From: a virus
Taxonomy: Duplodnaviria; Caudoviricetes
Strand: one strand, 5' to 3'
Length of the DNA stretch: 59,239 nucleotides
Virus record (IMG/VR): IMGVR_UViG_3300033153_005246
Location: 1 to 59,239 of that record
Made by a program: the position numbers and the translations under genes
Shown: piece by piece, positions 1-59,239 of the stretch
Numbering within the stretch: position 1 is the stretch's first letter
How the letters are laid out: the number at the start of each line of letters is the position of its first letter
Notes under the pieces: generated by a model
Seen by the model: the letters and a program-made list of their open reading frames with translations, nothing else
Told to the model about the DNA's origin: nothing
The model's database searches: none

Positions 1-1
1 A

Positions 2-1867
2 ACTTTAGTGGATACACTTAGTAGTGGACATGATGACGAGACTACAATCACATTTAGTACAAAATCTGTTGTAGGTACATCTGGCGCAACTGTATTAAAA
101 GCAAATTGGCTTGATGACATTACTGTACAAGTGTTTGTTCTATCTACTCTTGCTGCAACATTAACAGTATTAAGATTGTTTGTTAAACAATATAGTGCAT
201 CTTCTGGTGATTATGTATATTATACTCAACCTCAAATAACTGAAGGGACAACAATGTTTCCTTTCTATGATGGTGCAAAATCAGTAGATGTGATTGATGA
301 AGAGTTTGCACTGCCTGATAAGCTTACTTTTGATATGATTGTTGAACCTAAATTTGCTTATGATACTACTCCAGATAATGTTGTACTTTCATATCAGATT
401 GATGGTACACACCGTTTATTACTGACATATGTTGCATCCGCAGATATTTTTCAGATATTCTGGCAGGATGGTGGAACTTTAACACGATTAAGCTCACAAG
501 CTTTTGACAATGGTACAAGTTTGATAAACATCAACCAACGAATTAGATTTATTGGCTCATTGGATTTATTATCAGGAGGGGCAAATGATTCAAGATTTGT
601 TATTATCCCCTTAGAATCTGGTGCTATTTATGAGGATATATCATGGAATCTTACTCCAGATATAAAGAGTTCTGCTTTCCCAAATTTGACTATAGGTAGT
701 GTAAGTAGTTCATTTTTCATCAATTCCTCATATGAATATCTACGTATATATAATGGACTTCTAGTAGGAGCAATAACTGGTAACATTGATGCTGAGATAC
801 TAATACAGGATATGCCTTTGGTATTTGAAGCACAGCCAAAAGATTTCATAGCCAGAGAAATACCAGTTAATACACCTGTAACAAGTGCTATTCAGCAGAT
901 GTCAAATGACTTTAGAAATGGGACAGGCATTGTAGATGATGCTATTAAGAATAGACATGTTGGGTTTGATATTATTGATGATCTTACTATAAATAATGAT
1001 CTTATTATAAATGGTGTTACAGAAACACTTGGGGGAAGAAAATTAAATACCAATAGAATAGATTCTCAGGAATTGATTTCTGGAACTTTGAGTGTTTCGG
1101 GATGGTATACTGTCGCAGAGCTTGAGAATGGGTTAAACTTTACAGAAGCATTAGCAACAATTTCAGTAACAGGAAGATTCCAAGCTGGCAAATGTGAATT
1201 TGCTGTTACGGATTCCAGTATTATAGATGTTAAAGATTATACTAATCAGACAGTTAGAAAAGTAGCAGTAACCGGAACAGCAACATCTGCTAAAATTGAG
1301 TGGCGTATTGCTAAATCAGATACAGTAGCACAAGCTGGGATTAAACTTCAAGCATATTTAGTCTTTACGGCTGGAGAAAAAATAAATGTTCAATTATCAG
1401 ATAATATTAGTAGATTCGAACAGGATGGTATATTTCTAATAGATCCATATCTTGATGATACCCCGACACTCCCAGACGGAGTAACATCGGCAACATATCT
1501 TGAAGCAGGGGAAGAATTAAGACTTGATACTGAAGGATCAACAACAGTCATTGATGGGATATCTGTAATTAAATCAGGGGATAATCAGTTAAGATTTTCA
1601 TGTCGATGGGAAGAAATACCAAAACAACCTTCTGGGCAAATATCTATAGAGGAGACTAATGCCTCGTTTGTTGTTAGAGATGGTGAAGGGAACTCTGTTG
1701 ATTTGTCAGCATTATCATATACAATATCAGCAACAAAAGCTATAACAAGACGAGTACAATTTAATATGGATGTTGCTGCTGGTACGCCATTTACTGGATT
1801 AAACGCAGGGGGACTTGATCTTGTTGTAGCATCTACAGATGGAAGTGGAAAACTAACAATAAATTAG
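2..1867 (+). CDS. Tail fibre/tail-associated structural protein, 5'-truncated by the window edge
   Basis: Frame is open from position 2 (no stop before the GTG at 8); long beta-rich T/S/D/I-rich protein directly upstream of a lysis-like cluster. Confidence 0.6.
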   Translation, partial: TLVDTLSSGHDDETTITFSTKSVVGTSGATVLKANWLDDITVQVFVLSTLAATLTVLRLFVKQYSASSGDYVYYTQPQITEGTTMFPFYDGAKSVDVIDEEFALPDKLTFDMIVEPKFAYDTTPDNVVLSYQIDGTHRLLLTYVASADIFQIFWQDGGTLTRLSSQAFDNGTSLININQRIRFIGSLDLLSGGANDSRFVIIPLESGAIYEDISWNLTPDIKSSAFPNLTIGSVSSSFFINSSYEYLRIYNGLLVGAITGNIDAEILIQDMPLVFEAQPKDFIAREIPVNTPVTSAIQQMSNDFRNGTGIVDDAIKNRHVGFDIIDDLTINNDLIINGVTETLGGRKLNTNRIDSQELISGTLSVSGWYTVAELENGLNFTEALATISVTGRFQAGKCEFAVTDSSIIDVKDYTNQTVRKVAVTGTATSAKIEWRIAKSDTVAQAGIKLQAYLVFTAGEKINVQLSDNISRFEQDGIFLIDPYLDDTPTLPDGVTSATYLEAGEELRLDTEGSTTVIDGISVIKSGDNQLRFSCRWEEIPKQPSGQISIEETNASFVVRDGEGNSVDLSALSYTISATKAITRRVQFNMDVAAGTPFTGLNAGGLDLVVASTDGSGKLTIN

Positions 1868-1877
1868 GAGATTTATA

Positions 1878-2075
1878 GTGGAAGAAAATATAATTGACTG
1901 GATTTTAATAAGAAAAGATAATCAAAAATATGTTAGTTGGGGCAACGGTACAAAGCCAGAGGTTGGTGAACCAGATTTATTAGAATGGATCGAATGGAAC
2001 AAAGAATTGCCTGAAGATATTGATACAGTACAATATAAATATGATAAGAAAACTAACAGTTTAATAAAATTATAA
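1878..2075 (+). CDS. Small hypothetical protein, possible tail fibre assembly protein
   Basis: AGGAG RBS then GTG; 65 aa directly after the tail gene. Confidence 0.5.
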   Translation: MEENIIDWILIRKDNQKYVSWGNGTKPEVGEPDLLEWIEWNKELPEDIDTVQYKYDKKTNSLIKL

Positions 2076-2126
2076 GGAATGGGAGTATTTTGAAATTTTA
2101 ATAGATACTTGGATTAAGGAGAATAC

Positions 2127-2648
2127 ATGTACAAAAACGGAACAATTGTTTTAATTGGCAATCGCAGATGGGGTACTAAATTGGCAAATATCGTAACAGG
2201 ATTTATAGTTAAAGCTACTAAATCAAATTATATCCATATTAAAAGATATTTGAATGGGTATTGGTATGAATCTTCATATCCTACTGGTGCAGGGAAAACA
2301 ACAGAAACATTTATCACAAATGATTTGAATCTTGTTAGAGAACCAATTGAAGATCTAACAGATGAAGAAGTAGAAAAAATGATTGAATTTGGCGAGAAAG
2401 CTATCACAGATAAAATTAAATATAATCTTTTTAAGCTTATTGCTTTATATGTTATACTTCCTACCAGAAAGTTTTGGGATTTTATTGGATGGGTTCCATT
2501 TTCAAACAATAATATATTTGGAACAGTATGTTCTGTATTTGATGCAGAGATGGTAGCGTATTCTGGGCGTATTGAATTTGAAGGGCAGGATGTAGAAATG
2601 AGAACTCCGGCAGATTACGAAAAAACAGACATATATAGAGATATTTAA
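2127..2648 (+). CDS. Permuted papain-like (YiiX/YaeF-type NlpC/P60) protein
   Basis: N-terminal His (SNYIH), 'KYN', and a C-terminal 'VCS' Cys followed by 'TPAD', the permuted NlpC/P60 order. Confidence 0.55.
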   Translation: MYKNGTIVLIGNRRWGTKLANIVTGFIVKATKSNYIHIKRYLNGYWYESSYPTGAGKTTETFITNDLNLVREPIEDLTDEEVEKMIEFGEKAITDKIKYNLFKLIALYVILPTRKFWDFIGWVPFSNNNIFGTVCSVFDAEMVAYSGRIEFEGQDVEMRTPADYEKTDIYRDI

Positions 2649-2693
2649 GAAAATAAAATATAAGGGGACAACCCCCTTATTAAGGAGAGCATT

Positions 2694-3155
2694 ATGATAA
2701 GACAAGATGGTAAACATTTAAAAAATGTATCAAAACTCCCTTTCAAGGTATACGCTTGTGCTTTATTTGATATTATTTATTATGCTGTGATGCATGGAAA
2801 TTACCAATTTGATTATACTACATTTCTAGAAGATGTAGATGCATGGATAAACGCAGGAGTATTAGACAAAGAACTCACTATTTTAAGTTGGGATAGACTA
2901 TGCAGAGATGCAGGACTTCCATATAGATTAGTTATAGAAGGAGGCACACATAAACTTCCTGCAAGCAGGGTATTGCAGGAAGGTGAGCTTCAGATTCTGT
3001 ACTTATACAATCCTTCAACGAACCTCCACCATTTTGTTTGTGCAAATTTTAAAGATGACATAACATATGATTCACTGGGAGAAAGTGTTACAGGAAAAGC
3101 GTACAAAGATGGGCATGGTATTATAGCATCACGTAGAGTGTTTAGAAAGATATAA
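2694..3155 (+). CDS. Putative Cys peptidase (DUF261-like), candidate endolysin
   Basis: N-terminal Q...YAC, then 'HHFV' and 'YDSLG'; lies upstream of holin- and spanin-like genes. Confidence 0.45.
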   Translation: MIRQDGKHLKNVSKLPFKVYACALFDIIYYAVMHGNYQFDYTTFLEDVDAWINAGVLDKELTILSWDRLCRDAGLPYRLVIEGGTHKLPASRVLQEGELQILYLYNPSTNLHHFVCANFKDDITYDSLGESVTGKAYKDGHGIIASRRVFRKI

Positions 3156-3167
3156 TAAGGAGATATT

Positions 3168-3353
3168 ATGAATAATTTATTTGAAAAAGATGCAAGATGG
3201 ATTTTAGGGATTATTGCTATATTGGTTATAGTTGCTATTGGAGTATGGTTTCTTCCATGGTTTATTGTTGCTAAATTAACCATATCAGGGATTTTCGGTA
3301 TTCTTGCCGGATTTATCTTATTTATCAGCTTGAATATAACAGGACCACAATAG
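3168..3353 (+). CDS. Small two-TM membrane protein (holin/antiholin candidate)
   Basis: Two hydrophobic stretches in 61 aa; AAGGAG RBS; lysis context. Confidence 0.5.
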   Translation: MNNLFEKDARWILGIIAILVIVAIGVWFLPWFIVAKLTISGIFGILAGFILFISLNITGPQ

Positions 3354-3362
3354 GAGATATAA

Positions 3363-3758
3363 ATGATTAAAATAGTAAAAATAGGATTACTATTACTAGC
3401 CTCTTTGTTAATGGGGGCAGTGATATTATTTCTAACAGATGTGGCTATAATTGATGTTCTCGCCGGATCATTTTTTTTAGTGATGAATGCCTTTTTAGGT
3501 ATTGATTTGGCAGGGATGATTAAAAAATCTGCTGCACTTCCATCAGGGGAATTCAAAAATATGAAGTTTTCTAAGTATGTAATTGCTTTAGTAATTATGT
3601 TACTACTATTTGGATTATCTTTGTATAGAAAGGAAATGGAGAATGTGCAGGCCATCATGGCTATATCTTCTTTTGGAGGTGGCAGTATGTTAGTTATTGG
3701 GTATATTATTGCAGGATTAGAAGGAAATAAAATAGCTTCTAATATGGGAGAGAAATAA
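3363..3758 (+). CDS. Multi-TM membrane protein (holin candidate)
   Basis: About 4 hydrophobic segments; lysis context. Confidence 0.5.
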   Translation: MIKIVKIGLLLLASLLMGAVILFLTDVAIIDVLAGSFFLVMNAFLGIDLAGMIKKSAALPSGEFKNMKFSKYVIALVIMLLLFGLSLYRKEMENVQAIMAISSFGGGSMLVIGYIIAGLEGNKIASNMGEK

Positions 3759-4076
3759 ATGGGATATGTAATTGGAATCGCTGCTATTATTATATTAGGA
3801 TTGATTGTCACCATACTGATATTAAATAAGAGCAAGAAGAAAATAGCCAAAGAAAAAGATCAAGCTATTAAAGATGCTACTATAGCAGAAAAGAAACTGA
3901 ATACTGTAAAAGCTGAAGTAGACAAAGTGCTGGACTACAATACTGAAGATAAAGAAAGGAAAAAAGTAATTGACCAACATGTGAAAATACTTAAAGAATC
4001 AAAAGATACCAAGGGGGTTGTAAATGAAATGGAAAATATTAGGATGGACATTTACGATATTCTTGCTACTCTTTAG
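3759..4076 (+). CDS. Inner-membrane spanin candidate
   Basis: Single N-terminal TM followed by a Lys/Glu-rich coiled coil; 3' end overlaps a lipoprotein ORF. Confidence 0.5.
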   Translation: MGYVIGIAAIIILGLIVTILILNKSKKKIAKEKDQAIKDATIAEKKLNTVKAEVDKVLDYNTEDKERKKVIDQHVKILKESKDTKGVVNEMENIRMDIYDILATL

Positions 4077-4443
4077 CTGTAAAACAATCGAGTATGTAAC
4101 AATTGAACCAGAACCACCCATACTACCAGAAACTATAGAAACGCTTGTCTTGGAAGCCTACAGCTTCACAACACTATATTCTGATAAGTATATGGAAGCA
4201 TTGGGTGATCTATCTGAGGAATATATGTCATTATTAGAAAAAGCAGAAACCATCTTTACTATAAATGCATACAATGCTTTTGCACAGGAAATAAAACGTA
4301 AGATGTGGGAGATTAAAATTAAACAAATCACGTTTGTAATAACAGAAATAGAATACTTAGAATTGTATAAAAAGTATGAAGATGCTTTAAATAGTATTAA
4401 TGATAAAATAAAGAAATTAAAAAATCCCTATCCAGATGAATAG
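4024..4443 (+). CDS. Lipoprotein, outer-membrane spanin candidate
   Basis: Signal peptide ending LLLFSC, Pro-rich linker (EPEPPILPE), 53-bp overlap with the upstream gene. Confidence 0.55.
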   Translation: MKWKILGWTFTIFLLLFSCKTIEYVTIEPEPPILPETIETLVLEAYSFTTLYSDKYMEALGDLSEEYMSLLEKAETIFTINAYNAFAQEIKRKMWEIKIKQITFVITEIEYLELYKKYEDALNSINDKIKKLKNPYPDE

Positions 4444-4498
4444 GGAACAGCATATTATTATCTCTTAGGAGATTTTATATATTTCATCACTCCTTTTG

Positions 4499-4527
4499 CC
4501 CTCTCTATTTATTTAGAGAGGGTTTTT
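4499..4527 (+). terminator. Rho-independent terminator ending the late/lysis transcript
   Basis: CCCTCTCTA-6 nt-TAGAGAGGG stem followed by TTTTT at the convergence of the + and - gene blocks. Confidence 0.75.
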
Positions 4528-4840
4528 ATTTCTCCTTTATTAAAAAATCGTATAATTTCTCTGCTGTAGACAAGTCAATTATTGTCCCATCTTTTTCTGC
4601 TATATCTCCTTCTTTATAGGCAGTACCATAATCCAAATCATACATGAAATAGAATATCCAATCATCTTTATCTCCCATCTCATCTCCGAGAATTTCTGGA
4701 AAAATATTTATTAAATCATTACCATAATATCCTTCAAAATCTGTAAATATTTCACCTAATTTATTATGAGCTTCCCTATCAAATTCCTCCTGTTTTTGCA
4801 GGGCATCCATCATCTTAATAAAACTCTCTTTGCTAATCAT
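4526..4840 (-). CDS. Hypothetical phage protein
   Basis: 104-aa ORF with AAGGAG RBS. Confidence 0.6.
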   Translation of the reverse strand: MISKESFIKMMDALQKQEEFDREAHNKLGEIFTDFEGYYGNDLINIFPEILGDEMGDKDDWIFYFMYDLDYGTAYKEGDIAEKDGTIIDLSTAEKLYDFLIKEK

Positions 4841-5050
4841 TGTTTCTCCTTTATTTAAATAATTTTATTGTATCATGTTTAATTATAGGAATCACTAATA
4901 ATAAAGATAATGCTCCAAATAAGATAGAGAACAGGAATACCATCCAATAATCAAACTCAGTGACATCCCAATCGGTAAATTCCTTTATATCTACTATTAA
5001 TAACATACCTGCAATCAAACCCAACATACACCAATAATTAAATACGAATA

Positions 5051-5665
5051 TCATTTGTTTTTTTCTATCATACTATATTTTCCTTTCTTGACAATCTTAA
5101 TAATATTATCACTTCCATCTATCAGATCTTCAGAATGTGTAGATACAATCATCTGCAATCCCAGTTTATCGCATAATGATTTTAGAAATAGGGAAAATGC
5201 AGGACGTAGATCTTCACTCACGAACTTACCGGGTTCATCTAAAATAAAGACAGGTGAACTTCTACCATGTCCTGCAAGTGACCACAAGGAAACCCTTAGT
5301 GTAGTTGATATTAAATCATTTATTGTCCCACCACTATCCTTATTAGGTTCAGCTTTAAATCCATCTTTTTCCACATACATCAAACATTGTGTTCTATTAT
5401 TCTTTATATCCCATTCAATTTTAAATTGATATGGATCAGACATAACATATTCAAGTGCAGCAGTTACAAGATTCTCAATTTTAAATGAGAGGTTCTGTTG
5501 CGTCTGTTTTCCAACTAGGGTTAGAATATCGGAAGATAGTTCTGCGTCAATAAAATCCTGTGAAAGTTGTTTATTGTTGATAACTTCTGCATCTAATAGT
5601 TTCTGGACAGAACTTAATTGTCCCTGATAATTATGTAATTTCTGTTTATAAAATTCTGCTGTCAT
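5051..5665 (-). CDS. sbcC: SbcC/Rad50/gp46-like ATPase, C-terminal half
   Basis: Coiled coil, then ABC signature (DSGG), Walker B (FILDEP) and H-loop (STH); no Walker A. Confidence 0.8.
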   Translation of the reverse strand: MTAEFYKQKLHNYQGQLSSVQKLLDAEVINNKQLSQDFIDAELSSDILTLVGKQTQQNLSFKIENLVTAALEYVMSDPYQFKIEWDIKNNRTQCLMYVEKDGFKAEPNKDSGGTINDLISTTLRVSLWSLAGHGRSSPVFILDEPGKFVSEDLRPAFSLFLKSLCDKLGLQMIVSTHSEDLIDGSDNIIKIVKKGKYSMIEKNK

Positions 5666-6059
5666 TTTTATACCTCATCAGGTAACGTATCTATTGCTTT
5701 CAATAAGAAGATAATGGCATCTACTATAGTACCCCTAAAATCTTCTTCACTAAATACCAGTGAATCCTTAACTAACATAATATAATTTGCCATTATTTCT
5801 TTGTGAGAAGGTGATTTTGTTTCTTGGCTAGTTAGCTTTAATTCTTCTAAATACCCACATTCATCACATTCTAAAAATCTACCCTCTACTCGTAATTCCT
5901 GTATATTACATTCTGGACATATTCTGACTAAATTACTAATGTCTGTAAATTCAGTTTCTACATTTAGTCTTCCTATAATAGCCATAGATGTGTGATCTCT
6001 AATGATCCCATTTTCCTGAACAACTACCATAGTAGTTTTTGTCTTTATAAATGCTCCAT

Positions 6060-6479
6060 TCATAATTTCCTCCTAAATTCCTTACTTTTCTTATCAGCCA
6101 TTTTTAACATTTGATTATTCCTTGAAAGATGTTCTGTTATAATTTCGATCTCATTTTCTCTAAAATAATTCAAAACAAATTTTAAAACAGGATGCTTCTT
6201 TAATAAATTTTTATTTATTTTTTTATCTCTATGAAGCATAGATACACTAATAATAGAATCACAATATACTTTAAAACTTGTAATATTGTATTTCTCATAT
6301 AATGCTTTTAATGCACAGTATACTCCCATTATCTCTGCTGTATTGTTATTGCTTGCTTCAAACACTTCAGAAGATTCTACTATTCTTCTATTTTTCTCAG
6401 GAGAATGATAGACATATCCTGCTTGACATTTTTTATCTGATTGAAAAGAAGAATCCACCCAAACTTTTAGAGATCCCAT
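6060..6479 (-). CDS. rnhA: Ribonuclease HI-like protein
   Basis: VWVDSS, NNTAE, YCDS and N..AD motifs give the D-E-D-D catalytic set. Confidence 0.75.
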   Translation of the reverse strand: MGSLKVWVDSSFQSDKKCQAGYVYHSPEKNRRIVESSEVFEASNNNTAEIMGVYCALKALYEKYNITSFKVYCDSIISVSMLHRDKKINKNLLKKHPVLKFVLNYFRENEIEIITEHLSRNNQMLKMADKKSKEFRRKL

Positions 6480-6706
6480 TTATAAGCTTCGTCTAACGTC
6501 TTTGTTTTTTCTGCTATCTGTGTGTCTACATCATCAAGCTCTTTATATTTTCTAGTAAGTGTATCGTCTATCTCTTTAATAGAAGAACATCCATAAGTTT
6601 CCTTAGCAGTTTTGTATTCTGTTTCCAATTTTGTTTCTACCTGAATCTTTGTTTTCTGGTTATCGTCAATCTGCTTTTTTATTTTTAAAATATCTGTTTT
6701 TGTCAT
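6467..6706 (-). CDS. Small coiled-coil hypothetical protein
   Basis: 79 aa; GAGGAG RBS. Confidence 0.6.
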   Translation of the reverse strand: MTKTDILKIKKQIDDNQKTKIQVETKLETEYKTAKETYGCSSIKEIDDTLTRKYKELDDVDTQIAEKTKTLDEAYKWDL

Positions 6707-6861
6707 TTATTCTCCTCATTTTCTTTTATTAATTGTAAACATCTAGGGCAAGTAACCTTTTCTAGTAAAGAAGTCCTTTCTGTTCTGTATGCTGTTTTTC
6801 CACATGTTGTTGTAGTATTCAAGTTCTTTCTTTTAATATAATGTACCCATCTTTTTTTCAT
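6703..6861 (-). CDS. Small putative Zn-binding protein (52 aa, not in the ORF track)
   Basis: MKKRWVHY...CGK...VTCPRC; fills the gap between genes with an ATGA overlap. Confidence 0.5.
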   Translation of the reverse strand: MKKRWVHYIKRKNLNTTTTCGKTAYRTERTSLLEKVTCPRCLQLIKENEENK

Positions 6862-6870
6862 ATATCTTCC

Positions 6871-7872
6871 TTAAAATATTTTATCAATTATAGATATTAC
6901 ATAACTTGATGTTAAATCAAAGTTAGGGTCTTTTTCTTGTTTCTCTTTAAATTCATGAATTAAGCTCATAAAATATACTGAATCTACTCCAATTAATTGA
7001 TCTTCTAATACATCTATATCCATCAAATCTAATTCACTAATCTGCATACACATTTTTAACATCTGCCCTGCATTTATTTTCCATCCTCTATTGATGAACT
7101 TTCTCAATCTAAACACAGAAGCTACAGGATATTTACTTCCAGTATATTTCAATGTTTTATTTATTGTCATCTCATATACTTCTTCTGGAATAACTACTTT
7201 TTTAGTTTCATTTTTCCAATAAGCACGTGTATGCATAAAGTCAAAAGTATCATGAACATCTTCTGGTTCTCCATAAAATCTAACCACAAGCTGGATTTTA
7301 TCAGAAAGTGTGATAGCATTAGAAGATATAAATACAGGAAAATAGTTTCGTTCTTCCTTTTCTATAATTTTATCAGCTTTCACTTCATCAATCTCTTCTA
7401 TAATTTTATCAGGAGAAGCCCCCAATTCTTCTGTTGCATTTATAGCATTCAAGTCTCCTCGCACACCATCAGAAGGAAAAATCATTTTCACTCTATCAGG
7501 AGAGGTATTAGATATCATTCTAGATTTACTATCTTCAAGATTAGTAATATGATAATAATCTAACAATTCCTGTGTAGGGTTATTTCCATCCAATACAAAT
7601 ACTTTGGTAGATTTTCCTAATTTATTCTTTTGATCTTTGTGTGTTTCATTCCATATATCAGCATAATAATTGGCTACTTTTAATACTGTTTCTTTGGTTC
7701 TGAAATAGCAATCAAAATCGTTTACATCGTCATTAAGTATCATAGAAGTAAAACAACCTCCTGTGATAATCAAATCTTTTTCAATTGCATCTCTAACTTC
7801 CTGATTATCTATAGTAGATAACCACTCATCTATTTTCTTAACAAATACTTGCTTCATTGTTTTCTTTAACAT
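6871..7872 (-). CDS. Pol-beta-superfamily nucleotidyltransferase-like phage protein
   Basis: 'ITGGCFTS...NDFDCYF' (GG...DxD) and later 'FDF', as in CCA/poly(A) polymerase head domains. Confidence 0.55.
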   Translation of the reverse strand: MLKKTMKQVFVKKIDEWLSTIDNQEVRDAIEKDLIITGGCFTSMILNDDVNDFDCYFRTKETVLKVANYYADIWNETHKDQKNKLGKSTKVFVLDGNNPTQELLDYYHITNLEDSKSRMISNTSPDRVKMIFPSDGVRGDLNAINATEELGASPDKIIEEIDEVKADKIIEKEERNYFPVFISSNAITLSDKIQLVVRFYGEPEDVHDTFDFMHTRAYWKNETKKVVIPEEVYEMTINKTLKYTGSKYPVASVFRLRKFINRGWKINAGQMLKMCMQISELDLMDIDVLEDQLIGVDSVYFMSLIHEFKEKQEKDPNFDLTSSYVISIIDKIF

Positions 7873-8816
7873 TATTCTATATCTCCTTCTAAACTTTTAT
7901 TTATAAATTTCTCTACATTCCTGTTAATCAATATATTATCCTCCTTATCATATTTGTTTTTAATAATATATTTTTTAACATTTTTCTCAAATATGTCTGT
8001 AATTTCATACTCTTCATCCATATTGATCACAAAGCTTTCCATACGCTCATCTCGATCTTTTTCTACCTGAAGATGTTCTGTTGATATAACATTGTCTTCT
8101 ATGGGAAGATATAATGGTTCAAACTCTTTTGTCTTTGTGTCGAGCTTCCATACTCTAGGCTTATAATCAATTTGATTAGCAGAAATCCTCATAAGAGATC
8201 CGGTATTGATTAAAGTACATCCTTTGTAGGTATAGTGAAAGGGTTTATGGTGGTCTGCCGTTATGATAAAGGAATAATCCCCATAAAACTCATGAACAAT
8301 ATCTTTAGCTACTAACCCCCCAATAAGTGTGTTCTCCCTCTCGTCCACAAACCCATGGTACAGAACTATATGTGTATTCCCATCATTTTTATACTCATCT
8401 GCTAAATGTGCAATTTCTTCCCCATAATTGAATCCGTGAATCATCACATTGGAATCAGGGATCAAATAAGGCTTTCCAATCACATGTATAATATTCCCTG
8501 CTGTAATAGCAGTTTGTATTATAGATTCCCCAATATAATCAAGACTCTTGTTTTTGAGATCATGGTTTCCCAATATTGCAATTAGCTTATCAATATATTC
8601 AAGGATCAGATTTTGTGTTTTTACAGCATCGGAAACACTTTTTCCTACAGCCACATTTGTAATATCTCCTGCATCAACTCTAACTGCATTATATTTTTCT
8701 GTTAAATAATTAACATATTCTAATGCTTTGACTTGTGCTTGGTAAAAATCATCCGTTCTACAAATAGGTACTCTTGCTCCATCTAAGTGCATATCCCCTG
8801 ATGCTAGTAGTGTCAT
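7872..8816 (-). CDS. sbcD: SbcD/Mre11/gp47-like metallophosphoesterase nuclease
   Basis: GDMH, AGD, LGNHD, DHHKP and NTGSLMR motifs. Confidence 0.85.
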   Translation of the reverse strand: MTLLASGDMHLDGARVPICRTDDFYQAQVKALEYVNYLTEKYNAVRVDAGDITNVAVGKSVSDAVKTQNLILEYIDKLIAILGNHDLKNKSLDYIGESIIQTAITAGNIIHVIGKPYLIPDSNVMIHGFNYGEEIAHLADEYKNDGNTHIVLYHGFVDERENTLIGGLVAKDIVHEFYGDYSFIITADHHKPFHYTYKGCTLINTGSLMRISANQIDYKPRVWKLDTKTKEFEPLYLPIEDNVISTEHLQVEKDRDERMESFVINMDEEYEITDIFEKNVKKYIIKNKYDKEDNILINRNVEKFINKSLEGDIE

Positions 8817-9460
8817 CTGGCACCCCCAAATAATCTATCATTACGATATACAATAACCTGATTCTGTACACTTAATATCCTATTATCATAACCAGCTATC
8901 ATTACGCTGATATTATTTTCTTCGATCTGCTGTGTACTTAATATTTGATGATTCTTCATACAGCAAGGACAAACAAATACATACTTCCAATCCTTGAATG
9001 CTCTCATGACATCCATAGTTTTTACATGAGAATGTACTAACGTAATCCCCAAATGTTCTTTACCATATTCTTCTACATCTAATTCAAAATTAGATTTTCC
9101 AGAATCTGTTTCTGCATTAATATAATCTTCCCAAGTATATTTATAATAACTCAGATTTTCTACTTCCCATTGTTTCATCCATGTATTCATCCTACCCATA
9201 TTCATATTAGGATCTATGGAAGCATTAGCGGATTTACTTAGAAAAGTAAAGATACCCGATGTTCTAGCCGAATTACCATCCCCAATTGAAATATTGAAAA
9301 AATCATCCATCCTCAAATCATCTTTATTAATGGCATTTTTCATATGGTGAAAAGCCCCATAACTTTCAGTCATTTCCTTTGTAGGATTATTTGTATTAGA
9401 AAACAATCCAACCAATTCTTCGGCACAATTTCTTTTTAAAATAGAATTAACATAACTCAT
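8813..9460 (-). CDS. Possible SAM-dependent methyltransferase-like protein
   Basis: 'SIGDG..ARTS', 'SIDP', 'HSH' and 'CPCC' resemble a Rossmann MTase fold; weak call. Confidence 0.35.
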   Translation of the reverse strand: MSYVNSILKRNCAEELVGLFSNTNNPTKEMTESYGAFHHMKNAINKDDLRMDDFFNISIGDGNSARTSGIFTFLSKSANASIDPNMNMGRMNTWMKQWEVENLSYYKYTWEDYINAETDSGKSNFELDVEEYGKEHLGITLVHSHVKTMDVMRAFKDWKYVFVCPCCMKNHQILSTQQIEENNISVMIAGYDNRILSVQNQVIVYRNDRLFGGAR

Positions 9461-10690
9461 TTAGCAAACCTCCTTAAGATATTTCATACTCTGCCCACAA
9501 GTAGGACAATCTTGTCCATCAATACTAAGATAATCCTCTTTTATAGATTTGTCAAGCTCTTTCAACGTTTTTTCATAAAGATCTATATTAGATAACATTC
9601 TTTCTAAATCCTTAGCTTCCCCATCTAATTCTTCTACTTTGTCAAATAAAGAAATAATTTCTGCCACATTACCTTTACACTTATCAATATCTGTATAGGA
9701 TTGGAGGCTTTTCTCATACCCTTCTATTCGCTCCACACAATCAAGTAGACTATTGTACTCTTTAACAATTTCAGTTTTGGAATCAAACAAAGTCAATAAT
9801 GCATCTACAGTAGGCTCATGAATTGTTGTTTTTATAATAGTATCTAATTCTTTTTCCCATGCAATGATATTATTCTTAACTTCTGTTAAAGCATACCCCT
9901 GTGAATCTAGTTCTTCTATTGTACTATATAAGTCCAGAATCTCGTTAGTAAGATCCAAATGGGTTGTACTATCACTTATTGTTTTAAGTTCCGTAGCGAG
10001 CTTCCTGATAGTACTCAAATGGATTATCAGTTCTTGTTGTTCCTGCCTCAAAGTATTGCTTTTGGTTTCTACAACAAAAAGATCTTCTATATCTTTTTCC
10101 ATCTGTTCTATGAAATCAAACTTACCAATCTCCTCATTATATTTTTTAAGATTAATATCAGAAGCATCCTTGTGTTTTTTAATCTGCCTAACAATCTTAT
10201 TGATATTAGAAATGGATTCATCAATATTTTCAAGACCAGCCATTTTATTGAGAGTCTTTGCTTTAGTAGAATCATTATCATTTAATAGAAAATGGGTTTC
10301 AAATTGATTTTGAATATTTATTTCATTCATACTAAATATTTTAAGTACATCATCAGGCACACCCTGATTGAAATTTCTAATAGGATCACAGTCATTTATT
10401 TGATAAAAATTATCTGTACGAGTTCTTTCTCTTCTGATAACTGAATTATCAAATAAATGTATTTCTACCCAACAGGATTCTCCTTTTTTAATTTTACCTT
10501 TACTGTCTTTGATTTCATTGGAGATATAATTATGAGATTGATTGTTATTGATTACAAAATCTATACCATGTAAACATTTTGATTTGCCAGAATTTCCAGT
10601 TCCTATAATAGTATTTAGCCCATTTACAAAATCAAATTTTTGAAATTTATAGCCCCCATAATTATTTAAGATTACTGTTTTAATTTTCAT
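9461..10690 (-). CDS. sbcC: SbcC/Rad50/gp46-like ATPase, N-terminal half
   Basis: Walker A GTGNSGKS, Q-loop, long coiled coil ending in the zinc-hook CPTC. Confidence 0.8.
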   Translation of the reverse strand: MKIKTVILNNYGGYKFQKFDFVNGLNTIIGTGNSGKSKCLHGIDFVINNNQSHNYISNEIKDSKGKIKKGESCWVEIHLFDNSVIRRERTRTDNFYQINDCDPIRNFNQGVPDDVLKIFSMNEINIQNQFETHFLLNDNDSTKAKTLNKMAGLENIDESISNINKIVRQIKKHKDASDINLKKYNEEIGKFDFIEQMEKDIEDLFVVETKSNTLRQEQQELIIHLSTIRKLATELKTISDSTTHLDLTNEILDLYSTIEELDSQGYALTEVKNNIIAWEKELDTIIKTTIHEPTVDALLTLFDSKTEIVKEYNSLLDCVERIEGYEKSLQSYTDIDKCKGNVAEIISLFDKVEELDGEAKDLERMLSNIDLYEKTLKELDKSIKEDYLSIDGQDCPTCGQSMKYLKEVC

Positions 10691-12465
10691 CCAATACTCC
10701 TATGAATTCATTATCACATCATACATTTTATCAACCCCACCAGAAATAGATCTATCAGGGAACAACATGTATTCAGGATTGGACATGAAAAATGAAAGTC
10801 TTGCATCTTTATCCAAAAATAAATTAATAAAAGAACGAATACAATAATACAATAAGTATTTATCCATATACCCACTGGCAGTAAATGTATCTTCCGATGT
10901 AAGTTCAATTCTACCCATGTCAGTATCTTCTACGATATCAATATGGTACTGATATTTCTTATCATTTGCAAACAAAGCATCCAGAGCTTCTACTGTTGTT
11001 GTAATAAATTTTGGATCGGCTTTATACTTCTCTATATTCTCCTTATAGTGCTCTTTCATATTTTTCCCTTTCAATTTCTACTGTGGTATTAAAGAATGTT
11101 CTAAAGAACTTAAAATCTTTAGAAAATACGAAAGTATCTTCTTTAAAATCTTTCTTATAGTCTTCTTTATATTCATTTAAACTATGGAAATCAGATGTGG
11201 ATGCTTTGGTTTTGCTTTCATAAATATTCACATACAGAGGAGTGATAACACAAATAACTGTTTCCCACCATGTGAGTTTCTTCATAAAGGTTTTATCTAT
11301 ACATTCATACACATCATCTTTATTATCACAAAGATTAGTGTTGATCATAGCATTTTTATCGCATCTAAACAATTCTGAAAAAATATCTTTATTTAATTCA
11401 AAATTCTTCCCATTAAAAGGACTCCTTGTAAGTACCTCAAATTTAATTCTATCATTTTCTCTAACATTATCTTTTACTTTTACAAATAACATGTATTTTC
11501 TCCTTTTATTTAGTCCATTTTGTGAAATACGCAAGCAGATCAAATTTGTACAGTTCTACAGCTTTTTTGGCTACTTCTTCCGAATAAAAATAAACAGTTC
11601 CAAAATCAGGATACTTTGTCTCTGAGATTTCTAAGGTACCATTATACCAATAAATAGCGTAGAAACACTTAGCATTGCCCTTCTGTTTGCTCTCATCAGC
11701 AAATCTCTGTAATTTCCTATGAAGATTCTGTGCAGAAGCAACTTCTTCTGCTTTTTCTTTTGATGTAAAGATGTTATCATGAATATCCAAGGCATGAGGT
11801 GAATAATGTGAACAGTTTGTACCTTCTACTATACCTGTTGCACTTATAGAATAAATATTAACATAATCATCTCCTGTATATCCCCATCCACTATCTTTCT
11901 TCATTTTTTCAAGAGAACTCTCCATTTCTTTTAATTTAGTCCTCATCTCTTCAATATTGTTTTTCATACTAGCAATATTATTCATTTTAATTTCTCACCA
12001 TCCTTCAACTTATCATATCCATCTTTACCATAAATAACATCGTTTAAGCAGTTTTCGTTTAAACAACATAAATCCCCATTAACATTATCCAAGATATCTC
12101 TACAATCAGGGCAAACAAACTTATTTCTAAAATCTGTTTTCTGATTCAACCATATATCACATATTTCCATTCTGGTGTAACACTTCATTTGCTTTCCTCC
12201 ATCTTTTCCCAAATAATACTTTCATTTTCCTGCACTACTTTCTCATATCTAATGTTCCCAATAAGTGCATCAATTTGTCCTTCTTTATAACCTTCTTTAT
12301 AACCACCTAAATAGAGTTTACTGTTAAAATCACCAGTAATAAAAACTAAAAGAAACAACTCCCCAAGAACCATCTGAAAAGAGTAATACTACTCCAAGCA
12401 TTCCAACAATACTAACTAGGACTAAAAAACTGACATATATTTCCTCCAATATTTAATATAATATA

Positions 12466-12494
12466 AATGTAACACATCATGTAATTAATGTCAA
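12466..12494 (-). promoter_or_regulatory. sigma70-type promoter
   Basis: TTGACA-17-TACATT with TG extension. Confidence 0.65.
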
Positions 12495-12582
12495 CACCTA
12501 AAATAAAAAAAATGCCATCAAATTAAAATATAAGTTTATCAGTCAAAACCTACACAATAACCCGATGGCTATAAATAATTAT

Positions 12583-12993
12583 TTATTTATTTCTATCTTT
12601 GAATGGGGAATACTCCCAAGATGTTTCTTTTAATAATATTTCATAAATCTCACTAAACACCCCTTTTCTAGTTCTATTCATTCTCTCAGCATCATGAAAA
12701 AAATTATGACATTGAGCACAAAGTAAAAGAACATCCTCTCTAGTTTCCTCAGCTAAATGATTGTAGTTGAGATGGTGCAGATGGAACTGCATTAATGGTT
12801 TGGGTTTCCTTTGTCCTTTTTTTGCACCTACTTTATAGAACCCCCATTTTGGCTTTAAGCATATTTCACATACACAATCGTCTTGCATATTAATAGTTTT
12901 ACGAAAAGAAACCCAATGTCTACTTTTAATATAATCTTTCCATAACATATTCTTTAATTCTTCGGTAGTAGGTGGGGGTTTACGTTTCCCCAT
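12583..12993 (-). CDS. HNH endonuclease
   Basis: CEIC...HLHHLNY...LCAQCHNFFH. Confidence 0.8.
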   Translation of the reverse strand: MGKRKPPPTTEELKNMLWKDYIKSRHWVSFRKTINMQDDCVCEICLKPKWGFYKVGAKKGQRKPKPLMQFHLHHLNYNHLAEETREDVLLLCAQCHNFFHDAERMNRTRKGVFSEIYEILLKETSWEYSPFKDRNK

Positions 12994-13179
12994 CTAATCA
13001 TCCTCATGTAACATATCATCTTGGTTTATTGTGAAATTTTTCTGTATATATTCAGGATCTGGGGAGTTTTTTATTATAGTATCTAAAAAGTAACGCATAC
13101 CATGTTCCTCTGTTCCATTGGAAGGGAACAATGCTAATTCCCCTTTGATTATTTCTGCTCTCATTTATTTACCCCTTAA

Positions 13180-14448
13180 TTATCTCATATCAATTTTTGG
13201 TCGGCGTTTTCTATTCTGAGGTTTATCTTTATTCTCTAAATAATCCCATTTAAGAGTAGCCCTTCTTGTCAATTCGTCTTCTAAATCATTATCTTCAATG
13301 TAAGTAATCAGATCATTAAAAGACATTACCCCGAATTGAGCTACAAACACCTTCATGGTATCAGAATTAGATGATAAATACTTTTTGATATTAGAAACCC
13401 TTAAATTACCACATTCTTCCTTAACAGCTTCTTCAATATTTTGATCAGCACAGAATTTTTTATAGTCCTCATTAGAAACCCCTTCAGTTCCGCTAATATC
13501 ATAAGGATCATAGGCATCATTCCACTTTAATGCATTCATTTTAGCAGGGATGTCTTTCCCATGCTCATCTAATAAATCATACACAAATAATAGATTGCTT
13601 CTTACGTTATCGAACCCTTTATCTATTATGATATCAACATACACCTTACGCTTTTCATACAAGGTTCTTGTCTTATCTAAGAAGACTTTAACACGATAAC
13701 CATAAGGACGATCTTTTGGTCCTATATCACTAACACGTGAAAGCTCAAATCTTTTACTGGCAGAGAACTTACTTGAATGCCCTCCAGATACAATATGTTT
13801 TTTACCAAATAACCCTGAATTCAGATTATCTCTGATCTGAGAAATGATCAAAGCATGGACATTGGATTCATAGCAGGGAATGGTAGCTTCTCGCCATAGC
13901 TCCCCAAGCTTTTTAGCACGATCCCCATATGTTCCTATATCTTTGGCTTCTCCATCTTTTTTATATTTCTTTCTTTGTTCATCTGTACGTCCTTTATCTG
14001 CTAAAGAATAAAGCTGATCCTGACTATCTGTAATATAGATTCCCACTTCGCCTTTAGATGGGTCTACAGTATCACAGAATTCCAAAATATCAGCTTTAAC
14101 AGATTCTATTATTGGGATATGAACATGGTTTTTTGATCCAACTAACGGATACCCATACCTATCTTCTGTATCAAATGAAAGACCTGCTTCAGCATCATTG
14201 TATCTATACTTGGTTTTTTTACCCCCATATTCAATCATTGCATTATATAAAAGTTCAACAGCAAATAAAGTTTTACCTGCTTTTGAATCAGAGAATATTT
14301 GAGATATACCACCAACATCCCATCCCCCCTGCATGGCTATATCTAAAAGATCTATTCCTGTGGGAATTTTCTTTTTGATAATTAATTTCCTACTTTTCTT
14401 TTCTTTCTTCTTTTCCAATATTTCCTCTTTTTCTTTTGTTGTTGGCAT
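13180..14448 (-). CDS. recA: RecA/UvsX-like recombinase
   Basis: IPTGIDLLD, Walker A SDSKAGKT, DAE, DS, ISQIRD and SGG motifs; start moved to MPTT behind a GGAGAGG RBS. Confidence 0.85.
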   Translation of the reverse strand: MPTTKEKEEILEKKKEKKSRKLIIKKKIPTGIDLLDIAMQGGWDVGGISQIFSDSKAGKTLFAVELLYNAMIEYGGKKTKYRYNDAEAGLSFDTEDRYGYPLVGSKNHVHIPIIESVKADILEFCDTVDPSKGEVGIYITDSQDQLYSLADKGRTDEQRKKYKKDGEAKDIGTYGDRAKKLGELWREATIPCYESNVHALIISQIRDNLNSGLFGKKHIVSGGHSSKFSASKRFELSRVSDIGPKDRPYGYRVKVFLDKTRTLYEKRKVYVDIIIDKGFDNVRSNLLFVYDLLDEHGKDIPAKMNALKWNDAYDPYDISGTEGVSNEDYKKFCADQNIEEAVKEECGNLRVSNIKKYLSSNSDTMKVFVAQFGVMSFNDLITYIEDNDLEDELTRRATLKWDYLENKDKPQNRKRRPKIDMR

Positions 14449-14485
14449 TACTACCTCTCCTATTATATGATTCGTTCGCAACTCC

Positions 14486-14509
14486 AAAAAGGGGGAGAAT
14501 ATTCTCCCC
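14486..14509 (-). terminator. Probable intrinsic terminator after the SSB gene
   Basis: Palindrome GGGGAGAATATTCTCCCC followed on the - strand by CTTTTT. Confidence 0.6.
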
Positions 14510-14522
14510 TCCCCTTTATCAT

Positions 14523-15599
14523 TTATTTCTTGTCATTCTTCTCGAAAGCTGCATCACATTCATCGTATAGAGGACAATCATCACTGCATTTCTTGGAGTC
14601 AATATCCTTTCCAAATGTTAAACCATCCACAGGACAAACTGGCTCAGAAGATTCTGATTTTGGAGCTTCTTCTGTTTCTCTACGTCTACCTCTCCTGCGT
14701 GTAGAAGCTTCTTCGTTTGCAGGCTCTTCTTTATCAGATCTTGATCGTCTACTGGATCTTTCTGATGGAGCATCTTTTGTTGCATCTTCTTTTTTGTCCT
14801 CACCAGCCTCATCTTCATCGTCACTATCATTTCCATAGAAAACATCACTTATTTCATCATAAGTAGAGATTTTAACCATAGTATCAAGTTTTGGGGCATT
14901 TTCAACATCTTCATCAGAATAACCTTTGCCTTTTTCTCTATCAACAAATGTAAATGATTTCACTTCACCTACTTTTTTTGAATCAAATGTAGAAGGTTCA
15001 AACTTAAATTCAATGGTTTTTCCATCCTCACTGCAATCTTCTAACAGGATTTCACTTCTTCTTGAATTACTTTTTGCCTGTGAATGTAGGTTTTTGGTAA
15101 ACCAATAATGGGAATATTCAAAAAGTTTGATTTTATCATCATCTTCAAGGTCAACTACGACAAAGAAACTTTTCTGAGAAGGACGCATGTTTCCAATTAG
15201 AGCTTTTAATTCGTCGGAGTTCCATTCTAAATCTTTGTTTTCTTCTCGTATACGATCATGCTCTTCACATATGGGACATGCCTTTCCATATGTTCTATTT
15301 GGGCAAACAAAGTTTCGTTTGTTAGGACCTATTGATTTATGGACATACAGATCGAGTTTGTAATCTTCCATCCAATCTTCTTCTTTAAGAATGGCATACT
15401 CAGGGTGTTTCTTAGATGTCACCACATATGGGAGAATATCAAAAGCATAATACACATCCAGTTCTGGTTTAACCCATTCCAGATCAGGATATTCTTTTGT
15501 ATCTAATACTCTGAAACTGTTCCCACCTTTTTTCTCACTGTCTCGTTTCTGCTTTGCAGCCATTCTTTCTCTTCTTTCATTACTAATACTTCTACTCAT
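14523..15599 (-). CDS. Single-stranded DNA-binding protein (T4 gp32-like)
   Basis: H...C...CPIC zinc motif, long charged C-terminal tail, adjacent to recA. Confidence 0.7.
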   Translation of the reverse strand: MSRSISNERRERMAAKQKRDSEKKGGNSFRVLDTKEYPDLEWVKPELDVYYAFDILPYVVTSKKHPEYAILKEEDWMEDYKLDLYVHKSIGPNKRNFVCPNRTYGKACPICEEHDRIREENKDLEWNSDELKALIGNMRPSQKSFFVVVDLEDDDKIKLFEYSHYWFTKNLHSQAKSNSRRSEILLEDCSEDGKTIEFKFEPSTFDSKKVGEVKSFTFVDREKGKGYSDEDVENAPKLDTMVKISTYDEISDVFYGNDSDDEDEAGEDKKEDATKDAPSERSSRRSRSDKEEPANEEASTRRRGRRRETEEAPKSESSEPVCPVDGLTFGKDIDSKKCSDDCPLYDECDAAFEKNDKK

Positions 15600-15784
15600 T
15601 TGTTTCTCCTTTAATAATTCTACTTATTTCACTTTTGTTTAGCATTGCTATTGGTTGGTCTTTATCACTTTGGTCTTCATTATTATAGAAATAATATATA
15701 TCATCTTCACATATTACATATTTTGCTTCTACATTAAATCTTTCTTTTTCAATTGGATATGTCACATATTTTGTTTTTGATTCT

Positions 15785-16318
15785 TTACTCATCTTTCTTT
15801 TTCCTTCTTCTTTTTCGTAGTTCTTCTCGATTGTCCATTTCCTCCTGTTTTTCTTTTAGTTCATTCATTTCTCTTACGTAATCACCTCCTTTCCTACTTA
15901 CATCTGTAGGTTCTGCAAAATAACCTGCTAAATATAGTTTTACTTCATCCTGTAAAGCATATTTTTTAACATCAAGTGCAGTAGTATAGTTTGCACAAAT
16001 ATCTAAATTCTTTTGAAGATCATTAAGTTCTTTATCCAATGTGAATAATTCTTCATCACTTTCTACGGCACTTTTGATTGCACCTACAGACGGCTTTTTG
16101 ATCACTTTTCCTTCGGAATCTTCAATACTTTTTTTCCCAGTATTATATTCCAAAGCAATCTGAGCTGTTCTATACTTAATATAAGATTTCTTTCGTCTTA
16201 CTTCATCAGCTACATCTGATTGTTCTTCTCCTGCTTTTCTTCTAATAGAAGATTGCTTTGCCCATTCTTTATCAAGTGCGTATAAATCCACTTCTGTTTC
16301 ATCTACGTGTTTTCCCAT
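15785..16318 (-). CDS. UvsY-like recombination mediator
   Basis: Helical protein ending 'KLYLAGYF'; sits next to SSB and RecA. Confidence 0.5.
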   Translation of the reverse strand: MGKHVDETEVDLYALDKEWAKQSSIRRKAGEEQSDVADEVRRKKSYIKYRTAQIALEYNTGKKSIEDSEGKVIKKPSVGAIKSAVESDEELFTLDKELNDLQKNLDICANYTTALDVKKYALQDEVKLYLAGYFAEPTDVSRKGGDYVREMNELKEKQEEMDNREELRKRRRKKKDE

Positions 16319-16333
16319 TCACTCTCCTTTATT

Positions 16334-16490
16334 TTATAGTATTCTCTTTGAACTTTTTTTATTTTTATCAATATTATCACACCAAACACCCCATAATTTA
16401 TCCAGATGTTGTAACTCTGGGTGGTCTAACAGAACATTCTCTCCCATGCTCATCTGTTTTCCATTTACTTTTACTCACTAGGGTGTACAC
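16334..16490 (-). pseudogene. Deleted relic of an endonuclease gene
   Basis: Two frames give 'KWKTDEHGREC' and 'VLLDHPELQHLDK', matching the two ends of the broken gene at 50758-51047. Confidence 0.55.
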
Positions 16491-16546
16491 TTTCTCCTTT
16501 ATTCAATTTCTTTTTATATATTCGAAAGTCTATATAACAACCGTTT

Positions 16547-17086
16547 TCATCTTAAATCTCCATCTCCGTTAATTACTCCCCGTTCTTTTCTATCCCATAG
16601 TTTTTCTATATTCATAGAAAGAACATCAGAAAAAGCAAAGTTCATACTGACACAGAACTTTATAATCAGAGTGTAAAGACTACTCATATAATACTCCAAC
16701 ATTTCCCTTCTGTTCTTTGTATCCGTTAATTCCCATTCATCGTCTCTGGCACATTTCTTTATAATACCAGCAATCTTTCCTGCACAAAATAGACCATCAT
16801 CTATTAGGTTGGTACCCATATTTAATGAAACTGCTTTAGAAGGTGGACGATATGGCTCATCCAAATTCTCTAATTCCACTTCATAATGGTATGAAAGAAT
16901 AGCCAGTGCATAGGTAATATCCCCCAGTTCTAACTTCAATAATCTCTCCGAATTACTTCCATGATAATGTTCTAAAAGTTCCACCAATTCATCTGTAATC
17001 TCTAATGTGCTACAAGCAATTTTCTCTTTATCCGACTTGTATGTGAGTGTCCTTTTACACTTCCTTTGATAATGCTCCCAATCCAA
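16547..17086 (-). CDS. mazG: MazG-like nucleotide pyrophosphohydrolase
   Basis: 'ELVELLE...LELGDITY' and C-terminal 'NIEKLWDRKERGVINGDGDLR'. Confidence 0.7.
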   Translation of the reverse strand: MDWEHYQRKCKRTLTYKSDKEKIACSTLEITDELVELLEHYHGSNSERLLKLELGDITYALAILSYHYEVELENLDEPYRPPSKAVSLNMGTNLIDDGLFCAGKIAGIIKKCARDDEWELTDTKNRREMLEYYMSSLYTLIIKFCVSMNFAFSDVLSMNIEKLWDRKERGVINGDGDLR

Positions 17087-17097
17087 TATTTACTCCT

Positions 17098-17865
17098 TTA
17101 ATCATATTTTTGTGAATATAGCCATATTAATTCTTTCTTCCCCAACGAATCCTGCCTTACTGATAAAGATGACAAAGGGTAATATTCCAAGTCTTTAAAT
17201 CTCTCTACTATTTCTGTATCACATATTATAAAATGATATGCTTTTGGATTCAATTTTTCAAAATTATATTCTATTGCACCACAATCTCCAGTACCTCCGT
17301 AACTTTTTATAGCTATGTTTGCCTTTTTCAGATCTTTAGTGAACTTAAAATCCTTGTGTTCAGCAGGAAGTACTACTTTCTTCCTCTTTGTAACTGTCCT
17401 CTCCCAGATCTGAAAAACACATTTTGCTTTCATAGATTCAGGATAAAAACTTCCAATAGGAATATCTTCCTGGTATTTTAGTACAAAATCCATAGATAGT
17501 CTGTTCTGCACGGACACTCTTTTAAATGTCCGTGGTAAAATAAAAGCAATAGTATCGGCAAAGGAAGAGGCGTGATTAAAAAATCTCACTGCTTCTTTCC
17601 CTCCTGTTCCGAAAGGTGGATTCCCCACAAGTAAATGCTTTCCTTTAGGAATAGAGTATTCATAAAAATCCTGCTTTATACCCGCATCTTCTTCTGGGTA
17701 TAAATCTAACCCGATGGTTCTTTTTGGAAGTATGGTTAAAAAAGAACCATTACCACATGAAGGTTCTATGATCGTTTCAAATCCAGCTACATCTACTAAT
17801 TCTGATAATACATCAACACAATATTTAGCTATTTCTGGTTTGGTATAAAATTTATCATTTTCCAT
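17098..17865 (-). CDS. N6-adenine DNA methyltransferase
   Basis: FYT, IEPSCGNGSF (motif I) and GNPPFG (motif IV). Confidence 0.85.
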   Translation of the reverse strand: MENDKFYTKPEIAKYCVDVLSELVDVAGFETIIEPSCGNGSFLTILPKRTIGLDLYPEEDAGIKQDFYEYSIPKGKHLLVGNPPFGTGGKEAVRFFNHASSFADTIAFILPRTFKRVSVQNRLSMDFVLKYQEDIPIGSFYPESMKAKCVFQIWERTVTKRKKVVLPAEHKDFKFTKDLKKANIAIKSYGGTGDCGAIEYNFEKLNPKAYHFIICDTEIVERFKDLEYYPLSSLSVRQDSLGKKELIWLYSQKYD

Positions 17866-18369
17866 ACTATATTAGATAGTCTCTTATTGTATTTGTGTCA
17901 ATAAAAGAAGTAAATTCTTTAACAAAGCCTTTAGCAACAGTACCATGATCAGGCATATTTGTGATGTTTTCCCAAACAACTTTACTTGACAATGCATATA
18001 GTTTAAGAGTTCCTTCGATGTAATTCATATGTACCAAAATATAAGTCTGAATATCCTCATCTGGGGTTACTTGTTTCAATCGTGCAATATCATCGTCTTT
18101 TACTGAAACTTTTACTTTGTAGTTCCCAAACTCTTCTGTGTAACCATCTCCTCCTTTTATTTCCATCGACGCTAATTCTTCGGCTACTAATTCTTTAATA
18201 AAAACCCCATATGCTTGTGAGGGCATATGGTATATCGAAGCAATTATTTTTTCTTCCAAAGAAGATGTCGTATTTTTAATTGTGTCTTTTATTTCTCCTC
18301 CCTGTGTCCTTCTGCGTTTAATTTCATTCATCATTTCTTTACTATCCATTATTATTCTCCTTTTATATA

Positions 18370-18398
18370 AGTATAACACGGTTTCCTGAATTTGTCAA
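18370..18398 (-). promoter_or_regulatory. sigma70-type promoter
   Basis: TTGACA-17-TATACT with TG extension; flanks nearly identical to the promoter at 18736. Confidence 0.8.
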
Positions 18399-18411
18399 GT
18401 ACTTTTATATA

Positions 18412-18484
18412 ACTCATGAGTGGGAATCGAACCCACGAATAAATGATTTGCAATCATTTGCCTTAACCACTTGGCTACCATGAG
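18412..18484 (-). tRNA. tRNA-Cys(GCA), 3' CCA not encoded
   Basis: Acceptor CTCATGG/TCATGAG, D arm GCC..TGG..GGC, anticodon arm AATGA-TTGCAAA-TCATT, T arm GTGGG-TTCGATT-CCCAC, U73 discriminator. Confidence 0.92.
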
Positions 18485-18517
18485 AAGCACCAGAACACTC
18501 TCTGGTAGAGATCCACT

Positions 18518-18719
18518 TAGGAATGGTAGGATTTTAACCTACATTGGTTTTAGGCTTTACATATAGTTTACAAGTCTGCCCTAATTGTTCTCAGACTAAA
18601 GGCTTACCAAAAACCTTGCATTAGAATTATACTAACTTTTGTTAGAAACTTAATCACCCAGATTTTTACTGTATTTTTAGACCACACTGGTGATGTATTT
18701 GACATTTCACCACATTCCT
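18518..18719 (-). ncRNA. tRNA-like structured RNA (about 202 nt) of unknown class
   Basis: Perfect 7-bp acceptor stem AGGAATG/CATTCCT, D-like arm, T-like arm GTAGG-TTAAAAT-CCTAC and several internal hairpins; lies just downstream of a strong promoter. Confidence 0.6.
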
Positions 18720-18735
18720 TACCCATTCTATACTA

Positions 18736-18764
18736 AGTATAACACGGAATTCGTTATTTGTCAA
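18736..18764 (-). promoter_or_regulatory. sigma70-type promoter for the RNA genes
   Basis: TTGACA-17-TATACT with TG extension. Confidence 0.8.
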
Positions 18765-18799
18765 GTACTTTTTTATTTTGATTGCATTTTGAGTACTTT

Positions 18800-21046
18800 T
18801 TAATCACATTTAGAATATCCACAAATACAAGATAAACACCCACCCTGATACACTAAAGCAGTATTACCACATTCAGGACAGACCGCAGATTTCTTTACTT
18901 CTTCCCCCTCTTCAATATAACCTTTCAATACTCTAGCCAAACCACGAGAAAATGAAGCAAAGTTATCCTCTTTCACAAGTGTATCTACAATAAATTGTAA
19001 AGGAGTAACACTATTCTGGTGACGGAGCGCCATTGAGATGATTCGAGTCATGGAACCATATTCTTTTTCAGCACCTTCTGTTAAATCCTCTGTAATGGTT
19101 TTACCCTTAAGATCCAATAGTTTATAATGTCCTTTTTTTGCTTTTACAATTTTGCCAACTTTATCTTTAAAATCTTTAATTGGATGGGTTACAAATACTT
19201 CATATACTTTCCCGTCAAGAATACCTACAAGTATGAGAAGCTTTTCTCCCTTTGAAGAGATGTTATACACATCACAGGGCAACGAGTTTGGACGTTTAGG
19301 GGCAATCCTATCTGAAGACACTTCTTTGCTTTTAGCTTCATTATAATTATCCTCAGTGATGAGAACACCTGTTTTGCTTCCTTCCCTATAGACGGTTACT
19401 CCTTTTGCCTCACTTTTCCATGCTTCCATATAAATAGATTCTATATCTTCTACTGTAGCATCTTTTTTAAGGTTATACGTGACAGAAACAGCAGAATCTA
19501 TGTATTTTTGAATGACACTAATCAATCGTATTTTTGAATGATTATTAATAGTGTGTGCTGTTTTCCATATTTCTGGATCTAATTCATCAGCATTTTTCTT
19601 ATTTACTTCTAATCCCTTATTTCTAAGTTCTTGCACTACTAAATCATTAAAAATAAACCATTCTTTCCAATCTCCTGTAGTACTCCTTTCTCTCCTAACA
19701 TAATATTTTGCAAAGATAGGTTCAATACCAGATCCTCCAGACTCAACGATAATAGACACTGAACCATTGGGTGCTAGTGTTGTTTTGCATACATGTGCTT
19801 GGAAATCCAAAATTTTATCTGTAATTATTTCTTCAGATAACAACATTTGCACAAAAGGAGATGACTTATACTTTTCTTTATCATAAGAAGGAAAAGACAT
19901 CCCATCATAATTTTTAGCAATATCATGAGATGTTTTATATGCTTGTCCGGTTAAATTGCTAAATATCAATTTTGCTTTTTCTACTGCTGTTGGAGAATCG
20001 TACGGTACACCTTCTCTTATCAGATAATCAGCAAATCCTGTCACCCCTAATCCTATTCTTGGTATCTCTTTTAATTTCTTAAGTTGGTCTTCAGAAGGAC
20101 TTCTTTGTTCTATTATTTCTTCTCTTCTAAAAGCATCTAAAACAAATACCATAAAATCAGTCAACTCAATAAAACCTCTATACCTATACTCATGAAATTT
20201 AGATAGATTCACAGAGGATAATAAACATACATTATGCCCATCCAACACCTGCTCCGAGCATCCGTTGACGTTATCAATTGGATACCCTAGCCGATCTGAA
20301 TTGCTGTACTTTTTGGATGTATCCCAAAATAAAAGCCCTGGGTCCCCAGACTTGTGTGCATGTTCCGCTATCATTCGAAATAATTTTCTTGCTGAGATTG
20401 TTTTTCTAATCGTTTCATATTCATTTTCATAGAAAAATTCCCAGTCTATATCATCTTCAACCGATTGCATAAACTCATTTGAAACTTTTATAGATATGTT
20501 TGCTGTCTCTAATACTCCTTCTTCATCTTTACACTTGATGAACAATGGAATATCGGGATGTCGAATATCTAAAGAAATTAAAGAAGCACCTCTTCTACCA
20601 TCTTGTGCAATTTCTTTAAGTATGCCATCAAAAGTCCTCATAAAGGACACAGGTCCTGTTGATGTGTTTGATGAGTTATGGACAACCGCCCCTGAAGGTC
20701 GTAGAAGAGAAACATCAATCCCTTCACCTTGACCCACCGCTGCAAATTTTCCCCACCAATACCAAGCATCTGCAATAGATTCTAAATTATCTTTTGGAGT
20801 ATATAATGTTGTGCAGTTTACAGCAGACACATTCTTATTAGGATTCATAGCACTTCTGAAAAGTCCTCCGGCAAACCCAACCCATTTCTTACTACCATAT
20901 TCAATAGCTTTCCCTTTTAAATGAGGATAATATTTTGTAACTACAGCATCTATTCTTTTTAAAGGATCAATAAGTTTCTTATCTATTTCCAGCATATATT
21001 TTGCTCTGTACACCTTCTCTGCCATTTCTGAATTAAATTCCAACAT
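18800..21046 (-). CDS. nrdJ: Class II (B12-dependent) ribonucleotide reductase
   Basis: VNC, GRRGA, NGCSEQ, CLLSSVN, APNGS, GIEP and KGVTVYREGS motifs, C-terminal CPEC/CxxCGYSKC; no beta subunit nearby. Confidence 0.85.
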   Translation of the reverse strand: MLEFNSEMAEKVYRAKYMLEIDKKLIDPLKRIDAVVTKYYPHLKGKAIEYGSKKWVGFAGGLFRSAMNPNKNVSAVNCTTLYTPKDNLESIADAWYWWGKFAAVGQGEGIDVSLLRPSGAVVHNSSNTSTGPVSFMRTFDGILKEIAQDGRRGASLISLDIRHPDIPLFIKCKDEEGVLETANISIKVSNEFMQSVEDDIDWEFFYENEYETIRKTISARKLFRMIAEHAHKSGDPGLLFWDTSKKYSNSDRLGYPIDNVNGCSEQVLDGHNVCLLSSVNLSKFHEYRYRGFIELTDFMVFVLDAFRREEIIEQRSPSEDQLKKLKEIPRIGLGVTGFADYLIREGVPYDSPTAVEKAKLIFSNLTGQAYKTSHDIAKNYDGMSFPSYDKEKYKSSPFVQMLLSEEIITDKILDFQAHVCKTTLAPNGSVSIIVESGGSGIEPIFAKYYVRRERSTTGDWKEWFIFNDLVVQELRNKGLEVNKKNADELDPEIWKTAHTINNHSKIRLISVIQKYIDSAVSVTYNLKKDATVEDIESIYMEAWKSEAKGVTVYREGSKTGVLITEDNYNEAKSKEVSSDRIAPKRPNSLPCDVYNISSKGEKLLILVGILDGKVYEVFVTHPIKDFKDKVGKIVKAKKGHYKLLDLKGKTITEDLTEGAEKEYGSMTRIISMALRHQNSVTPLQFIVDTLVKEDNFASFSRGLARVLKGYIEEGEEVKKSAVCPECGNTALVYQGGCLSCICGYSKCD

Positions 21047-21052
21047 TTCCCC

Positions 21053-21367
21053 CTATTTCAAATCCTTAATCATATCTTCCACTTTCTCTTTATTCAACCC
21101 ACCGCTAAGTCTGTCAAGATACTCCCCATTATTAAATAACATAACCGTAGGTACAGATCGTAGGTCATACTCAACAGCCAATGTGTGTTCTTCTTCTGCA
21201 TCTATTTGATAGAATTTAATGTGCTTGTTTTCTTTTGCCAATTCCTCATAAGTAGGGGCAAATATCTTGCATGGGTTACATGTTTTAGTTGTGAATTTAA
21301 CCATTATTGGTTTTTTTATTTTAAGAACCTTGTCCTCAAAATCTTTTGTTACTAAATTTTTAATCAT
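21053..21367 (-). CDS. trxA: Thioredoxin
   Basis: CNPC active site and cis-Pro loop 'SVPT'. Confidence 0.9.
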
Positions 21368-21612
21368 TTATTCTCCTTTCTACTGTCTTTAGAATACCTT
21401 AGACGTCTTAGAGCTTTTACTTCAATCTGTCTGATCCGTTCTCTTGTAACATTAAAATACAACCCAACTTCTTCAAGTGTCAATGAATAACCACCTTCAA
21501 GGCCAAATCTCATTTTTAAAACTTCCTGTTCCCGGGGTGGCAGTGTTTCTAAAACATCCTGCAATTGCTCCTGAAGAATTGTAAAGTCCTTAGTTACTAT
21601 ATTTTTAATCAT
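21364..21612 (-). CDS. Stand-alone sigma70 (RpoD) region-4 domain protein
   Basis: [47 protein letters not shown] is the primary-sigma region 4 HTH; regions 1-3 are absent. Confidence 0.9.
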
Positions 21613-23211
21613 TTATTCTCCTCAAAAGTTAAAGTAATCTTTTTGATTATCTCTTCTGCGTATCTTTTACCTGCTATTCTTATTTTTATAGCATCCCATA
21701 ATGAAAGTTTAAACTTAAGCTTTACAGTCAATGATCCTATTTCTGCCATTTACCCTCCTTTTATTTTTCCTTGATAAACACATTCTTTTTAATATCAAGC
21801 CAGATAGGAGGTTGTGTTGCTCCAGAAAGAATACCTATCCAGATATTACCATGAAATAGGAATTTTAGTCTTTCAAAGAACGAGGCAGACCATAAACTGA
21901 TACAAGTCCCCTCTGAACGACAAACCCAAAGACTGTCACATTCACCATCTGTCATAGATTCTGGCTTTTTTAATTCGACTTGTGCTTCTTTAAAATATTT
22001 TGGTTTCACTTTAACAACTCCTTTATTTGCATTCGGGACAGTGGTTTTCCTGTCCATATTTCTTTTCTATTTCAATCAGAAACTCCTTAAATCTCATTTC
22101 CAATTCTGCTTCTTTAGTTTTTCGACAAGAAACACATGGTACTAAATTCTGTATATTATAGGCTTGCCTATAGAAAGATACTAATTTGAATGCATCTTTT
22201 GAATCAATTAAAATACCATCTGTAGATTGCTCATTAGTCAATCCATTGGGAGTATAGAATATAGTTCTGGTATTATTCAAAGCATTGAGTTTTTCATAAA
22301 CTAATTTTAGTTCATTGAATAGCATTTAATCTCCTTTTAATAAATATGAACTTCTTCTATAAATTTTAAATCTTCTTTTTTAATATTAGTAAATCCTATT
22401 TTATTTAAACTATTTAAAAAGTATCTACTCCAAAAATAGGATCTTTGGCAAATAAATGAAATTGTGTTTCTCCAGAATGGGCATTGCCAGATTCTCCATA
22501 TACAATATTTTTTACCTCTTTTAATAACGTTTCTAAAACATCAAATTGATCGACAGCATCTTCGAATTCTTCCCATAATTGTAATAAGCCAAACTTATTA
22601 AGTGTTATATAATCAAAATTAATACCTATACCAGCCACCGCATCATAATCTACTCCCATACTGTTCTCCTTTTTCTACCTCTGCAATAAGCTCTCTATAA
22701 TTTGCTGCAACTGTAAGTGCAACAGGAAACTTCCCATTCTCTATCTCTATCCAAAGTTTTAATATTCCTTTAACAATATCCAAAGAAAGACCTAATTTAT
22801 TGCAGACTTTCAAATAAACTTCTTTCTCAAGTCTGTCATCTAACACTTCTTTAGCATCATTGTTTTTCACAATCTGCTTAAAAATAGTCATAAGATCATC
22901 ATAGACATCTTCTTCAAAATTCAAATGAGTTTTTCTTAGCTCTTTTACCTCACGAACTGGCTCTATTAAATTGTCACATTCTAAAATAGTAGTAAAGTAT
23001 TTAGTGATTTCCTTCTTAATCCTTTTAACATCCTCTGTCTCATTATTCTCTTTGGGAAAATGAGTATCCATGAAATCGTTCTTTAAATCCCGATTATGTG
23101 CAGATAGATCTTTTTTCTCCATTGTGAAGGATTTATACTTTTTATAGTAATCCTTTATCTCATTAACCAATTCCTTACTTAATTCTTCCATTTATTTTCT
23201 CCTATTTTCTT

Positions 23212-24105
23212 TTAACAATTATTCCAACATGCAAGAGTTAATCCTGCAATACCGCTATCATACATCACTTCTTTAAAAGAGTCAAGTACTAAATCATTAA
23301 TCGGATCATCTTCTTTTTTACTATTTAGTAAAACTTTAACATGATAACTCAGGACAGTTCTTCTAACACCTTCTATATCCCCAACACCAACAGTCTTTAA
23401 TAATGATCTTACAGTTTCCCAATCACCAAGTGCCTTGGCTATTTCATAGCCTGTTGCACTCTCTTGCATCTCTCTTTCCAAAAGTACTAATTGTTCTTTT
23501 TCGGATTCCACCCCAATCAACAATTCCAAGTCAGTTAGACAATCTCGTATACCATTACTATTCTTTTTGCAAATTTGTGTAAGAACATGTCTGCCAGCAT
23601 GGATTCCTTCTTTTTCACAAATATTGTTAAGATATTCCCTAGTTATTTTAATATCTGGGAATTCAAATCGAAACTTAATAAAGCGGCTTCGAATAGTCGG
23701 AGGAATTTTATCCAAATTAGTGGTACAGATTACGAAATAAACATTGTTTGGTGGCTTATTAGTAGCAATCAACAACGCATCAAAAAATTTTGCCGTTCCT
23801 TGGTGTGCTTCCTCTAGTAATATGATTTTATTTTTATACCCAAGACTCACGTTATTTATATTTCCAGCTATTTCTCGTGATTTAGAAATTCCATTTTCTA
23901 CTCCCCCATCAGTAAGTTCGATTGTGCAATCAGGAATGCCTCTTTGCATGATAGATGCTGTTGTTGATTTTCCCATACCATGTTTACCATATAGAAGTAT
24001 ACAGTGAGGAAATCCAGTCTTTTCATACTCCTTAAACTTAGAAATAATTTCAGGATTTCCTACCATTTCATCAAATGTTTTAGGAAGGTATTTATTATGT
24101 AACAT
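23212..24105 (-). CDS. dnaX: Clamp loader / DNA Pol III gamma-tau-like AAA+ ATPase
   Basis: KYLPKTFDEMVG, GKHGMGKST, LEEAH and TIRSRF motifs. Confidence 0.85.
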   Translation of the reverse strand: MLHNKYLPKTFDEMVGNPEIISKFKEYEKTGFPHCILLYGKHGMGKSTTASIMQRGIPDCTIELTDGGVENGISKSREIAGNINNVSLGYKNKIILLEEAHQGTAKFFDALLIATNKPPNNVYFVICTTNLDKIPPTIRSRFIKFRFEFPDIKITREYLNNICEKEGIHAGRHVLTQICKKNSNGIRDCLTDLELLIGVESEKEQLVLLEREMQESATGYEIAKALGDWETVRSLLKTVGVGDIEGVRRTVLSYHVKVLLNSKKEDDPINDLVLDSFKEVMYDSGIAGLTLACWNNC

Positions 24106-24724
24106 TCACATCCCCCCATTTTCTCCAATTATGATATGCTTCATAACGTTTATCAATATCAAACATCATCTCTTCTCTTTTCGAAGAATCAATGCTTTGT
24201 AAAAAACTATTAAAATGATTGCATTTAATAAAAGCCTTCTCTTTACAAGCTCCCCTATAAATACAAGAAGGGACACAATAAAAAGCCACTTCCGGCTCTA
24301 ATTCCCCTACAGCTTGTACAATCTCTTTTGTTAATTCTCTTGTCTCTTTATTAACACATCCTACACATAATCTTGTTCTAGCAAAATTAGTAAAACTCTG
24401 GGCATTATATGATTGCATAATATCAGTTAAGTCTGCCATAGTTTGTTCTTCTCTGGGTTTATTTCCCCTATCAGATCTCATGGTTCCAACATAATGTTCT
24501 ACTCCCATTTTATGCCGTACAATTTGATCAGATATCCATCTCATTAATTCTTTTATTTTGAATCTAATTTTCAATTCTCTAATTGGAGAATGTTCTGATC
24601 TTAAAATATCTTTTTTCCATTGTGAAGGAATATCTTTTTCTTTAATACTATTCTTATGGATGGTTGTAAGAGCTGCTTCTTTTACCCATTTCCACCCATC
24701 TATATTAATCCATTTTATATCCAA
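24095..24724 (-). CDS. thyX: FAD-dependent thymidylate synthase
   Basis: EHSPIRE, QIVRH and RTRLC motifs of the phage ThyX type. Confidence 0.75.
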   Translation of the reverse strand: MDIKWINIDGWKWVKEAALTTIHKNSIKEKDIPSQWKKDILRSEHSPIRELKIRFKIKELMRWISDQIVRHKMGVEHYVGTMRSDRGNKPREEQTMADLTDIMQSYNAQSFTNFARTRLCVGCVNKETRELTKEIVQAVGELEPEVAFYCVPSCIYRGACKEKAFIKCNHFNSFLQSIDSSKREEMMFDIDKRYEAYHNWRKWGDVNVT

Positions 24725-24734
24725 TTATATACTC

Positions 24735-25151
24735 CTAAAGATTATTAATGAGTTCAGAAATATCGCCAATTTCTAATTCTGTTTGTTTGTCGGCTGAAAG
24801 TAAGCTATCAAGCTTTTTCTCAAGAGTTGTCATTTCTTTTACTTTCTTCTTATATTTTTCTACTTCAACTCTACTTTTTAGATCTGAAATCCAATCCCCA
24901 AGTAGGTAACCATCATACTTAAACTCATCTTGAATATTAAGATCTTTAGCAGAGAGCAATAAGGTGTTTACAGTGATGAGTAGATGTTGTAATTCAACAC
25001 CTTTCAATGTGTTGATATTATATCTTCTACCTTCTACAGTAATGGAACAATTGGTTGTGGTTGTAACCTTAACACTAACCTCAGATATTTCCTTCTTCTT
25101 TTTTACAATACCCTCTTTTAATTCAATAATCTTATTATCATTCTTACTCAT
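24735..25151 (-). CDS. Hypothetical coiled-coil phage protein
   Basis: 138-aa ORF overlapping the end of the upstream gene. Confidence 0.6.
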   Translation of the reverse strand: MSKNDNKIIELKEGIVKKKKEISEVSVKVTTTTNCSITVEGRRYNINTLKGVELQHLLITVNTLLLSAKDLNIQDEFKYDGYLLGDWISDLKSRVEVEKYKKKVKEMTTLEKKLDSLLSADKQTELEIGDISELINNL

Positions 25152-26292
25152 TTTCTTCCTCCATAATGATTTCTTTTACACTAATATTATATCCCCTAGA
25201 TGTCCTGTGAATTTTACCATTAGATAAGTAATCATTCTTGTAATTACAATCCCCATTGTCAAATAGATCTTTTATAGAAGTGTATGTTGCAAGTATTGTT
25301 TCTTTACGATCCCAATAACCTCTAATTTGATCCTCTGTGTACTTTTGAAATATATCATCTTCTTTATTCTTTCTTATTTTAAATAAGACTCCATCGGAAG
25401 TGAAGAACTCTTTACACCAATAATGCTCCATAGAACCACCAAACTCTTTCGTGAAATCTTCATAAGAATATTTCTTCACTTTAGTGGTTTCCCCTAATCC
25501 AACAAATGATTTCTGATGCTCTAATGCTTCCATAAGTTCAGGGTATTCAGGGTGTATATCTTCCCTGATACAATATACGATTTTCTGAGGAACAGAAGTA
25601 ATTGTGTTCGCAAATAAAGAAGTAAAACTCTCATAATAATTTTTATACCACCTACTTCGATCCTGATTTGCACCAGCTTCGGTTTGCTTAACATCTGCAA
25701 ACCAATGTTTCTTAATCATAGGCTTATCTTCTTTTTGCCTATAACTGTCATATTCAATAAATCTCCCAAGATAGATCCATTCCTGCTCTTGTTTAGTCAT
25801 ATAAGTATGCCCAACAACCAAATCCTTTGCCTTTACAGTTGTATTGCTTAAAAGTATTTTAGAAGTACTGCACCATTCAGAATATTCAGGGGCATCTATT
25901 GGGATAAGCCAAAGCTCAGTCCCTTCCCAACCATAAACAAATTCTCCTTCAAGTCCCTTTCCTTTAATACTATTTGTATTCTCAAGAATAAAAAGAAGAT
26001 TAGGCACTGAAATTTCAAATTCAAACCCTCTCGGATCGTAAACTCTCGTATATGTTTGTCTAGTATTCCAACCACTCCAACTTGTACCACCCACCTTCTT
26101 ATTTAGAACAAACCCTTCTATAGGGGAATTAGCATACTCATCTTTCCCAAGATCTTTTTTTCTCCAACTATTCCATGATGTCTCTTTTCTAAGTTTGTCT
26201 TTCTCATCATAGTAAATTACATAAGCTAATTTCCCTGTGTATGTGTCCTCTCTATTATTATATCCTGATGTTATCTTATTTGGTATAAACAT
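25144..26292 (-). CDS. Hypothetical phage protein
   Basis: 382-aa ORF with RBS; 'VYDPRGFEFEISVPNL' block. Confidence 0.65.
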   Translation of the reverse strand: MFIPNKITSGYNNREDTYTGKLAYVIYYDEKDKLRKETSWNSWRKKDLGKDEYANSPIEGFVLNKKVGGTSWSGWNTRQTYTRVYDPRGFEFEISVPNLLFILENTNSIKGKGLEGEFVYGWEGTELWLIPIDAPEYSEWCSTSKILLSNTTVKAKDLVVGHTYMTKQEQEWIYLGRFIEYDSYRQKEDKPMIKKHWFADVKQTEAGANQDRSRWYKNYYESFTSLFANTITSVPQKIVYCIREDIHPEYPELMEALEHQKSFVGLGETTKVKKYSYEDFTKEFGGSMEHYWCKEFFTSDGVLFKIRKNKEDDIFQKYTEDQIRGYWDRKETILATYTSIKDLFDNGDCNYKNDYLSNGKIHRTSRGYNISVKEIIMEEENE

Positions 26293-26536
26293 TGTATCCC
26301 CCTATAAATAAGTATCATATAGTTCTTCAAGATTATTTACAGCTATTTCTAACGTATCATATTTATCCAAATCAGACTTTTTGTATTCTCCTGTCTTTAA
26401 GTATTTAATAGCAGTATTATGATCTTTGGAATCATTTTTACCAAACAAACCGTATTCTGGCAATCTATCTCTTTCTTCTTCTAGTGCTTTAATCAATAAT
26501 TCTTTTTTATCCACATTATCTCCTTTCATTTCATAC

Positions 26537-26565
26537 AGTATAACATGACTTCTATTTCTTGTCAA
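26537..26565 (-). promoter_or_regulatory. sigma70-type promoter
   Basis: TTGACA-17-TATACT with TG extension. Confidence 0.75.
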
Positions 26566-26954
26566 GCCTTAATTAAAATATTTCCTGCAACTTTACAACT
26601 ACCATCTATGCAGAGATAATTGCACTTACAATAACCTAATACACATCTAAAAGATCTATCTGAATAAAACTTACATCTAACTGTACTCATCATCAGCCCA
26701 TTTATGCCAATCAAATTCACATTCTCCCATTTCTTGACATAAGTCAGCATCCATATTACATTCAGGACATTCAGGAACTTCTATTGTAATTTTTGTTCCT
26801 GCTGGAAAACTTTTAGGATCTAGTTCAATAGTACCTAATTCATCCATTTCTTCATCATAAAAAGATCCTATCCATTGTGGCATATGTTCCTCACAATTCT
26901 TACCACCGTATACATCTGGCTTCATTTCCGCTGTTGCGATTGTTGTATATTTCA

Positions 26955-27527
26955 TCAAACATCCTTATAATAAATCTGGGGATATACCATTGCAATTTTA
27001 GCTTCTAATCCTTCTATACCAGAATCATTGTGTAATGTGTAATCTGGGATAATCTGATCCATTTCCTGCTCAGATGAATGTTGGTCTGTTGAAACTAATC
27101 CTTCTCTTTTTATCTTAAGAATATGTCCTCCCATTTCTTTAAGAATTTTAAATTCGTTAAGAAAACGAACATCTGATATTACTACATCTGCTCCTTTCGG
27201 TAGGCTTTCATACCAGTATTGGAATCTTTTGCACCACAGATTGTTTCCAATGATTTCATTAAAAGTTTTATTGAGAGTAGGAAAGAATTCTCTCATAGTT
27301 TCTGTTCCAAATACTTGCTGTATTTCTCTTCCACTCATACCCCATCGTTCATCTACAACTTCTTTTTGATCACCATTTATTTGGCTGTCTGACATCAAGA
27401 ATGTATCTGCTACGAAGTTCTTTATAGGAGAAGCAAATTTGTACTTCACAAATCCATGCTGTCTAATTAGATAGTCTGCGACTACATCTTTTCCTGCAAA
27501 TTTTTTACCTGTTATTCCTATGATCAT
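26955..27527 (-). CDS. Deoxynucleoside monophosphate kinase
   Basis: GITGKKFAGKD, FASPIK, REIQQVFGTE, SDVRFLNE and HSSE motifs. Confidence 0.9.
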   Translation of the reverse strand: MIIGITGKKFAGKDVVADYLIRQHGFVKYKFASPIKNFVADTFLMSDSQINGDQKEVVDERWGMSGREIQQVFGTETMREFFPTLNKTFNEIIGNNLWCKRFQYWYESLPKGADVVISDVRFLNEFKILKEMGGHILKIKREGLVSTDQHSSEQEMDQIIPDYTLHNDSGIEGLEAKIAMVYPQIYYKDV

Positions 27528-28276
27528 ACTGTTTTATCCTCCTCATATCGAAACTTTTTAAAATATCTTTTCTCAGCATTTATTCGTACTTCTTTTGCTC
27601 TTTCAAAATCAGAGTAGTATCCCAAAGCAATATACTGGTTATACACTCTTATCTGTACTTGCCATTTTTTATTTCTTTTATGCCAAGAAACACCTCGTAA
27701 TCCAGAAGTGTTTGCTTTGGTATTTCCCTTATTCCATTTATTTTGAAAAGAGGAGGCTATTCTTAAATTGGTTTTTAAATTGTTTAATTTATCAGTGTCT
27801 TTATGATCTATTTCTAAATCTTCTGGTGCACCCATAATAAGTCTGTGTAAATAAACTGTTTTATTAGAATCTCTGTATCTGCTGATAACATAACCATTTT
27901 TACTTAAGTTCCAACAGAAACTTTTTACTAAATGGTAGTCTGTTTCTTCTATTTTTGTATATTCTTTTTTTAAAGTTCCTTGCTTATTATAGAAATAAAT
28001 ATATATGGTATTCCCTACTCTTTTAATTTTATTTCGCACAGTGCGGTTTAATTTAGCTTGTTCAGCCATGAAACACCCACAACTAGTTGATTTCCCAGAT
28101 AATAAACTATATCGTGAAATAGATTTCACATTCCCACAGATACATTTGCACATGTATTTCCATTTAGAAGGAGCATTTGGCTTTTTCTGTTTAGAATTGG
28201 AATCTGCCTCAATAATTTCCCATCTACCAAATTTCTCTCCTTGTAGTAAATATTTTGGATGTTTATACTGTCTCAT
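27524..28276 (-). CDS. HNH homing endonuclease with AP2 domain
   Basis: CxCxCG...SCGC N-terminus, LHRLIM..IDHKD..KLNN...NLR, C-terminal NTSG..GVSW AP2 domain. Confidence 0.85.
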   Translation of the reverse strand: MRQYKHPKYLLQGEKFGRWEIIEADSNSKQKKPNAPSKWKYMCKCICGNVKSISRYSLLSGKSTSCGCFMAEQAKLNRTVRNKIKRVGNTIYIYFYNKQGTLKKEYTKIEETDYHLVKSFCWNLSKNGYVISRYRDSNKTVYLHRLIMGAPEDLEIDHKDTDKLNNLKTNLRIASSFQNKWNKGNTKANTSGLRGVSWHKRNKKWQVQIRVYNQYIALGYYSDFERAKEVRINAEKRYFKKFRYEEDKTV

Positions 28277-29381
28277 CTTTCTTACTCCATTTAATCATAT
28301 ACTCAGGAGATTTTGCTTTAAATCCAATATTTTGATCAGTCATTGATCTCCATACAAACCCTTCTCTTTTTGTATTACCAAATACTGATTTACCATTAGC
28401 ATCGGATAACACTTCTTCTATAGTATTTGGTAATAAAATATTCCAAGCATAAACAGGAACTGTTTCAAATCCATATTCATCACTAAATCCTATCATTTCA
28501 TAATAATCTAAAGTTCTCCCAGTGGCACTATCACTTACTTTAAATACAAATAATCGTGGAGTTTTAAACTTATATATATTTTTCTGAACACCTTCTTTAC
28601 AAATTTCCCCATGAATTGCGTATTTAATTCCGGTATCCTTATAAGCTTTTCTGAGTATTTTTTCTATTTCATACTGTTTACTTATCTGATCCCAATTACT
28701 ACCATCACCATCAAATCTCATAGCATTGTGAGAATAGAGTCTATACTCAGGATTCTTTTTGTTTCCATAAAGCATAAAACAAGAACTTTGTCCTTCCATT
28801 TTTTCTGCTTTATAGTATAGTTCTTCTGGCTTATTTTCCTTAAGCCAATTAAATACTTTTTGAACATTTGTCTCATTACTTTTCTGTATGGTATCAGGAT
28901 ATGTATTTTTAGATTTTTTCTTACCAAGAATTATATTTCTGAATACTTTATATTTTAACAAGAAGTTGGTGAATTTCCCATACTTCTTTTTGCTTGTATT
29001 AACAGATATTTCTTCGGGAGCATATTTTCTAGCACCTAATTTATCTGCTATAACTGTACCCACTTTTAATTTATGTCCATTTTGCAGTAAACTAAGAGGG
29101 AGACACAATCCTTGGCTAAAGACACCTGCCATTAACATATTTCTTATTCTAAAACCATCATAAAGAGAAGAGTAACAACGTGCTCTCAGAAACTCCAATT
29201 CTGGTCTAGGTTTTAATACTACATCATATTCTACATATATAGTGTAATCTCCAATAGTGTAATCTCCTTTAGTTACGATTACTTTCCATCCATGATCTAT
29301 TTCCGCTAATTCAATTCTGTCTTTTCCCAAAATAGGCTCCAAGCCAGTAATAACTGATATGTATACAAGATCTCTACCCAT
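28263..29381 (-). CDS. RNA ligase (Rnl2/DRB0094-like)
   Basis: N-terminal 'DRIELA..W.V' domain; EKMEG, HGE, REG and FKAKS ligase motifs. Confidence 0.8.
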   Translation of the reverse strand: MGRDLVYISVITGLEPILGKDRIELAEIDHGWKVIVTKGDYTIGDYTIYVEYDVVLKPRPELEFLRARCYSSLYDGFRIRNMLMAGVFSQGLCLPLSLLQNGHKLKVGTVIADKLGARKYAPEEISVNTSKKKYGKFTNFLLKYKVFRNIILGKKKSKNTYPDTIQKSNETNVQKVFNWLKENKPEELYYKAEKMEGQSSCFMLYGNKKNPEYRLYSHNAMRFDGDGSNWDQISKQYEIEKILRKAYKDTGIKYAIHGEICKEGVQKNIYKFKTPRLFVFKVSDSATGRTLDYYEMIGFSDEYGFETVPVYAWNILLPNTIEEVLSDANGKSVFGNTKREGFVWRSMTDQNIGFKAKSPEYMIKWSKKDETV

Positions 29382-29395
29382 AATTTCTCCTCTAT

Positions 29396-30148
29396 TTAAT
29401 ATTCATTTCTACATACACTAGCAGAAAACTCTTCGTGATATCTTTTCTCAGCTAATTTTCTAGTTTCTACTGCTTTTGAAAAAGACGAGAAATATCCCAA
29501 ATGATACTGCTTTTTATTTAACACAATAAATGGCAAGCATTTATTGTTTCTACAATGCCATGTTACTCCGGTAGCACCAGAAGTATTATTTGATTGTATT
29601 TTATGATTCCTATTATTCTCTTTGCTATTACAAATCCTTAAATTTTCTTTTTTGTTATTTAATGGACTGCCATCTATATGATCTATAACTAGATTTCCAG
29701 AATAATCTAAAATAAATCTATGTATTCTTGTAATTTTTTTATTGATTGGAGCACAAACATAATCCCTATCTGTGGTGTGCCAACAATAATCTTTTACTTT
29801 AGAGTAATCTTCTTTATCTATAACTATCTTTTTTTGAGAATCGTTACTACTTACTATAAGTATTGAATCTTCTAATGTTATAATTTTATTTTTCTTTTTG
29901 TTGGCTTCTTTTGTCTTTTTTATTGCAAGACACCCACAACTCTTTACATGTCCTCTACATATGGTATTTTTAGACAAGGTAACAATATTCCCACAAACAC
30001 ATTCACATGTATATTTCCAACTTGATGGTGGGATCATTTTTCCATTTATAAACTTAGATTGTTTGTCAAGATTAATAACAGTTAAACAATTAAATACCAT
30101 TCCCGAAGATAGATATTTAGGATACTTGCTACAAGATACCTCTCTCAT
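29396..30148 (-). CDS. HNH homing endonuclease with AP2 domain
   Basis: Paralogue of 27524-28276; IHRFI..IDHIDG..LNNKKENLR and NNTSG..GVTW. Confidence 0.85.
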   Translation of the reverse strand: MREVSCSKYPKYLSSGMVFNCLTVINLDKQSKFINGKMIPPSSWKYTCECVCGNIVTLSKNTICRGHVKSCGCLAIKKTKEANKKKNKIITLEDSILIVSSNDSQKKIVIDKEDYSKVKDYCWHTTDRDYVCAPINKKITRIHRFILDYSGNLVIDHIDGSPLNNKKENLRICNSKENNRNHKIQSNNTSGATGVTWHCRNNKCLPFIVLNKKQYHLGYFSSFSKAVETRKLAEKRYHEEFSASVCRNEY

Positions 30149-31366
30149 TCCATCCTCCTATTTTTTAACACTTTAAAATTTCCTATGTTTCCTTTTCTAT
30201 CAATATAATCTATTAACAATTTCACCCACATCTTCGGAGTAATTAACTTTATACCAGTTTTTGAATCCAATTCTGTTACATATACTTTTGGAGTATAATA
30301 ACCATAATGTAATATATCTAGTATAGATCTAGTACCAAAATAATCTTTATCAGCTTTATGTCTTGTGTCCAGCATAATTAGAACTTGAAATAGTACAGAA
30401 TCTATATTAGAATATATTTCAGATGTTGTTACTTTAATGGCTGATCTCCTTCCTTCTTTTCCAACTAAATATACTTGCATTTCACTCTCCTCACCTCATC
30501 CACTGCTTTCTGAACATTCCTCCAATTAGCAATCTCTTTTAGTATTTCAGGTTCATTCATAAATAGCATGGAAATAACTTCCACAGATTCTGCTACACCA
30601 AATCGTTCAACCAAAGCTTTTGCTAAATCATCCCAACTCCAACTTTCATCATCAAATAAGTTTCTAAATACTTCTTTCATTTTACTACCATCCATTCACT
30701 CACAGTTTTTGTCACTTCGTATTCAACTAAAGACACCTCATCTGCTTCCTGATCTTCATAGTAGTTTTCCTGAGATTCTGTTAGACCCTGTTCCCATTCA
30801 AGAGCAAAGTGTTTCCCATCCACTTCAACTATAGTTTTGTTGGTTCTACTCCAACGTCTGTCTTCTCCCTTAATAGTTTCAACATCATTTTCCCAAACTA
30901 ATTTCTCGACTTCGTTTTCTGTAAACTTCCTTTTCATAATTTCTCCTTTAATTTTATTAGTTCTTTCTTATATATAGTCAGATTATCTTCCATAGATTGA
31001 ATCTGCTTTTTGAGTCTTATTTCATTTTTTATTTTAGTTTCTTTTTCCTGATCTTCCCAGTATTTATCAAAATATTCCTGATCAACTAATCCAAGATCTA
31101 AAGCTTCTTCGGATTCTATGGTAGGAAGTATATTCCCATCATCATCACGAACAATACCATCTGCAATAGCAACTTCACTACAATTATTAAAGGAGCATGA
31201 TGGTTCATCATCACCATAATAATAAGCATCTATTTCGGTAAAAATAATCCCTTTATTTGTTTTAATGATAATTGTTTCTGAATCTATTTTGAGTGCCTCG
31301 ATGATTGCTCCTACGGCAGTGTTTTCATTTAAACATTTTAGTTTCATTATTTGCATTTATTTCTCC

Positions 31367-31852
31367 TTAGTAAAATACTTCATCAAAACTGTAAATGTAT
31401 AGTATATCTTGAGTGTAATATTCATTTCCTAATTGGGCACTATAAACTATTCCATCGTAATGAACATTAATATGATTTCCCATCCCACCTTCTACAATTT
31501 TTCTACCAGAATATGTATTCACTATTACTAAATCCATTTTAATTCCAAAAACGATATACGCAATATTTTGAAATAATATTCCAAATTCGTCGCAGTCACC
31601 TGATCCCCTATTTAAAGTATCTTCTGGAGATGTAAATGTCTCAATCATGTCTTCTTTGTAATAAATCCTATGTTGAATCCACGCAGCTATACCTTTAAAT
31701 GATTTAATATCACTAAGATCATATTCAGCAAAATCATAATATTCCACACTTTCCAGCAAATCATAAACAGTTTCATCTATCAGTATAGAAAATAAGTTAC
31801 AGGATGATAAACTAATAATAACCACCACCAATAGTAATAATAACTTTTTCAT
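31367..31852 (-). CDS. Lipoprotein with a transglutaminase-like Cys protease domain
   Basis: Lipoprotein signal ending SLSSC; 'SPEDTL..GSGDCDEF' and a downstream His. Confidence 0.7.
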   Translation of the reverse strand: MKKLLLLLVVVIISLSSCNLFSILIDETVYDLLESVEYYDFAEYDLSDIKSFKGIAAWIQHRIYYKEDMIETFTSPEDTLNRGSGDCDEFGILFQNIAYIVFGIKMDLVIVNTYSGRKIVEGGMGNHINVHYDGIVYSAQLGNEYYTQDILYIYSFDEVFY

Positions 31853-32218
31853 AATCCCTCCTGTTCCAAAATACTATGATAAGGACAATCTTCACTTATC
31901 CATCTTCTTTCTAAACCTAATAATTCACGATTGTCTAATGATGGGCACAGACACCCTGCAAGTTGTAATACATAGGTATGAAAGTTTTTGTCTCTATCAA
32001 ATCCCCAAAAATCTTGGAGTTTATATTCCATTTCAGTAAGTTCTTCTAGTATTTGCTTTGCATTTTCCTTATTTAATTCTTTATCTTCACACAGAATTTC
32101 TTCATAATCCAATAAAGAAGCTATTCCTATACGGATATCAAGTATATCCTTTAAGTTCTTCCAAACATCCTGTTTATCTAAAAGATGCTCGTTAATAGAA
32201 ACTTCTCTTCCATTGTAT

Positions 32219-33181
32219 TTAATTAGCATTGGTTTCTCCTATTTCCAAAATATCTATATTACTTTTCAGAGCCTTAACCCCCAAATCCCTAACCTTAGTT
32301 TCAAGAAATCCTTCTATTTCAGCTTTAGCTTCTTTAACAGTGTCATCAACCTGCTCATTCCACTGAGAAGCTAGGAATGTAAACTGATTAGTCAATGTTC
32401 CAGTAACAGAATCTATCTCATTTAAAATCAAATCCTTTTCAGCTTTTGTAGGTGCTTTCTTAGCTGATAAAATAGTTTTAGTATCTGCTACAAGTGCTTC
32501 CATATTATTTTTAAGATTTTTCATCTCATCTTCAAATTCATTTTGAAACATTGCTCGTTTATCAACAAACTCAGGACGTTCAATCTGCTTTTTATCTGCA
32601 TATACTATAGTACATGGTGTACCATTGGAGTTCATACCAGATGTAAGCATTTCAGAAAATTGTGTGTAACTCATATTTATTTCTACAATAGGAGTGGGTT
32701 TTTCATGATACCAATCACTATTCAAATGTCTGTCAACTTCTGCCTCATGAATACTAATAGAAATACCACCATCATGTCGTATAGAACTACCAAAAAATGT
32801 AGGCTGTCCTCCTGTAAATCTATGAACTTTTATCATCCCGTAAGAAGGATGTGTAGCAGTTGATTTGTCTTTACATATTTCAGGAGAACTGATTCTGCCC
32901 ATAGCATCAAACTTACAGTATTGCCCACTTTCTGCTCTAAGAAAACAATTTTCTCTTTTTACATTTCTGATTTGTTTATCTTGCCATTCAGGGTAATATT
33001 CTATTTTACCATTCTGCTCAACACCAATGATTTTTACTTTTGCAGTAGAAATATTTACTAATGTTATCACTTTAGCTAAGTAATTGTACTGATAACCATT
33101 CTCAGTAGAAGAAAAATAAATAGAATCTCCTTCTTTTAAATCCTGAAATCTTACATCTCTATAGTTTATTATTTTATCCAT
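32219..33181 (-). CDS. Hypothetical phage protein
   Basis: Long ORF; ATG behind an AGGAGG RBS. Confidence 0.6.
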   Translation of the reverse strand: MDKIINYRDVRFQDLKEGDSIYFSSTENGYQYNYLAKVITLVNISTAKVKIIGVEQNGKIEYYPEWQDKQIRNVKRENCFLRAESGQYCKFDAMGRISSPEICKDKSTATHPSYGMIKVHRFTGGQPTFFGSSIRHDGGISISIHEAEVDRHLNSDWYHEKPTPIVEINMSYTQFSEMLTSGMNSNGTPCTIVYADKKQIERPEFVDKRAMFQNEFEDEMKNLKNNMEALVADTKTILSAKKAPTKAEKDLILNEIDSVTGTLTNQFTFLASQWNEQVDDTVKEAKAEIEGFLETKVRDLGVKALKSNIDILEIGETNAN

Positions 33182-33290
33182 TAAATTCTCCTCCTTAAAA
33201 ATATTCACTCAAAAATATTGCTGTACTAATGCACAATATAAACACACCTATAGTTATTATCTCCATATTATTTCTCCTTATCTACTACAA

Positions 33291-33319
33291 AGAATAACAC
33301 ATGTAGTAAGTTTTGTCAA
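33291..33319 (-). promoter_or_regulatory. sigma70-type promoter
   Basis: TTGACA-17-TATTCT with TG extension. Confidence 0.7.
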
Positions 33320-33331
33320 GTATTTTTATTT

Positions 33332-33526
33332 TTATTTTGCTCCTGCTGCTTTTGTAAAACCTTTCCCTTTAAAAATTGCATTAGCAGAAGTATAGGATCT
33401 TTTTAAACCACTATTACATTCTCTACAAACATTCTCTACAAGGAAATTTTCAATCTCTTCATATTCCATTCTCTCAACAATTATACTGTTGCACTTTACA
33501 CATTTAAATTCATAAGTCGCTATCAT
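33332..33526 (-). CDS. FmdB-like zinc-ribbon protein
   Basis: YEFKCVKC...CREC...FKGKGF. Confidence 0.75.
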   Translation of the reverse strand: MIATYEFKCVKCNSIIVERMEYEEIENFLVENVCRECNSGLKRSYTSANAIFKGKGFTKAAGAK

Positions 33527-33648
33527 TTAAGTCCCCCAATAAGTCTTTTAATTAAGTTTATTAATACCACATCTCTGCTCCATTTCACATCCACCCCAAT
33601 ATAGGTACAGATGTCGTTTAATGTAGCTACTATTTCGTTTTCATCCAC

Positions 33649-34206
33649 TTATAACTCCTGTACAATTATATCATATACTTCATGCCAATCTCTTGCTCTA
33701 TTGGCAATCCCATCAGCAACTGTAATCTTTCGATTGTGAGGTCTATCAAATAAGATTCTTCTTCCATTAAAAGATAACATATTCTTATAGTAATCATCTA
33801 CCATCCATCCACCATCTATAGCAGATTTATCAGTCACGAAGTAGAACTTTTTACTATCTAGGAATGGAAAATGATAGGTAAGCCAATTATGTTTGTATTT
33901 ACAAATATCATAATTTCCTGTGACAGAAGAAACCACAAATACATTTGTCAAATCATTTAGATAATTTACAATTTCTACAGCATCGTCCATTGGCTGCATC
34001 TTATCCCAAAGGGATGTATTGCCTACAGGATTTAATAAACTATATATAGCTTTTCCACATTCTGGTTTGGTGAATTGGGAAATATCCCAATCTGTAATAT
34101 CTTCTGTTTGGAGATTGTCCTCCCATAGTTCATTATATATGCTAAGCCATTCTCCTACTAAATCGCCTAATACGTCATCAAGATCCAAGATTAATCGTTT
34201 TTTCAT
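33649..34206 (-). CDS. 5'(3')-deoxyribonucleotidase (HAD family)
   Basis: DLDDVL, K..WL..HFPF, DK, VDD and PHN motifs. Confidence 0.85.
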   Translation of the reverse strand: MKKRLILDLDDVLGDLVGEWLSIYNELWEDNLQTEDITDWDISQFTKPECGKAIYSLLNPVGNTSLWDKMQPMDDAVEIVNYLNDLTNVFVVSSVTGNYDICKYKHNWLTYHFPFLDSKKFYFVTDKSAIDGGWMVDDYYKNMLSFNGRRILFDRPHNRKITVADGIANRARDWHEVYDIIVQEL

Positions 34207-35026
34207 CCTTCCACCTTAATATTTAATTCATTTAGATACTTATCAAATACAGATTTTCTATCTTTATTCATAGTAAAAGTATAAGTAAAAGTAATATTTT
34301 CTTTAGGTAAAGGTTTATCTATTTCCTTATAATCTACAGTATTTATATCTTCTACCCAATATAATCTATCACCACGATCTTGTTTTGAGGACATTATTTC
34401 AGCTGTAATTGTGACTTCATAAAACTTTTTACCAATCTTAACGATAACCAATTCAGTGTCTGTAAAATACCCTTGCCCACACTCAAAATAGTCATCATCC
34501 CAAGGATAATCCTTGAATTTTTCTGGGCATTTTAACCATTCTGGATCTTCAATAACCCCATAATCTATTGGAAGATACTCTTCCATACCAATATCTTCTT
34601 TTGGAATTACAATGTCATCAATTCTGTCCTGCTCATCTTTTTTGGTTTTATATTCAGTATAAATTTCTTCTAATTCTTTAATATCCAAATCCTCTAATTT
34701 TTCAGAATAGTGTTCTCTTTCATTATAATTCCCAAGAGATCTAATATCTAAGATAATATTTTCTTTTGCATCTTTGAGTGTTTTCACGTTTTTTGAAATA
34801 TCTTCTGCGCCTAAATTGATATACATTTCGCCACAATCTTTACATGCCCATTTATTTAATTCTCCTATTACTTGAATTAAAGCCACCTCTCCCGAACATT
34901 CTTTTAAAAGTCTGCCACAATTTTGACATTTACTTTCTTTTACTAATGTTCTAGTTTTGAGCCATAAATCTGTTTTAAACATATCTGTTCTCACACATGT
35001 AACTTTTTCTTTATTCCATTTTTGTT

Positions 35027-35995
35027 TCATACAACATCCTTTATAATATTATTTCTTAATATATTTACCAAATAATTATTAGCCCATTTAAAATTTGGCT
35101 TCTTTGGTAATACCGTTGTTTCTAAAGCTTTTTCACATAGTTTTGCATATGTTTCATGCATTTCCAATAATTCATCTAAATACACATCCCCATTTCTAAT
35201 TCTCATTACATTTATTTTGTGTTCTCCTGTAAATGGGAATTCTAGTTTACTTGTCTCCAATAGCATTAGACCTTCTGCCATAATTCTTATGCTATGCATA
35301 CCAAATTTTAAGTCGTAACCATGAGACAAGAAGGTATCTGTTTTTACCCTCCATCCATAGTTATCTCTTTCGCTAACTAATTTTTCATAATTAACATGAA
35401 GAGGAAGTCCTATATGGAATGATTCTGCATTACCATCTCTGTTCTTATAGAAATCTAAATTTTTATTCATCCAATCAGCATCATCCTGTGTCAGCCCATA
35501 TTTTCTATCAGTCAATTGATCTTTAGTAAATCTATTCTCTACTAATTTAATACCATTTGTTAAAGAAGCATATCTTTCTTTCTTGGTGATTAGTTTCTTT
35601 TTTTGAGAATATGCATAACTTGTAAAAGAAAAATATATTTTCTGAGAAATCAGTTTTTTATAGTTATCTATCAAAGGTTGAAATTCTGGTTCACAAATAA
35701 GTACATTCTCACCTGTGGCAAATAAAGTTTCTACAATATTTGGATTATTTCCCAAAAGCAAATGCATAAATTTAGGAAGAGAATATGATACATCATCAAT
35801 ATCATCTTTTGTATTTCTTCTATCTTCCGACGAAGATTTAGTAGAATTGTTAATCATATCCACTTTATTCAATCCCAGTAAATCCTCATCTGATGGCAGG
35901 AATACAGATAGAAAATCCTCATCTGATTCTGGAGTACTCAATCCGTACAACTGAGAGCCAACTCTTATTCTATATATTATTTTTCTTTCTTTCAT
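35027..35995 (-). CDS. Nucleotidyltransferase (Pol-beta superfamily, YcgL-like)
   Basis: VGSQLYGLSTPESDED, NNPNIVE and YDLKFGMHSIR; start taken at MKERK (ATGA overlap with cca). Confidence 0.8.
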   Translation of the reverse strand: MKERKIIYRIRVGSQLYGLSTPESDEDFLSVFLPSDEDLLGLNKVDMINNSTKSSSEDRRNTKDDIDDVSYSLPKFMHLLLGNNPNIVETLFATGENVLICEPEFQPLIDNYKKLISQKIYFSFTSYAYSQKKKLITKKERYASLTNGIKLVENRFTKDQLTDRKYGLTQDDADWMNKNLDFYKNRDGNAESFHIGLPLHVNYEKLVSERDNYGWRVKTDTFLSHGYDLKFGMHSIRIMAEGLMLLETSKLEFPFTGEHKINVMRIRNGDVYLDELLEMHETYAKLCEKALETTVLPKKPNFKWANNYLVNILRNNIIKDVV

Positions 35996-37326
35996 ATCAT
36001 CTCCTTTGCCACAGTAATAGCTTGTTCTCTGGTTGATACCACCCCATCTAATTGCAGGTTCATGATACAAGTTAAAATAGTGGTAAATCTAGGACTAGGC
36101 TCCAATCCTAATTCAATCAAATCTTTTCCACCAATAATGCATTTTGGTAATACAACTTCATTTTTCAATTCTTCTTTCATTTCATTAATTCTATTAAGCC
36201 AATCAAATTTATTTATTCCATCTTCAGGATCAGCAGGAGTAGATGCCATACTATCTGCATGTGAAACTGTGACTAGTTTATCAAAGTAGGTTTCTGCCAT
36301 AAGCCTTCTTAAAGTAGATCTTTTCATTTTGGAAGCATGTTTGATTCTCATATGATCTTTTACAATAGCTACTGCCGTATCTCTATGGGAAGAAGACGCT
36401 TTAAATCTATTCATAACTTCTTCTGCCATTTCTGCACCTATACTGGCATGTCCAAGATGTTTAATAATCCCCTCTACAATAGTACTGCATTTGGCTTTCC
36501 CAATATCATGCAATAGAGTCCCCCATAATACATCTAAATCATCTGTGTGTTTTCTGGCTTCATTTAAAGCAAGCATGGTGTGTTTCCACGTAGAACCTTC
36601 TGTGTGCCACTTAGGGGATTGGTCAACAAGAATTAGCTCATTTACTTCCTCTAAAATAATAGATAATATACCACAAGTCTTTAACAATCTAAACCCTATA
36701 CTTGGATTTCTAGCTAATAAAATCTTATCCAATTCCATTTTAACTCTTTCAAAAGAAATCTTTACAATACTAGAAGATAATTTAGTAACAGCTTGTCCTG
36801 CTGAAACTTCCAAATCAAAATCCAAAGAAACAGTAAATCTAATTGCTCTCATCATTCTAAGAGCATCTTCTTTAATCCTTTTCTCAGGATCACCGACAAA
36901 TCTAATAATGCTATTTTGAATATCGTCTACCCCACCAAAGAAATCAAACAACTTATTTTCAATAGGATCAAAAAACATAGCATTCATTGTGAAATCTCTT
37001 CTACTGGCATCTTCCTTGAGAGAAGATGTATATTTCACACTATCAGGTCTTCTTCCATCAGAAGTATCTGAATCAGTTCGTAATGTTGCTGCTTCAAACT
37101 GAAGATTATACACAATAACTATAATTACACCAAATGCTTTTCCCACAGGTAATGTATGTCCAAACAATTCTTCGACCTCATCTGGAGAAGCTGATGTGGC
37201 AACATCATAGTCTTTAGGAGTCCTTCCCATAACCTGATCTCTAACACATCCTCCTGCAAATACTGCAATATGTCCCGCATCTTGTAATTTTTTCACAATA
37301 TTTGTGGCTATTTCTTTTTCGTTCAT
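35992..37326 (-). CDS. cca: CCA-adding tRNA nucleotidyltransferase with HD domain
   Basis: AGGCVRD, KDYDVAT, RRDFTMNA, EDALRMMRAIRF, SFER and LLHDIGK motifs. Confidence 0.9.
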   Translation of the reverse strand: MNEKEIATNIVKKLQDAGHIAVFAGGCVRDQVMGRTPKDYDVATSASPDEVEELFGHTLPVGKAFGVIIVIVYNLQFEAATLRTDSDTSDGRRPDSVKYTSSLKEDASRRDFTMNAMFFDPIENKLFDFFGGVDDIQNSIIRFVGDPEKRIKEDALRMMRAIRFTVSLDFDLEVSAGQAVTKLSSSIVKISFERVKMELDKILLARNPSIGFRLLKTCGILSIILEEVNELILVDQSPKWHTEGSTWKHTMLALNEARKHTDDLDVLWGTLLHDIGKAKCSTIVEGIIKHLGHASIGAEMAEEVMNRFKASSSHRDTAVAIVKDHMRIKHASKMKRSTLRRLMAETYFDKLVTVSHADSMASTPADPEDGINKFDWLNRINEMKEELKNEVVLPKCIIGGKDLIELGLEPSPRFTTILTCIMNLQLDGVVSTREQAITVAKEMI

Positions 37327-37335
37327 TATTATCCC

Positions 37336-37881
37336 CTATTCTATAATATCATACCGATATATCAACCATTCAAGAGTATCTAATATTCTGTAGTATAACA
37401 CAGGAAGGTCTTTATTTTCTTCATTATCCCATATTAAATCACTCATTATATAATGCGTTTCCATTACATATTTCTTTATAAATTCTACAGGAACACCATC
37501 AGCCTCAAGAAATAGCACATTATGTAAACGATCTGCTAATTTAATTAAAAGGGCATCTTCACTCATGTTATTCATTCTATCAGTGAGGTACTTTCTCTTA
37601 CTAACTTTTTTTGGTTTGTTAGAAGTTAACTCTTCGACAAGTCCTCCAATCCTATCTCCAAATAATAAGTAAATATCTCTATTACTCACATTATCACAAT
37701 CTTCAGGAACATCATGGAGTAATGCAGCAGCGATTAATTCTGGATCTTTTGTAATATCCTCAATCATCCTAGCTACATACTTAGGATGTGAAAAATAAGG
37801 AAGTCCAATGAACTTCCTTTCCTGTCCTCTGTGGGATGCTTCTGCAAAGTTATAAGCTTTAATTACAATTCTTTTTATCAT
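37336..37881 (-). CDS. HD-domain small alarmone hydrolase (SpoT/Mesh1-like)
   Basis: H.GQ.RK...PYFSHP, AALLHDVPED and IKLADRLHN motifs. Confidence 0.85.
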   Translation of the reverse strand: MIKRIVIKAYNFAEASHRGQERKFIGLPYFSHPKYVARMIEDITKDPELIAAALLHDVPEDCDNVSNRDIYLLFGDRIGGLVEELTSNKPKKVSKRKYLTDRMNNMSEDALLIKLADRLHNVLFLEADGVPVEFIKKYVMETHYIMSDLIWDNEENKDLPVLYYRILDTLEWLIYRYDIIE

Positions 37882-37909
37882 GTATTGCTCCTTTACTCTT
37901 TATAATGAT

Positions 37910-37938
37910 ACTATAGTATGTTTTTTAATTTTTGTCAA
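37910..37938 (-). promoter_or_regulatory. sigma70-type promoter
   Basis: TTGACA-17-TATAGT upstream of the HD-cca-NTase genes. Confidence 0.7.
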
Positions 37939-40688
37939 GCACTTTTTTCATAACCGTATCTTTCCAATAATTCTTCTTCTTCCACATGATCATACCAATT
38001 CCCATTATCATAATATTCTACATCAGCTTTCATCGTATGTTTTACCCATCTATATTTCTTCATGAGATATTCCGTCATGTAATAAATAACAGTATCTCGC
38101 AAACCTTTTCCTATCCATTCAGAAAGATCTTCTGGTGTGTCAAAATACATAGCGTCATGGATTTGAGCACAGATTTTTGTTTTTAAATCATTTTCATCAA
38201 TATACTTCTGTATTTTAGTTTGTGCCTGAAGAACGACATGAAAGGCAGGACCTTGTATTACATACGAATTAGTCTGATTTCTGCTCATAACAGTTGTGGA
38301 ATAAAATCCTGTTTTTAATTTGGTTCTTGTATTTTGTACATAATTTTTCCAATTATCTTTTCTCCATTGTCCAAACTCTCCATAATTATCATTCCAGTAC
38401 CAGTCACAAACTTCCTTTATATGTTCTGTGAATTCTTTTTCATTCGTAATTCCCATCTCTTTAAAATATTGTTTATGAAAATCTTTCATATGTTTATTGT
38501 ATACTGTAGGACCAATGCTCAAGTATATATCACCAAACTGTAAGCTAAAGCTCAGGCCATTCTTAGCAATATATCTCAATTCTTTAAACATTCCTTTTTC
38601 ATTATCATGTTTTTCATCAAATATTCCCATTTCTTTTTTAATATTAAGCATATCTTTTGCTACTTGCTCTAAATCACCCTTAAATAGTTTTTCTGCTAAA
38701 CCAAGATGCATGTCCAACCCTTCTTCCAATTGTTTTAGCATTGTCTTATCTTTATGAATAGAGCACCCAATTCCTACTTCTAATGAGCTGGCGTCCACTC
38801 CCACGATCCTGTTTCCATCCTTTACTTTTAAAGTAGATCTGACCATTTCTGTTGCAAATAAATCATGCTGGCTTTGATTCTGCCAACATGGATTCTGACT
38901 GGAACTTCTATAACTTTTAGGGATATTCAAAGACCATTGTGGATAAATGTGTCCATCTACTGTTTCTTTTTTAATCCCTTTTAAATCTTGAGTCAATTTA
39001 ATTAATTTTGCTATCTCCAAATACATTTTAACAAATTCAGATAGATGAGCAACATCCTTCAATTCTTTTGCTTCAGTCGAGTATTGTTTTTTATCTGTCA
39101 TTTTAGTTTTAGGTAATTTTAAAATGCTAAATAGAAAATCTGCAAGTTGTTTCCCAGATTTATAATTAAACTCTGTATCTCTAACCTCATGCCATTTTTT
39201 AACTTCATCACAGTTTTTAATATTGTATTGAAGTTTAGTTATTTTTTCATCAAGAAGCATTTCGTTCTGGATTAAACGATTTTCATCTATGTTAAAACCA
39301 TTTTCCATCATTCTACAAAAAGACAACATTCCATTATGAAATAAATCATATCCTTTTCTTAAATGTGGATCATCAATAATCTGTGGTCTTTGCCATTCAT
39401 ATAACTTATAAGTGAAGTGTGAATCGAGTGCGCAATAAAGGCACATTTCTTTAAGATCCATTTTATCCATAGTATTAAAACCATTAGTTCCATATAATTC
39501 TTTTTCTTCTTTAGTTGACTTAATAAACTGATCAGCAGCAGAGTCATATCCAAGTATGCCCAGTCTCATATAAGTCTGTATTTTCAAACCAGTGATGTTC
39601 GATCTATTATCAAGTATATGTGTAGCCAACATGCTGTCCCATACAAAATTCTCCGTTCTGTATCCAAACATAACGTGTCCTGCCTGATATTCATAAGCCA
39701 TATTATGACTTATTTTCCCTACTCTGGTAGAACGAAGAAGTCTTTTGAGATTATTCATAAATGGTTTGTTATCATAAAATATAGGAAAACCATAAGAAAC
39801 AATCCCATTACTGAAAGAAACACAATATATTGTATGTCCTTTTTTATGTAGTTTAATACCGGAAGTTTCATAATCAAAGGAGACAAGTGTTTCTTTTTGC
39901 ATACATTTAAGAATATGTGTAGCCTCTTCAACATCCATAATAGCACAAGCTTCTGCTTCATAAGTATCTTTTTGAAATTCTTTTGAAGAGTTTATTCCAT
40001 TAAGATATTTCATAAAGAACTTTTCTTTTAATACAAAATCATCATTATTATATAGTTGTTTATTCTGCCATAATGGAGTATTCTTATCAGGTGTTCTCCA
40101 TTTCCCCCACTTTTTTAATTTCTCCATTCTTATTTTAAGTGGAAGCAGTACAAAATCAGTATCATATATGGGAAGTATTAACTTACCCAATTCCTGATCT
40201 GGTATATGAGCACCATAAAACTTTTCTGTGGGTTTAAGACTCATTCTTCCTCTACATCTATCTCCTATAAGAATTTCTAAAGGAAGTTCTCCTAATGTAA
40301 CTATTTTTTTAGGATCAAGTTGTTTTATTACTCTATGCAATTTATGTTTACAACTGGACATCATTTGGGTTGTCGGAGCTTTTGGATCATCTGAAGCACA
40401 ACGTATAGATGGGACATACCAACAATCTCTTTCCAAATCTATATTGATTTTTCGTAAAGCATGTCTTAAATATTTTCCTTGAAGATCAGACAATAATTTT
40501 CCACTCTTATCATCCCTCCTACTAACCATACCACCAACAATCAAGATTTTTCTGTTTCCTTCCCCAATAAATCCCATCTTGGGACTTTGGCAATGTCTAT
40601 ATTGTTGACAAGATTCACAGGATGAAATTTTTTTAATATTTTTCTTCTTCTTAATTGCCTTCTTATCAAGTTGAAAGAATCCTTCCAT
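37935..40688 (-). CDS. polA: Family A DNA polymerase with N-terminal family-4 UDG-like domain and 3'-5' exonuclease
   Basis: CxxC..C Fe-S-type UDG N-terminus; exonuclease FDYETSG, HN and YCALDS; polymerase RSSS.NP, DASSLE, R...K and QIHD. Confidence 0.9.
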   Translation of the reverse strand: MEGFFQLDKKAIKKKKNIKKISSCESCQQYRHCQSPKMGFIGEGNRKILIVGGMVSRRDDKSGKLLSDLQGKYLRHALRKINIDLERDCWYVPSIRCASDDPKAPTTQMMSSCKHKLHRVIKQLDPKKIVTLGELPLEILIGDRCRGRMSLKPTEKFYGAHIPDQELGKLILPIYDTDFVLLPLKIRMEKLKKWGKWRTPDKNTPLWQNKQLYNNDDFVLKEKFFMKYLNGINSSKEFQKDTYEAEACAIMDVEEATHILKCMQKETLVSFDYETSGIKLHKKGHTIYCVSFSNGIVSYGFPIFYDNKPFMNNLKRLLRSTRVGKISHNMAYEYQAGHVMFGYRTENFVWDSMLATHILDNRSNITGLKIQTYMRLGILGYDSAADQFIKSTKEEKELYGTNGFNTMDKMDLKEMCLYCALDSHFTYKLYEWQRPQIIDDPHLRKGYDLFHNGMLSFCRMMENGFNIDENRLIQNEMLLDEKITKLQYNIKNCDEVKKWHEVRDTEFNYKSGKQLADFLFSILKLPKTKMTDKKQYSTEAKELKDVAHLSEFVKMYLEIAKLIKLTQDLKGIKKETVDGHIYPQWSLNIPKSYRSSSQNPCWQNQSQHDLFATEMVRSTLKVKDGNRIVGVDASSLEVGIGCSIHKDKTMLKQLEEGLDMHLGLAEKLFKGDLEQVAKDMLNIKKEMGIFDEKHDNEKGMFKELRYIAKNGLSFSLQFGDIYLSIGPTVYNKHMKDFHKQYFKEMGITNEKEFTEHIKEVCDWYWNDNYGEFGQWRKDNWKNYVQNTRTKLKTGFYSTTVMSRNQTNSYVIQGPAFHVVLQAQTKIQKYIDENDLKTKICAQIHDAMYFDTPEDLSEWIGKGLRDTVIYYMTEYLMKKYRWVKHTMKADVEYYDNGNWYDHVEEEELLERYGYEKSA

Positions 40689-40757
40689 ATACTATCTCCT
40701 ACCTATTCTACTATTATACATTTCTTTATATAGTTTCCATGATATCTTTTTCATACG

Positions 40758-41234
40758 TTATCTCCCCATTAATTCTTCTATTGTATTATATTCTAAAAAC
40801 ATTATATCCTCCCCTTCAATTCTTCCCACAGATCTCTCGTACCTTCGGCACACCAATCCCCACTCAAACAAATCCCCACACCAACAATAGTATCCCATTG
40901 TATTCTTTATTGGTGCAGATTTTACAAGGTTTGAAAGTTTTTCTGCAACAACATTATAGGGATATTCCAATCCTTCAATATCCCAGATAGAAACCAATTT
41001 GTTATGTTTAATTGCAACCAGATTTCCATATGGTCTAATAAACTGTCGGCAGGAATTACAATCAAATTGCCTACGTTCTTTATAGATTTCGTTTGTTCCT
41101 TCAGGATAACTATCTAAATATGTATCCCAGATTGTGTCTTTGGGGATATCAGTAATAAACAGGTTGTCCTGAGCACTAATCATAGATTCAAATTGTGCTT
41201 GCATAGTGGTTTTAAACTCTTTAAAATTACTCAT
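40758..41234 (-). CDS. Hypothetical phage protein, possibly a truncated N-terminal fragment
   Basis: RBS and ATG; 'DCNSCRQFI' motif; composition changes after APIKN. Confidence 0.5.
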   Translation of the reverse strand: MSNFKEFKTTMQAQFESMISAQDNLFITDIPKDTIWDTYLDSYPEGTNEIYKERRQFDCNSCRQFIRPYGNLVAIKHNKLVSIWDIEGLEYPYNVVAEKLSNLVKSAPIKNTMGYYCWCGDLFEWGLVCRRYERSVGRIEGEDIMFLEYNTIEELMGR

Positions 41235-41257
41235 TTGTTCTCCTTTAAATTTTGTTC

Positions 41258-42244
41258 TTAATCTATTTTTATTCCAGAAATTTCATAAAAAATCTCAGCA
41301 TCGAAATTCGGTAAGTTTTTAACAGTTTCTTTGTCTTTAACGCTGGCATTGTCCCATGCTCTTTCAAATGCTGTTTTATAATCTAGTGTTCTTAAAAATC
41401 CTCCACAAGTTTCAATCTCATTTTTGTACTCTTCTTTCTCTTCTTCTGTTGCAGTATCATGACTGACCCATTGTGTAAGATCAAAGTATAAGAATGAGGG
41501 AAAAGAAATACTTCCCATTTCAAGTTCTGTATCTTTATTAAACAGCCTTGCGATAGGGTTTTCAGTGTTAAAGAATCCAGAGTTCCAATTTCCAGAGTTC
41601 CAATTTCCAGAGTTCCAATTTCCAGAGTTCCAATTTCCAGAGTTTCTGTTTCCAGAGTTTCTGTATCCAGAGTTGCTGTATCCAGAGTTGCTGTTTCCAG
41701 AGTTGCTGTCTCCAGAGTTGCTGTATCCAGAGTTCCTGTATCCAGAGTTGCTGTCTCCAGAGTTGCTGTTTCCAGAGTTGCTGTTTCCAGAGTTGCTGTT
41801 TCCAGAGTTGCTGTTTCCAGAGTTGCTGTTTCCAGAGTTGCTGTATCCAGAGTTGCTGTATCCAGAGTTGCTGTTTCCAGAGTTGCTGTCTCCAGAGTTG
41901 CTGTTTCCAGAGTTTCTGTCTCCAGAGTTTCTGTTTCCAGAGTTTCCAGAGCCTGTATTTATTAGACCCAACAATTCTGCCCACTCTACTTCTCTTACAA
42001 TTTTTATTTTATTTGTAGCCTGTTTATCCTTATCTGTACCAACGATATCTCCAATTAATTCTACTTCTGCAACTTTATTATCAGTATCAAAACTATAATA
42101 ATTGAAACAATCCACTGCCTTTTTACACGCATGAAACCCAACTTCACACAAAACAGGTTTTTCTTTCATTTCATAAGTTTCTCCTACTTCATATTGAAAT
42201 CCTCTACATGCCCAATCATTGTTAAAAACTTTATATGCTTTCAT
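41258..42244 (-). CDS. Pentapeptide-repeat (xxNSG) phage protein
   Basis: N-terminal 'CRGFQYEVG...GFHAC' domain, central repeat, C-terminal 'LPNFDAEIFYEISGI'. Confidence 0.85.
   Translation of the reverse strand: MKAYKVFNNDWACRGFQYEVGETYEMKEKPVLCEVGFHACKKAVDCFNYYSFDTDNKVAEVELIGDIVGTDKDKQATNKIKIVREVEWAELLGLINTGSGNSGNRNSGDRNSGNSNSGDSNSGNSNSGYSNSGYSNSGNSNSGNSNSGNSNSGNSNSGNSNSGDSNSGYRNSGYSNSGDSNSGNSNSGYSNSGYRNSGNRNSGNWNSGNWNSGNWNSGNWNSGFFNTENPIARLFNKDTELEMGSISFPSFLYFDLTQWVSHDTATEEEKEEYKNEIETCGGFLRTLDYKTAFERAWDNASVKDKETVKNLPNFDAEIFYEISGIKID
41576..41944. repeat. 15-bp coding tandem repeat
   Basis: 25 invariant TCCAGAGTT cores at exact 15-bp spacing with 6 variable bases between them. Confidence 0.95.
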
Positions 42245-42273
42245 ATTTTCTCCTTTTATTTAATTATATTAAT

Positions 42274-42302
42274 ATGTTAACATTAAATGATACGTTTGTC
42301 AA
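42274..42302 (-). promoter_or_regulatory. sigma70-type promoter
   Basis: TTGACA-17-TAACAT with TG extension. Confidence 0.65.
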
Positions 42303-42322
42303 GTAGGAAAGTGTTTTTATTT

Positions 42323-43735
42323 CTAAAATGGTATATCATCTTCCATTCCAATATTTGTAGTATCAAATAAATTCGTATTTATCTTTTTCTTTTCTACAGG
42401 AATTTCTTCTATTTTATCATGGAATGTTTCCATAAATTCTAAAACATATGGATTGATTTTGATATCTTCATGTTTCAGATCTCTTTTCAATCCTATTCTT
42501 TCAAAATCAGAGAATCTACTTAATGCTACATAGACTAAATGGTCAGCAAATACTTTATAGCTAAAATCTACGTACCCTTCATGGAAAGTACACGACTGAG
42601 ATTTGTGTACCGTAAAAGAATATCCGAGAGTGCAGGGATATTGACTAAACCTACTCTTAACCTCTTGGGTCAATTTTCCCTTAATAAGCTTGTACTTATA
42701 TTCCTTAAACGTATAGTGTTCTATTTCTATTAAATGCCCTTTTATTTTTATCTCTATTAGTTTATCATTAATAACCCTTTCAAAGTGTCCCATTGTTCCA
42801 TTCTGAAATCTTTTAGCAGGATCATTAACCAGCATCATTAATTTGCAACCTTTCTTTAATTTTAAATGTACTGGAGCCATAAAATTCTTTGTATTGACAT
42901 TACCTACTATTCTTGCTTGAAAATGGTATTCTTTTTCCGTAATCTCAGCTAAAGCTTTATCGTTGATTTCTGCTACAATAGCATTAAAAGGAGCGATATG
43001 CACCCCTTCTGGAAATTCTCTCTTGTATCTCCTGTATGGAATACGTTTAGAATTTATTACTTCCAAATCTTTATCTGTTTGTTTTCCTACTCTTATTCTA
43101 TTCAGAATATCTTTGAATCCAGAATCGCTTTGCCTGTAAATTTTAGTGAACTCGATTCTATAGAATGTGTGTGCATTTTCTCTGTAAGCTTTACTGGCAA
43201 AAAAATAAGGATTTCCCCCATATCTATCATTATAGAAAAATATTTCCTCTTTGTTTTTACCTATAATAGGAGATAATTGCATAAGATCGCCTACACAAAT
43301 TAATTGTATTTTTCCGAAAACAACATCATTATTTTTTGCTTTCCTACACAAAGCATCCATTGTGTCAAATATGTCTGCTCTATTCATCGAGATTTCATCT
43401 ATACATATTTTATCTACTCTTTCCAGGATACTTCTTACATCTGGGTGTAAATAGACATCTTCTGGATCTTTGGGATGTACCCCAAGCCGAAAAGTGGAGT
43501 GAATTGTGCTGGCTTCTATCCGAGTTGCTGCTATGCCTGTGGGAGCTATATAAAGAGTTGTAATATTATTTATTTTATCTAAAGCTTTCATCAAATGAAT
43601 AAACTGAGATTTACCAGATCCGCTATTCCCTAATAATATGGTATTTCTTTTCTGCCTATATATTGTATCTAATGCATCATTCATTTGATCATTTATTTCC
43701 AAATGGCTAAAATTTTCTGGCAGGTCTAAATTCAT
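42323..43735 (-). CDS. Pif1/RecD-like SF1B helicase
   Basis: GNSGSGKS, APTGIAA, TIHS, IDEISM, GDLMQL, YRQ, TVHKSQ and YVALSR motifs. Confidence 0.9.
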   Translation of the reverse strand: MNLDLPENFSHLEINDQMNDALDTIYRQKRNTILLGNSGSGKSQFIHLMKALDKINNITTLYIAPTGIAATRIEASTIHSTFRLGVHPKDPEDVYLHPDVRSILERVDKICIDEISMNRADIFDTMDALCRKAKNNDVVFGKIQLICVGDLMQLSPIIGKNKEEIFFYNDRYGGNPYFFASKAYRENAHTFYRIEFTKIYRQSDSGFKDILNRIRVGKQTDKDLEVINSKRIPYRRYKREFPEGVHIAPFNAIVAEINDKALAEITEKEYHFQARIVGNVNTKNFMAPVHLKLKKGCKLMMLVNDPAKRFQNGTMGHFERVINDKLIEIKIKGHLIEIEHYTFKEYKYKLIKGKLTQEVKSRFSQYPCTLGYSFTVHKSQSCTFHEGYVDFSYKVFADHLVYVALSRFSDFERIGLKRDLKHEDIKINPYVLEFMETFHDKIEEIPVEKKKINTNLFDTTNIGMEDDIPF

Positions 43736-44491
43736 TTATCTTCCTCTTCTCCATCTACTAAATATTTTAAATCAGCATAGTTTATTCTCTGTGTAAAAAG
43801 CAATAAAACTCTTATTAATTCAGTGCTTGTGGTATTTGGGAATTCTTCTCTAAAATCATTAAATAACATTTCAATTCTATATTCTAACTCATTAATTCTA
43901 TGTATTGGGTCTTCTTTATTTATTATCATTGACTTTCGTAATTCTTTCAATATATCCTTCTCATTCATCCCCACACTCCTTTTTCCAAAACAATTCCAAA
44001 GCCCCTACTTTAGCTTCGTCTTCATCTGTATAATCTCTAAAAAAGAAATCCTTATCTTTCTCATCCCAAACAAAAACACAACTAATACGATCACTTTCTA
44101 CGGCAATCCAATTCTGACCATTATACTTTCTATTAATACCTTCTATTGCTCTTTGTAATAAAAAGGGGAAGTAAACATCTATTTCAATATTCATTTCAGG
44201 AGGGAATATAAGTTTCTTTTTATTGGGAGCTAATAATACTATAGTATACTTTCCCATCCATAGATCTTTCTTTACAAATTCAAATCCAATGGCATTTTTT
44301 ACTATCCATTCAAGTAATTCAATATTCATTTATTTCCTCCATCATATCCCATAATTCTGCTAATTTCTCCAGTATATAGTTATTGAATGCAACTTGTTTC
44401 TCAATAGTAGTGCCATGCTTCACACCAAGTCGTTTTTCCATATACTCATTACCTTCTTTTCTAAATTTATCTATTGTTTTCATTATAACTC

Positions 44492-45544
44492 CTATAAATT
44501 TCCAATAGAAACAATCAATTCTATTCCATGTTCAACATTATAACAATACAGCATATTATACATAATGTTAAAATAGTCAAAATTTATGTAAACACTTTTG
44601 AAGTATTCTATACTAATTTTAAACTTATCTTTTTCACCCGCCGAATACTTATCAATATTTATTGATGCTCTAGTTTCCTGTGTTTTATCCTGATTATTTG
44701 CAACAACCAACATCCGACTTTCATTAATAATACTAACCTCTACTTTCTTATCTAAGTTTTTGTAGTTCAATAAAAATGTATCGATGAAATCTATATTTTC
44801 TTCCTTATTTACATAAATTGAGTAGTTATAATCCAGTTCTTCTGTAGCATTAGAAAATAAATCTTTATATGCAAATGCATTTTTCATATTATTGTTGCAA
44901 ACCAGTGTATAGTTATCCTTCCCAAAGAATAGGATATCATCAGAAACACCACACTTAGTAAAACCATTGCTTATTATGTGCTTTAAGGTTTCTCCCTCTA
45001 CAGCAAATGGAGCATCGAACTCTTCAGTAATCCCCATTTTTGTTATATTATACCTATCTGATGCAATCATTTCTCCATTTTCAAATATAATATTCCCATG
45101 TTTAACATCAGATTTATCATATTTAACGTACTGTTTGAAGAAAGGAGATATATCAGGAAAATCCTCCATCTCTGAATCTTTGCCTAACATTTTCTTTTTA
45201 TCTGAGGTTATGTTGGGCAAGGAAAAAGTATTTAAAGATTTTCCATTCCTGATCGTGAAAGCATTGTCGTCCTGTTTGGCAGTGATTTCTTCTTTCTTAA
45301 TCTTCTTAATCAGATTGAACAATTCCTTAGCTGGAAGAGCAATCTCCTCATCAATTATATCAAAATCTTCTGCAAGATTGCCATCATATTTATAGTGGTA
45401 TGCCATAACATCTGTATAGCACCAAATTACATTCTCTTTTGTATTAAAAAAAATATACTTAGCATCTTCAATGTAGTTGTTATCATTAAAAATAAACTTG
45501 AAATGATTAAGAATATCAAGAAGGTCTTTAGTCTTTATTTTCAT
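44492..45544 (-). CDS. Sliding clamp (beta-clamp-like)
   Basis: 350 aa, 'DFPDI' and 'ASDRY' motifs; a clamp loader is present in the region. Confidence 0.55.
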   Translation of the reverse strand: MKIKTKDLLDILNHFKFIFNDNNYIEDAKYIFFNTKENVIWCYTDVMAYHYKYDGNLAEDFDIIDEEIALPAKELFNLIKKIKKEEITAKQDDNAFTIRNGKSLNTFSLPNITSDKKKMLGKDSEMEDFPDISPFFKQYVKYDKSDVKHGNIIFENGEMIASDRYNITKMGITEEFDAPFAVEGETLKHIISNGFTKCGVSDDILFFGKDNYTLVCNNNMKNAFAYKDLFSNATEELDYNYSIYVNKEENIDFIDTFLLNYKNLDKKVEVSIINESRMLVVANNQDKTQETRASINIDKYSAGEKDKFKISIEYFKSVYINFDYFNIMYNMLYCYNVEHGIELIVSIGNL

Positions 45545-46559
45545 TTATTACACTCCCCCACTATTTAAATACGTAGCATAATCTTCATAACATTCAGAAG
45601 AACAAAGAGGATTATATTCACTTTTATTACTCATTATAAATTCTCCGCAGTTAACACACTTGCCTACAGGAACAGGATCATCTTCGCCAATCTCCTGATA
45701 ACTATGTACAGCATATCCTGTGTATTGTTTTGCTGTTGGATCAATTACATTTCCATCTTCATCTTTCAGCCACATATGCTGATATTTTTTCATATTGCTT
45801 AATATCACAAATCCTTTCGCAATTAATAATTCTGGAAACTTCATTTGCATTCTGTTACTTTGCTCTTTACATTTTCCAAACGAATCTTTTAATGGGATAT
45901 CTGCTATCCATTCTTTATATTCAATATTCATTTATTCTCCTTTACAAATAAGTTTAATTAAAGTATCTACAACATTATCTTCCAGAATGCTTTGATCTTT
46001 TCTAACTAATCTAATAAACTCTGTTTTCATATAAGCTGTAATGCTCTCAATTTCTAATAGTGATAGAATAATCTCTACAGGAAGCTCATCATTATTAGTA
46101 GCTCTTTCTAAATGAATATCTAAGAAATGAGTAAATACAAAATTTATACTTTTACAAATATCAGAATTTATACTCATTTTAAAGAGGAATGTTGAAACAG
46201 TTTCTTGTGTTACATCAATATGAGATTTTTGATAACGAATTTTCTCCATAAACTTTCTTTCTGTAAACCATTTTGCATACTCAGGGTTTTCTTCAGTAAG
46301 ATCATTATATTTTTCCAGCCATATAGAAGCTGATCTCTTAAGTATAGGATCACCACCAGAAGAACATGATCCCATTGAGGCAAAACGCCCATCTGTACAA
46401 TGCTCCCCTTGTACAGATTTTCTGAAAGGACATTCCTCACAGTGTATTCCTACACAACTTCCCCTCTTTTCCAACTTTTTACAAATTTCTGCATCTTCTA
46501 AATTAATTTTAATGTTATCATATATTTCTTTATCTGTCATTTATTTCTCCTTATAATTC

Positions 46560-46588
46560 AATATAGCATAATTTTATTTATTTGTCAA
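46560..46588 (-). promoter_or_regulatory. sigma70-type promoter
   Basis: TTGACA-17-TATATT with TG extension. Confidence 0.7.
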
Positions 46589-46591
46589 GGA

Positions 46592-47119
46592 TTATATTAA
46601 TCCTTCCATTGCTCCAGTTAGAATTTCCACATAAGGCATATAATCTGTCCCATATAAAATTAACAAAGTATATTCCAGTGTACTCTGTGGAATCTTCTTT
46701 CCATTCAAGAAATTACCAATCCCAAAATTATAACATGCAAAGGTATCAAACCAATTCCCATTCAATCTATCATTCAAATGTCTCAGGTACGCCGCACCCA
46801 TTTTGATATTTGTTTCTTTATCATACAAATCAATCGGAATCCCATTATTGAATTTATCAGCAAAGTATTCCGTGTTTACTGTATTGATCTGGGAGTACCC
46901 TATGCTCTGTGTTCCATTGTTTTCATATCTAATGGCATCCCCATTATACTGGCTTTCCAGTTTGTGAAGTCGTGATAGATATTTAATTGGAATATTGTAC
47001 TCCCTACTAACATCAATAATAATCTGCCTGTCTTCCCTTGGATACTGTTTCAGGAATAAGTCTTCTGCAAATGTTGTGTACCCTGCTAAAATAAATAATA
47101 AAATAAAAATAATTCTCAT
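46592..47119 (-). CDS. Secreted lytic transglycosylase (SLT domain)
   Basis: Signal peptide; LES, IGYSQIN, NIKMGAAYL and ACYNFG motifs. Confidence 0.85.
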   Translation of the reverse strand: MRIIFILLFILAGYTTFAEDLFLKQYPREDRQIIIDVSREYNIPIKYLSRLHKLESQYNGDAIRYENNGTQSIGYSQINTVNTEYFADKFNNGIPIDLYDKETNIKMGAAYLRHLNDRLNGNWFDTFACYNFGIGNFLNGKKIPQSTLEYTLLILYGTDYMPYVEILTGAMEGLI

Positions 47120-47152
47120 AATTAAAAATCCCTTTATACTAATATAAGGGGA

Positions 47153-47181
47153 ATTGTAACACAGTTTGTTTTATTTGTCAA
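47153..47181 (-). promoter_or_regulatory. sigma70-type promoter
   Basis: TTGACA-17-TACAAT with TG extension. Confidence 0.7.
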
Positions 47182-48610
47182 GAGGTTTAAATAAATTTGT
47201 AAAAACAGCTTCTAACATGGGAACCACTATCCCTCTTCCAGCACGCTCATATAGTTTTGTATTAGATAGTCCTCCAATTTCTTTGGTTTTTTCAAAATCT
47301 TCATCATGATATCCCATCAATCTCCAACATTCTAAAGGAGTTAATCTTCTTACTTTAAAATTCACATACAACATACTATCTGATTTTACTGTAATTAAAG
47401 AATTAGATACATTGTCTTTTCTTGTTTCTATCTGTTTTTTAATAACCCCATTCTCATTTCGTCTTCCTCTAGAGGCTACTCCAACCACAACATTATCTTT
47501 TTGTACTGTAGATAAAGTGTTGGTAACATCTGGATTTTGATTTATCTCTAATATTTGCACAGTAGGTAGTCCTTTTTCTCTGCTTTTAGGATTATCTGGA
47601 TTTCTTCCAACTATCCTTCCTGCTTGCATAATTTTTGGCTGTCTATTTCCCCCATTCATACTATTTAAAGTTGGAGATAATCCTTCTTCCGAATATATTC
47701 TTGTATTTGCATGTTTTTTATCGTCTATATTTCCTACTTGAATTAGTGTTCTTTTTTTCTTTTCTATAGATGTTCCTTTATAGTAATGAGTGTCCAAATA
47801 ACAATCAATTTCTTGATTGGGAAGATTGTCAGTAATGTGTTTATATTTATCTGGATTGATAAAATATTTCTCACCTACTTCTCCCTCAAGAATTTCTTTT
47901 AAAGAGACATCCACACTATTATTTGTAGGCATATGGAAATTATCATTATCATGTTCTTTCAAAATTGAAATCATAATAACTCTTTCCCGATTCTGAGGTA
48001 CACCATAATGTTTCCCATTCAACACTGACCAATAAGAATTATACTCGTAGGAATCTAACAGAGAAATCCAATCTTTAAAATCTTGTATATGGTTCTTCCC
48101 TACCAGATTCTTTACATTCTCCATCATAAGATATGTGGGAAGTTTATGTTTAATAATCCTATCACATTCCCATAATAAAGAAGACTGTGTACCACTCCCT
48201 CGTTTTAAACCCTCTTGTCTTCCGGCTATTGACACACTTTTACAAGGATACGAATATGTAAACATATCAAAATCTGGTAATTTAGTTTCATCAATCTTTC
48301 TTATATCTCCCCAATTTTTGTTTCTCTTATGAGCAACATACATTTTTGTAACATCTTTCAATCCTCTGGGAATTTCATTTTTGTATGTAGAAAAATTATA
48401 ACCAATATTACATCTCTCAAACTCTTCTACCATTTCTTCTTTTGATGAGATCTCTACTTCCATCTCCTGATCATTATGAATAGCATCATATGCTATTAGA
48501 GCATATCTATCTACTTCTGACATTCCAACTAATTCAAAATCTACACCAATATTTTTTAAAGCCATCTCAGGACTTCCTACTCCAGTAAATGTGCTAAATA
48601 ATTTAATCAC
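47171..48610 (-). CDS. dcm: C5-cytosine DNA methyltransferase family protein; predicted carboxymethyltransferase
   Basis: FTGVG (I), YPC (IV), ENV (VI), PQNRER (VIII), RRLTPLECWRLMG (IX); motif X reads AGRGIVV instead of AGNSIVV. Confidence 0.85.
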   Translation of the reverse strand: MIKLFSTFTGVGSPEMALKNIGVDFELVGMSEVDRYALIAYDAIHNDQEMEVEISSKEEMVEEFERCNIGYNFSTYKNEIPRGLKDVTKMYVAHKRNKNWGDIRKIDETKLPDFDMFTYSYPCKSVSIAGRQEGLKRGSGTQSSLLWECDRIIKHKLPTYLMMENVKNLVGKNHIQDFKDWISLLDSYEYNSYWSVLNGKHYGVPQNRERVIMISILKEHDNDNFHMPTNNSVDVSLKEILEGEVGEKYFINPDKYKHITDNLPNQEIDCYLDTHYYKGTSIEKKKRTLIQVGNIDDKKHANTRIYSEEGLSPTLNSMNGGNRQPKIMQAGRIVGRNPDNPKSREKGLPTVQILEINQNPDVTNTLSTVQKDNVVVGVASRGRRNENGVIKKQIETRKDNVSNSLITVKSDSMLYVNFKVRRLTPLECWRLMGYHDEDFEKTKEIGGLSNTKLYERAGRGIVVPMLEAVFTNLFKPLDK

Positions 48611-49311
48611 TCTTTAACTCCTATCCATCCAGCAAAATTTAAATATCTCCAAAAACAATCGACGTAATTAAAACCAGCCGAATAAAGCATATCTTCATTC
48701 CACTTCGCAGTCATTGGTACTAACACCCCTTCTAAAGACAATCGTTTCCTAGCAATATCTTCACTGGAATATCCATTATCTTCTTTCATCTGATAATATT
48801 TCTTTAAAAGAACATCATCAATTAAGGCTGAGTTTCCAAGAATTTTTTCAACTAAAATTATTACACCGCCCTTCTCCGTAGATTCGTAAATTTTTCTTAA
48901 TAATCTTTGTCGATATTCTATTGGAATAAATTGTAAAGTCAAAACACACAATGTAACTGAAGATCTACATTCAGGATAGTCGAATCTCAAGTCTACATTT
49001 TTAAAATCAACTATACTCCAAAGATCAGGGTAATTATCTTCAATTTCTTTAAGCATGTTATCAGAAGTATCTATGCCTATTAAGTTATTTGTTTTAGTAA
49101 ATTTGGTTGCTAAACGAGATATAGCATCTCCTCTTGAGCATCCCAGATCTACTATAGATGTTCTTGGTTGTACATATTCTATAGCTATATTGTGAACTAA
49201 CTCCCTCATAGCCCTGTATTGAGGGATAGATCGTTCCAGCATATTATCAAAGACTTTTGATACATCCTCATCGAACTCCCACTTCCCTTCTGGTCTGTAA
49301 TCATCTTTCAT
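48607..49311 (-). CDS. cmoA: CmoA-like carboxy-S-adenosylmethionine synthase
   Basis: FDEDVSKVFDNMLERSIPQY, DLGCSRG, TLQFI, EK, GYS..DIARKRLSLEGVL and LNFAG match CmoA blocks. Confidence 0.8.
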   Translation of the reverse strand: MKDDYRPEGKWEFDEDVSKVFDNMLERSIPQYRAMRELVHNIAIEYVQPRTSIVDLGCSRGDAISRLATKFTKTNNLIGIDTSDNMLKEIEDNYPDLWSIVDFKNVDLRFDYPECRSSVTLCVLTLQFIPIEYRQRLLRKIYESTEKGGVIILVEKILGNSALIDDVLLKKYYQMKEDNGYSSEDIARKRLSLEGVLVPMTAKWNEDMLYSAGFNYVDCFWRYLNFAGWIGVKE

Positions 49312-49321
49312 ATTCTCTCCT

Positions 49322-50029
49322 TTATTCTCTTATAAACGGATATGGGTCTATAGGAATCCATTGTTCTCCAGAATACACTTCAATTTGAAAATGAAGATGT
49401 ATACCATCACTAAATCCCGTAGAACCCATCCACATAATGCCCGTATCTGATGTAACAAGTTCACCAGTAATTCCTGCATAATAGATCTTCTCTCCATGCG
49501 CATACATTGATCTTACTCTATCAGAATGTCTTACATAAATCACTTTTCCAAAAACTTCATCCATACCGTGATGTACAACTTCCCCGTCTCCAATAGGTGT
49601 AATCATCCAATCATCTGTGTCTGAAACAATATCGATTCCGGTGTGATCATCTCTCAATCGTCCATGAAAACCTATGCTTTCTCCAAAATGAGCTGTTACA
49701 GAAAAAGGAACTCTAAGTGGAGAGCCACGTGGAATTTCTTTAATTAACTCATGTATCTCATTAGGTGACAAGAGATCCTTTAGAGGATCAAGGACAGCTC
49801 GAATTCGCACGTTCTCCTCTAACTGGGTATAGTCTTCCTTTAGCTCACCATAACCCCGTAGCGACTGCTGTAATGCTATAGCATATTCATCCACCTCTGC
49901 CAACCTATCTTGTGAAGCACTCAATTTTTTATGCAGCAAAACTATCTCACACGCTTGAATAACAAATAATCCCAACAGAATAACTGTCAGGATCATTGCC
50001 AATTTTAAAATAGGTATTTTCAAATCCAA
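49322..50029 (-). CDS. Membrane-anchored M23 metallopeptidase
   Basis: N-terminal TM, coiled coil, HTGID, YAH and HLHF motifs. Confidence 0.85.
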   Translation of the reverse strand: MDLKIPILKLAMILTVILLGLFVIQACEIVLLHKKLSASQDRLAEVDEYAIALQQSLRGYGELKEDYTQLEENVRIRAVLDPLKDLLSPNEIHELIKEIPRGSPLRVPFSVTAHFGESIGFHGRLRDDHTGIDIVSDTDDWMITPIGDGEVVHHGMDEVFGKVIYVRHSDRVRSMYAHGEKIYYAGITGELVTSDTGIMWMGSTGFSDGIHLHFQIEVYSGEQWIPIDPYPFIRE

Positions 50030-50715
50030 TTCCCCTTTCCATCGGGGAAAACTTCTATTAATGACTCTTCAATACCATATGTGTATACCCAAGTCTTTTC
50101 CCATTGACCCCATTCCTTACTTTCTCCAGTATGAATGTTTTTAAATTTTCTTTTATATTGTCCTAATTTAGTATATTTTTGAACATCTATAAAATCTATT
50201 TGAGGTTTTCCTTTATACCCCTGTTCCCACACAAACCAGCCAGTGCAGAGGGCACCCACATGAAATAATCCATCATCTCTCAATGGTGTTTGGTAGTCTA
50301 CATATCTTGTAAACACATAAATATTCTTTAATGTATCCCAAATTCCAGATTCAAATCTTGACTGTGTGCCAAAGTAATTAGTTCTGCCAAGCATTATTGT
50401 TTTATTGGCAGATAATTCTTTTCCTTTACTTACAAATTTATCCCACAAAGAAAATGGGGGATTTGTCATAATATCACCATTGTGTTTTTCTGTTGTCTTA
50501 AGAAAATTAGTTCCGGTGAGAATATCTGTTGCTCTATACTCTATATTGTGTTCTTTAAATACATCAGTAATTGCACCATACCCACTTGCAGGTTCCCATA
50601 CATTATTTACTTTTTCTACTTTTAAAAGTTCTGTTGTTAGGGATTTGGGTGTGTGGTATAGATCACCGCCCGGTCTTTCTGATGCTGATTTTCTATTTGC
50701 GTATGCTTTTCCCAT
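50020..50715 (-). CDS. N6-adenine DNA methyltransferase
   Basis: DLYHTP, WEPASGYGAI and TNPPF motifs. Confidence 0.85.
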   Translation of the reverse strand: MGKAYANRKSASERPGGDLYHTPKSLTTELLKVEKVNNVWEPASGYGAITDVFKEHNIEYRATDILTGTNFLKTTEKHNGDIMTNPPFSLWDKFVSKGKELSANKTIMLGRTNYFGTQSRFESGIWDTLKNIYVFTRYVDYQTPLRDDGLFHVGALCTGWFVWEQGYKGKPQIDFIDVQKYTKLGQYKRKFKNIHTGESKEWGQWEKTWVYTYGIEESLIEVFPDGKGNWI

Positions 50716-50742
50716 TATTCCTCCTTTTATTTATTGAATGTG

Positions 50743-50771
50743 ATACTAATATAATTTTTAGAGATTGTCAA
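50743..50771 (-). promoter_or_regulatory. sigma70-type promoter
   Basis: TTGACA-17-TAGTAT upstream of the MTase-M23-cmoA-dcm gene run. Confidence 0.6.
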
Positions 50772-51047
50772 GTATTTTTCTTTTCTTTTTAATAATATTA
50801 TTATACCAAGTCTTATAAGATTTATCTAAGTGCTCTAATTCAGGGTGATCTTTTAAGACTACTTCCGTGATTTCATCATATAACGTTTCGGCATTTTCTG
50901 GTAATGTTGTTCCTTTTGTCCCATTATCACTAGATTTTAACAGTTGTTGAGGTCTTGTCTTTATGAAAATGTTCCCATAACTTATAATCACCACAATAAG
51001 CACACTGTCTACCATGTGCATCTACTATCCCTTTATATTTCCCCATA
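50758..51047 (-). pseudogene. Frameshifted/internally deleted endonuclease-like gene
   Basis: 'MGKYKGIVDAHGRQCAYCG...' stops early; another frame continues 'QLLKSSDNGTKG...KDHPELEHLDK'. Confidence 0.5.
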
Positions 51048-51955
51048 ATGATCCACTTTGTTTTCCTTTCAGTTTTGGGTGTTCTGTGAATCCCATCAGT
51101 TATTGCCAAATTATTTCTCCTTTTCATAACATTCTATTTTATGCTCAAGTTCTTCAATACGAGTGTATTTAACTGCTAATTCTACTAATGAATTATTTAT
51201 TGTATTCTTCAACTCTTGAAAATATTCCTCATATTGATCTGCTGATGCTTAAATCCAATTTAACTGGTCTTTTAGAGATTCAATCCCTTCCTGTTTCTTA
51301 GCAACTATTTTAATATTCCACTCTTTAATATTGGTGATCTCTGCCTGATATTTTTTGATAATATCATTCACAAAATCTACATTAGTTATCTCACCAGTGT
51401 AATTGGGTTTTCCGGCATCAATTGATTTTTCCGACTGTGTGTATGTCCTACCTGAGAAGGATTCAATTATTACGGGTTTGGTCATTTCCCATTTTTGAAT
51501 TGCATTATTAAAAATGTTTTCACATCCCCTACAGATAAAAATACTATCTCCTGCATAATCTGAATATACATTGCCACATATTGGACATGGATTGTCGTTA
51601 TTTACTCCCATTCTGATTCTCCTCGTCTTTGTCTATCTCTTCCTGCATTGTTGGAGATACACCATTCTTTTTTGCACGATCCATAAATTCATCCCATGTC
51701 TCATTTTCTCTCATTCTAATCCTCCTTTTAGTAGGTCATCTTTGAGAGTTTCACGTATCCCATATGTCCCTTCTCCGTTTTCTTCAATTCTCCCAATACA
51801 ATACTGTATCAAAACAATAGCAAGCTCAAACTTCTTCTCAAGTTCTTCATAATCTGATTCTAATTTTCTAACTTCTTTAGGCTCACAAATTTCTTTTCTT
51901 AAAGGAGTGTGTACTATTTTGATTTTTATTGGTTTTCTCATATTATTAGTTCTCC

Positions 51956-53830
51956 TTATCCAATCATTTCCAAAAGCTGTTCTTCTGAAATTATTTCCAC
52001 ACCTAATTCTTTTGCTTTCTTATTTTTAGATGAATTACTAAGCTTATCATTATTAACTAAGTAATCTGTTTTACTATTCACAGCAGATCCTACTTTTCCT
52101 CCCAGTAGTTCGATACTCTCTTGAATATCTTTCCTACTACCAGAATGTAGTTTCCCAGTAATTACAAAAGATATACCTTGTAATTTCACATTAGATATTT
52201 TTACTTCTTTTATATTGATATACTGAAGAACATTATCCATTTCCTGCTTTAAAGATTCCATATGTTCTGAAAATACATTGTAAAGTTTAGAACCCAAACC
52301 ATCAATCTGAATGAACTCTTCTTTTGTAATATTCCTTATATCCTGCAATGTCGTAAATCCTGCACCAATAAGTTTTTTTGTATGACGTTCTCCAAATGCT
52401 CGGATATTAAATCCCGCAATGAATTTCTCTAAAGGAATCTCTTTAACTTTGTATAATTCATCTAGTGCTTTTTCGGTAGCTCTTTTTAAATTTGTCAGTT
52501 CTAATGCGATCTCTTTAAAATCAGGAAGATAGAGATCTGCAATTTCCATCACAATTTCCTGCTCTACTAATCTTACCACCATTTCCTTACCAAACCCATA
52601 CACATCAAGATGTTCTATCCATTTATTTATTCGCTGTACAGTTTTAGCTGTGCACAGGGGCGACTTACAATACAATCTGGTACTTGCATCCATTTCTACT
52701 GTCCCACCGCAAACTGGACATTCCTCTGGTGTCTCGATAGCTATTCTACGCTCATTTCTTTCATGTACTCTTTCTACTTTCGGAATTATATCGTTGCGTT
52801 TGCAAATCACAACTGTATCTCCAATAGCTATATCTAATCTATTTATTTCAGCTATATTTACTAAAGAGGCTTTTGCGACATTGCTACCATCAATAAAAAC
52901 GGATTTTAATTGTGCTACAGGAGTAAGTGTTTCTCCTGAAATTTGCCACTCCACCCCTTCTAAGGTTGTAGTCGTTTCTGTTGCTGGAAACTTCCATGCA
53001 ATCTGTTTTTTTGGTCTATCCTTTTTCCTATCGTTTATATCGATCTTATTAGATTTTAATACAAGCCCATCAATCTGGAGATTTAAAGAGGATCTTGTAT
53101 CTAAAACATTTTCAGAAATTGGTATAAACTCTTCAATAGAATTACAGAAATATGTCTGAGGTTGATTAAATCCTTCATATTCTAAGAAATTATTAATTCC
53201 CTTATTAGTAATCATATCACCACTGTCTCCCATAGAAGTGTCATATGCAATAAACTCCAAATATTTACAATTAACACTATTGTGTTTCTTTACAAAACCT
53301 GAAGCTAAGTTTCTTGGGTTTTCATAATCTTCAGAAAACTTTTCTCTAAATATATGCTGGGGTAGACATACTTCTCCTCTAATAGAAATCAGATCTTTAG
53401 ATTGGATTGTAGAAGGAATACCATTAATATTTATAGCATTAGGGGTGACTAAATCTCCCAAAATTCCCGTTCCCCTCGTAATGGATTTAGTAAGCTTTCC
53501 TTTATTATAAATCACTTCCAGCGAAATCCCATCTAATTTATGCTGCACCATAATTGGGAATTCAATATTATTTAATCGAACCCAATTTCTTATTTCTGTT
53601 TCTGTAGTTGCTTTATGCTGTGATCCCATCATTAGCAGATGATCTGCTTTAGGCCAATTAGATACAACATCATTCCCTATCTTCAACAATACAGATGAAT
53701 CTGGGTATTTATTTTGAAGCTCATCCCACAATTTATCAAATTCTGCATCAGACATTATGGGCTTGCTATTTTTATAGTATGCTTGTTGTGCCTCTTGTAT
53801 TAGCGTTTCTAATGTTGATTGTTCTTTCAT
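51956..53830 (-). CDS. ligA: NAD-dependent DNA ligase
   Basis: YY...MSDAEFD, KLDG, RGE, NPRN, DGLVLK, AWKF, zinc finger and C-terminal BRCT. Confidence 0.95.
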   Translation of the reverse strand: MKEQSTLETLIQEAQQAYYKNSKPIMSDAEFDKLWDELQNKYPDSSVLLKIGNDVVSNWPKADHLLMMGSQHKATTETEIRNWVRLNNIEFPIMVQHKLDGISLEVIYNKGKLTKSITRGTGILGDLVTPNAININGIPSTIQSKDLISIRGEVCLPQHIFREKFSEDYENPRNLASGFVKKHNSVNCKYLEFIAYDTSMGDSGDMITNKGINNFLEYEGFNQPQTYFCNSIEEFIPISENVLDTRSSLNLQIDGLVLKSNKIDINDRKKDRPKKQIAWKFPATETTTTLEGVEWQISGETLTPVAQLKSVFIDGSNVAKASLVNIAEINRLDIAIGDTVVICKRNDIIPKVERVHERNERRIAIETPEECPVCGGTVEMDASTRLYCKSPLCTAKTVQRINKWIEHLDVYGFGKEMVVRLVEQEIVMEIADLYLPDFKEIALELTNLKRATEKALDELYKVKEIPLEKFIAGFNIRAFGERHTKKLIGAGFTTLQDIRNITKEEFIQIDGLGSKLYNVFSEHMESLKQEMDNVLQYINIKEVKISNVKLQGISFVITGKLHSGSRKDIQESIELLGGKVGSAVNSKTDYLVNNDKLSNSSKNKKAKELGVEIISEEQLLEMIG

Positions 53831-54311
53831 TTTATTCTCCTTTAATTTGGTTGAGAGCTTTGTCAGACAGTTTAACTATAACATTGCTTAAACTTTTTAC
53901 ATCATAATCACCTTCTACACATGGGAAAAATGATTTAATACTTTTTATTGTTTTCTCAGCAACTCTGAGCTTTTCCTCAAGTTTTGTAGTGTACATTTCT
54001 GCTTTAAGTGGCAACTCAGCAGCTCCGTGTCTTACATCCCTATGCCCTTCTTTGTAAATTACTTCTTTATTTTTCAATCCAATAGAACCACCCATTTTAT
54101 TCTTATCAATTCGTATATTCATTATTTCTGTATGTAAATCTATCTTCTTACTCATATTTTTTCCTTTATCTTTTATCCTTTTTCAATAAATTTTAACCAC
54201 TCATCGTATGTTGTGGTACTACTTCCAAAAGAAGAAGCATTATTGTCTTCCAACCATCTTGCGAGTTCCTTTGGTGTTGTAAATACTGTCAATAGGAAAA
54301 ATTGAAATAAC

Positions 54312-55760
54312 TCACAAATCTTCCAAATCTGCAATGTCTTCCTCGTCATAATTATTATCACAAATTACGGTAGAATAGTTTGGTATATCTTTTTTCCACC
54401 TTGAATCAATTATTGCCCTTCCAAATAGGAAATTTTGCAGTGTTACGACCTCACCAAAATATTCTTCATTTCTACCACTCGCAGATATTCTCATTATACC
54501 TCTTTCTTTTTCCTCATTAGTTTGATTAAGAGAAAGCAGCAATGAAGCGTGATGGAAAAGAGAATAAGATTCTGCGATTGTCTCCTCTGAACCGCCCGTC
54601 TTAAGTCCAGATTTTGCGAACTGAATTGGAGCTAATACCATTAATTTCATCTCTTCACACATCTCTCTTTTTATTCTGGTAGCCGTATCGTCATATTGAT
54701 GTCGTTTTTCTTTTCCTTTAGCACCTGAAATAAGAGAAAGCTGATCAATTACAATTACATCTAAGTCAATCCCATCATTTTGTGATGCATTAATTATAGT
54801 AGTCTTCATAGCATCAATACTTGATCCTCCAGTAATGGTATCAAAAAAAAGAAATTGTCCCGGCTTGCATTGTCTATCAAATAATCTCCAAACTCTTTCA
54901 GCTCTTTTGGGTGTTAATTGCTTAATCTTGTGTTTTTCGTACTGTATATTACCACGTTTGTCAAACTCAGGTGTATATTTTTCTTTAGTGATTTTTTTAA
55001 ATGTTTGACCACTTACAAATTGGGCTAATCGTTTCCCAAACAAGTCCCACCCCATTTCTAAACTAAAATAAGCAACATTCAAGCCTGCCTGCATTGCATA
55101 CATAGCTAACTGCATACTGTAAAAACTTTTTCCACGTTTTGAATTCCCACCTATCATGAAGAAATCTGCTGGTGCTATTTCGGGAACTAACTCACCTAAA
55201 GCTCCGGGTATTTTAAATAAGGATGACTTTTGAGTAAAAAGATCATTAAGAGCATTCCTGTCTTTAAATACATTAATACCCTTAGAACCATTTTTCTCTT
55301 TCCTCACATAACGCTTCTGTTCCTTCTCAGCCTCTGCAATTTTCCCCAGAGAAACCAACCCTTTTACTTTATCAGCATTTTCTGTTAGGCTCCTGCCCTT
55401 AATGTAATCTTCTACTTGATGGAAAATATAGTCTCCATCAAATTTGGTTTTATCCTCAATATATTTGGCATTAATATTTTCTAAAGTAGATTCAATAAGC
55501 TCAACATCTTCTTCACTTTGGATATTCTTACTCTCTGCTTTAAAGATATCCATGATAGATTCATTGGGTGCAACACTGTATTTACGGTGGTAATCTAACG
55601 TCCATCCTATGATAATTCTTAAATATTTGGATTTCAGGAGATTTAGGTCTTCTCCTATCAAAAGTTGGAAATCCCTACAGAATTTGGTGCTGATGATTGT
55701 TCCTATGGCTGAATTCATTTCGTCATCTAAACTTATTTTACTTCTTCGGTACTTACCCAT
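54312..55760 (-). CDS. dnaB: DnaB-like replicative helicase
   Basis: GNSKRGKS Walker A, FSLEM and IVIDQ motifs; start uncertain (55760-55778). Confidence 0.8.
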   Translation of the reverse strand: MGKYRRSKISLDDEMNSAIGTIISTKFCRDFQLLIGEDLNLLKSKYLRIIIGWTLDYHRKYSVAPNESIMDIFKAESKNIQSEEDVELIESTLENINAKYIEDKTKFDGDYIFHQVEDYIKGRSLTENADKVKGLVSLGKIAEAEKEQKRYVRKEKNGSKGINVFKDRNALNDLFTQKSSLFKIPGALGELVPEIAPADFFMIGGNSKRGKSFYSMQLAMYAMQAGLNVAYFSLEMGWDLFGKRLAQFVSGQTFKKITKEKYTPEFDKRGNIQYEKHKIKQLTPKRAERVWRLFDRQCKPGQFLFFDTITGGSSIDAMKTTIINASQNDGIDLDVIVIDQLSLISGAKGKEKRHQYDDTATRIKREMCEEMKLMVLAPIQFAKSGLKTGGSEETIAESYSLFHHASLLLSLNQTNEEKERGIMRISASGRNEEYFGEVVTLQNFLFGRAIIDSRWKKDIPNYSTVICDNNYDEEDIADLEDL

Positions 55761-56532
55761 CCATTCCCTCATTCTCAATCCTATATTTTGCTACATCTAC
55801 CCATTTCCAATTAAAGAATTCCGACTTTTCTTTTTCACAATATCCATTATCAATTCCTATGAAGTTTCTATTTAAGTTTTTACAAGCTACTCCTGTAGAT
55901 CCTGATCCCATCGTACAATCCAAAACTGTATCTCTTTCATTGGTAAAAGTCTTAACAAAGAATTCCATCAATGCTACAGGCTTTTGAGTTGGATGATAAT
56001 TACTGGTTAAAATATCCCTTTGTATTTTCAGTACCTGAGTGGGGTATCTCCATCCAGTATCTTCATATTCCTTAACAGCTTTCTCATTACTGTCTGTTAA
56101 TACACCCATCTTTCCGTTCTTGACTTTATTACTTCGTTTAGCACCAGTATACTTAATCATTTGTGGATTATACGTTGGTTGTTTATTATAAAAGATGCAA
56201 CATTCTTCTACCGTTTTTCCAGCTCTTCTTTTAACTTGAGCAATATTTGTTAGTCGCTCTTTCTCCCAATAATAGCAGTATTTAAATATTTTATAATTAG
56301 AGGAAATAAGGGCAGAAGTAAATGGTTGCTGTGCTGTTAAAACAATGGCTCCATTGTGTTTATTTAATTTGTTGAATCGTTCCCACATTGGTTCAAAAGG
56401 GATAATCTTGTCCCATGCTAAATTTGTAACAGAATATGGTAGATCTGTGATAATTGCATCTACCTTAATTCCTTCTTCAATTAATTCATCCATGATTTCC
56501 AGTGTATTTCCGTGTATTAATCTGTTATTCAT
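55753..56532 (-). CDS. Beta-class N4/N6 DNA methyltransferase
   Basis: TDLPY, HPTQKP and LDCTMGSGSTG motifs. Confidence 0.9.
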   Translation of the reverse strand: MNNRLIHGNTLEIMDELIEEGIKVDAIITDLPYSVTNLAWDKIIPFEPMWERFNKLNKHNGAIVLTAQQPFTSALISSNYKIFKYCYYWEKERLTNIAQVKRRAGKTVEECCIFYNKQPTYNPQMIKYTGAKRSNKVKNGKMGVLTDSNEKAVKEYEDTGWRYPTQVLKIQRDILTSNYHPTQKPVALMEFFVKTFTNERDTVLDCTMGSGSTGVACKNLNRNFIGIDNGYCEKEKSEFFNWKWVDVAKYRIENEGMDG

Positions 56533-57301
56533 TTACACCTCTGCTATTGTCAAAAGAATATTCACCACGATACTTTTCTTCTCCTTCTTTACGAGCTTTT
56601 ATAGCATCTTCTTTGTTTGTAAATCGCCCTAAAAATCTTTGTTTATGTCCTATAGTTATACCAACTTCCCATTTATTATAAGTAGATGACCAAAATACAC
56701 CAGCTATTCCTGATGAATTATTTGTGTTTTTTTTCCTATTCATACTATTTTGTAAATGAGTGCAAATTCTTATATTATTTCTCCTATTATTCAGTCCATT
56801 GCCATCTTTATGGTCTACTACATACTCATCTATAGGAGAAAGTAGTAGTCTATGCATTAGGATATTCTTATGCTCATAATTATAAGTACTTCTAAGGGAT
56901 GCACAAGCATAAAAAGTATTACCATATTCTGTCTTAAGTACTCTCCAACAATAATTTTTAATTATTGGATAATCATTTTTATTAATAATGGTATATGTAT
57001 TTTCTTTATTAAAGAAAAATACCTTAATATAATCACCACATTCTTCTATTCTATTAGTTTTTTTACTTCTTTTAGATACAGTTTCCTTTCTGATACACCC
57101 ACAGGATTTTGGATTATTGCTAATTAATCCATGTTTGCTTGCTAAAGTAGTATTTCCACAATCACACTTACATATATATTTCCACACACTAGGAAGTATT
57201 CTTTTGCCATTTTTAATTTTACTACTCTCATCAACTTCTATTACAGTAAGTCTATTAAATTTCATTCCTTTCTTTAAATATTTAGGGTATTTCTTTTTCA
57301 T
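56525..57301 (-). CDS. HNH homing endonuclease with AP2 domain
   Basis: Third paralogue: KYPKYL...CKCDCG...SCGC, MHRLL..VDHKDGNGLNNRRNNIR, NNSSG..GVFW. Confidence 0.85.
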   Translation of the reverse strand: MKKKYPKYLKKGMKFNRLTVIEVDESSKIKNGKRILPSVWKYICKCDCGNTTLASKHGLISNNPKSCGCIRKETVSKRSKKTNRIEECGDYIKVFFFNKENTYTIINKNDYPIIKNYCWRVLKTEYGNTFYACASLRSTYNYEHKNILMHRLLLSPIDEYVVDHKDGNGLNNRRNNIRICTHLQNSMNRKKNTNNSSGIAGVFWSSTYNKWEVGITIGHKQRFLGRFTNKEDAIKARKEGEEKYRGEYSFDNSRGVNE

Positions 57302-58977
57302 TTCTTCTCCTTATACATCTTTATCAATTCTTTATACATGTTAGAAACTTGCCCTTTCCCATCAAATTCACCATCTATAACAGCATCCGAAGTAGCTTGT
57401 TTTTCTTGTATTATCTCTAATACTTTTTCATCCACTGTATTTCTGCCTACTAAATGATATACTTTAGTAATCCCTATCTTATTCATCCTATTGAGTCTTC
57501 CTATGGCTTGAATCAATGCCCCAGAGGTAAAAGGATCTTGGTATAGTACCATAGTGGTTGAAATCAGATGGAGTCCATCTAATCCTTCCTTTCCGGCTAT
57601 GAGATTTAAAGCAAAGATATTTATCTTAGGGTCTTCAATAAATTTGTCAATTAAATTCAATCTTTCATCCATAGGAATAGAACCGTCTATCTTTAAAGCC
57701 CTATCTCCATAGTGTTCCATAACTATACCCATTAAAGCCTTATTGTGAATGAATATAACAATTTTATCAGTATTATCTAATAAATCATCTGTAAATGATA
57801 AACAAGAAGAAGCCTTATTTTCGTAGCAACATTTCATTAATGCTTGCATTTTTTGCAAGCCTGTAGCAGTATTGTCTTCATCTGTTTTAGCATGTTCAGA
57901 GAACTCTTCCTCTATTTTTATATACTCATCATAATTATCTAAATCCACAGGGACAATACTTTGAACCACAGGAGGCAAATCTGGCATAACTTCTTCTGGT
58001 TTAAAACGTATCAACAAATTATTTTTCAATAAAGTATGTAATTCAGCAGCATTACTAAGTCCATCAAATGTCCTTATTTTTCTACCTTTCCCAAGAAACT
58101 TCCATTGAGGATCACAAAATCTATTTAAAAAACTATATCTATTTGGAAAGACTTTTGGTTTCAATATATTCGCCATATTGAATATTTCCTTAGTTTTATT
58201 GTTAATGAACGTAGCAGAAAGAGCTAGAAAGTAAGGGACTCCTTCAGATAAGTATTTTATACTATGATAGGTTTTAGAATTTTCATTAGCGTATTTCTGA
58301 GCCTCATCGGTAAGTATCATTTCAAATTTATTTGACCTAAACTCTACCAATTTCTGAGAAGGTGTTGGCACTTTCTTTTTTCCCACAAAATCTATCTGTC
58401 TGCTAAATTTCTCATAATTAATTATAAAAATATCGTATGCTCCTTTATAATCAATGAGTTCATTTGTATTTTTTATAATTTTTATACGATCATCTTTATT
58501 AACCCATTTGAAATATTCACGTTTTAGATTGTGGGTTGTGGAAGAAGTAGTCACCATAAGTACAGGGAACTTTTCTTTCCAATCTATTACAGCCATTGCT
58601 ATTAATGATTTACCACTGCCTACCGGAAGTCCTACTCCGGCTCTAAATTTAAAATACTTAATGAGTTTCATAGTTTTCTTCTGAAATGGTCGCATTACCT
58701 TTTCGTATTCTTCTGGGATGGCTATTTGATTCACTCTTCTCCAGTTAATATCCTGTGTTCCCTTCCATTTATTATACACATCAGGATGCAGGTCAAAGTT
58801 AAGTTTATGTAGCATCTCCACATATTCATCATCCCATACTATCTCCCACTCTGATGATGCTCCAATAAACTTCCGATCTTGTGCCGGAATAGTTTTAATC
58901 TTTTCTAAAATCTTTTTGAAATCGTTTCCTTTGAACTTCAAAAGGATTCTGTTTTCATTGAGTCTCGCTTTTTTCAG
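57298..58977 (-). CDS. SNF2-family SF2 helicase/translocase
   Basis: MRPFQ, GSGKS, INYE, DEAQ, LSAT, EGLD and QAIGRLNR motifs; start placed at a CTG 6 nt behind AAGGAG (the ORF-track GTG at 59028 lies inside the repeat). Confidence 0.85.
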   Translation of the reverse strand: MKKARLNENRILLKFKGNDFKKILEKIKTIPAQDRKFIGASSEWEIVWDDEYVEMLHKLNFDLHPDVYNKWKGTQDINWRRVNQIAIPEEYEKVMRPFQKKTMKLIKYFKFRAGVGLPVGSGKSLIAMAVIDWKEKFPVLMVTTSSTTHNLKREYFKWVNKDDRIKIIKNTNELIDYKGAYDIFIINYEKFSRQIDFVGKKKVPTPSQKLVEFRSNKFEMILTDEAQKYANENSKTYHSIKYLSEGVPYFLALSATFINNKTKEIFNMANILKPKVFPNRYSFLNRFCDPQWKFLGKGRKIRTFDGLSNAAELHTLLKNNLLIRFKPEEVMPDLPPVVQSIVPVDLDNYDEYIKIEEEFSEHAKTDEDNTATGLQKMQALMKCCYENKASSCLSFTDDLLDNTDKIVIFIHNKALMGIVMEHYGDRALKIDGSIPMDERLNLIDKFIEDPKINIFALNLIAGKEGLDGLHLISTTMVLYQDPFTSGALIQAIGRLNRMNKIGITKVYHLVGRNTVDEKVLEIIQEKQATSDAVIDGEFDGKGQVSNMYKELIKMYKEKK

Positions 58978-58992
58978 TGTTTTCTCCTTTCT

Positions 58993-59160
58993 TTCCAATA
59001 ACTGCCCCTTTTTAAGCAATAGGTACACTACCAGCTTTTGATACTAAACACGTAAGTCCTCCAATAACTGCCCCTTTTTAAGCAATAGGTACACATACCT
59101 TACCAAGTAGATCTTATTTTATGCCTCCAATAACTGCCCCTTTTTAAGCAATAGGTACAC
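58993..59160. CRISPR. CRISPR mini-array: 3 x 36-bp repeats, 2 x 30-bp spacers
   Basis: CTCCAATAACTGCCCCTTTTTAAGCAATAGGTACAC at 59059-59094 and 59125-59160, and a 1-mismatch copy at 58993-59028; unique 30-bp spacers at 59029-59058 and 59095-59124. Confidence 0.85.
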
Positions 59161-59217
59161 AGTGACAATATAACTCTTTTCAGTGTAGCTATTTAGGATA
59201 ATTATTAGTGAGGAAAA

Positions 59218-59239
59218 ATGAATAATCATAATCAAAAAT
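59218..59239 (+). CDS. Possible start of a gene running off the window (MNNHNQK...)
   Basis: GAGG RBS-like sequence before an ATG; only 7 codons are visible. Confidence 0.3.

Follow-up and report, generated by a model that had tools for sequence, protein, structure and literature searches.

We found that the genome of a large uncultured bacteriophage carries a stand-alone copy of region 4 of a bacterial primary sigma factor (sigma4), located between two copies of a phage gene junction. The window, that is, the whole stretch of DNA analysed here (59,239 nt, IMG/VR record IMGVR_UViG_3300033153_005246), covers about 35% of the phage genome, and the gene concerned is an 82-aa ORF on the minus strand (21364..21612). 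This ORF is a chimera, in which residues 1-10 come from a thioredoxin gene (trx), residues 11-79 from regions 4.1-4.2 of rpoD, and the last residues together with the stop codon from the copied end of an upstream 46-aa ORF (ORF46). The best explanation of the whole, in which our confidence is a little short of even, is that rpoD region 4 was captured, has been kept by selection and acts in trans as a mimic of sigma4.

The genes on the minus strand are arranged in the order ORF46 (21749-21609), the 82-aa ORF (21612-21364), trx (21367-21053) and, downstream in the same gene string as trx, the gene for the 748-aa large chain of ribonucleotide reductase (RNR; 21046-18800). An ATGA stop/start overlap is present at each end of the 82-aa ORF, an AGGAG Shine-Dalgarno sequence lies 5 nt before its ATG, and the ORF stays in frame across both junctions. 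The trx gene is intact and encodes a 104-aa protein that matches PF00085 in Pfam (1.9e-24, residues 3-101). ORF46 has no family match, and an ESM Atlas search returned no usable match for it; the copied stop derives from its end (..EENK followed by TGA).

The two junction copies form an imperfect direct repeat. Copy 1 (21583..21622, minus strand) comprises the last three codons and TGA of ORF46, AGGAG, ATG and codons 2-10 of the sigma4 ORF, and copy 2 (21338..21377, minus strand) comprises the final codons of the sigma4 ORF with its TGA, AGGAG, ATG and codons 2-10 of trx. When the two copies were aligned (21622-21583 vs 21377-21338), 36 of the 40 nt matched, and identity was at background directly outside. 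The four differences are ATA/TTA (I/L), ACT/ACA, AAG/AAA and GAC/GAT, three of which are synonymous. A repeat search of the window returned the pair as a two-copy family with a spacing of 245 nt, and its 22-nt core occurs in the whole window at these two sites only, even with up to three mismatches allowed (expected matches 0.03; at least two matches in 0 of 100 shuffles). Thus, the repeated ribosome-binding site (RBS) and first 10 codons described in an earlier, sequence-only reading are real and unique in the window. The repeat also contains what that reading had left out, namely the last three codons and TGA of ORF46 (E-N-K-stop); because it carries the ORF46 end, the RBS and the trx start together, the new ORF owes its start as well as its stop to this repeat. 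The proposal that the copied translation start belongs to trx held up as well, since these 10 codons fall within the Pfam thioredoxin match and the trx of the closest relative starts with the homologous MVNNLTTEDF. Judged by these alignments, the 82-aa ORF has its first 10 codons from trx.

As the same reading had stated, the 82-aa ORF is essentially sigma region 4 alone. Pfam gave Sigma70_r4 (PF04545) at residues 20-72, covering positions 1-49 of the 50 in the profile (1.1e-19; 70.1 bits vs a gathering threshold of 24.1), and the only other match at E<=0.01 was a sub-threshold one to Sigma70_r4_2. No region 2 or 3 was detected by Pfam, and homology to RpoD begins at residue 10-11. The NCBIfam RpoD model PRK05658 was matched over positions 557-624 of 631 only (103.4 bits vs a cut-off of 555), and the PHROGs search assigned the ORF to positions 663-727 of 928 of phrog_351, 'RNA polymerase sigma factor'. 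Pfam showed no match to the GerE/LuxR-type HTH family (E<=0.01) and no thioredoxin domain, the trx-derived part being the first 10 residues only; the AsiA, gp33, P7, gp39 and gp67 families were absent among the Pfam and PHROG matches of the ORF.

The fold and the DNA-reading surface of region 4 appear to be retained. The AF2 model of the ORF contains four helices (pLDDT 75.6), and the helix-turn-helix of region 4.2 (21382..21477, minus strand; model helices at residues 46-53 and 57-77) has an unchanged TRERIRQ recognition helix. Residues 27-72 are invariant or near-invariant vs 72 bacterial loci, with the exceptions of G40 and V65. The ORF aligns to residues 541-602 of E. coli sigma70, and the region 4 residues that we take to contact the -35 element are all kept. 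Isolated region-4 chains of 62-87 residues were found in the PDB by sequence match (1TTY, 1KU3/1KU7, 4G6D and 1TLH), and 1KU7 is given as a complex of region 4 with -35 DNA in a T4 review (PMC2988021). The far C-terminal tail (H5) is missing: the bacterial frames run on with L-K-D-Y-(L/I)-x-x, whereas the phage ORF ends with E-N-K after residue 79, and its H4-H5 linker is altered compared with bacterial RpoD. The same review lists H5, which in sigma sits in the beta-flap hook, among the flap-contacting parts (PMC2988021). Without H5, a strong beta-flap competitor is somewhat less likely. A complex prediction for the ORF with a spirochaete beta-flap segment (L132:1906-2280) gave a score of 0.04 (mark 0.34), and a score this low is uninformative by the rule of the tool.

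The rpoD-derived insert (205 bp, 21378..21582, minus strand, codons 11-79) can be traced to spirochaetes. DNA matches were obtained in 280 of 401 Spirochaetia genomes, and all 150 among the matches listed lie within positions 21361-21589; for the rest of the window, 5 of 401, 0 of 301 and 0 of 301 genomes matched. Widespread nucleotide similarity to Spirochaetia is thus confined, within the window, to the 205 bp between the repeat copies. The best bacterial protein matches of the ORF are Spirochaetales RpoD proteins (about 90-91% identity), and the match lies at the C-terminus of a 575-693-aa open frame in 20 of the 20 bacterial loci examined. The search for the closest RpoD, which had been suggested earlier, led to one Spirochaetales clade: 60 of the 62 residues at positions 11-72 are identical to it, and residues 11-25 reproduce its variable 4.1 signature exactly. 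Sixteen bacterial loci are mutually identical over the positions matching codons 11-79. At the DNA level, the nearest rpoD among those searched is about 81-83% identical to the insert, and the true donor would be an unsampled rpoD. Short shared sequences mark the insert junctions (TTT at one, AAG|GAG at the other). The earlier claim that the 3' end of a host rpoD had been captured therefore stands in part: the origin of the 205-bp island in spirochaete rpoD is borne out, but the extreme 3' end, with the last 7-8 codons (the LKDY.. tail), is absent. That the phage host itself is a spirochaete is suggested by the identity of the donor.

The gene is absent from the relatives examined. The closest relative, reached via a 382-aa neighbour gene, is phage G402 (L145; 168 kb, CheckV 100% complete), which has the same ORF100-trx-RNR order as the window, with a trx homologue of 63% identity at the same position and an RNR of 60% identity. 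G402 showed no match to sigma4 and none to Sigma70_r2 at E<=1. The comparison of the locus across related phages, likewise proposed in advance, thus shows the trx-RNR order kept without sigma4 in G402, and the gene was found in 0 of 80 related loci. Between ORF100 and trx, the window contains ORF98, ORF46 and the sigma4 ORF, while G402 has one unrelated 64-aa ORF. An INPHARED search by DNA gave three records, whose matches are 75 nt long and lie within the insert, and the corresponding protein search gave 34 records of at most 67% identity; those with an annotation are called rpoD or sigma factor, and none of the 34 was taken as a relative of the 82-aa ORF. An IMG/VR search with sigma4 gave at most 59% identity; IMG/VR searches with trx and with RNR, and a search of JGI metagenomes with trx, had no matches. 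One JGI metagenome locus found with the RNR query (L119, 47% identity) contributed nothing to the comparison, having an RNR with an insertion, a dUTPase upstream and no trx. Two regions considered as related prophages (G209 and G293) have in common with the window only a DUF7666/pentapeptide gene, and no related prophage was obtained from them. LigA homologues of 55% and 47% identity were also seen in other contigs, one of them 127.7 kb long.

ORFs consisting of Sigma70_r4 only occur in other viral contigs as well (90 aa in L012/L013 and 74 aa in L022), and these are at most about 53% identical to the 82-aa ORF. With two other kinds of viral contig containing them, phage sigma4-only ORFs may be general and overlooked. 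Annotation labels such genes 'sigma factor' or 'HTH protein'. A cluster look-up of ten short sigma4 proteins did not separate stand-alone genes from fragments at contig ends; P0002, P0009, P0070 and P0110 are candidates for the former.

Next, we consider whether the insert has been under selection. The 82-aa protein belongs to a 90% cluster with one member, found on two contigs, and the phage, metagenome and cluster searches found no orthologue of the sigma4 ORF; for this reason, no direct dN/dS can be given. In pairwise dN/dS comparisons with bacterial rpoD, the synonymous sites are saturated (pS 0.73-1.03), so that the phage branch is not resolved separately, and the trx of the relative is likewise saturated as an outgroup for polarising the four repeat differences. 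The repeat copies, on the other hand, provide an internal clock: they differ at 3 of 5.0 synonymous sites and at one non-synonymous site, while in the core only 2 of 62 residues depart from the clade sequence. With this clock, a conditional binomial test gave p = 0.0054 for codons 26-72 and p = 0.0026 for codons 11-72. These values rest on three synonymous differences and assume repeat copies identical at birth; an origin of the cassette in a diverged phage, or differences already introduced during joining, would weaken the argument. The changes gather in the tail (4 of 7 residues vs 2 of 62 in the core; Fisher p = 5.6e-4). Both core changes have natural counterparts, G40 being also present in 3 of the 72 bacterial loci and V65 in Thermotoga sigmaA (PDB 1TTY). 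The GC3 of the insert is 0.275, compared with 0.238 for the phage genes and 0.42 for the closest rpoD. Taken together, these comparisons moderately support purifying selection on the four-helix core, with a junction-side tail that has drifted.

The birth of the gene can be reconstructed from these features. The locus shows that a 205-bp piece of spirochaete rpoD, containing regions 4.1-4.2 without the far tail, entered the ORF46/trx junction by illegitimate recombination. The two crossovers were staggered by 40 bp, and this stagger duplicated the junction with its upstream stop, RBS and trx codons 1-10. One junction copy became the RBS, start and first 10 residues of the new ORF, and the other provided its stop, leaving trx and its stop/start coupling intact. 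The product is predicted to be a free sigma4 domain in which no -35-reading residue of the host primary sigma has been lost.

With regard to function, the sigma4 gene probably meddles with promoter reading by the host RNA polymerase. The candidate roles put forward in the earlier reading were a -35 repressor, a beta-flap competitor and a decoy. If made during infection, the protein might serve as an in trans mimic of host sigma region 4, which would occupy TTGACA -35 boxes or compete for the protein partners of sigma4; with the boxes occupied or the partners titrated, we propose that -35-dependent initiation would be damped. Ten intergenic promoters of the type TTGACA-N17-TAnnnT were predicted on the gene strand, 8 of which have the TG of an extended -10 element, and G402 carries the same promoter type. 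The nearest consensus promoter upstream of the sigma4 ORF, one of these ten sites (26537..26565, minus strand), consists of TTGACA, a 17-nt spacing and TG-n-TATACT; a further phage promoter lies at 18370-18398. According to one study, sigma without region 4 shows no activity at a -10/-35 promoter, whereas at an extended -10 promoter its activity is only reduced (PMC7948647). The phage's own promoters with an extended -10 (TGn) may accordingly be less sensitive to the mimic; their perfect -35 boxes mean, however, that a -35 blocker could hurt the phage itself, and isolated sigma4 binds DNA only weakly, which likewise counts against the mimic. A full takeover by a stolen lone sigma4 that rivals the holoenzyme at -35 boxes or for sigma4 partners, with -35-dependent host promoters shut and extended -10 phage promoters firing, by a route unlike that of the sigma4 binders (AsiA, gp67, P7 and gp39) and gp33, is a possibility that we regard as doubtful.

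On the present evidence, a trans-acting sigma4 mimic is favoured and a neutral recombination scar is plausible, if on the unlikely side. In the latter case, an rpoD fragment would have landed harmlessly, or nearly so, in a fast-turning block of small ORFs, trx and RNR would still be translated, and the peptide would have no role. This would fit the singleton status of the sigma4 ORF and its absence from G402 and the 80 related loci, the variability of the block between ORF100 and trx, and the decay of the junction-side tail; the retention of frame, too, needs no explanation beyond translational coupling, as selection for coupled translation of trx and RNR could by itself have favoured in-frame junctions. 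It is less easily reconciled with a core that is 60/62 identical next to repeats in which 3 of 5 synonymous sites have changed (p about 0.003-0.005), with changes that avoid the core, with the phage-like codon usage of the insert and with the recurrence of Sigma70_r4-only ORFs in other viral contigs. An assembly chimera, in which host rpoD reads were misjoined into a phage contig, would be conceivable for any record that is a metagenome assembly, but here it is scarcely credible: phage sequence is back after only 205 bp, the repeats on either side contain mismatches (36/40 identical), the reading frame is kept across both junctions, the insert is phage-like in GC3, with at most 83% identity to any rpoD searched, and the identical protein is present on two contigs.

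Two further readings assign the protein a different role. It might be a protein decoy, acting not on DNA or polymerase but by soaking up an anti-sigma factor, class II-type activators, a rival phage's AsiA-like inhibitor or a sigma-based defence component. The H1-H4 surface is essentially the host's own, and both phage and host factors are known to dock on region 4, as the region-4 chains in PDB 2P7V and 4G6D, presumably the Rsd and gp67 complexes, and in 1TLH illustrate. In addition, the anti-phage system MZA includes an RpoD-like sigma, MzaA (NCBIfam); the ORF matches MzaA at 5.1e-27, a result to be expected of any RpoD tail. Yet AsiA, Rsd and other known sigma4-binder families were not found among the 89 window ORFs (Pfam E<=0.001-0.01), and H5, the part used by T4 MotA according to the T4 review (PMC2988021), is gone here; we consider a decoy improbable. 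The T4 review gives 1TLH as the AsiA complex (PMC2988021). Very improbable, in turn, is a two-piece sigma, with the 82-aa ORF as an in-trans region 4 for a phage sigma lacking one. For such a division of labour there are precedents in T4 gp55 with gp33 and in B. subtilis SigO-RsoA, and, with about 35% of the genome in the window, a partner could lie outside it; against this, no other sigma domain was found among the 83 + 6 window ORFs, the complete G402 genome manages with neither Sigma70_r2 nor sigma4, and the -35 element read by the domain would be the host's own TTGACA, not a new one.

To our knowledge, the known phage tools directed against the sigma4/beta-flap/-35 node are dedicated binders without resemblance to sigma. 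T4 gp33, for example, takes the place of region 4 on the beta flap. The T4 review describes AsiA as binding and remodelling sigma70 region 4, with AsiA-type interference sparing promoters that do not need -35 contact (PMC2988021). The 82-aa protein resembles AsiA and gp33 in being a small phage protein whose proposed action lies at the same node, but no sequence relationship to them was found; those proteins evolved as sigma4 or flap binders, whereas this one is a copy of sigma4. If the sigma4 mimic is real, expression of a host sigma4 copy by the phage would be a different and simpler route to the same end, and the locus would be a freshly documented birth of a takeover factor by domain mimicry, with its recombination scars intact. 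Our literature search turned up no account of a stand-alone sigma region 4 that a phage encodes and that stems from a host (its scope excluded subscription journals and supplements). The protein is easy to test, having a known autonomous fold, a defined target (TTGACA) and phage promoters at hand.

Comparison with other systems places the gene as follows. It is like Spirochaetales RpoD/SigA region 4 in its 60/62 core residues, four-helix fold and TRERIRQ helix, but differs from RpoD/SigA in being phage-encoded, standing alone without regions 1-3, bearing ten trx-derived N-terminal residues and lacking H5. In PhyR of Alphaproteobacteria, a cellular two-domain response regulator, a degenerate sigma-like domain away from sigma titrates a partner; the domain described here, by contrast, is near-identical to a working host sigma and is phage-borne. 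The ORFs of L012/L013 and L022, on contigs with a viral classification, are similar in consisting of nothing but region 4 (74-90 aa). Unlike them, the 82-aa ORF has an identifiable donor clade, to which it is near-identical, and still shows a 40-bp junction duplication, a comparison for which only the ORFs around the matches were examined in those contigs. Finally, the gene resembles morons and auxiliary genes in being a discrete host-like DNA island that lies within a variable block of small ORFs and is absent from the nearest relative. In contrast to these, a single internal-to-C-terminal domain was captured instead of a whole gene, and it became expressible via a duplicated phage gene junction; the locus thereby shows how a gene can be born from a fragment, with a staggered double crossover providing the RBS, start and stop while the essential downstream genes stay expressed.

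The 82-aa open reading frame at 21364-21612 on the minus strand (hereafter, the sigma4 ORF) had been described in the sequence-only reading as region 4 of a primary sigma factor and little else, and this description held: Pfam Sigma70_r4 covers residues 20-72 (1.1e-19), and the best NCBIfam model is RpoD, matched at positions 557-624 of 631 with a score far under the whole-protein cut-off. The minus-strand order at the locus is ORF100, ORF98, ORF46 (21609-21749), the sigma4 ORF, thioredoxin (trx, 21053-21367) and the ribonucleotide reductase large chain (RNR, 18800-21046), with ATGA stop/start overlaps joining the sigma4 ORF both to ORF46 and to trx. The ribosome-binding site and first ten codons indeed match the trx 5' end at 36 of 40 nt, as had been claimed. 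The two copies (21583-21622 and 21338-21377), which flank a 205-bp insert (21378-21582), have sharp borders and form a unique pair in the window, where their 22-nt core occurs at two sites against 0.03 expected; the copies differ at four positions, three of them synonymous, again as claimed, and the fourth exchanging I and L. Because the repeat extends into the 3' end of ORF46 (GAG AAT AAA TGA), the duplication gives the sigma4 ORF its stop as well as its start, and ORF46 and the sigma4 ORF share the ending E-N-K-stop, each overlapping the next ATG.

The conserved 382-aa neighbour, for which the nearest matches in named phages come from large phages of Clostridioides and Bacillus (40-47% identity), led at 64% identity to the closest relative phage, L145 (genome G402), a viral contig of 168,384 bp rated 100% complete by CheckV. 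Homologues of the clamp loader, a 182-aa ORF, an 81-aa ORF and ORF100, followed by trx (63%) and RNR (60%), are syntenic in the two phages. The L145 trx starts with MVNNLTTEDF, which indicates that the decapeptide is ancestral to thioredoxin and that the sigma4 ORF holds the copy. The interval between ORF100 and trx is variable (blocks compared: window 21761-22325 and L145 17324-17518), with ORF98, ORF46 and the sigma4 ORF here versus one unrelated 64-aa ORF in L145; the sigma4 ORF apart, none of these small ORFs has a family match. A comparison of the locus across related phages, as the earlier reading had proposed, found a phage that keeps the trx-RNR order but gives no hit with the 82-aa ORF at E<=1, and a search of 80 loci of related viral contigs (1.40 Mb) for sigma4 was likewise negative at E<=1e-3. 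Judged from these alignments, the sigma4 gene is a lineage-specific gain within a variable small-ORF block, closer relatives of the phage existing in collections outside the comparison. A distant RNR homologue at another compared locus (L119, 6001-8673; 47% identity) has 890 aa versus 748 aa here, with an extra internal segment that is intein-like in appearance; upstream of it lies an ORF of 156 aa, dUTPase-like by eye, and no trx was found at that locus.

Nearly all window genes lie on the minus strand. By Pfam, the window content is a large-phage module for replication and nucleotide metabolism, including a family A polymerase, gp32-like SSB, RecA-like protein, clamp loader, DnaB-like helicase, ThyX, dNMP kinase, RNA ligase, CCA-adding enzyme, NAD ligase, methylases and three HNH_3 genes. 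In the polymerase (917 aa, 37935-40688), the 3'-5' exonuclease follows an N-terminal domain of the uracil-DNA-glycosylase superfamily. The HNH_3 genes are paralogous (about 250 aa; 27524-28276, 29396-30148 and 56525-57301) and L145 has copies at other positions (about 8183-8992 and 13303-14058), which is the expected behaviour of free-standing homing endonucleases. At 28263-29381 and 35027-37881 lies an RNA-repair-like set, namely an OB-domain RNA ligase, an RlaP-family nucleotidyltransferase that overlaps the HD-domain CCA-adding enzyme, and another protein of the HD_4 type. At 58992-59161, a 38-nt sequence occurs three times with 66-nt spacing, copy 1 sharing two bases with the start of an SNF2-like helicase gene, copies 2 and 3 lying upstream of it; these repeats could be iterons or operator sites.

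The search for the closest RpoD, also proposed earlier, pointed to spirochaetes. Among proteins of near length, the best non-self matches were 87-89% identical over residues ~11-80, the named ones being Treponema or Spirochaetaceae sigma fragments. With one genome per species, the top matches were a Spirochaetales MAG (91%) and Oceanispirochaeta (89%), followed by Thermotogota at <=69%; of the best 54 rows, all but L080 and L088, both possibly mis-binned, bear spirochaete names. At each of the 20 loci inspected, a frame of 575-693 aa ends in the matching segment. Matches at E<=1e-20 were present in 369 of 401 Spirochaetia genomes (368 single and one double, the second match being a 352-aa sigma); among the 150 matches listed, 141 lie in frames >500 aa and nine in shorter frames of 118-446 aa. 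In DNA comparisons, a slice of 20 kb from the window matched 280/401 Spirochaetia genomes, at best with 83% identity over 198 nt, and all 150 matches listed fall at 21361-21589, so the insert is a discrete spirochaete-like DNA island exactly between the repeats. Other slices matched 5/401 (pentapeptide gene, CCA enzyme), 0/301 and 0/301. The only other part of the window with Spirochaetia DNA matches (75% over 281 nt in G209, and G293) is 41258-42244, which encodes a DUF7666 and pentapeptide-repeat protein with 15-nt tandem periodicity; the two matching loci have nothing else in common with the phage.

Sixteen loci of the matching Spirochaetales RpoD clade share one amino-acid sequence at the positions matching codons 11-79, with a median mutual DNA identity of 76%. 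Their variable 4.1 signature recurs unchanged in the phage copy, whose DNA identity to these loci is 70-81%; on these identities, the donor is within this clade but unsampled, or the capture is old. The donor's identity points to a spirochaete as the probable host. At the 5' junction, TTT is common to trx codon 10 and an rpoD Phe codon, and the 3' junction falls between AAG and GAG. The proposal that the 3' end of host rpoD was captured behind a copied trx start therefore stands for the spirochaete region 4 island and the trx-derived decapeptide, but not for the end itself, as the last 7-8 rpoD codons are absent. From the anatomy of the locus, we propose that phage DNA recombined illegitimately with a spirochaete rpoD at two points, the crossovers being offset by 40 bp on the phage side; this would yield exactly repeat, 205-bp insert and repeat. 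Only products keeping the trx start intact and coupled to upstream translation would be viable, which would explain the duplicated junction.

The sigma4 ORF aligns to E. coli sigma70 541-602 and retains the whole helix-turn-helix; its AF2 model (mean pLDDT 75.6) has four helices (residues 3-21, 26-36, 46-53 and 57-77), the fifth being absent. Isolated region-4 chains of 62-87 residues exist in the PDB. According to PMC2988021, 1KU7 is a region-4 complex with -35 DNA and 1TLH one with AsiA, and flap contacts are made by residues in and near H1, H2 and H5, the last being the far C-terminal helix, which is usually lodged in the flap hook. This fifth helix is missing from the phage protein. Ten intergenic sigma70-type promoters on the minus (gene) strand have a perfect TTGACA, a 17-nt spacer and TAnnnT (12466-12494, 18370-18398, 18736-18764, 26537-26565, 33291-33319, 37910-37938, 42274-42302, 46560-46588, 47153-47181 and 50743-50771), that at 26537-26565 being the closest upstream of the sigma4 gene string. 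Most start TTGACAA, eight of the ten carry the extended -10 TG, and L145 has three sites of the same type versus 0.46 expected. PMC7948647 describes holoenzyme without region 4 as having no activity at a -10/-35 promoter but only reduced activity at an extended -10 promoter. Our preferred reading is that the 82-aa protein would act in trans as a sigma4 mimic, weakening -35-dependent initiation, while phage promoters would be buffered by their TGn element; we prefer it because the helix-turn-helix is kept, the phage promoters are extended -10, and region-4-less holoenzyme is only reduced at such promoters.

The protein might instead be a decoy that takes up sigma4-binding proteins. Ranking second among NCBIfam models for 21364-21612 is MzaA (5.1e-27), an RpoD-like sigma that belongs to the anti-phage system MZA. 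This suggests sigma-based defence as a possible target of such a decoy; the match probably reflects merely common RpoD ancestry. Another rival is an in-trans region 4 serving an unseen phage sigma. The scan of 83 window ORFs found no second sigma domain, the IMG/VR virus record (linear, 59,239 bp, GC 32%) being 35% complete by CheckV, and G402 has neither a Sigma70_r2 nor an RNAP beta-type match.

The serious rival is a neutral scar. The in-frame state at both ends, with a prior of about 1 in 9, fits selection for the peptide or merely for coupling. As synonymous sites are saturated, pairwise dN/dS against bacterial genes is useless, and the repeats serve as an internal clock. Between the two copies, 3 of 5.0 synonymous sites and one non-synonymous site differ in codons 2-10, and two residues of the 62-residue core depart from the clade sequence, a count so low that it would be unlikely had non-synonymous core sites drifted at the synonymous rate (conditional binomial p = 0.0054 or 0.0026). 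Changes are crowded in the 7-residue tail (4/7 vs 2/62, Fisher p = 5.6e-4; uniform placement p = 0.0013). In a comparison with 72 bacterial loci, V65, Y73, S74 and D76 (0/72 each) and G40 (3/72) stand out as phage-specific, V65 being the natural residue of Thermotoga sigmaA (1TTY). GC3 is 0.275 in the insert, 0.238 in phage genes and 0.42 in the closest rpoD, and low-GC3 spirochaete rpoD genes (0.06-0.29) occur too. Purifying selection, the absence of which had been named as counting against a function, thus receives moderate support for the core, from very few sites and assuming repeats identical at birth.

By its domain content, the sigma4 ORF is not a sigma factor, because regions 1-3 and H5 are absent and the RpoD model scores under its cut-off; we class it as a member of the Sigma70_r4 domain family. 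As a trans-acting sigma4 mimic, it would resemble both AsiA and gp33 in outcome while lying outside both families. ORFs that consist of Sigma70_r4 alone are present on further viral contigs as well, namely one of 90 aa (L012 3947-4219, the same ORF in L013; Pfam 5.6e-14) and one of 74 aa (L022 3968-4192; 3.4e-14); one adjoins a CHC2 zinc-finger protein and the other follows a DUF2201 metallopeptidase/VWA gene. The literature searched yielded no published description of a phage-encoded, host-derived stand-alone sigma region 4; the present case stands out by its near-identity to a donor clade that can be identified and by its preserved junction duplication.

Follow-up and report, generated by a model that had tools for sequence, protein, structure and literature searches.

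A phage cmoA gene overlapping an arginine-type C5 methyltransferase gene, a predicted DNA 5-carboxymethylcytosine module

Gene organization of the locus

The window is the complete 59,239-nt stretch of IMG/VR record IMGVR_UViG_3300033153_005246 (Caudoviricetes). It comes from an uncultured large phage, and the record is estimated to represent about 35% of a genome. A cmoA homologue and a C5 methyltransferase gene are situated in a phage replication module (Table 1). The cmoA stop codon TGA (48609–48607) and the methyltransferase start codon GTG (48610–48608) have the sequence GTGA in common, which gives the 4-bp overlap recorded in the preliminary description. The junction reads ...AAAGAGTGATTAAA... 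and has an AGGAG 7 nt upstream of the methyltransferase GTG. The cmoA ATG is also preceded by an AGGAG, at 5 nt. The arrangement of the junction suggests translational coupling. Neighbours of the pair are genes for an M23 peptidase and an SLT transglycosylase. The window also has tRNA-related genes, i.e., a CCA-adding enzyme, an RNA ligase and RlaP. Its only tRNA gene is tRNA-Cys(GCA), which is not known to be a cmo5U-type tRNA. A blastn comparison of the pair with cultured phages gives a single 51-nt match.

Table 1. Features of the cmoA–methyltransferase locus (window coordinates)
Feature	Position	Strand	Basis or remark
cmoA, carboxy-SAM synthase homologue, 234 aa	48607..49311	(-)	TIGR00740, 4GEK and phrog_4752 matches
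Putative cmoX-type C5 cytosine DNA (carboxy)methyltransferase, 479 aa, GTG start	47171..48610	(-)	PF00145, M.MpeI match
Junction: AGGAG 48622-48618, GTGA 48610-48607	48607..48622	(-)	sequence read
CmoA Arg190 codon, counterpart of E. coli CmoA Arg199	48742..48744	(-)	alignment to 4GEK
Motif IV 'YPCK': catalytic Cys123 then Lys124	48239..48250	(-)	ordinary relatives have Gln or Thr
Motif X 'LYERAGRGIVVP', residues 453-464	47219..47254	(-)	Arg459 codon 47234-47236
Variable target-recognition region, residues 264-415	47366..47821	(-)	low-confidence model

Potential partner genes were searched for in the window. There is no match to CmoB (PF08003) in the 59 kb, in agreement with the preliminary description; the control search matched in 7 of 14 reference genomes. 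No CmoY-type gene is found in the window, either as a PF00733 match or as a phmmer match to the CmoY-type proteins of S-B05, PaBG or vB-SscS-F1. ParB is likewise not present in the window, and Pfam scans of 48 ORFs in the window show no ligase, amidotransferase or glycosyltransferase. Since the record covers only about a third of the genome, the absence of a ligase is a result for the window and not for the whole genome.

The CmoA homologue

The 234 aa protein matches the CmoA model TIGR00740 over model positions 13–239 of 239 (2.2e-50). The score of 171.6 bits is under the curated equivalog cut-off of 193.3 bits. CmoA proteins of four other phages score lower still, from S-B05 (115.6) and PaBG (130.5) to a jumbo phage of Erwinia (139.3) and one phage of Staphylococcus (155.1). 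This indicates that the cut-off is tuned to bacterial orthologues. Further matches are to the structures 4GEK (E. coli CmoA, 2.3e-32) and 1IM8 (9.9e-31), and to phrog_4752 (2.2e-77). The protein has the SAM motif VDLGCSRGD and the TLQF stretch.

The segment KRLSLEGV begins at residue 189, and its Arg190 aligns with the Arg of KRSMLENV in 4GEK. The preliminary description had the Arg of this KR..LE.V motif as retained, and the alignment bears this out. Arg190 is opposite residue 213 of the 4GEK chain, which is Arg199 if the 261-residue chain has 14 extra N-terminal residues. This reading is based on a native length of 247 residues for E. coli CmoA. In its fold, SAM motifs and Arg199 counterpart the protein is like the CmoA of the bacterial CmoA/CmoB pathway, which forms cmo5U in tRNA. 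It differs in its setting, i.e., the window has no CmoB gene, the partner is an enzyme of DNA methyltransferase fold, and the pair is part of a phage replication module. In E. coli CmoA, no side chain other than that of Arg-199 is described as contacting the carboxylate of carboxy-SAM (Cx-SAM) (PMC4482062).

The C5 methyltransferase

The 479 aa protein matches PF00145 (1.8e-60) and TIGR00675 dcm (7.9e-60). Phmmer matches are to M.MpeI (4dkj, 3.2e-36), HhaI (1e-26) and SpCmoX (8yf3, 9.4e-5); the similarity to SpCmoX is marginal and is limited to residues 100–219 of the transferase. An AF2 model has a pLDDT of 80.7. With this model the top Foldseek match is again 4dkj (E 3e-30, TMt 0.78), and 8yf3 is at rank 29. 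Values of pLDDT below 50 are found at residues 264–286, 333–358, 362–385 and 390–415. Shorter members of the family cover only 68–74% of the query.

The catalytic motifs are intact: FTGVG (8), PC (122–123), ENV (164) and QNRER (206). Motif IV reads SYPC, and the published SPPC motif is absent. The motif X string quoted in the preliminary description, LYERAGRGIVVP, is found at residues 453–464 of the protein. Its Arg459 is opposite Asn374 of M.MpeI (4dkj) and Asn304 of M.HhaI, with positions counted from the printed alignments, and the proposed Asn-to-Arg change in motif X is thus upheld. In a MAFFT alignment YERAGRG falls over TERVGRM of the S-B05 orthologue.

Comparison with known systems

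A CmoA–CmoX(–CmoY) system of Synechococcus phage S-B43 was demonstrated by experiment in December 2025 (Yang et al., Nat Commun 2025, PMC12783734). According to that report, SpCmoA makes Cx-SAM and SpCmoX takes only Cx-SAM, with SAM not accepted by the wild-type enzyme. Arg350 of SpCmoX, which corresponds to HhaI Asn304, contacts the carboxymethyl carboxylate of Cx-SAM in a 1.9 A crystal structure, and the R350N mutant is described as dead. DNA modified by this system resists HhaI (PMC12783734). The S-B05 CmoX is of the same length as SpCmoX and has identical S95-P96-P97-C98 and R350 numbering. The cassettes are cmoA-cmoY-cmoX in S-B05, and cmoX, cmoA and an asparagine-synthase gene in PaBG.

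The pair in the window resembles the S-B43 system in several respects. A phage CmoA homologue adjoins an enzyme of C5 methyltransferase fold, CmoB is absent, and the predicted product is 5-carboxymethylcytosine (5cxmC). The Arg at the HhaI Asn304 position is within an ER.GR motif (YERAGRG in the window, TERVGRM in S-B05, FERLGRS in PaBG). A CmoY ligase is also part of the cassette in some relatives of the window's transferase. The differences are that CmoY and ParB are not in the window, and that the transferase has only marginal similarity to SpCmoX (8YF3). In motif IV it has SYPC-K in place of SPPC-S. It has a long motif IX–X linker, like its Asn-type neighbours, and a larger variable region (479 vs 372 aa).

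The nearest solved relative by sequence and by fold is the CpG methyltransferase M.MpeI (4DKJ). The precedent cited in the preliminary description, that M.MpeI N374K is an engineered carboxymethyltransferase that uses Cx-SAM via a cationic residue, is confirmed by the published account (PMC13288465). The same source has 5cxmC as resistant to enzymatic deamination. In contrast to that engineered enzyme, the one in the window is natural, has Arg instead of Lys, and is paired with its own predicted Cx-SAM synthase. Beyond this Arg, three more changes relative to M.MpeI are fixed in its clade (PCK for PCQ, and YER for YKQ). Staphylococcus phages (SPbeta-like and vB-SscS-F1) also have a cmoA next to a C5 methyltransferase gene, and vB-SscS-F1 has a CmoY-like gene as well. 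However, their enzymes have GSPCQ, with Gly and not Arg at motif X (VVGGVI), and belong to a separate clade.

Relatives of the transferase and linkage to cmoA

The transferase is a member of a large uncultured clade that is marked by the signature PCK ... YERAGRGI and differs from the SPPC-type CmoX described in the literature. Among the best 120 database matches, Glu-Arg...Arg (E455/R456/R459) is present in 119, PCK in 118 and SPPC in 4. Scanning viral contigs with the transferase as a single protein gave no match; relatives were found by an alignment-based scan of viral contigs. Eight stretches matched a degenerate DNA pattern that codes for YERAGRGI. Five of these (L087–L091) have no methyltransferase and were discarded as matches due to chance, and another (L094) is the same contig as L007.

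Co-occurrence of Arg-type methyltransferases with cmoA, a survey proposed in the preliminary description, is pronounced in 165 related loci. A cmoA is next door in 15 of the 16 loci that have the PC[K/R] and Arg signature, and in none of the 149 others. The one signature locus that has no cmoA is a contig of 1,786 bp. In the 15 linked loci cmoA is on the same strand and within about 2.1 kb of the transferase, and it comes first in 11 and second in 4. The residue after the catalytic Cys in the 149 non-signature loci is Q, T, I or C (one not recovered). Among the 165 loci, an Arg at the position of Arg459 is confined to the 15 loci of one clade, 14 of which also have an adjoining cmoA, and it is not a chance occurrence. 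The 16 signature loci form one clade in the tree, so the linkage represents the history of one lineage and not 16 independent events. Two relatives have a CmoY-type ligase in the cassette, with the gene orders cmoA-cmoY-cmoX (L092) and cmoY-cmoX-cmoA (L096). In a third (L105), a transferase of the window's type and an SPPC-type CmoX are side by side behind one cmoA.

Proposed function and alternatives

The pair is most probably a phage CmoA–CmoX DNA modification module, predicted from sequence to make 5cxmC. By homology, CmoA would convert SAM and host prephenate to Cx-SAM, whose level would rise in the infected cell. The transferase would then flip out a target cytosine, Cys123 would attack C6, and the carboxymethyl group of Cx-SAM would be transferred to C5. 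Arg459, at the usual place of the motif X Asn, would hold the cofactor carboxylate, perhaps together with Lys124. This would yield 5cxmC in phage DNA and SAH, and the mark may shield the DNA from host restriction. The base could be left as 5cxmC or be amidated by a ligase whose gene is in the ~65% of the genome that the record does not cover. The natural two-gene system of the preliminary description is thus supported as a prediction by the named residues, the S-B43 precedent and the tight linkage of Arg and cmoA. Since SPPC is absent and the similarity to SpCmoX is marginal, the transfer of function depends on gene linkage and a small number of residues.

It is rather unlikely, although to be reckoned with, that 5cxmC is an intermediate only, and that an ATP-dependent amide ligase of the CmoY type, with its gene beyond the 59-kb record, turns it into an amide, e.g., a glycine amide. 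The base in the virion would then be other than 5cxmC. In the S-B43 report the virion DNA held only the glycine amide and no 5cxmC (PMC12783734). Relatives with CmoY within the cassette and the estimated share of the genome in the record (35%) are also consistent with this. However, cmoY adjoins cmoX in the known cassettes, whereas the neighbours here are the peptidase and transglycosylase genes, and both CmoY searches of the window were negative. CmoY is also absent from the available flanks of 14 of the 16 signature loci. The published count of 2,251 ligases against 5,615 CmoX (PMC12783734) implies that many systems are without a ligase.

An improbable explanation is that the transferase is an ordinary SAM-dependent 5-methylcytosine enzyme, with CmoA feeding a host CmoB (tRNA cmo5U) or draining SAM to weaken host defences that depend on SAM. 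The nearest solved and cultured-phage relatives of the transferase are ordinary methyltransferases, depletion of SAM by CmoA is raised as a possibility in the S-B43 report (PMC12783734), and the window does have the three tRNA-related genes. Engineered M.CviPI with Lys or Arg at the equivalent position (Y205K and Y205R) is reported to have kept its SAM activity, and engineered M.MpeI N374K to favour hemi-carboxymethylated sites (PMC13288465). The behaviour of these engineered enzymes means that exclusive use of Cx-SAM is not assured. Against an ordinary enzyme, wild-type SpCmoX refuses SAM (PMC12783734). The clade has Arg459, Glu455, Arg456 and Lys124 as fixed residues, which the 149 relatives that have no cmoA lack, and the two genes are coupled by the GTGA overlap. 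The window has no CmoB, and tRNA-Cys(GCA) is the sole tRNA gene. It is very improbable that a SAM derivative other than Cx-SAM is the product of the CmoA-like enzyme, or that the substrate of the transferase is RNA or something else and not DNA. The sub-threshold CmoA score and the C5 methyltransferase fold of the tRNA enzyme Dnmt2 would fit this explanation. The best matches, however, are DNA enzymes solved with DNA (4dkj, 3e-30), and Dnmt2 is a much weaker match. The Arg199 counterpart, the end-to-end alignment to CmoA, and the SPPC-type CmoX and CmoY in the cassettes of relatives also argue against it.

Origin of the arginine-type enzymes

Free trees place the window's clade apart from the SPPC type. 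In an AU test with the motif columns included, joining the two groups has p = 0.705 and the joined tree is 13.2 lnL better. When 14 motif columns are masked, joining has p = 0.206 and the joined tree is 23.65 lnL worse. Joining is rejected in neither case, and the Arg may have been gained once or, independently of SpCmoX, a second time. The tree used for this comparison is a quick tree. A scan for more diverse SPPC-type sequences gave mostly near-copies from cyanophages, which were left out of it.

It is conceivable, though somewhat doubtful, that natural DNA carboxymethyltransferases evolved twice and that the PCK...YERAGRGI clade is the second, independent lineage, which arose inside the M.MpeI/SPbeta-type methyltransferases. 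Such a lineage would have undergone the same changes as SpCmoX, from Lys-Gln...Asn to Glu-Arg...Arg, and the Lys after the catalytic Cys would be an added second contact to the carboxylate. Its target specificity would differ from that of SpCmoX, for which the target is GC. The target may be CpG, since M.MpeI is the best match and these phages are depleted in CpG. CpG specificity is not to be assumed, however, because the variable region does not align with that of M.MpeI. If the clade is a second lineage, evolution would have arrived, in the same scaffold, at the solution that was engineered as M.MpeI N374K. The published census used the SPPC motif (S95 P96 P97 C98) as a filter (PMC12783734), and would then have largely missed this clade.

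Significance

The pair is most likely a further example of the known phage DNA carboxymethylation system, differing in the branch of its methyltransferase. The preliminary description rightly cautioned that related phage systems may have been reported; the S-B43 system has been published, so a claim of novelty falls, and the known picture of the pathway is unchanged by the PCK...YERAGRGI pair. It adds one more uncultured large phage that is predicted to carry 5cxmC, which bears on evasion of restriction and CRISPR and on artefacts in virome sequencing. The data also suggest that motif-based counts of natural CmoX are too low. The transferase occurs naturally and is related to M.MpeI, from which the carboxymethyltransferase of DM-Seq was engineered. 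The clade has four fixed changes (PCQ to PCK, and YKQ..N to YER..R) compared with one in the engineered enzyme, and these four residues are direct candidates for raising the Cx-SAM selectivity of engineered enzymes.

Organization of the cmoA-cmoX gene pair

The CmoA homologue and the cmoX-type C5 DNA methyltransferase (the transferase) are encoded by adjacent ORFs whose coordinates match those of the preliminary description. The junction sequence is AAAGAGTGATT, and the 4-bp overlap claimed earlier is GTGA, which is common to the TGA stop of cmoA and the GTG start of the transferase gene. AGGAG is found 7 nt upstream of this GTG and 5 nt upstream of the cmoA ATG. The pair is part of a co-directional, closely packed run (phrog_799 DNA methyltransferase, M23 peptidase, cmoA, cmoX, SLT transglycosylase), where the M23 gene and the upstream methyltransferase gene overlap by 10 bp. 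This run is embedded in a replication and nucleotide-metabolism module with SNF2 helicase, DnaB, NAD ligase, PIF1 helicase, PolA, RNR, gp32-like and RecA-like genes. The M23 and SLT cell-wall enzymes sit amid a replication module. The 231-aa phrog_799 ORF, located two genes upstream of cmoA, has no match in Pfam or NCBIfam but probably encodes another DNA methyltransferase. As an N6/N4 DNA methylase gene is also present, the phage has three DNA-modifying genes in approximately 9.4 kb.

Features of the window discussed in the text
Feature	Position	Strand	Remarks
cmoX-type C5 methyltransferase	47171..48610	-	ORF, 479 aa, GTG start
cmoA homologue	48607..49311	-	ORF, 234 aa
SLT lytic transglycosylase	46592-47119	-	directly flanks cmoA-cmoX pair
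M23 peptidase	49322-50029	-	directly flanks cmoA-cmoX pair
phrog_799 "DNA methyltransferase"	50020-50715	-	231-aa ORF; 8.4e-36; NPPF motif
N6/N4 DNA methylase	55753-56532	-	PF01555 at 1.7e-26; phrog_67
Family A DNA polymerase	37935-40688	-	917 aa; PF03167 at residues 42-155
RNA repair-type genes and tRNA-Cys(GCA)	35027-37326, 28263-29381, 18412-18484	all -	
Three ORFs, paralogous-looking	56525-57301, 29396-30148, 27524-28276	all -	~250 aa; C-terminal HNH_3 each
328-aa protein	41258-42244	-	DUF7666 then pentapeptide repeats (PF01469)

Properties of the two proteins

The transferase matches PF00145 at 1.8e-60 and has intact FTGVG (motif I), Pro-Cys (122-123), ENV (164) and QNRER (206); motif names and roles are those generally used for C5 methyltransferases. 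Motif IV reads S-Y-P-C-K and not SPPC. The motif X string quoted in the preliminary description, LYERAGRGIVVP, is present at residues 453-464. Counted along HMMER alignments, Arg459 is opposite Asn374 of M.MpeI (4dkj) and Asn304 of M.HhaI, as had been proposed. Sequence matches are to M.MpeI (3e-36), HhaI (1e-26) and the Synechococcus phage S-B43 enzyme SpCmoX, 8YF3 (9.4e-5, residues 100-219 only). An AlphaFold2 model built from a 61-sequence alignment has a mean pLDDT of 80.7 and a pTM of 0.79, with the variable region (residues 264-415) poorly modelled. A Foldseek search of the PDB with this model places M.MpeI first (E 3e-30, TMt 0.78), HhaI next and 8YF3 at rank 29 (E 3.7e-13, TMt 0.66), the same order as in the sequence searches.

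The CmoA homologue matches TIGR00740, the carboxy-SAM (Cx-SAM) synthase CmoA family, from end to end (2.2e-50), as well as E. coli CmoA 4GEK (2.3e-32), H. influenzae YecO 1IM8 (9.9e-31) and the phage family phrog_4752 (2.2e-77). Its TIGR00740 score of 171.6 bits is below the NCBIfam cut-off of 193.3, and the CmoA proteins of four other CmoA-carrying phages score lower still, with 115.6 for S-B05, 130.5 for PaBG, 139.3 for an Erwinia jumbo phage and 155.1 for a Staphylococcus phage. The best cultured-phage match is to Erwinia jumbo phages (47.5% identity). The quoted string KRLSLEGV starts at residue 189, and Arg190, the Arg described as retained, aligns with Arg199 of E. coli CmoA in the 4GEK alignment; this numbering includes an offset for a tag that we take to be 14 residues from a native length of 247. 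Arg199 is described as the sole residue whose side chain touches the Cx-SAM carboxylate (PMC4482062).

Comparison with published systems

In phage S-B43, SpCmoA makes Cx-SAM, and SpCmoX forms 5-carboxymethylcytosine (5cxmC) in GC motifs with Cx-SAM as sole accepted cofactor (Yang et al., Nat Commun 2025, PMC12783734). Arg-350 of SpCmoX replaces HhaI Asn-304 and contacts the Cx-SAM carboxymethyl group, R350N is inactive, and the modified DNA resists HhaI (PMC12783734). SpCmoY joins glycine onto 5cxmC, and S-B43 virion DNA carries the glycine amide (PMC12783734). The M.MpeI precedent cited in the preliminary description is also borne out: PMC13288465 reports that N374K uses Cx-SAM to form 5cxmC and that M.CviPI is likewise converted when its structurally equivalent residue is changed to Lys or Arg. 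A literature search on CmoX, 5cxmC, Cx-SAM and carboxymethyltransferase returned no further natural system in print.

Phage S-B05 has a cassette orthologous to that of S-B43 (cmoA-cmoY-cmoX), with a CmoX equal in length and in S95-P96-P97-C98 and R350 numbering. PaBG carries cmoX, cmoA and an asparagine-synthase gene. Its SPPC-type enzyme has a Lys after the Cys, like the window transferase, and the string ER.GR is common to both Arg types.

Conservation and linkage to cmoA

The 120 best matches in a 5.8-billion-protein collection, with the window's own protein included and residues read by pairwise alignment, form a tight family. Glu455, Arg456 and Arg459 are present in 119 of the 120, and a Lys follows the catalytic Cys in 118 (Asn and Arg in one each). 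The remaining match, P0031, is the sole clade member with Asn at 459, although its PCK/YER background is complete in other respects (YERAGNGI); it could represent a natural reversion or an error in sequencing. SPPC is found in only four. The published census comprises 5,615 candidate CmoX with both SPPC and R350, whose contigs also encode 4,257 CmoA, 2,251 ligases and 1,660 ParBc proteins (PMC12783734); its SPPC filter, applied literally, would leave most of the window-type family uncounted.

Co-occurrence was surveyed in 165 loci encoding transferase relatives (80 from viral contigs, 2 more from a motif scan, 3 from GTDB genomes and 80 from metagenomes; a few contigs are present in two collections). 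Five motif-scan hits judged to be due to chance were left out, as was one contig already in the set. Loci were sorted according to which residues align with positions 124 and 459, and available flanks were searched for CmoA (phmmer E <= 1e-5, ORFs >= 50 aa). Lys or Arg is at position 124 in 16 loci, 15 of which have Arg at 459; the sixteenth loses motif X at the contig end. A cmoA gene is on the same strand within ~2.1 kb in 15 of the 16, placed first in 11 and after the transferase gene in 4. The locus without cmoA, L104, is on a contig of 1,786 bp that extends <400 bp to each side. Among the other 149 loci (Asn at motif X in 140, unresolved in 9), the same search found cmoA in none. Because the 16 loci form one clade, this linkage represents one lineage's long-kept trait and not 16 independent events. 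Only 3 matches occur in 185,579 species genomes, which suggests that the family is mainly viral.

Phylogeny of the Arg-type enzymes

A quick IQ-TREE search was made with 58 rows, one partial row being left out: the window transferase, 12 loci of its clade, 41 manually chosen Asn-type rows (drawn from the 140 and two second copies), the SPPC-type enzymes of S-B05 and PaBG, and two Staphylococcus phage enzymes. The window clade is a single group (SH-aLRT 99) nested deep among YSFPCQDIS/YKQAGN-type methyltransferases, and its sister is a pair of Asn-type phage enzymes (98). The SPPC pair is elsewhere, on a very long branch. Alignment features other than the trait itself divide in the same way: a long motif IX-X linker (ECWRLMG..DEDF......SN..LY) is common to the window clade and its Asn-type neighbours, whereas the SPPC type has a short linker and PDDF, as in GGFPCQPFS-type enzymes. 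AU tests do not reject a single Arg-type clade, either with all columns (p = 0.705, joined tree 13.2 lnL better) or with 14 motif columns masked (p = 0.206, joined tree 23.65 lnL worse). An independent origin of the window clade and the SPPC-type enzymes is therefore at most plausible.

Variant cassettes in relatives

In locus L105 (2992-6897), a single cmoA precedes three C5 methyltransferase genes, each of a different type: GGFPCT with QRCSGIP, SPPC with WERIGRAVPP, and the window type with YERAGRGIVVP. The window and SPPC types thus coexist in one locus. L106 (1601-4462) has one cmoA followed by GGFPCT- and window-type genes, and cmoY is inside the cassette in two clade relatives, L092 and L096. 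The cmoA-adjacent enzymes of Staphylococcus phages SPbeta-like (L005:5705-6703) and vB-SscS-F1 (L259:7491-8498) differ in having GSPCQ and a Gly for the Arg at motif X (VVGGVI), which may be another way of fitting Cx-SAM. In vB-SscS-F1 a CmoY-like gene is between the two genes. An apparent intein (IVHN|C, ITHN|C) interrupts the transferase genes of L169 (4974-7184), P0048, L073 and L146 directly ahead of the catalytic Cys; P0048 has PF13403 and PF14890 beside PF00145.

Other features of the phage genome

The phage is distant from cultured phages, and its PolA shares 23% identity with the Bacillus phage SP-10 enzyme. In the polymerase, an N-terminal uracil-DNA glycosylase superfamily domain is fused ahead of the 3'-5' exonuclease. 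The gene for the DUF7666 protein separates those of the polymerase and the PIF1-like helicase. The RNA repair-type set consists of an HD-domain enzyme of the CCA-adding/poly(A) polymerase type, an RlaP nucleotidyltransferase and an RNA ligase; tRNA-Cys(GCA) is the single tRNA gene. The three HNH_3 ORFs are likely homing endonucleases dispersed in the replication module. CpG is strongly depleted in the window (observed/expected 0.39; GpC 0.93). The CpG ratio is 0.33-0.86 in 12 clade loci (L007, L092, L093, L096, L099, L102-L107, L169), and its median is 0.75 across 78 low-GC loci that encode Asn-type enzymes. The depletion could reflect host lineage or modification target.

Proposed function

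Homology, conserved residues and linkage together point to a two-step pathway. CmoA would make Cx-SAM, Arg459 of the transferase would hold its carboxylate, and Cys123 would drive C5 carboxymethylation, with 5cxmC in phage DNA as the predicted product and anti-restriction mark. We consider this pathway quite likely. The window, which is the full IMG/VR record, has no match to three CmoY-type proteins and no Asn-synthase-like gene, ParB_N or, as previously noted, CmoB. The record is estimated to be 35% complete, so a ligase may be encoded elsewhere in the genome. The earlier reading of a two-gene DNA carboxymethylation system agrees with these data and with the S-B43 system, whose publication (PMC12783734) means that it was right and already in print. 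The kind of system is known; the modest added value of this pair is as a representative of a large M.MpeI-like CmoX clade outside the published SPPC signature.

Follow-up and report, generated by a model that had tools for sequence, protein, structure and literature searches.

Do three nearly identical direct repeats at the end of a large phage contig form a CRISPR array, or do they belong to the control region of the replication genes beside them? The repeats lie on a linear IMG/VR virus record with a GC content of 32% that is 35% complete according to CheckV. The whole stretch of 59,239 nt was analysed and is called the window below. An earlier note, made from the letters alone, had interpreted the locus as a phage-borne CRISPR mini-array that is transcribed from the - strand and either borrows a host effector or has its effector encoded by the + strand open reading frame (ORF) beginning at 59218. 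That the element is phage-borne was confirmed by its place on a virus record, and overall this interpretation was partly supported. In our judgement the chances are about even that the element is a two-spacer CRISPR-type mini-array of a large and unfamiliar phage.

Repeats and spacers of the element have a CRISPR-like anatomy

Direct reading of the sequence, a repeat finder and slicing by script all gave three copies of the 36-nt element CTCCAATAACTGCCCCTTTTTAAGCAATAGGTACAC, with start-to-start spacings of 66 + 66 nt (Table 1). The coordinates, strings and period described earlier, including spacers of exactly 30 nt, were all reproduced. The sole mismatch among the repeats was located at 58993, at the left end of the left copy, as had been claimed; the base preceding this copy (58992) differs too. 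When up to three mismatches were allowed, the 36-mer gave three forward and no reverse matches in the whole 59239-base record, and a control with the reversed pattern gave none.

The earlier note had also stated that no further repeat exists on either side. To the left this stood, and nothing beyond chance was found there; to the right it holds for only the 79 nt that follow the last repeat before the contig ends at 59239. In the leftward scan the only similarity to the repeat above background was 17/36 positions at 58860, within the SNF2 coding region, where the 99th percentile of the null distribution was 16 and its maximum 21. This match, below the null maximum, was read as chance, and decayed extra repeats in the 5' region of SNF2 were rejected.

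Global alignment of spacer 1 with spacer 2 resulted in a score of -6; 2000 shuffles averaged -4.5, and 74% of them scored equally well or better. The spacers are thus no more alike than shuffled sequences, which argues against an origin of the array by duplication and divergence of a 66-nt unit. In a column-by-column comparison of the three units, 35 of 66 columns were identical and formed a single contiguous, sharply bounded block, while all remaining columns differed. The same script, run on approximately 1.07 Mb of fetched loci, returned 10 further rows from 9 other loci. In eight of these ten rows, 76-86% of the columns were identical, with periods divisible by three, and since the identity was spread over the whole period these rows represent ordinary tandem repeats. 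A partial exception to the tandem pattern was seen in L042 and L043, which have a shorter block (27/45 columns).

The array is non-coding, except for possible first codons of SNF2. Identical 36-nt repeats that alternate with unrelated spacers of equal length set the element apart from ordinary tandem repeats and uphold the earlier view of a CRISPR-type geometry; for several types of class 2 array, 36 + 30 nt is usual. The CRISPR-like anatomy of the array is real and unusual. With two spacers, the element is at the lower limit of what can be called an array.

Table 1 Features at the right end of the window, in order of position
Feature	Position	Strand	Remarks
SNF2-family helicase gene	57298-58977	-	First gene of the leftward block; likely start codon CTG at 58977-58975
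Ribosome-binding site of SNF2	58984-58989	-	AAGGAG; 3 nt from the end of repeat 1
Repeat 1	58993-59028	-	35/36 identical; T for C at 58993; distal (terminal) copy if read on the - strand
Spacer 1	59029-59058	-	30 nt
Repeat 2	59059-59094	-	36 nt, 36/36 identical
Spacer 2	59095-59124	-	30 nt
Repeat 3	59125-59160	-	36 nt, 36/36 identical; adjoins the right flank
Right flank	59161-59217	-	57 nt; candidate leader under a - strand reading; holds a TATATT box 6 nt from repeat 3
Truncated ORF	59218-59239	+	First 7 codons, cut by the contig end; preceded by GAGG

The array is located at a strand switch beside replication genes

Nearly all ORFs between approximately 2990 and 58977 are encoded on the - strand, and + strand ORFs are located at 2-3155 and from 59218. 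The array occupies the strand switch at the head of a leftward block of replication and nucleotide-metabolism genes, upstream of the SNF2 helicase gene, and its right flank is at the same time the region upstream of the + strand ORF at 59218. Leftward from the array, the block encodes the SNF2 helicase, an HNH endonuclease, an N6/N4 methylase, a DnaB-like helicase (less than 5 kb from the array), an NAD-dependent ligase and an M23 peptidase. The same block encodes a C5 methylase, a PIF1-like helicase, a family A polymerase (PolA), a CCA/poly(A) polymerase, an RNA ligase, a RecA-like protein and ribonucleotide reductase, as well as an SLT transglycosylase, HD proteins, RlaP, NT5C, a dNMP kinase, a clamp-loader-like ATPase and two more HNH proteins. 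A match to ThyX was weak and stayed under the Pfam cut-off. One tRNA-Cys gene was found at 18412-18484. Identity to proteins of cultured phages was low, reaching at best less than 28% for SNF2 and less than 25% for PolA.

Some features of the record were observed beside the locus itself. The family A DNA polymerase (37935-40688, - strand) carries an N-terminal domain of the UDG superfamily (residues 42-155) before its 3'-5' exonuclease domain. Three HNH_3 ORFs of approximately 250 aa (56525-57301, 29396-30148 and 27524-28276, all on the - strand) are scattered through the replication block and are probably homing endonucleases. RNA-repair-type genes at 28263-29381, 35027-36070, 35992-37326 and 37336-37881 form a set of an RNA ligase with a PHA02142 OB domain, RlaP, a CCA/poly(A) polymerase with an HD domain and an HD_4 protein; together with the tRNA-Cys gene, this set suggests countermeasures to tRNA-cleaving host defences. 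The N-terminus of an AAA_15-type ATPase of 409 aa (9461-10690, - strand) matches the PADLOC models LmuB, GajA, AriA and PtuA, and this protein may have a defence-like or anti-defence role in the phage. No PADLOC match was obtained for the 215-aa ORF downstream of it (8813-9460). At 41576-41944 a 15-bp unit is repeated 24.6 times with 94% match, in frame, so that it encodes a five-residue repeat. It lies within the ORF 41258-42244 (- strand), which matches phrog_14105, a family of unknown function.

A search of the IMG/VR viral contigs with the single SNF2 protein gave no match, and a profile search of the same contigs kept 80 loci, the best of which were L005 (40% identity) and L009 (37%). Closer homologues, with 72%, 62% and 62% identity, were found in a protein database on contigs from Logan or ENA; the contigs encoding P0002, P0003 and P0004 measure 2.2, 9.6 and 70.7 kb. 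Neither L005 nor L009 carries an array or repeats upstream of SNF2. In the nearest IMG/VR relative, L005, small co-directional ORFs lie upstream of the helicase gene.

Repeat 1 adjoins the ribosome-binding site of SNF2

The SNF2 homologues P0005 and P0006 (33-35% identity) begin with Met-Lys-Lys-Ala, and this start aligned with Leu-Lys-Lys-Ala of the window frame, in which Leu is encoded by CTG. The motif AAGGAG precedes this CTG at the distance usual for this phage, in which GGAG, GAGG or AGGA was found upstream of 25 of 34 ATG ORFs, compared with 12.7% of random windows. A TTG within repeat 1 (58998-58996) is in frame with SNF2 as well. Judged from these alignments and motifs, SNF2 appears to start at the CTG behind the canonical AAGGAG. 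With this start, 3 nt separate the end of repeat 1 from the ribosome-binding site of the gene that opens the leftward block, a proximity that the earlier note had overlooked and that keeps a regulatory or origin function of the repeats alive. No terminator-like site was detected between the array and SNF2. If transcribed on the - strand, the array would be read into the helicase message.

Strand, folding and promoter of the putative array

On the - strand the repeat can form a hairpin of 7 bp with G-U pairs (-5.3 kcal/mol), and on the + strand it folds worse. The hairpin proposed earlier does fold on the - strand, but it is no better than chance, since an equally good fold was reached by 99 of 200 shuffles (z 0.11). 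A similar split applied to the -10-like box TATATT: it is present at the proposed place, 6 nt upstream of the array on the - strand, but a sigma-70 scan of 58700-59239 found no promoter-like site on either strand. The proposed - strand orientation itself gained ground, as it fits both the co-orientation with SNF2 and the position of the degenerate repeat end. In CRISPR arrays the leader-distal repeat is usually the one that decays. Here, the degenerate end of repeat 1 faces away from the right flank, which is consistent with a - strand reading in which the right flank would serve as leader.

Cas genes, related repeats and targets were searched for

Scans of window ORFs with Pfam (37 ORFs of at least 150 aa), PHROGs (10 ORFs) and PADLOC (9 ORFs) detected no Cas family, in accordance with the earlier statement that no cas gene is in view. 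The + strand ORF at the left end (2-1867) was considered as a distant effector and rejected; it had no family match, and by our own reading its composition is like that of a tail fibre. A search for an anti-repeat, as a test for a tracrRNA, gave as best reverse-strand match in the 59-kb window 12 nt within an ORF (E 0.076).

The earlier note did not recognise the repeat family, and the searches gave it no name: at the stringencies used, there was no match in Rfam or in the viral, genome or metagenome collections. With Rfam, searched up to E 10, only four weak and unrelated matches were obtained (best E 0.18). The repeat 34-mer and the left 18-mer had no match each in the IMG/VR viral contigs; the right 18-mer matched one IMG/VR contig, L004, in a lone chance match without an array. 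The 22-mer core of the repeat was absent from genome_contigs (one genome for each of 185,579 species) and from metagenome_contigs (JGI/ENA). When two left 12-mers at a distance of 50-58 nt were searched in genome_contigs, one match appeared on a scaffold of Limosilactobacillus reuteri; it lies in a coding region without an array and was discarded. The 36-mer, with up to three mismatches, was found in none of 401 sampled genomes of one phylum that uses Shine-Dalgarno (SD) sites, that of Limosilactobacillus reuteri. The sole reason for choosing this phylum was that the phage uses strong SD sites. The contig scans for the repeat depend on exact words of 12-34 nt and could overlook a host repeat that differs at several positions; records of the phage's own genome may also be excluded from them. 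Since the repeat was found in no prokaryote genome searched, the idea that the array borrows a host effector was left without a host to point to. The repeat may resemble those of class 2 arrays of several subtypes, in Bacteroidota as well as in other phyla. The strong SD usage of the phage argues against a Bacteroidota host, and for this reason no subtype is claimed for the array.

The spacer searches proposed earlier likewise came back empty, with no protospacer in cultured phages, plasmids, IMG/VR or the window. Among cultured phages (query 58993-59239) and plasmids (query the array) there was no match of spacer length, the best matches being fragments of flank or repeat with E of approximately 0.07-10. 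The central 20-mers of both spacers had no match in the IMG/VR viral contigs, and within the window itself the best matches were 14/15 nt (spacer 1) and 11/11 nt. This absence weighs little, because the collections contain no close relative of the phage.

The truncated ORF at the contig end

The last 27 nt of the contig had no match among the IMG/VR viral contigs. The last 23 nt (59217-59239) were found identically in two sequences of metagenome_contigs, L086 (5129-5151) and L087 (9492-9514), where the 23-mer forms the start of an ORF that matches the Pfam family TK (E 1.2e-13). Both contigs have 24% GC and stem from an unrelated organism, and their further similarity to the window is limited to one weak match of clamp-loader type and a short, methylase-like one. 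The identity may reflect chance or a shared gene start, as an AT-rich 23-mer can recur by chance in so large a collection, and it is not used as evidence here. No TK was found elsewhere in the window, and a thymidine kinase would suit the nucleotide-metabolism genes of the phage. The match lends no support to the earlier suggestion that the ORF at 59218 encodes a Cas effector. In L087 the TK-like ORF (9493-9741) stops after 82 aa when translated with table 11, compared with the 176 positions of the Pfam TK model; another genetic code, a frameshift or a split gene are possible reasons.

It is decidedly improbable, in our view, that the array forms the edge of a complete phage-encoded CRISPR-Cas locus with an unrecorded repeat family and an effector gene that starts at or soon after 59218, in the missing part of this phage of approximately 170 kb.

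Alternative explanations for the repeats

Several results count against a CRISPR array. In the searches described above, no cas gene, anti-repeat, known repeat or protospacer was found, the hairpin was not significant and no sigma-70 promoter was detected. Moreover, the divergent junction beside replication genes is a place where an operator or an origin would also sit, and the two nearest IMG/VR relatives are without an array upstream of SNF2. The repeats might instead be protein-binding DNA sites in a divergent control region, either iterons of an origin or operators of a phage regulator, an explanation that we regard as possible though on the unlikely side. Recognition by its cognate protein would then preserve the identity of the 36-bp element, with the 30-bp stretches as mere linkers. 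Iterons of plasmid and phage origins are non-coding direct repeats with a regular period beside replication genes, and the element is alike in consisting of regular direct repeats in a non-coding stretch, here between the SNF2 start and the divergent ORF. Its place exactly at the strand switch, directly upstream of SNF2 and near the genes for the DnaB-like helicase, NAD ligase and PolA, speaks for such sites, as do the short distance from repeat 1 to the ribosome-binding site of the first gene and the failure to find a cas gene, a homologous repeat or a protospacer in our searches. The period of 66 nt also equals 3 x 22 nt, and 22 nt is the usual period of iterons. However, iterons and operators are approximately 17-22 bp long, and 36 bp of perfect identity, about twice the usual repeat length, far exceeds this. 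An identity of 35-36/36 beside long, unrelated linkers of exactly equal length is atypical of binding-site arrays. Furthermore, no replication initiator or repressor family was identified in the ORFs scanned, neither alongside the repeats nor elsewhere, the right flank is not notably AT-rich by eye, and repeats are absent from this place in L005 and L009.

Improbable, but compatible with part of the data, is a function at the level of RNA or transcription, with the repeats acting as tandem phage-specific promoters or as a repeated 5'-UTR module of the SNF2 operon. On the - strand each copy contains a GGGG run 6 nt before a TTG. Repeats 3 and 2 thereby provide two short upstream frames, and the TTG of repeat 1 is in the frame of SNF2; GGGG-type runs also precede the ATG of several phage ORFs. 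A length of 36 nt would correspond roughly to a full promoter, and no terminator-like site was detected between the array and SNF2. On the other hand, the stronger AAGGAG before the homologue-aligned CTG argues for a translation start downstream of the repeat. The 36-mer occurs nowhere else in the 59 kb, unlike a phage promoter consensus, and neither a sigma-70-like site nor a significant fold was detected. An assembly artefact, i.e. a mis-joined or collapsed repeat, was considered because the array lies less than 250 nt from the contig end and repeats often break assemblies. Yet the spacers differ from unit to unit, and the array is bounded by unique sequence at either end, with a coherent ribosome-binding site and gene start on the left, which makes an artefact very improbable.

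Comparison with known phage-borne arrays

CRISPR mini-arrays carried by viruses have been described (PMC6858448). As summarised in PMC11656645, viral mini-arrays have one or two spacers and repeats identical to those of the host, and their spacers mostly match related viruses. The element resembles the mini-arrays of these two reports, as outlined there, in that it is carried by a virus and has two spacers, identical repeats and no adjacent cas gene in view. It differs from them in that their repeats are shared with the host and their targets are related viruses, whereas here the repeat and the spacer cores match no record searched. Arrays of huge phages, in the account of PMC7162821, are compact; adaptation genes are lacking in almost all cases and recognisable interference genes in many. 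Some of these arrays have repeats like those of the host, the median number of repeats is six, and many adjoin an effector gene, e.g. that of Cas-phi. The large phage, the compact array and the lack of adaptation genes in view are in line with this account (PMC7162821). Unlike those arrays, the element has three repeats, and its neighbours are a replication-type SNF2 helicase gene and an ORF cut after 7 codons.

A further parallel is offered by viral Cracr arrays with two or three spacers, for which crRNA-like RNAs were outlined that reprogram host Cas proteins and silence promoters of host cas or toxin genes (bioRxiv 10.1101/2024.10.29.618823). According to the same outline, Cracrs were found through similarity to host CreA or CreR repeats, in types V-A and I (bioRxiv 10.1101/2024.10.29.618823). 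The element is like them a two-spacer phage array with no cas genes found in the window; it differs in that no host repeat was found for it in our searches. The element could belong to the mini-arrays, the huge-phage arrays or the Cracrs, and we assign it to none of these groups and make no subtype claim.

Possible function and implications

If the repeats are a CRISPR-type mini-array, transcription on the - strand would start from the 57-nt right flank, run leftward across all three repeats and both spacers, from repeat 3 to repeat 1, and extend into the helicase message of SNF2. Each repeat-spacer unit would be excised from the transcript and taken up by a Cas effector encoded outside the 59 kb in view. 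As the viral record is just 35% complete, the effector could lie off the contig; it might come from the host or from the missing two thirds or so of the phage genome. The guide RNAs would then direct the effector against a host locus or a competing phage, or they may tie the effector up as decoys. As the repeat matches none of the sequenced hosts searched, such an array would hint at a host CRISPR system that has escaped sampling or at an effector encoded by the phage.

Should the repeats be an origin or an operator instead, they would serve as a warning that a 36 + 30 geometry alone does not make a CRISPR array. A locus encoded entirely by the phage would be a new phage-borne class 2 system. 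If the element is a working mini-array, it would mean that a lineage of large phages without cultured relatives uses RNA guides against competitors or against host immunity.
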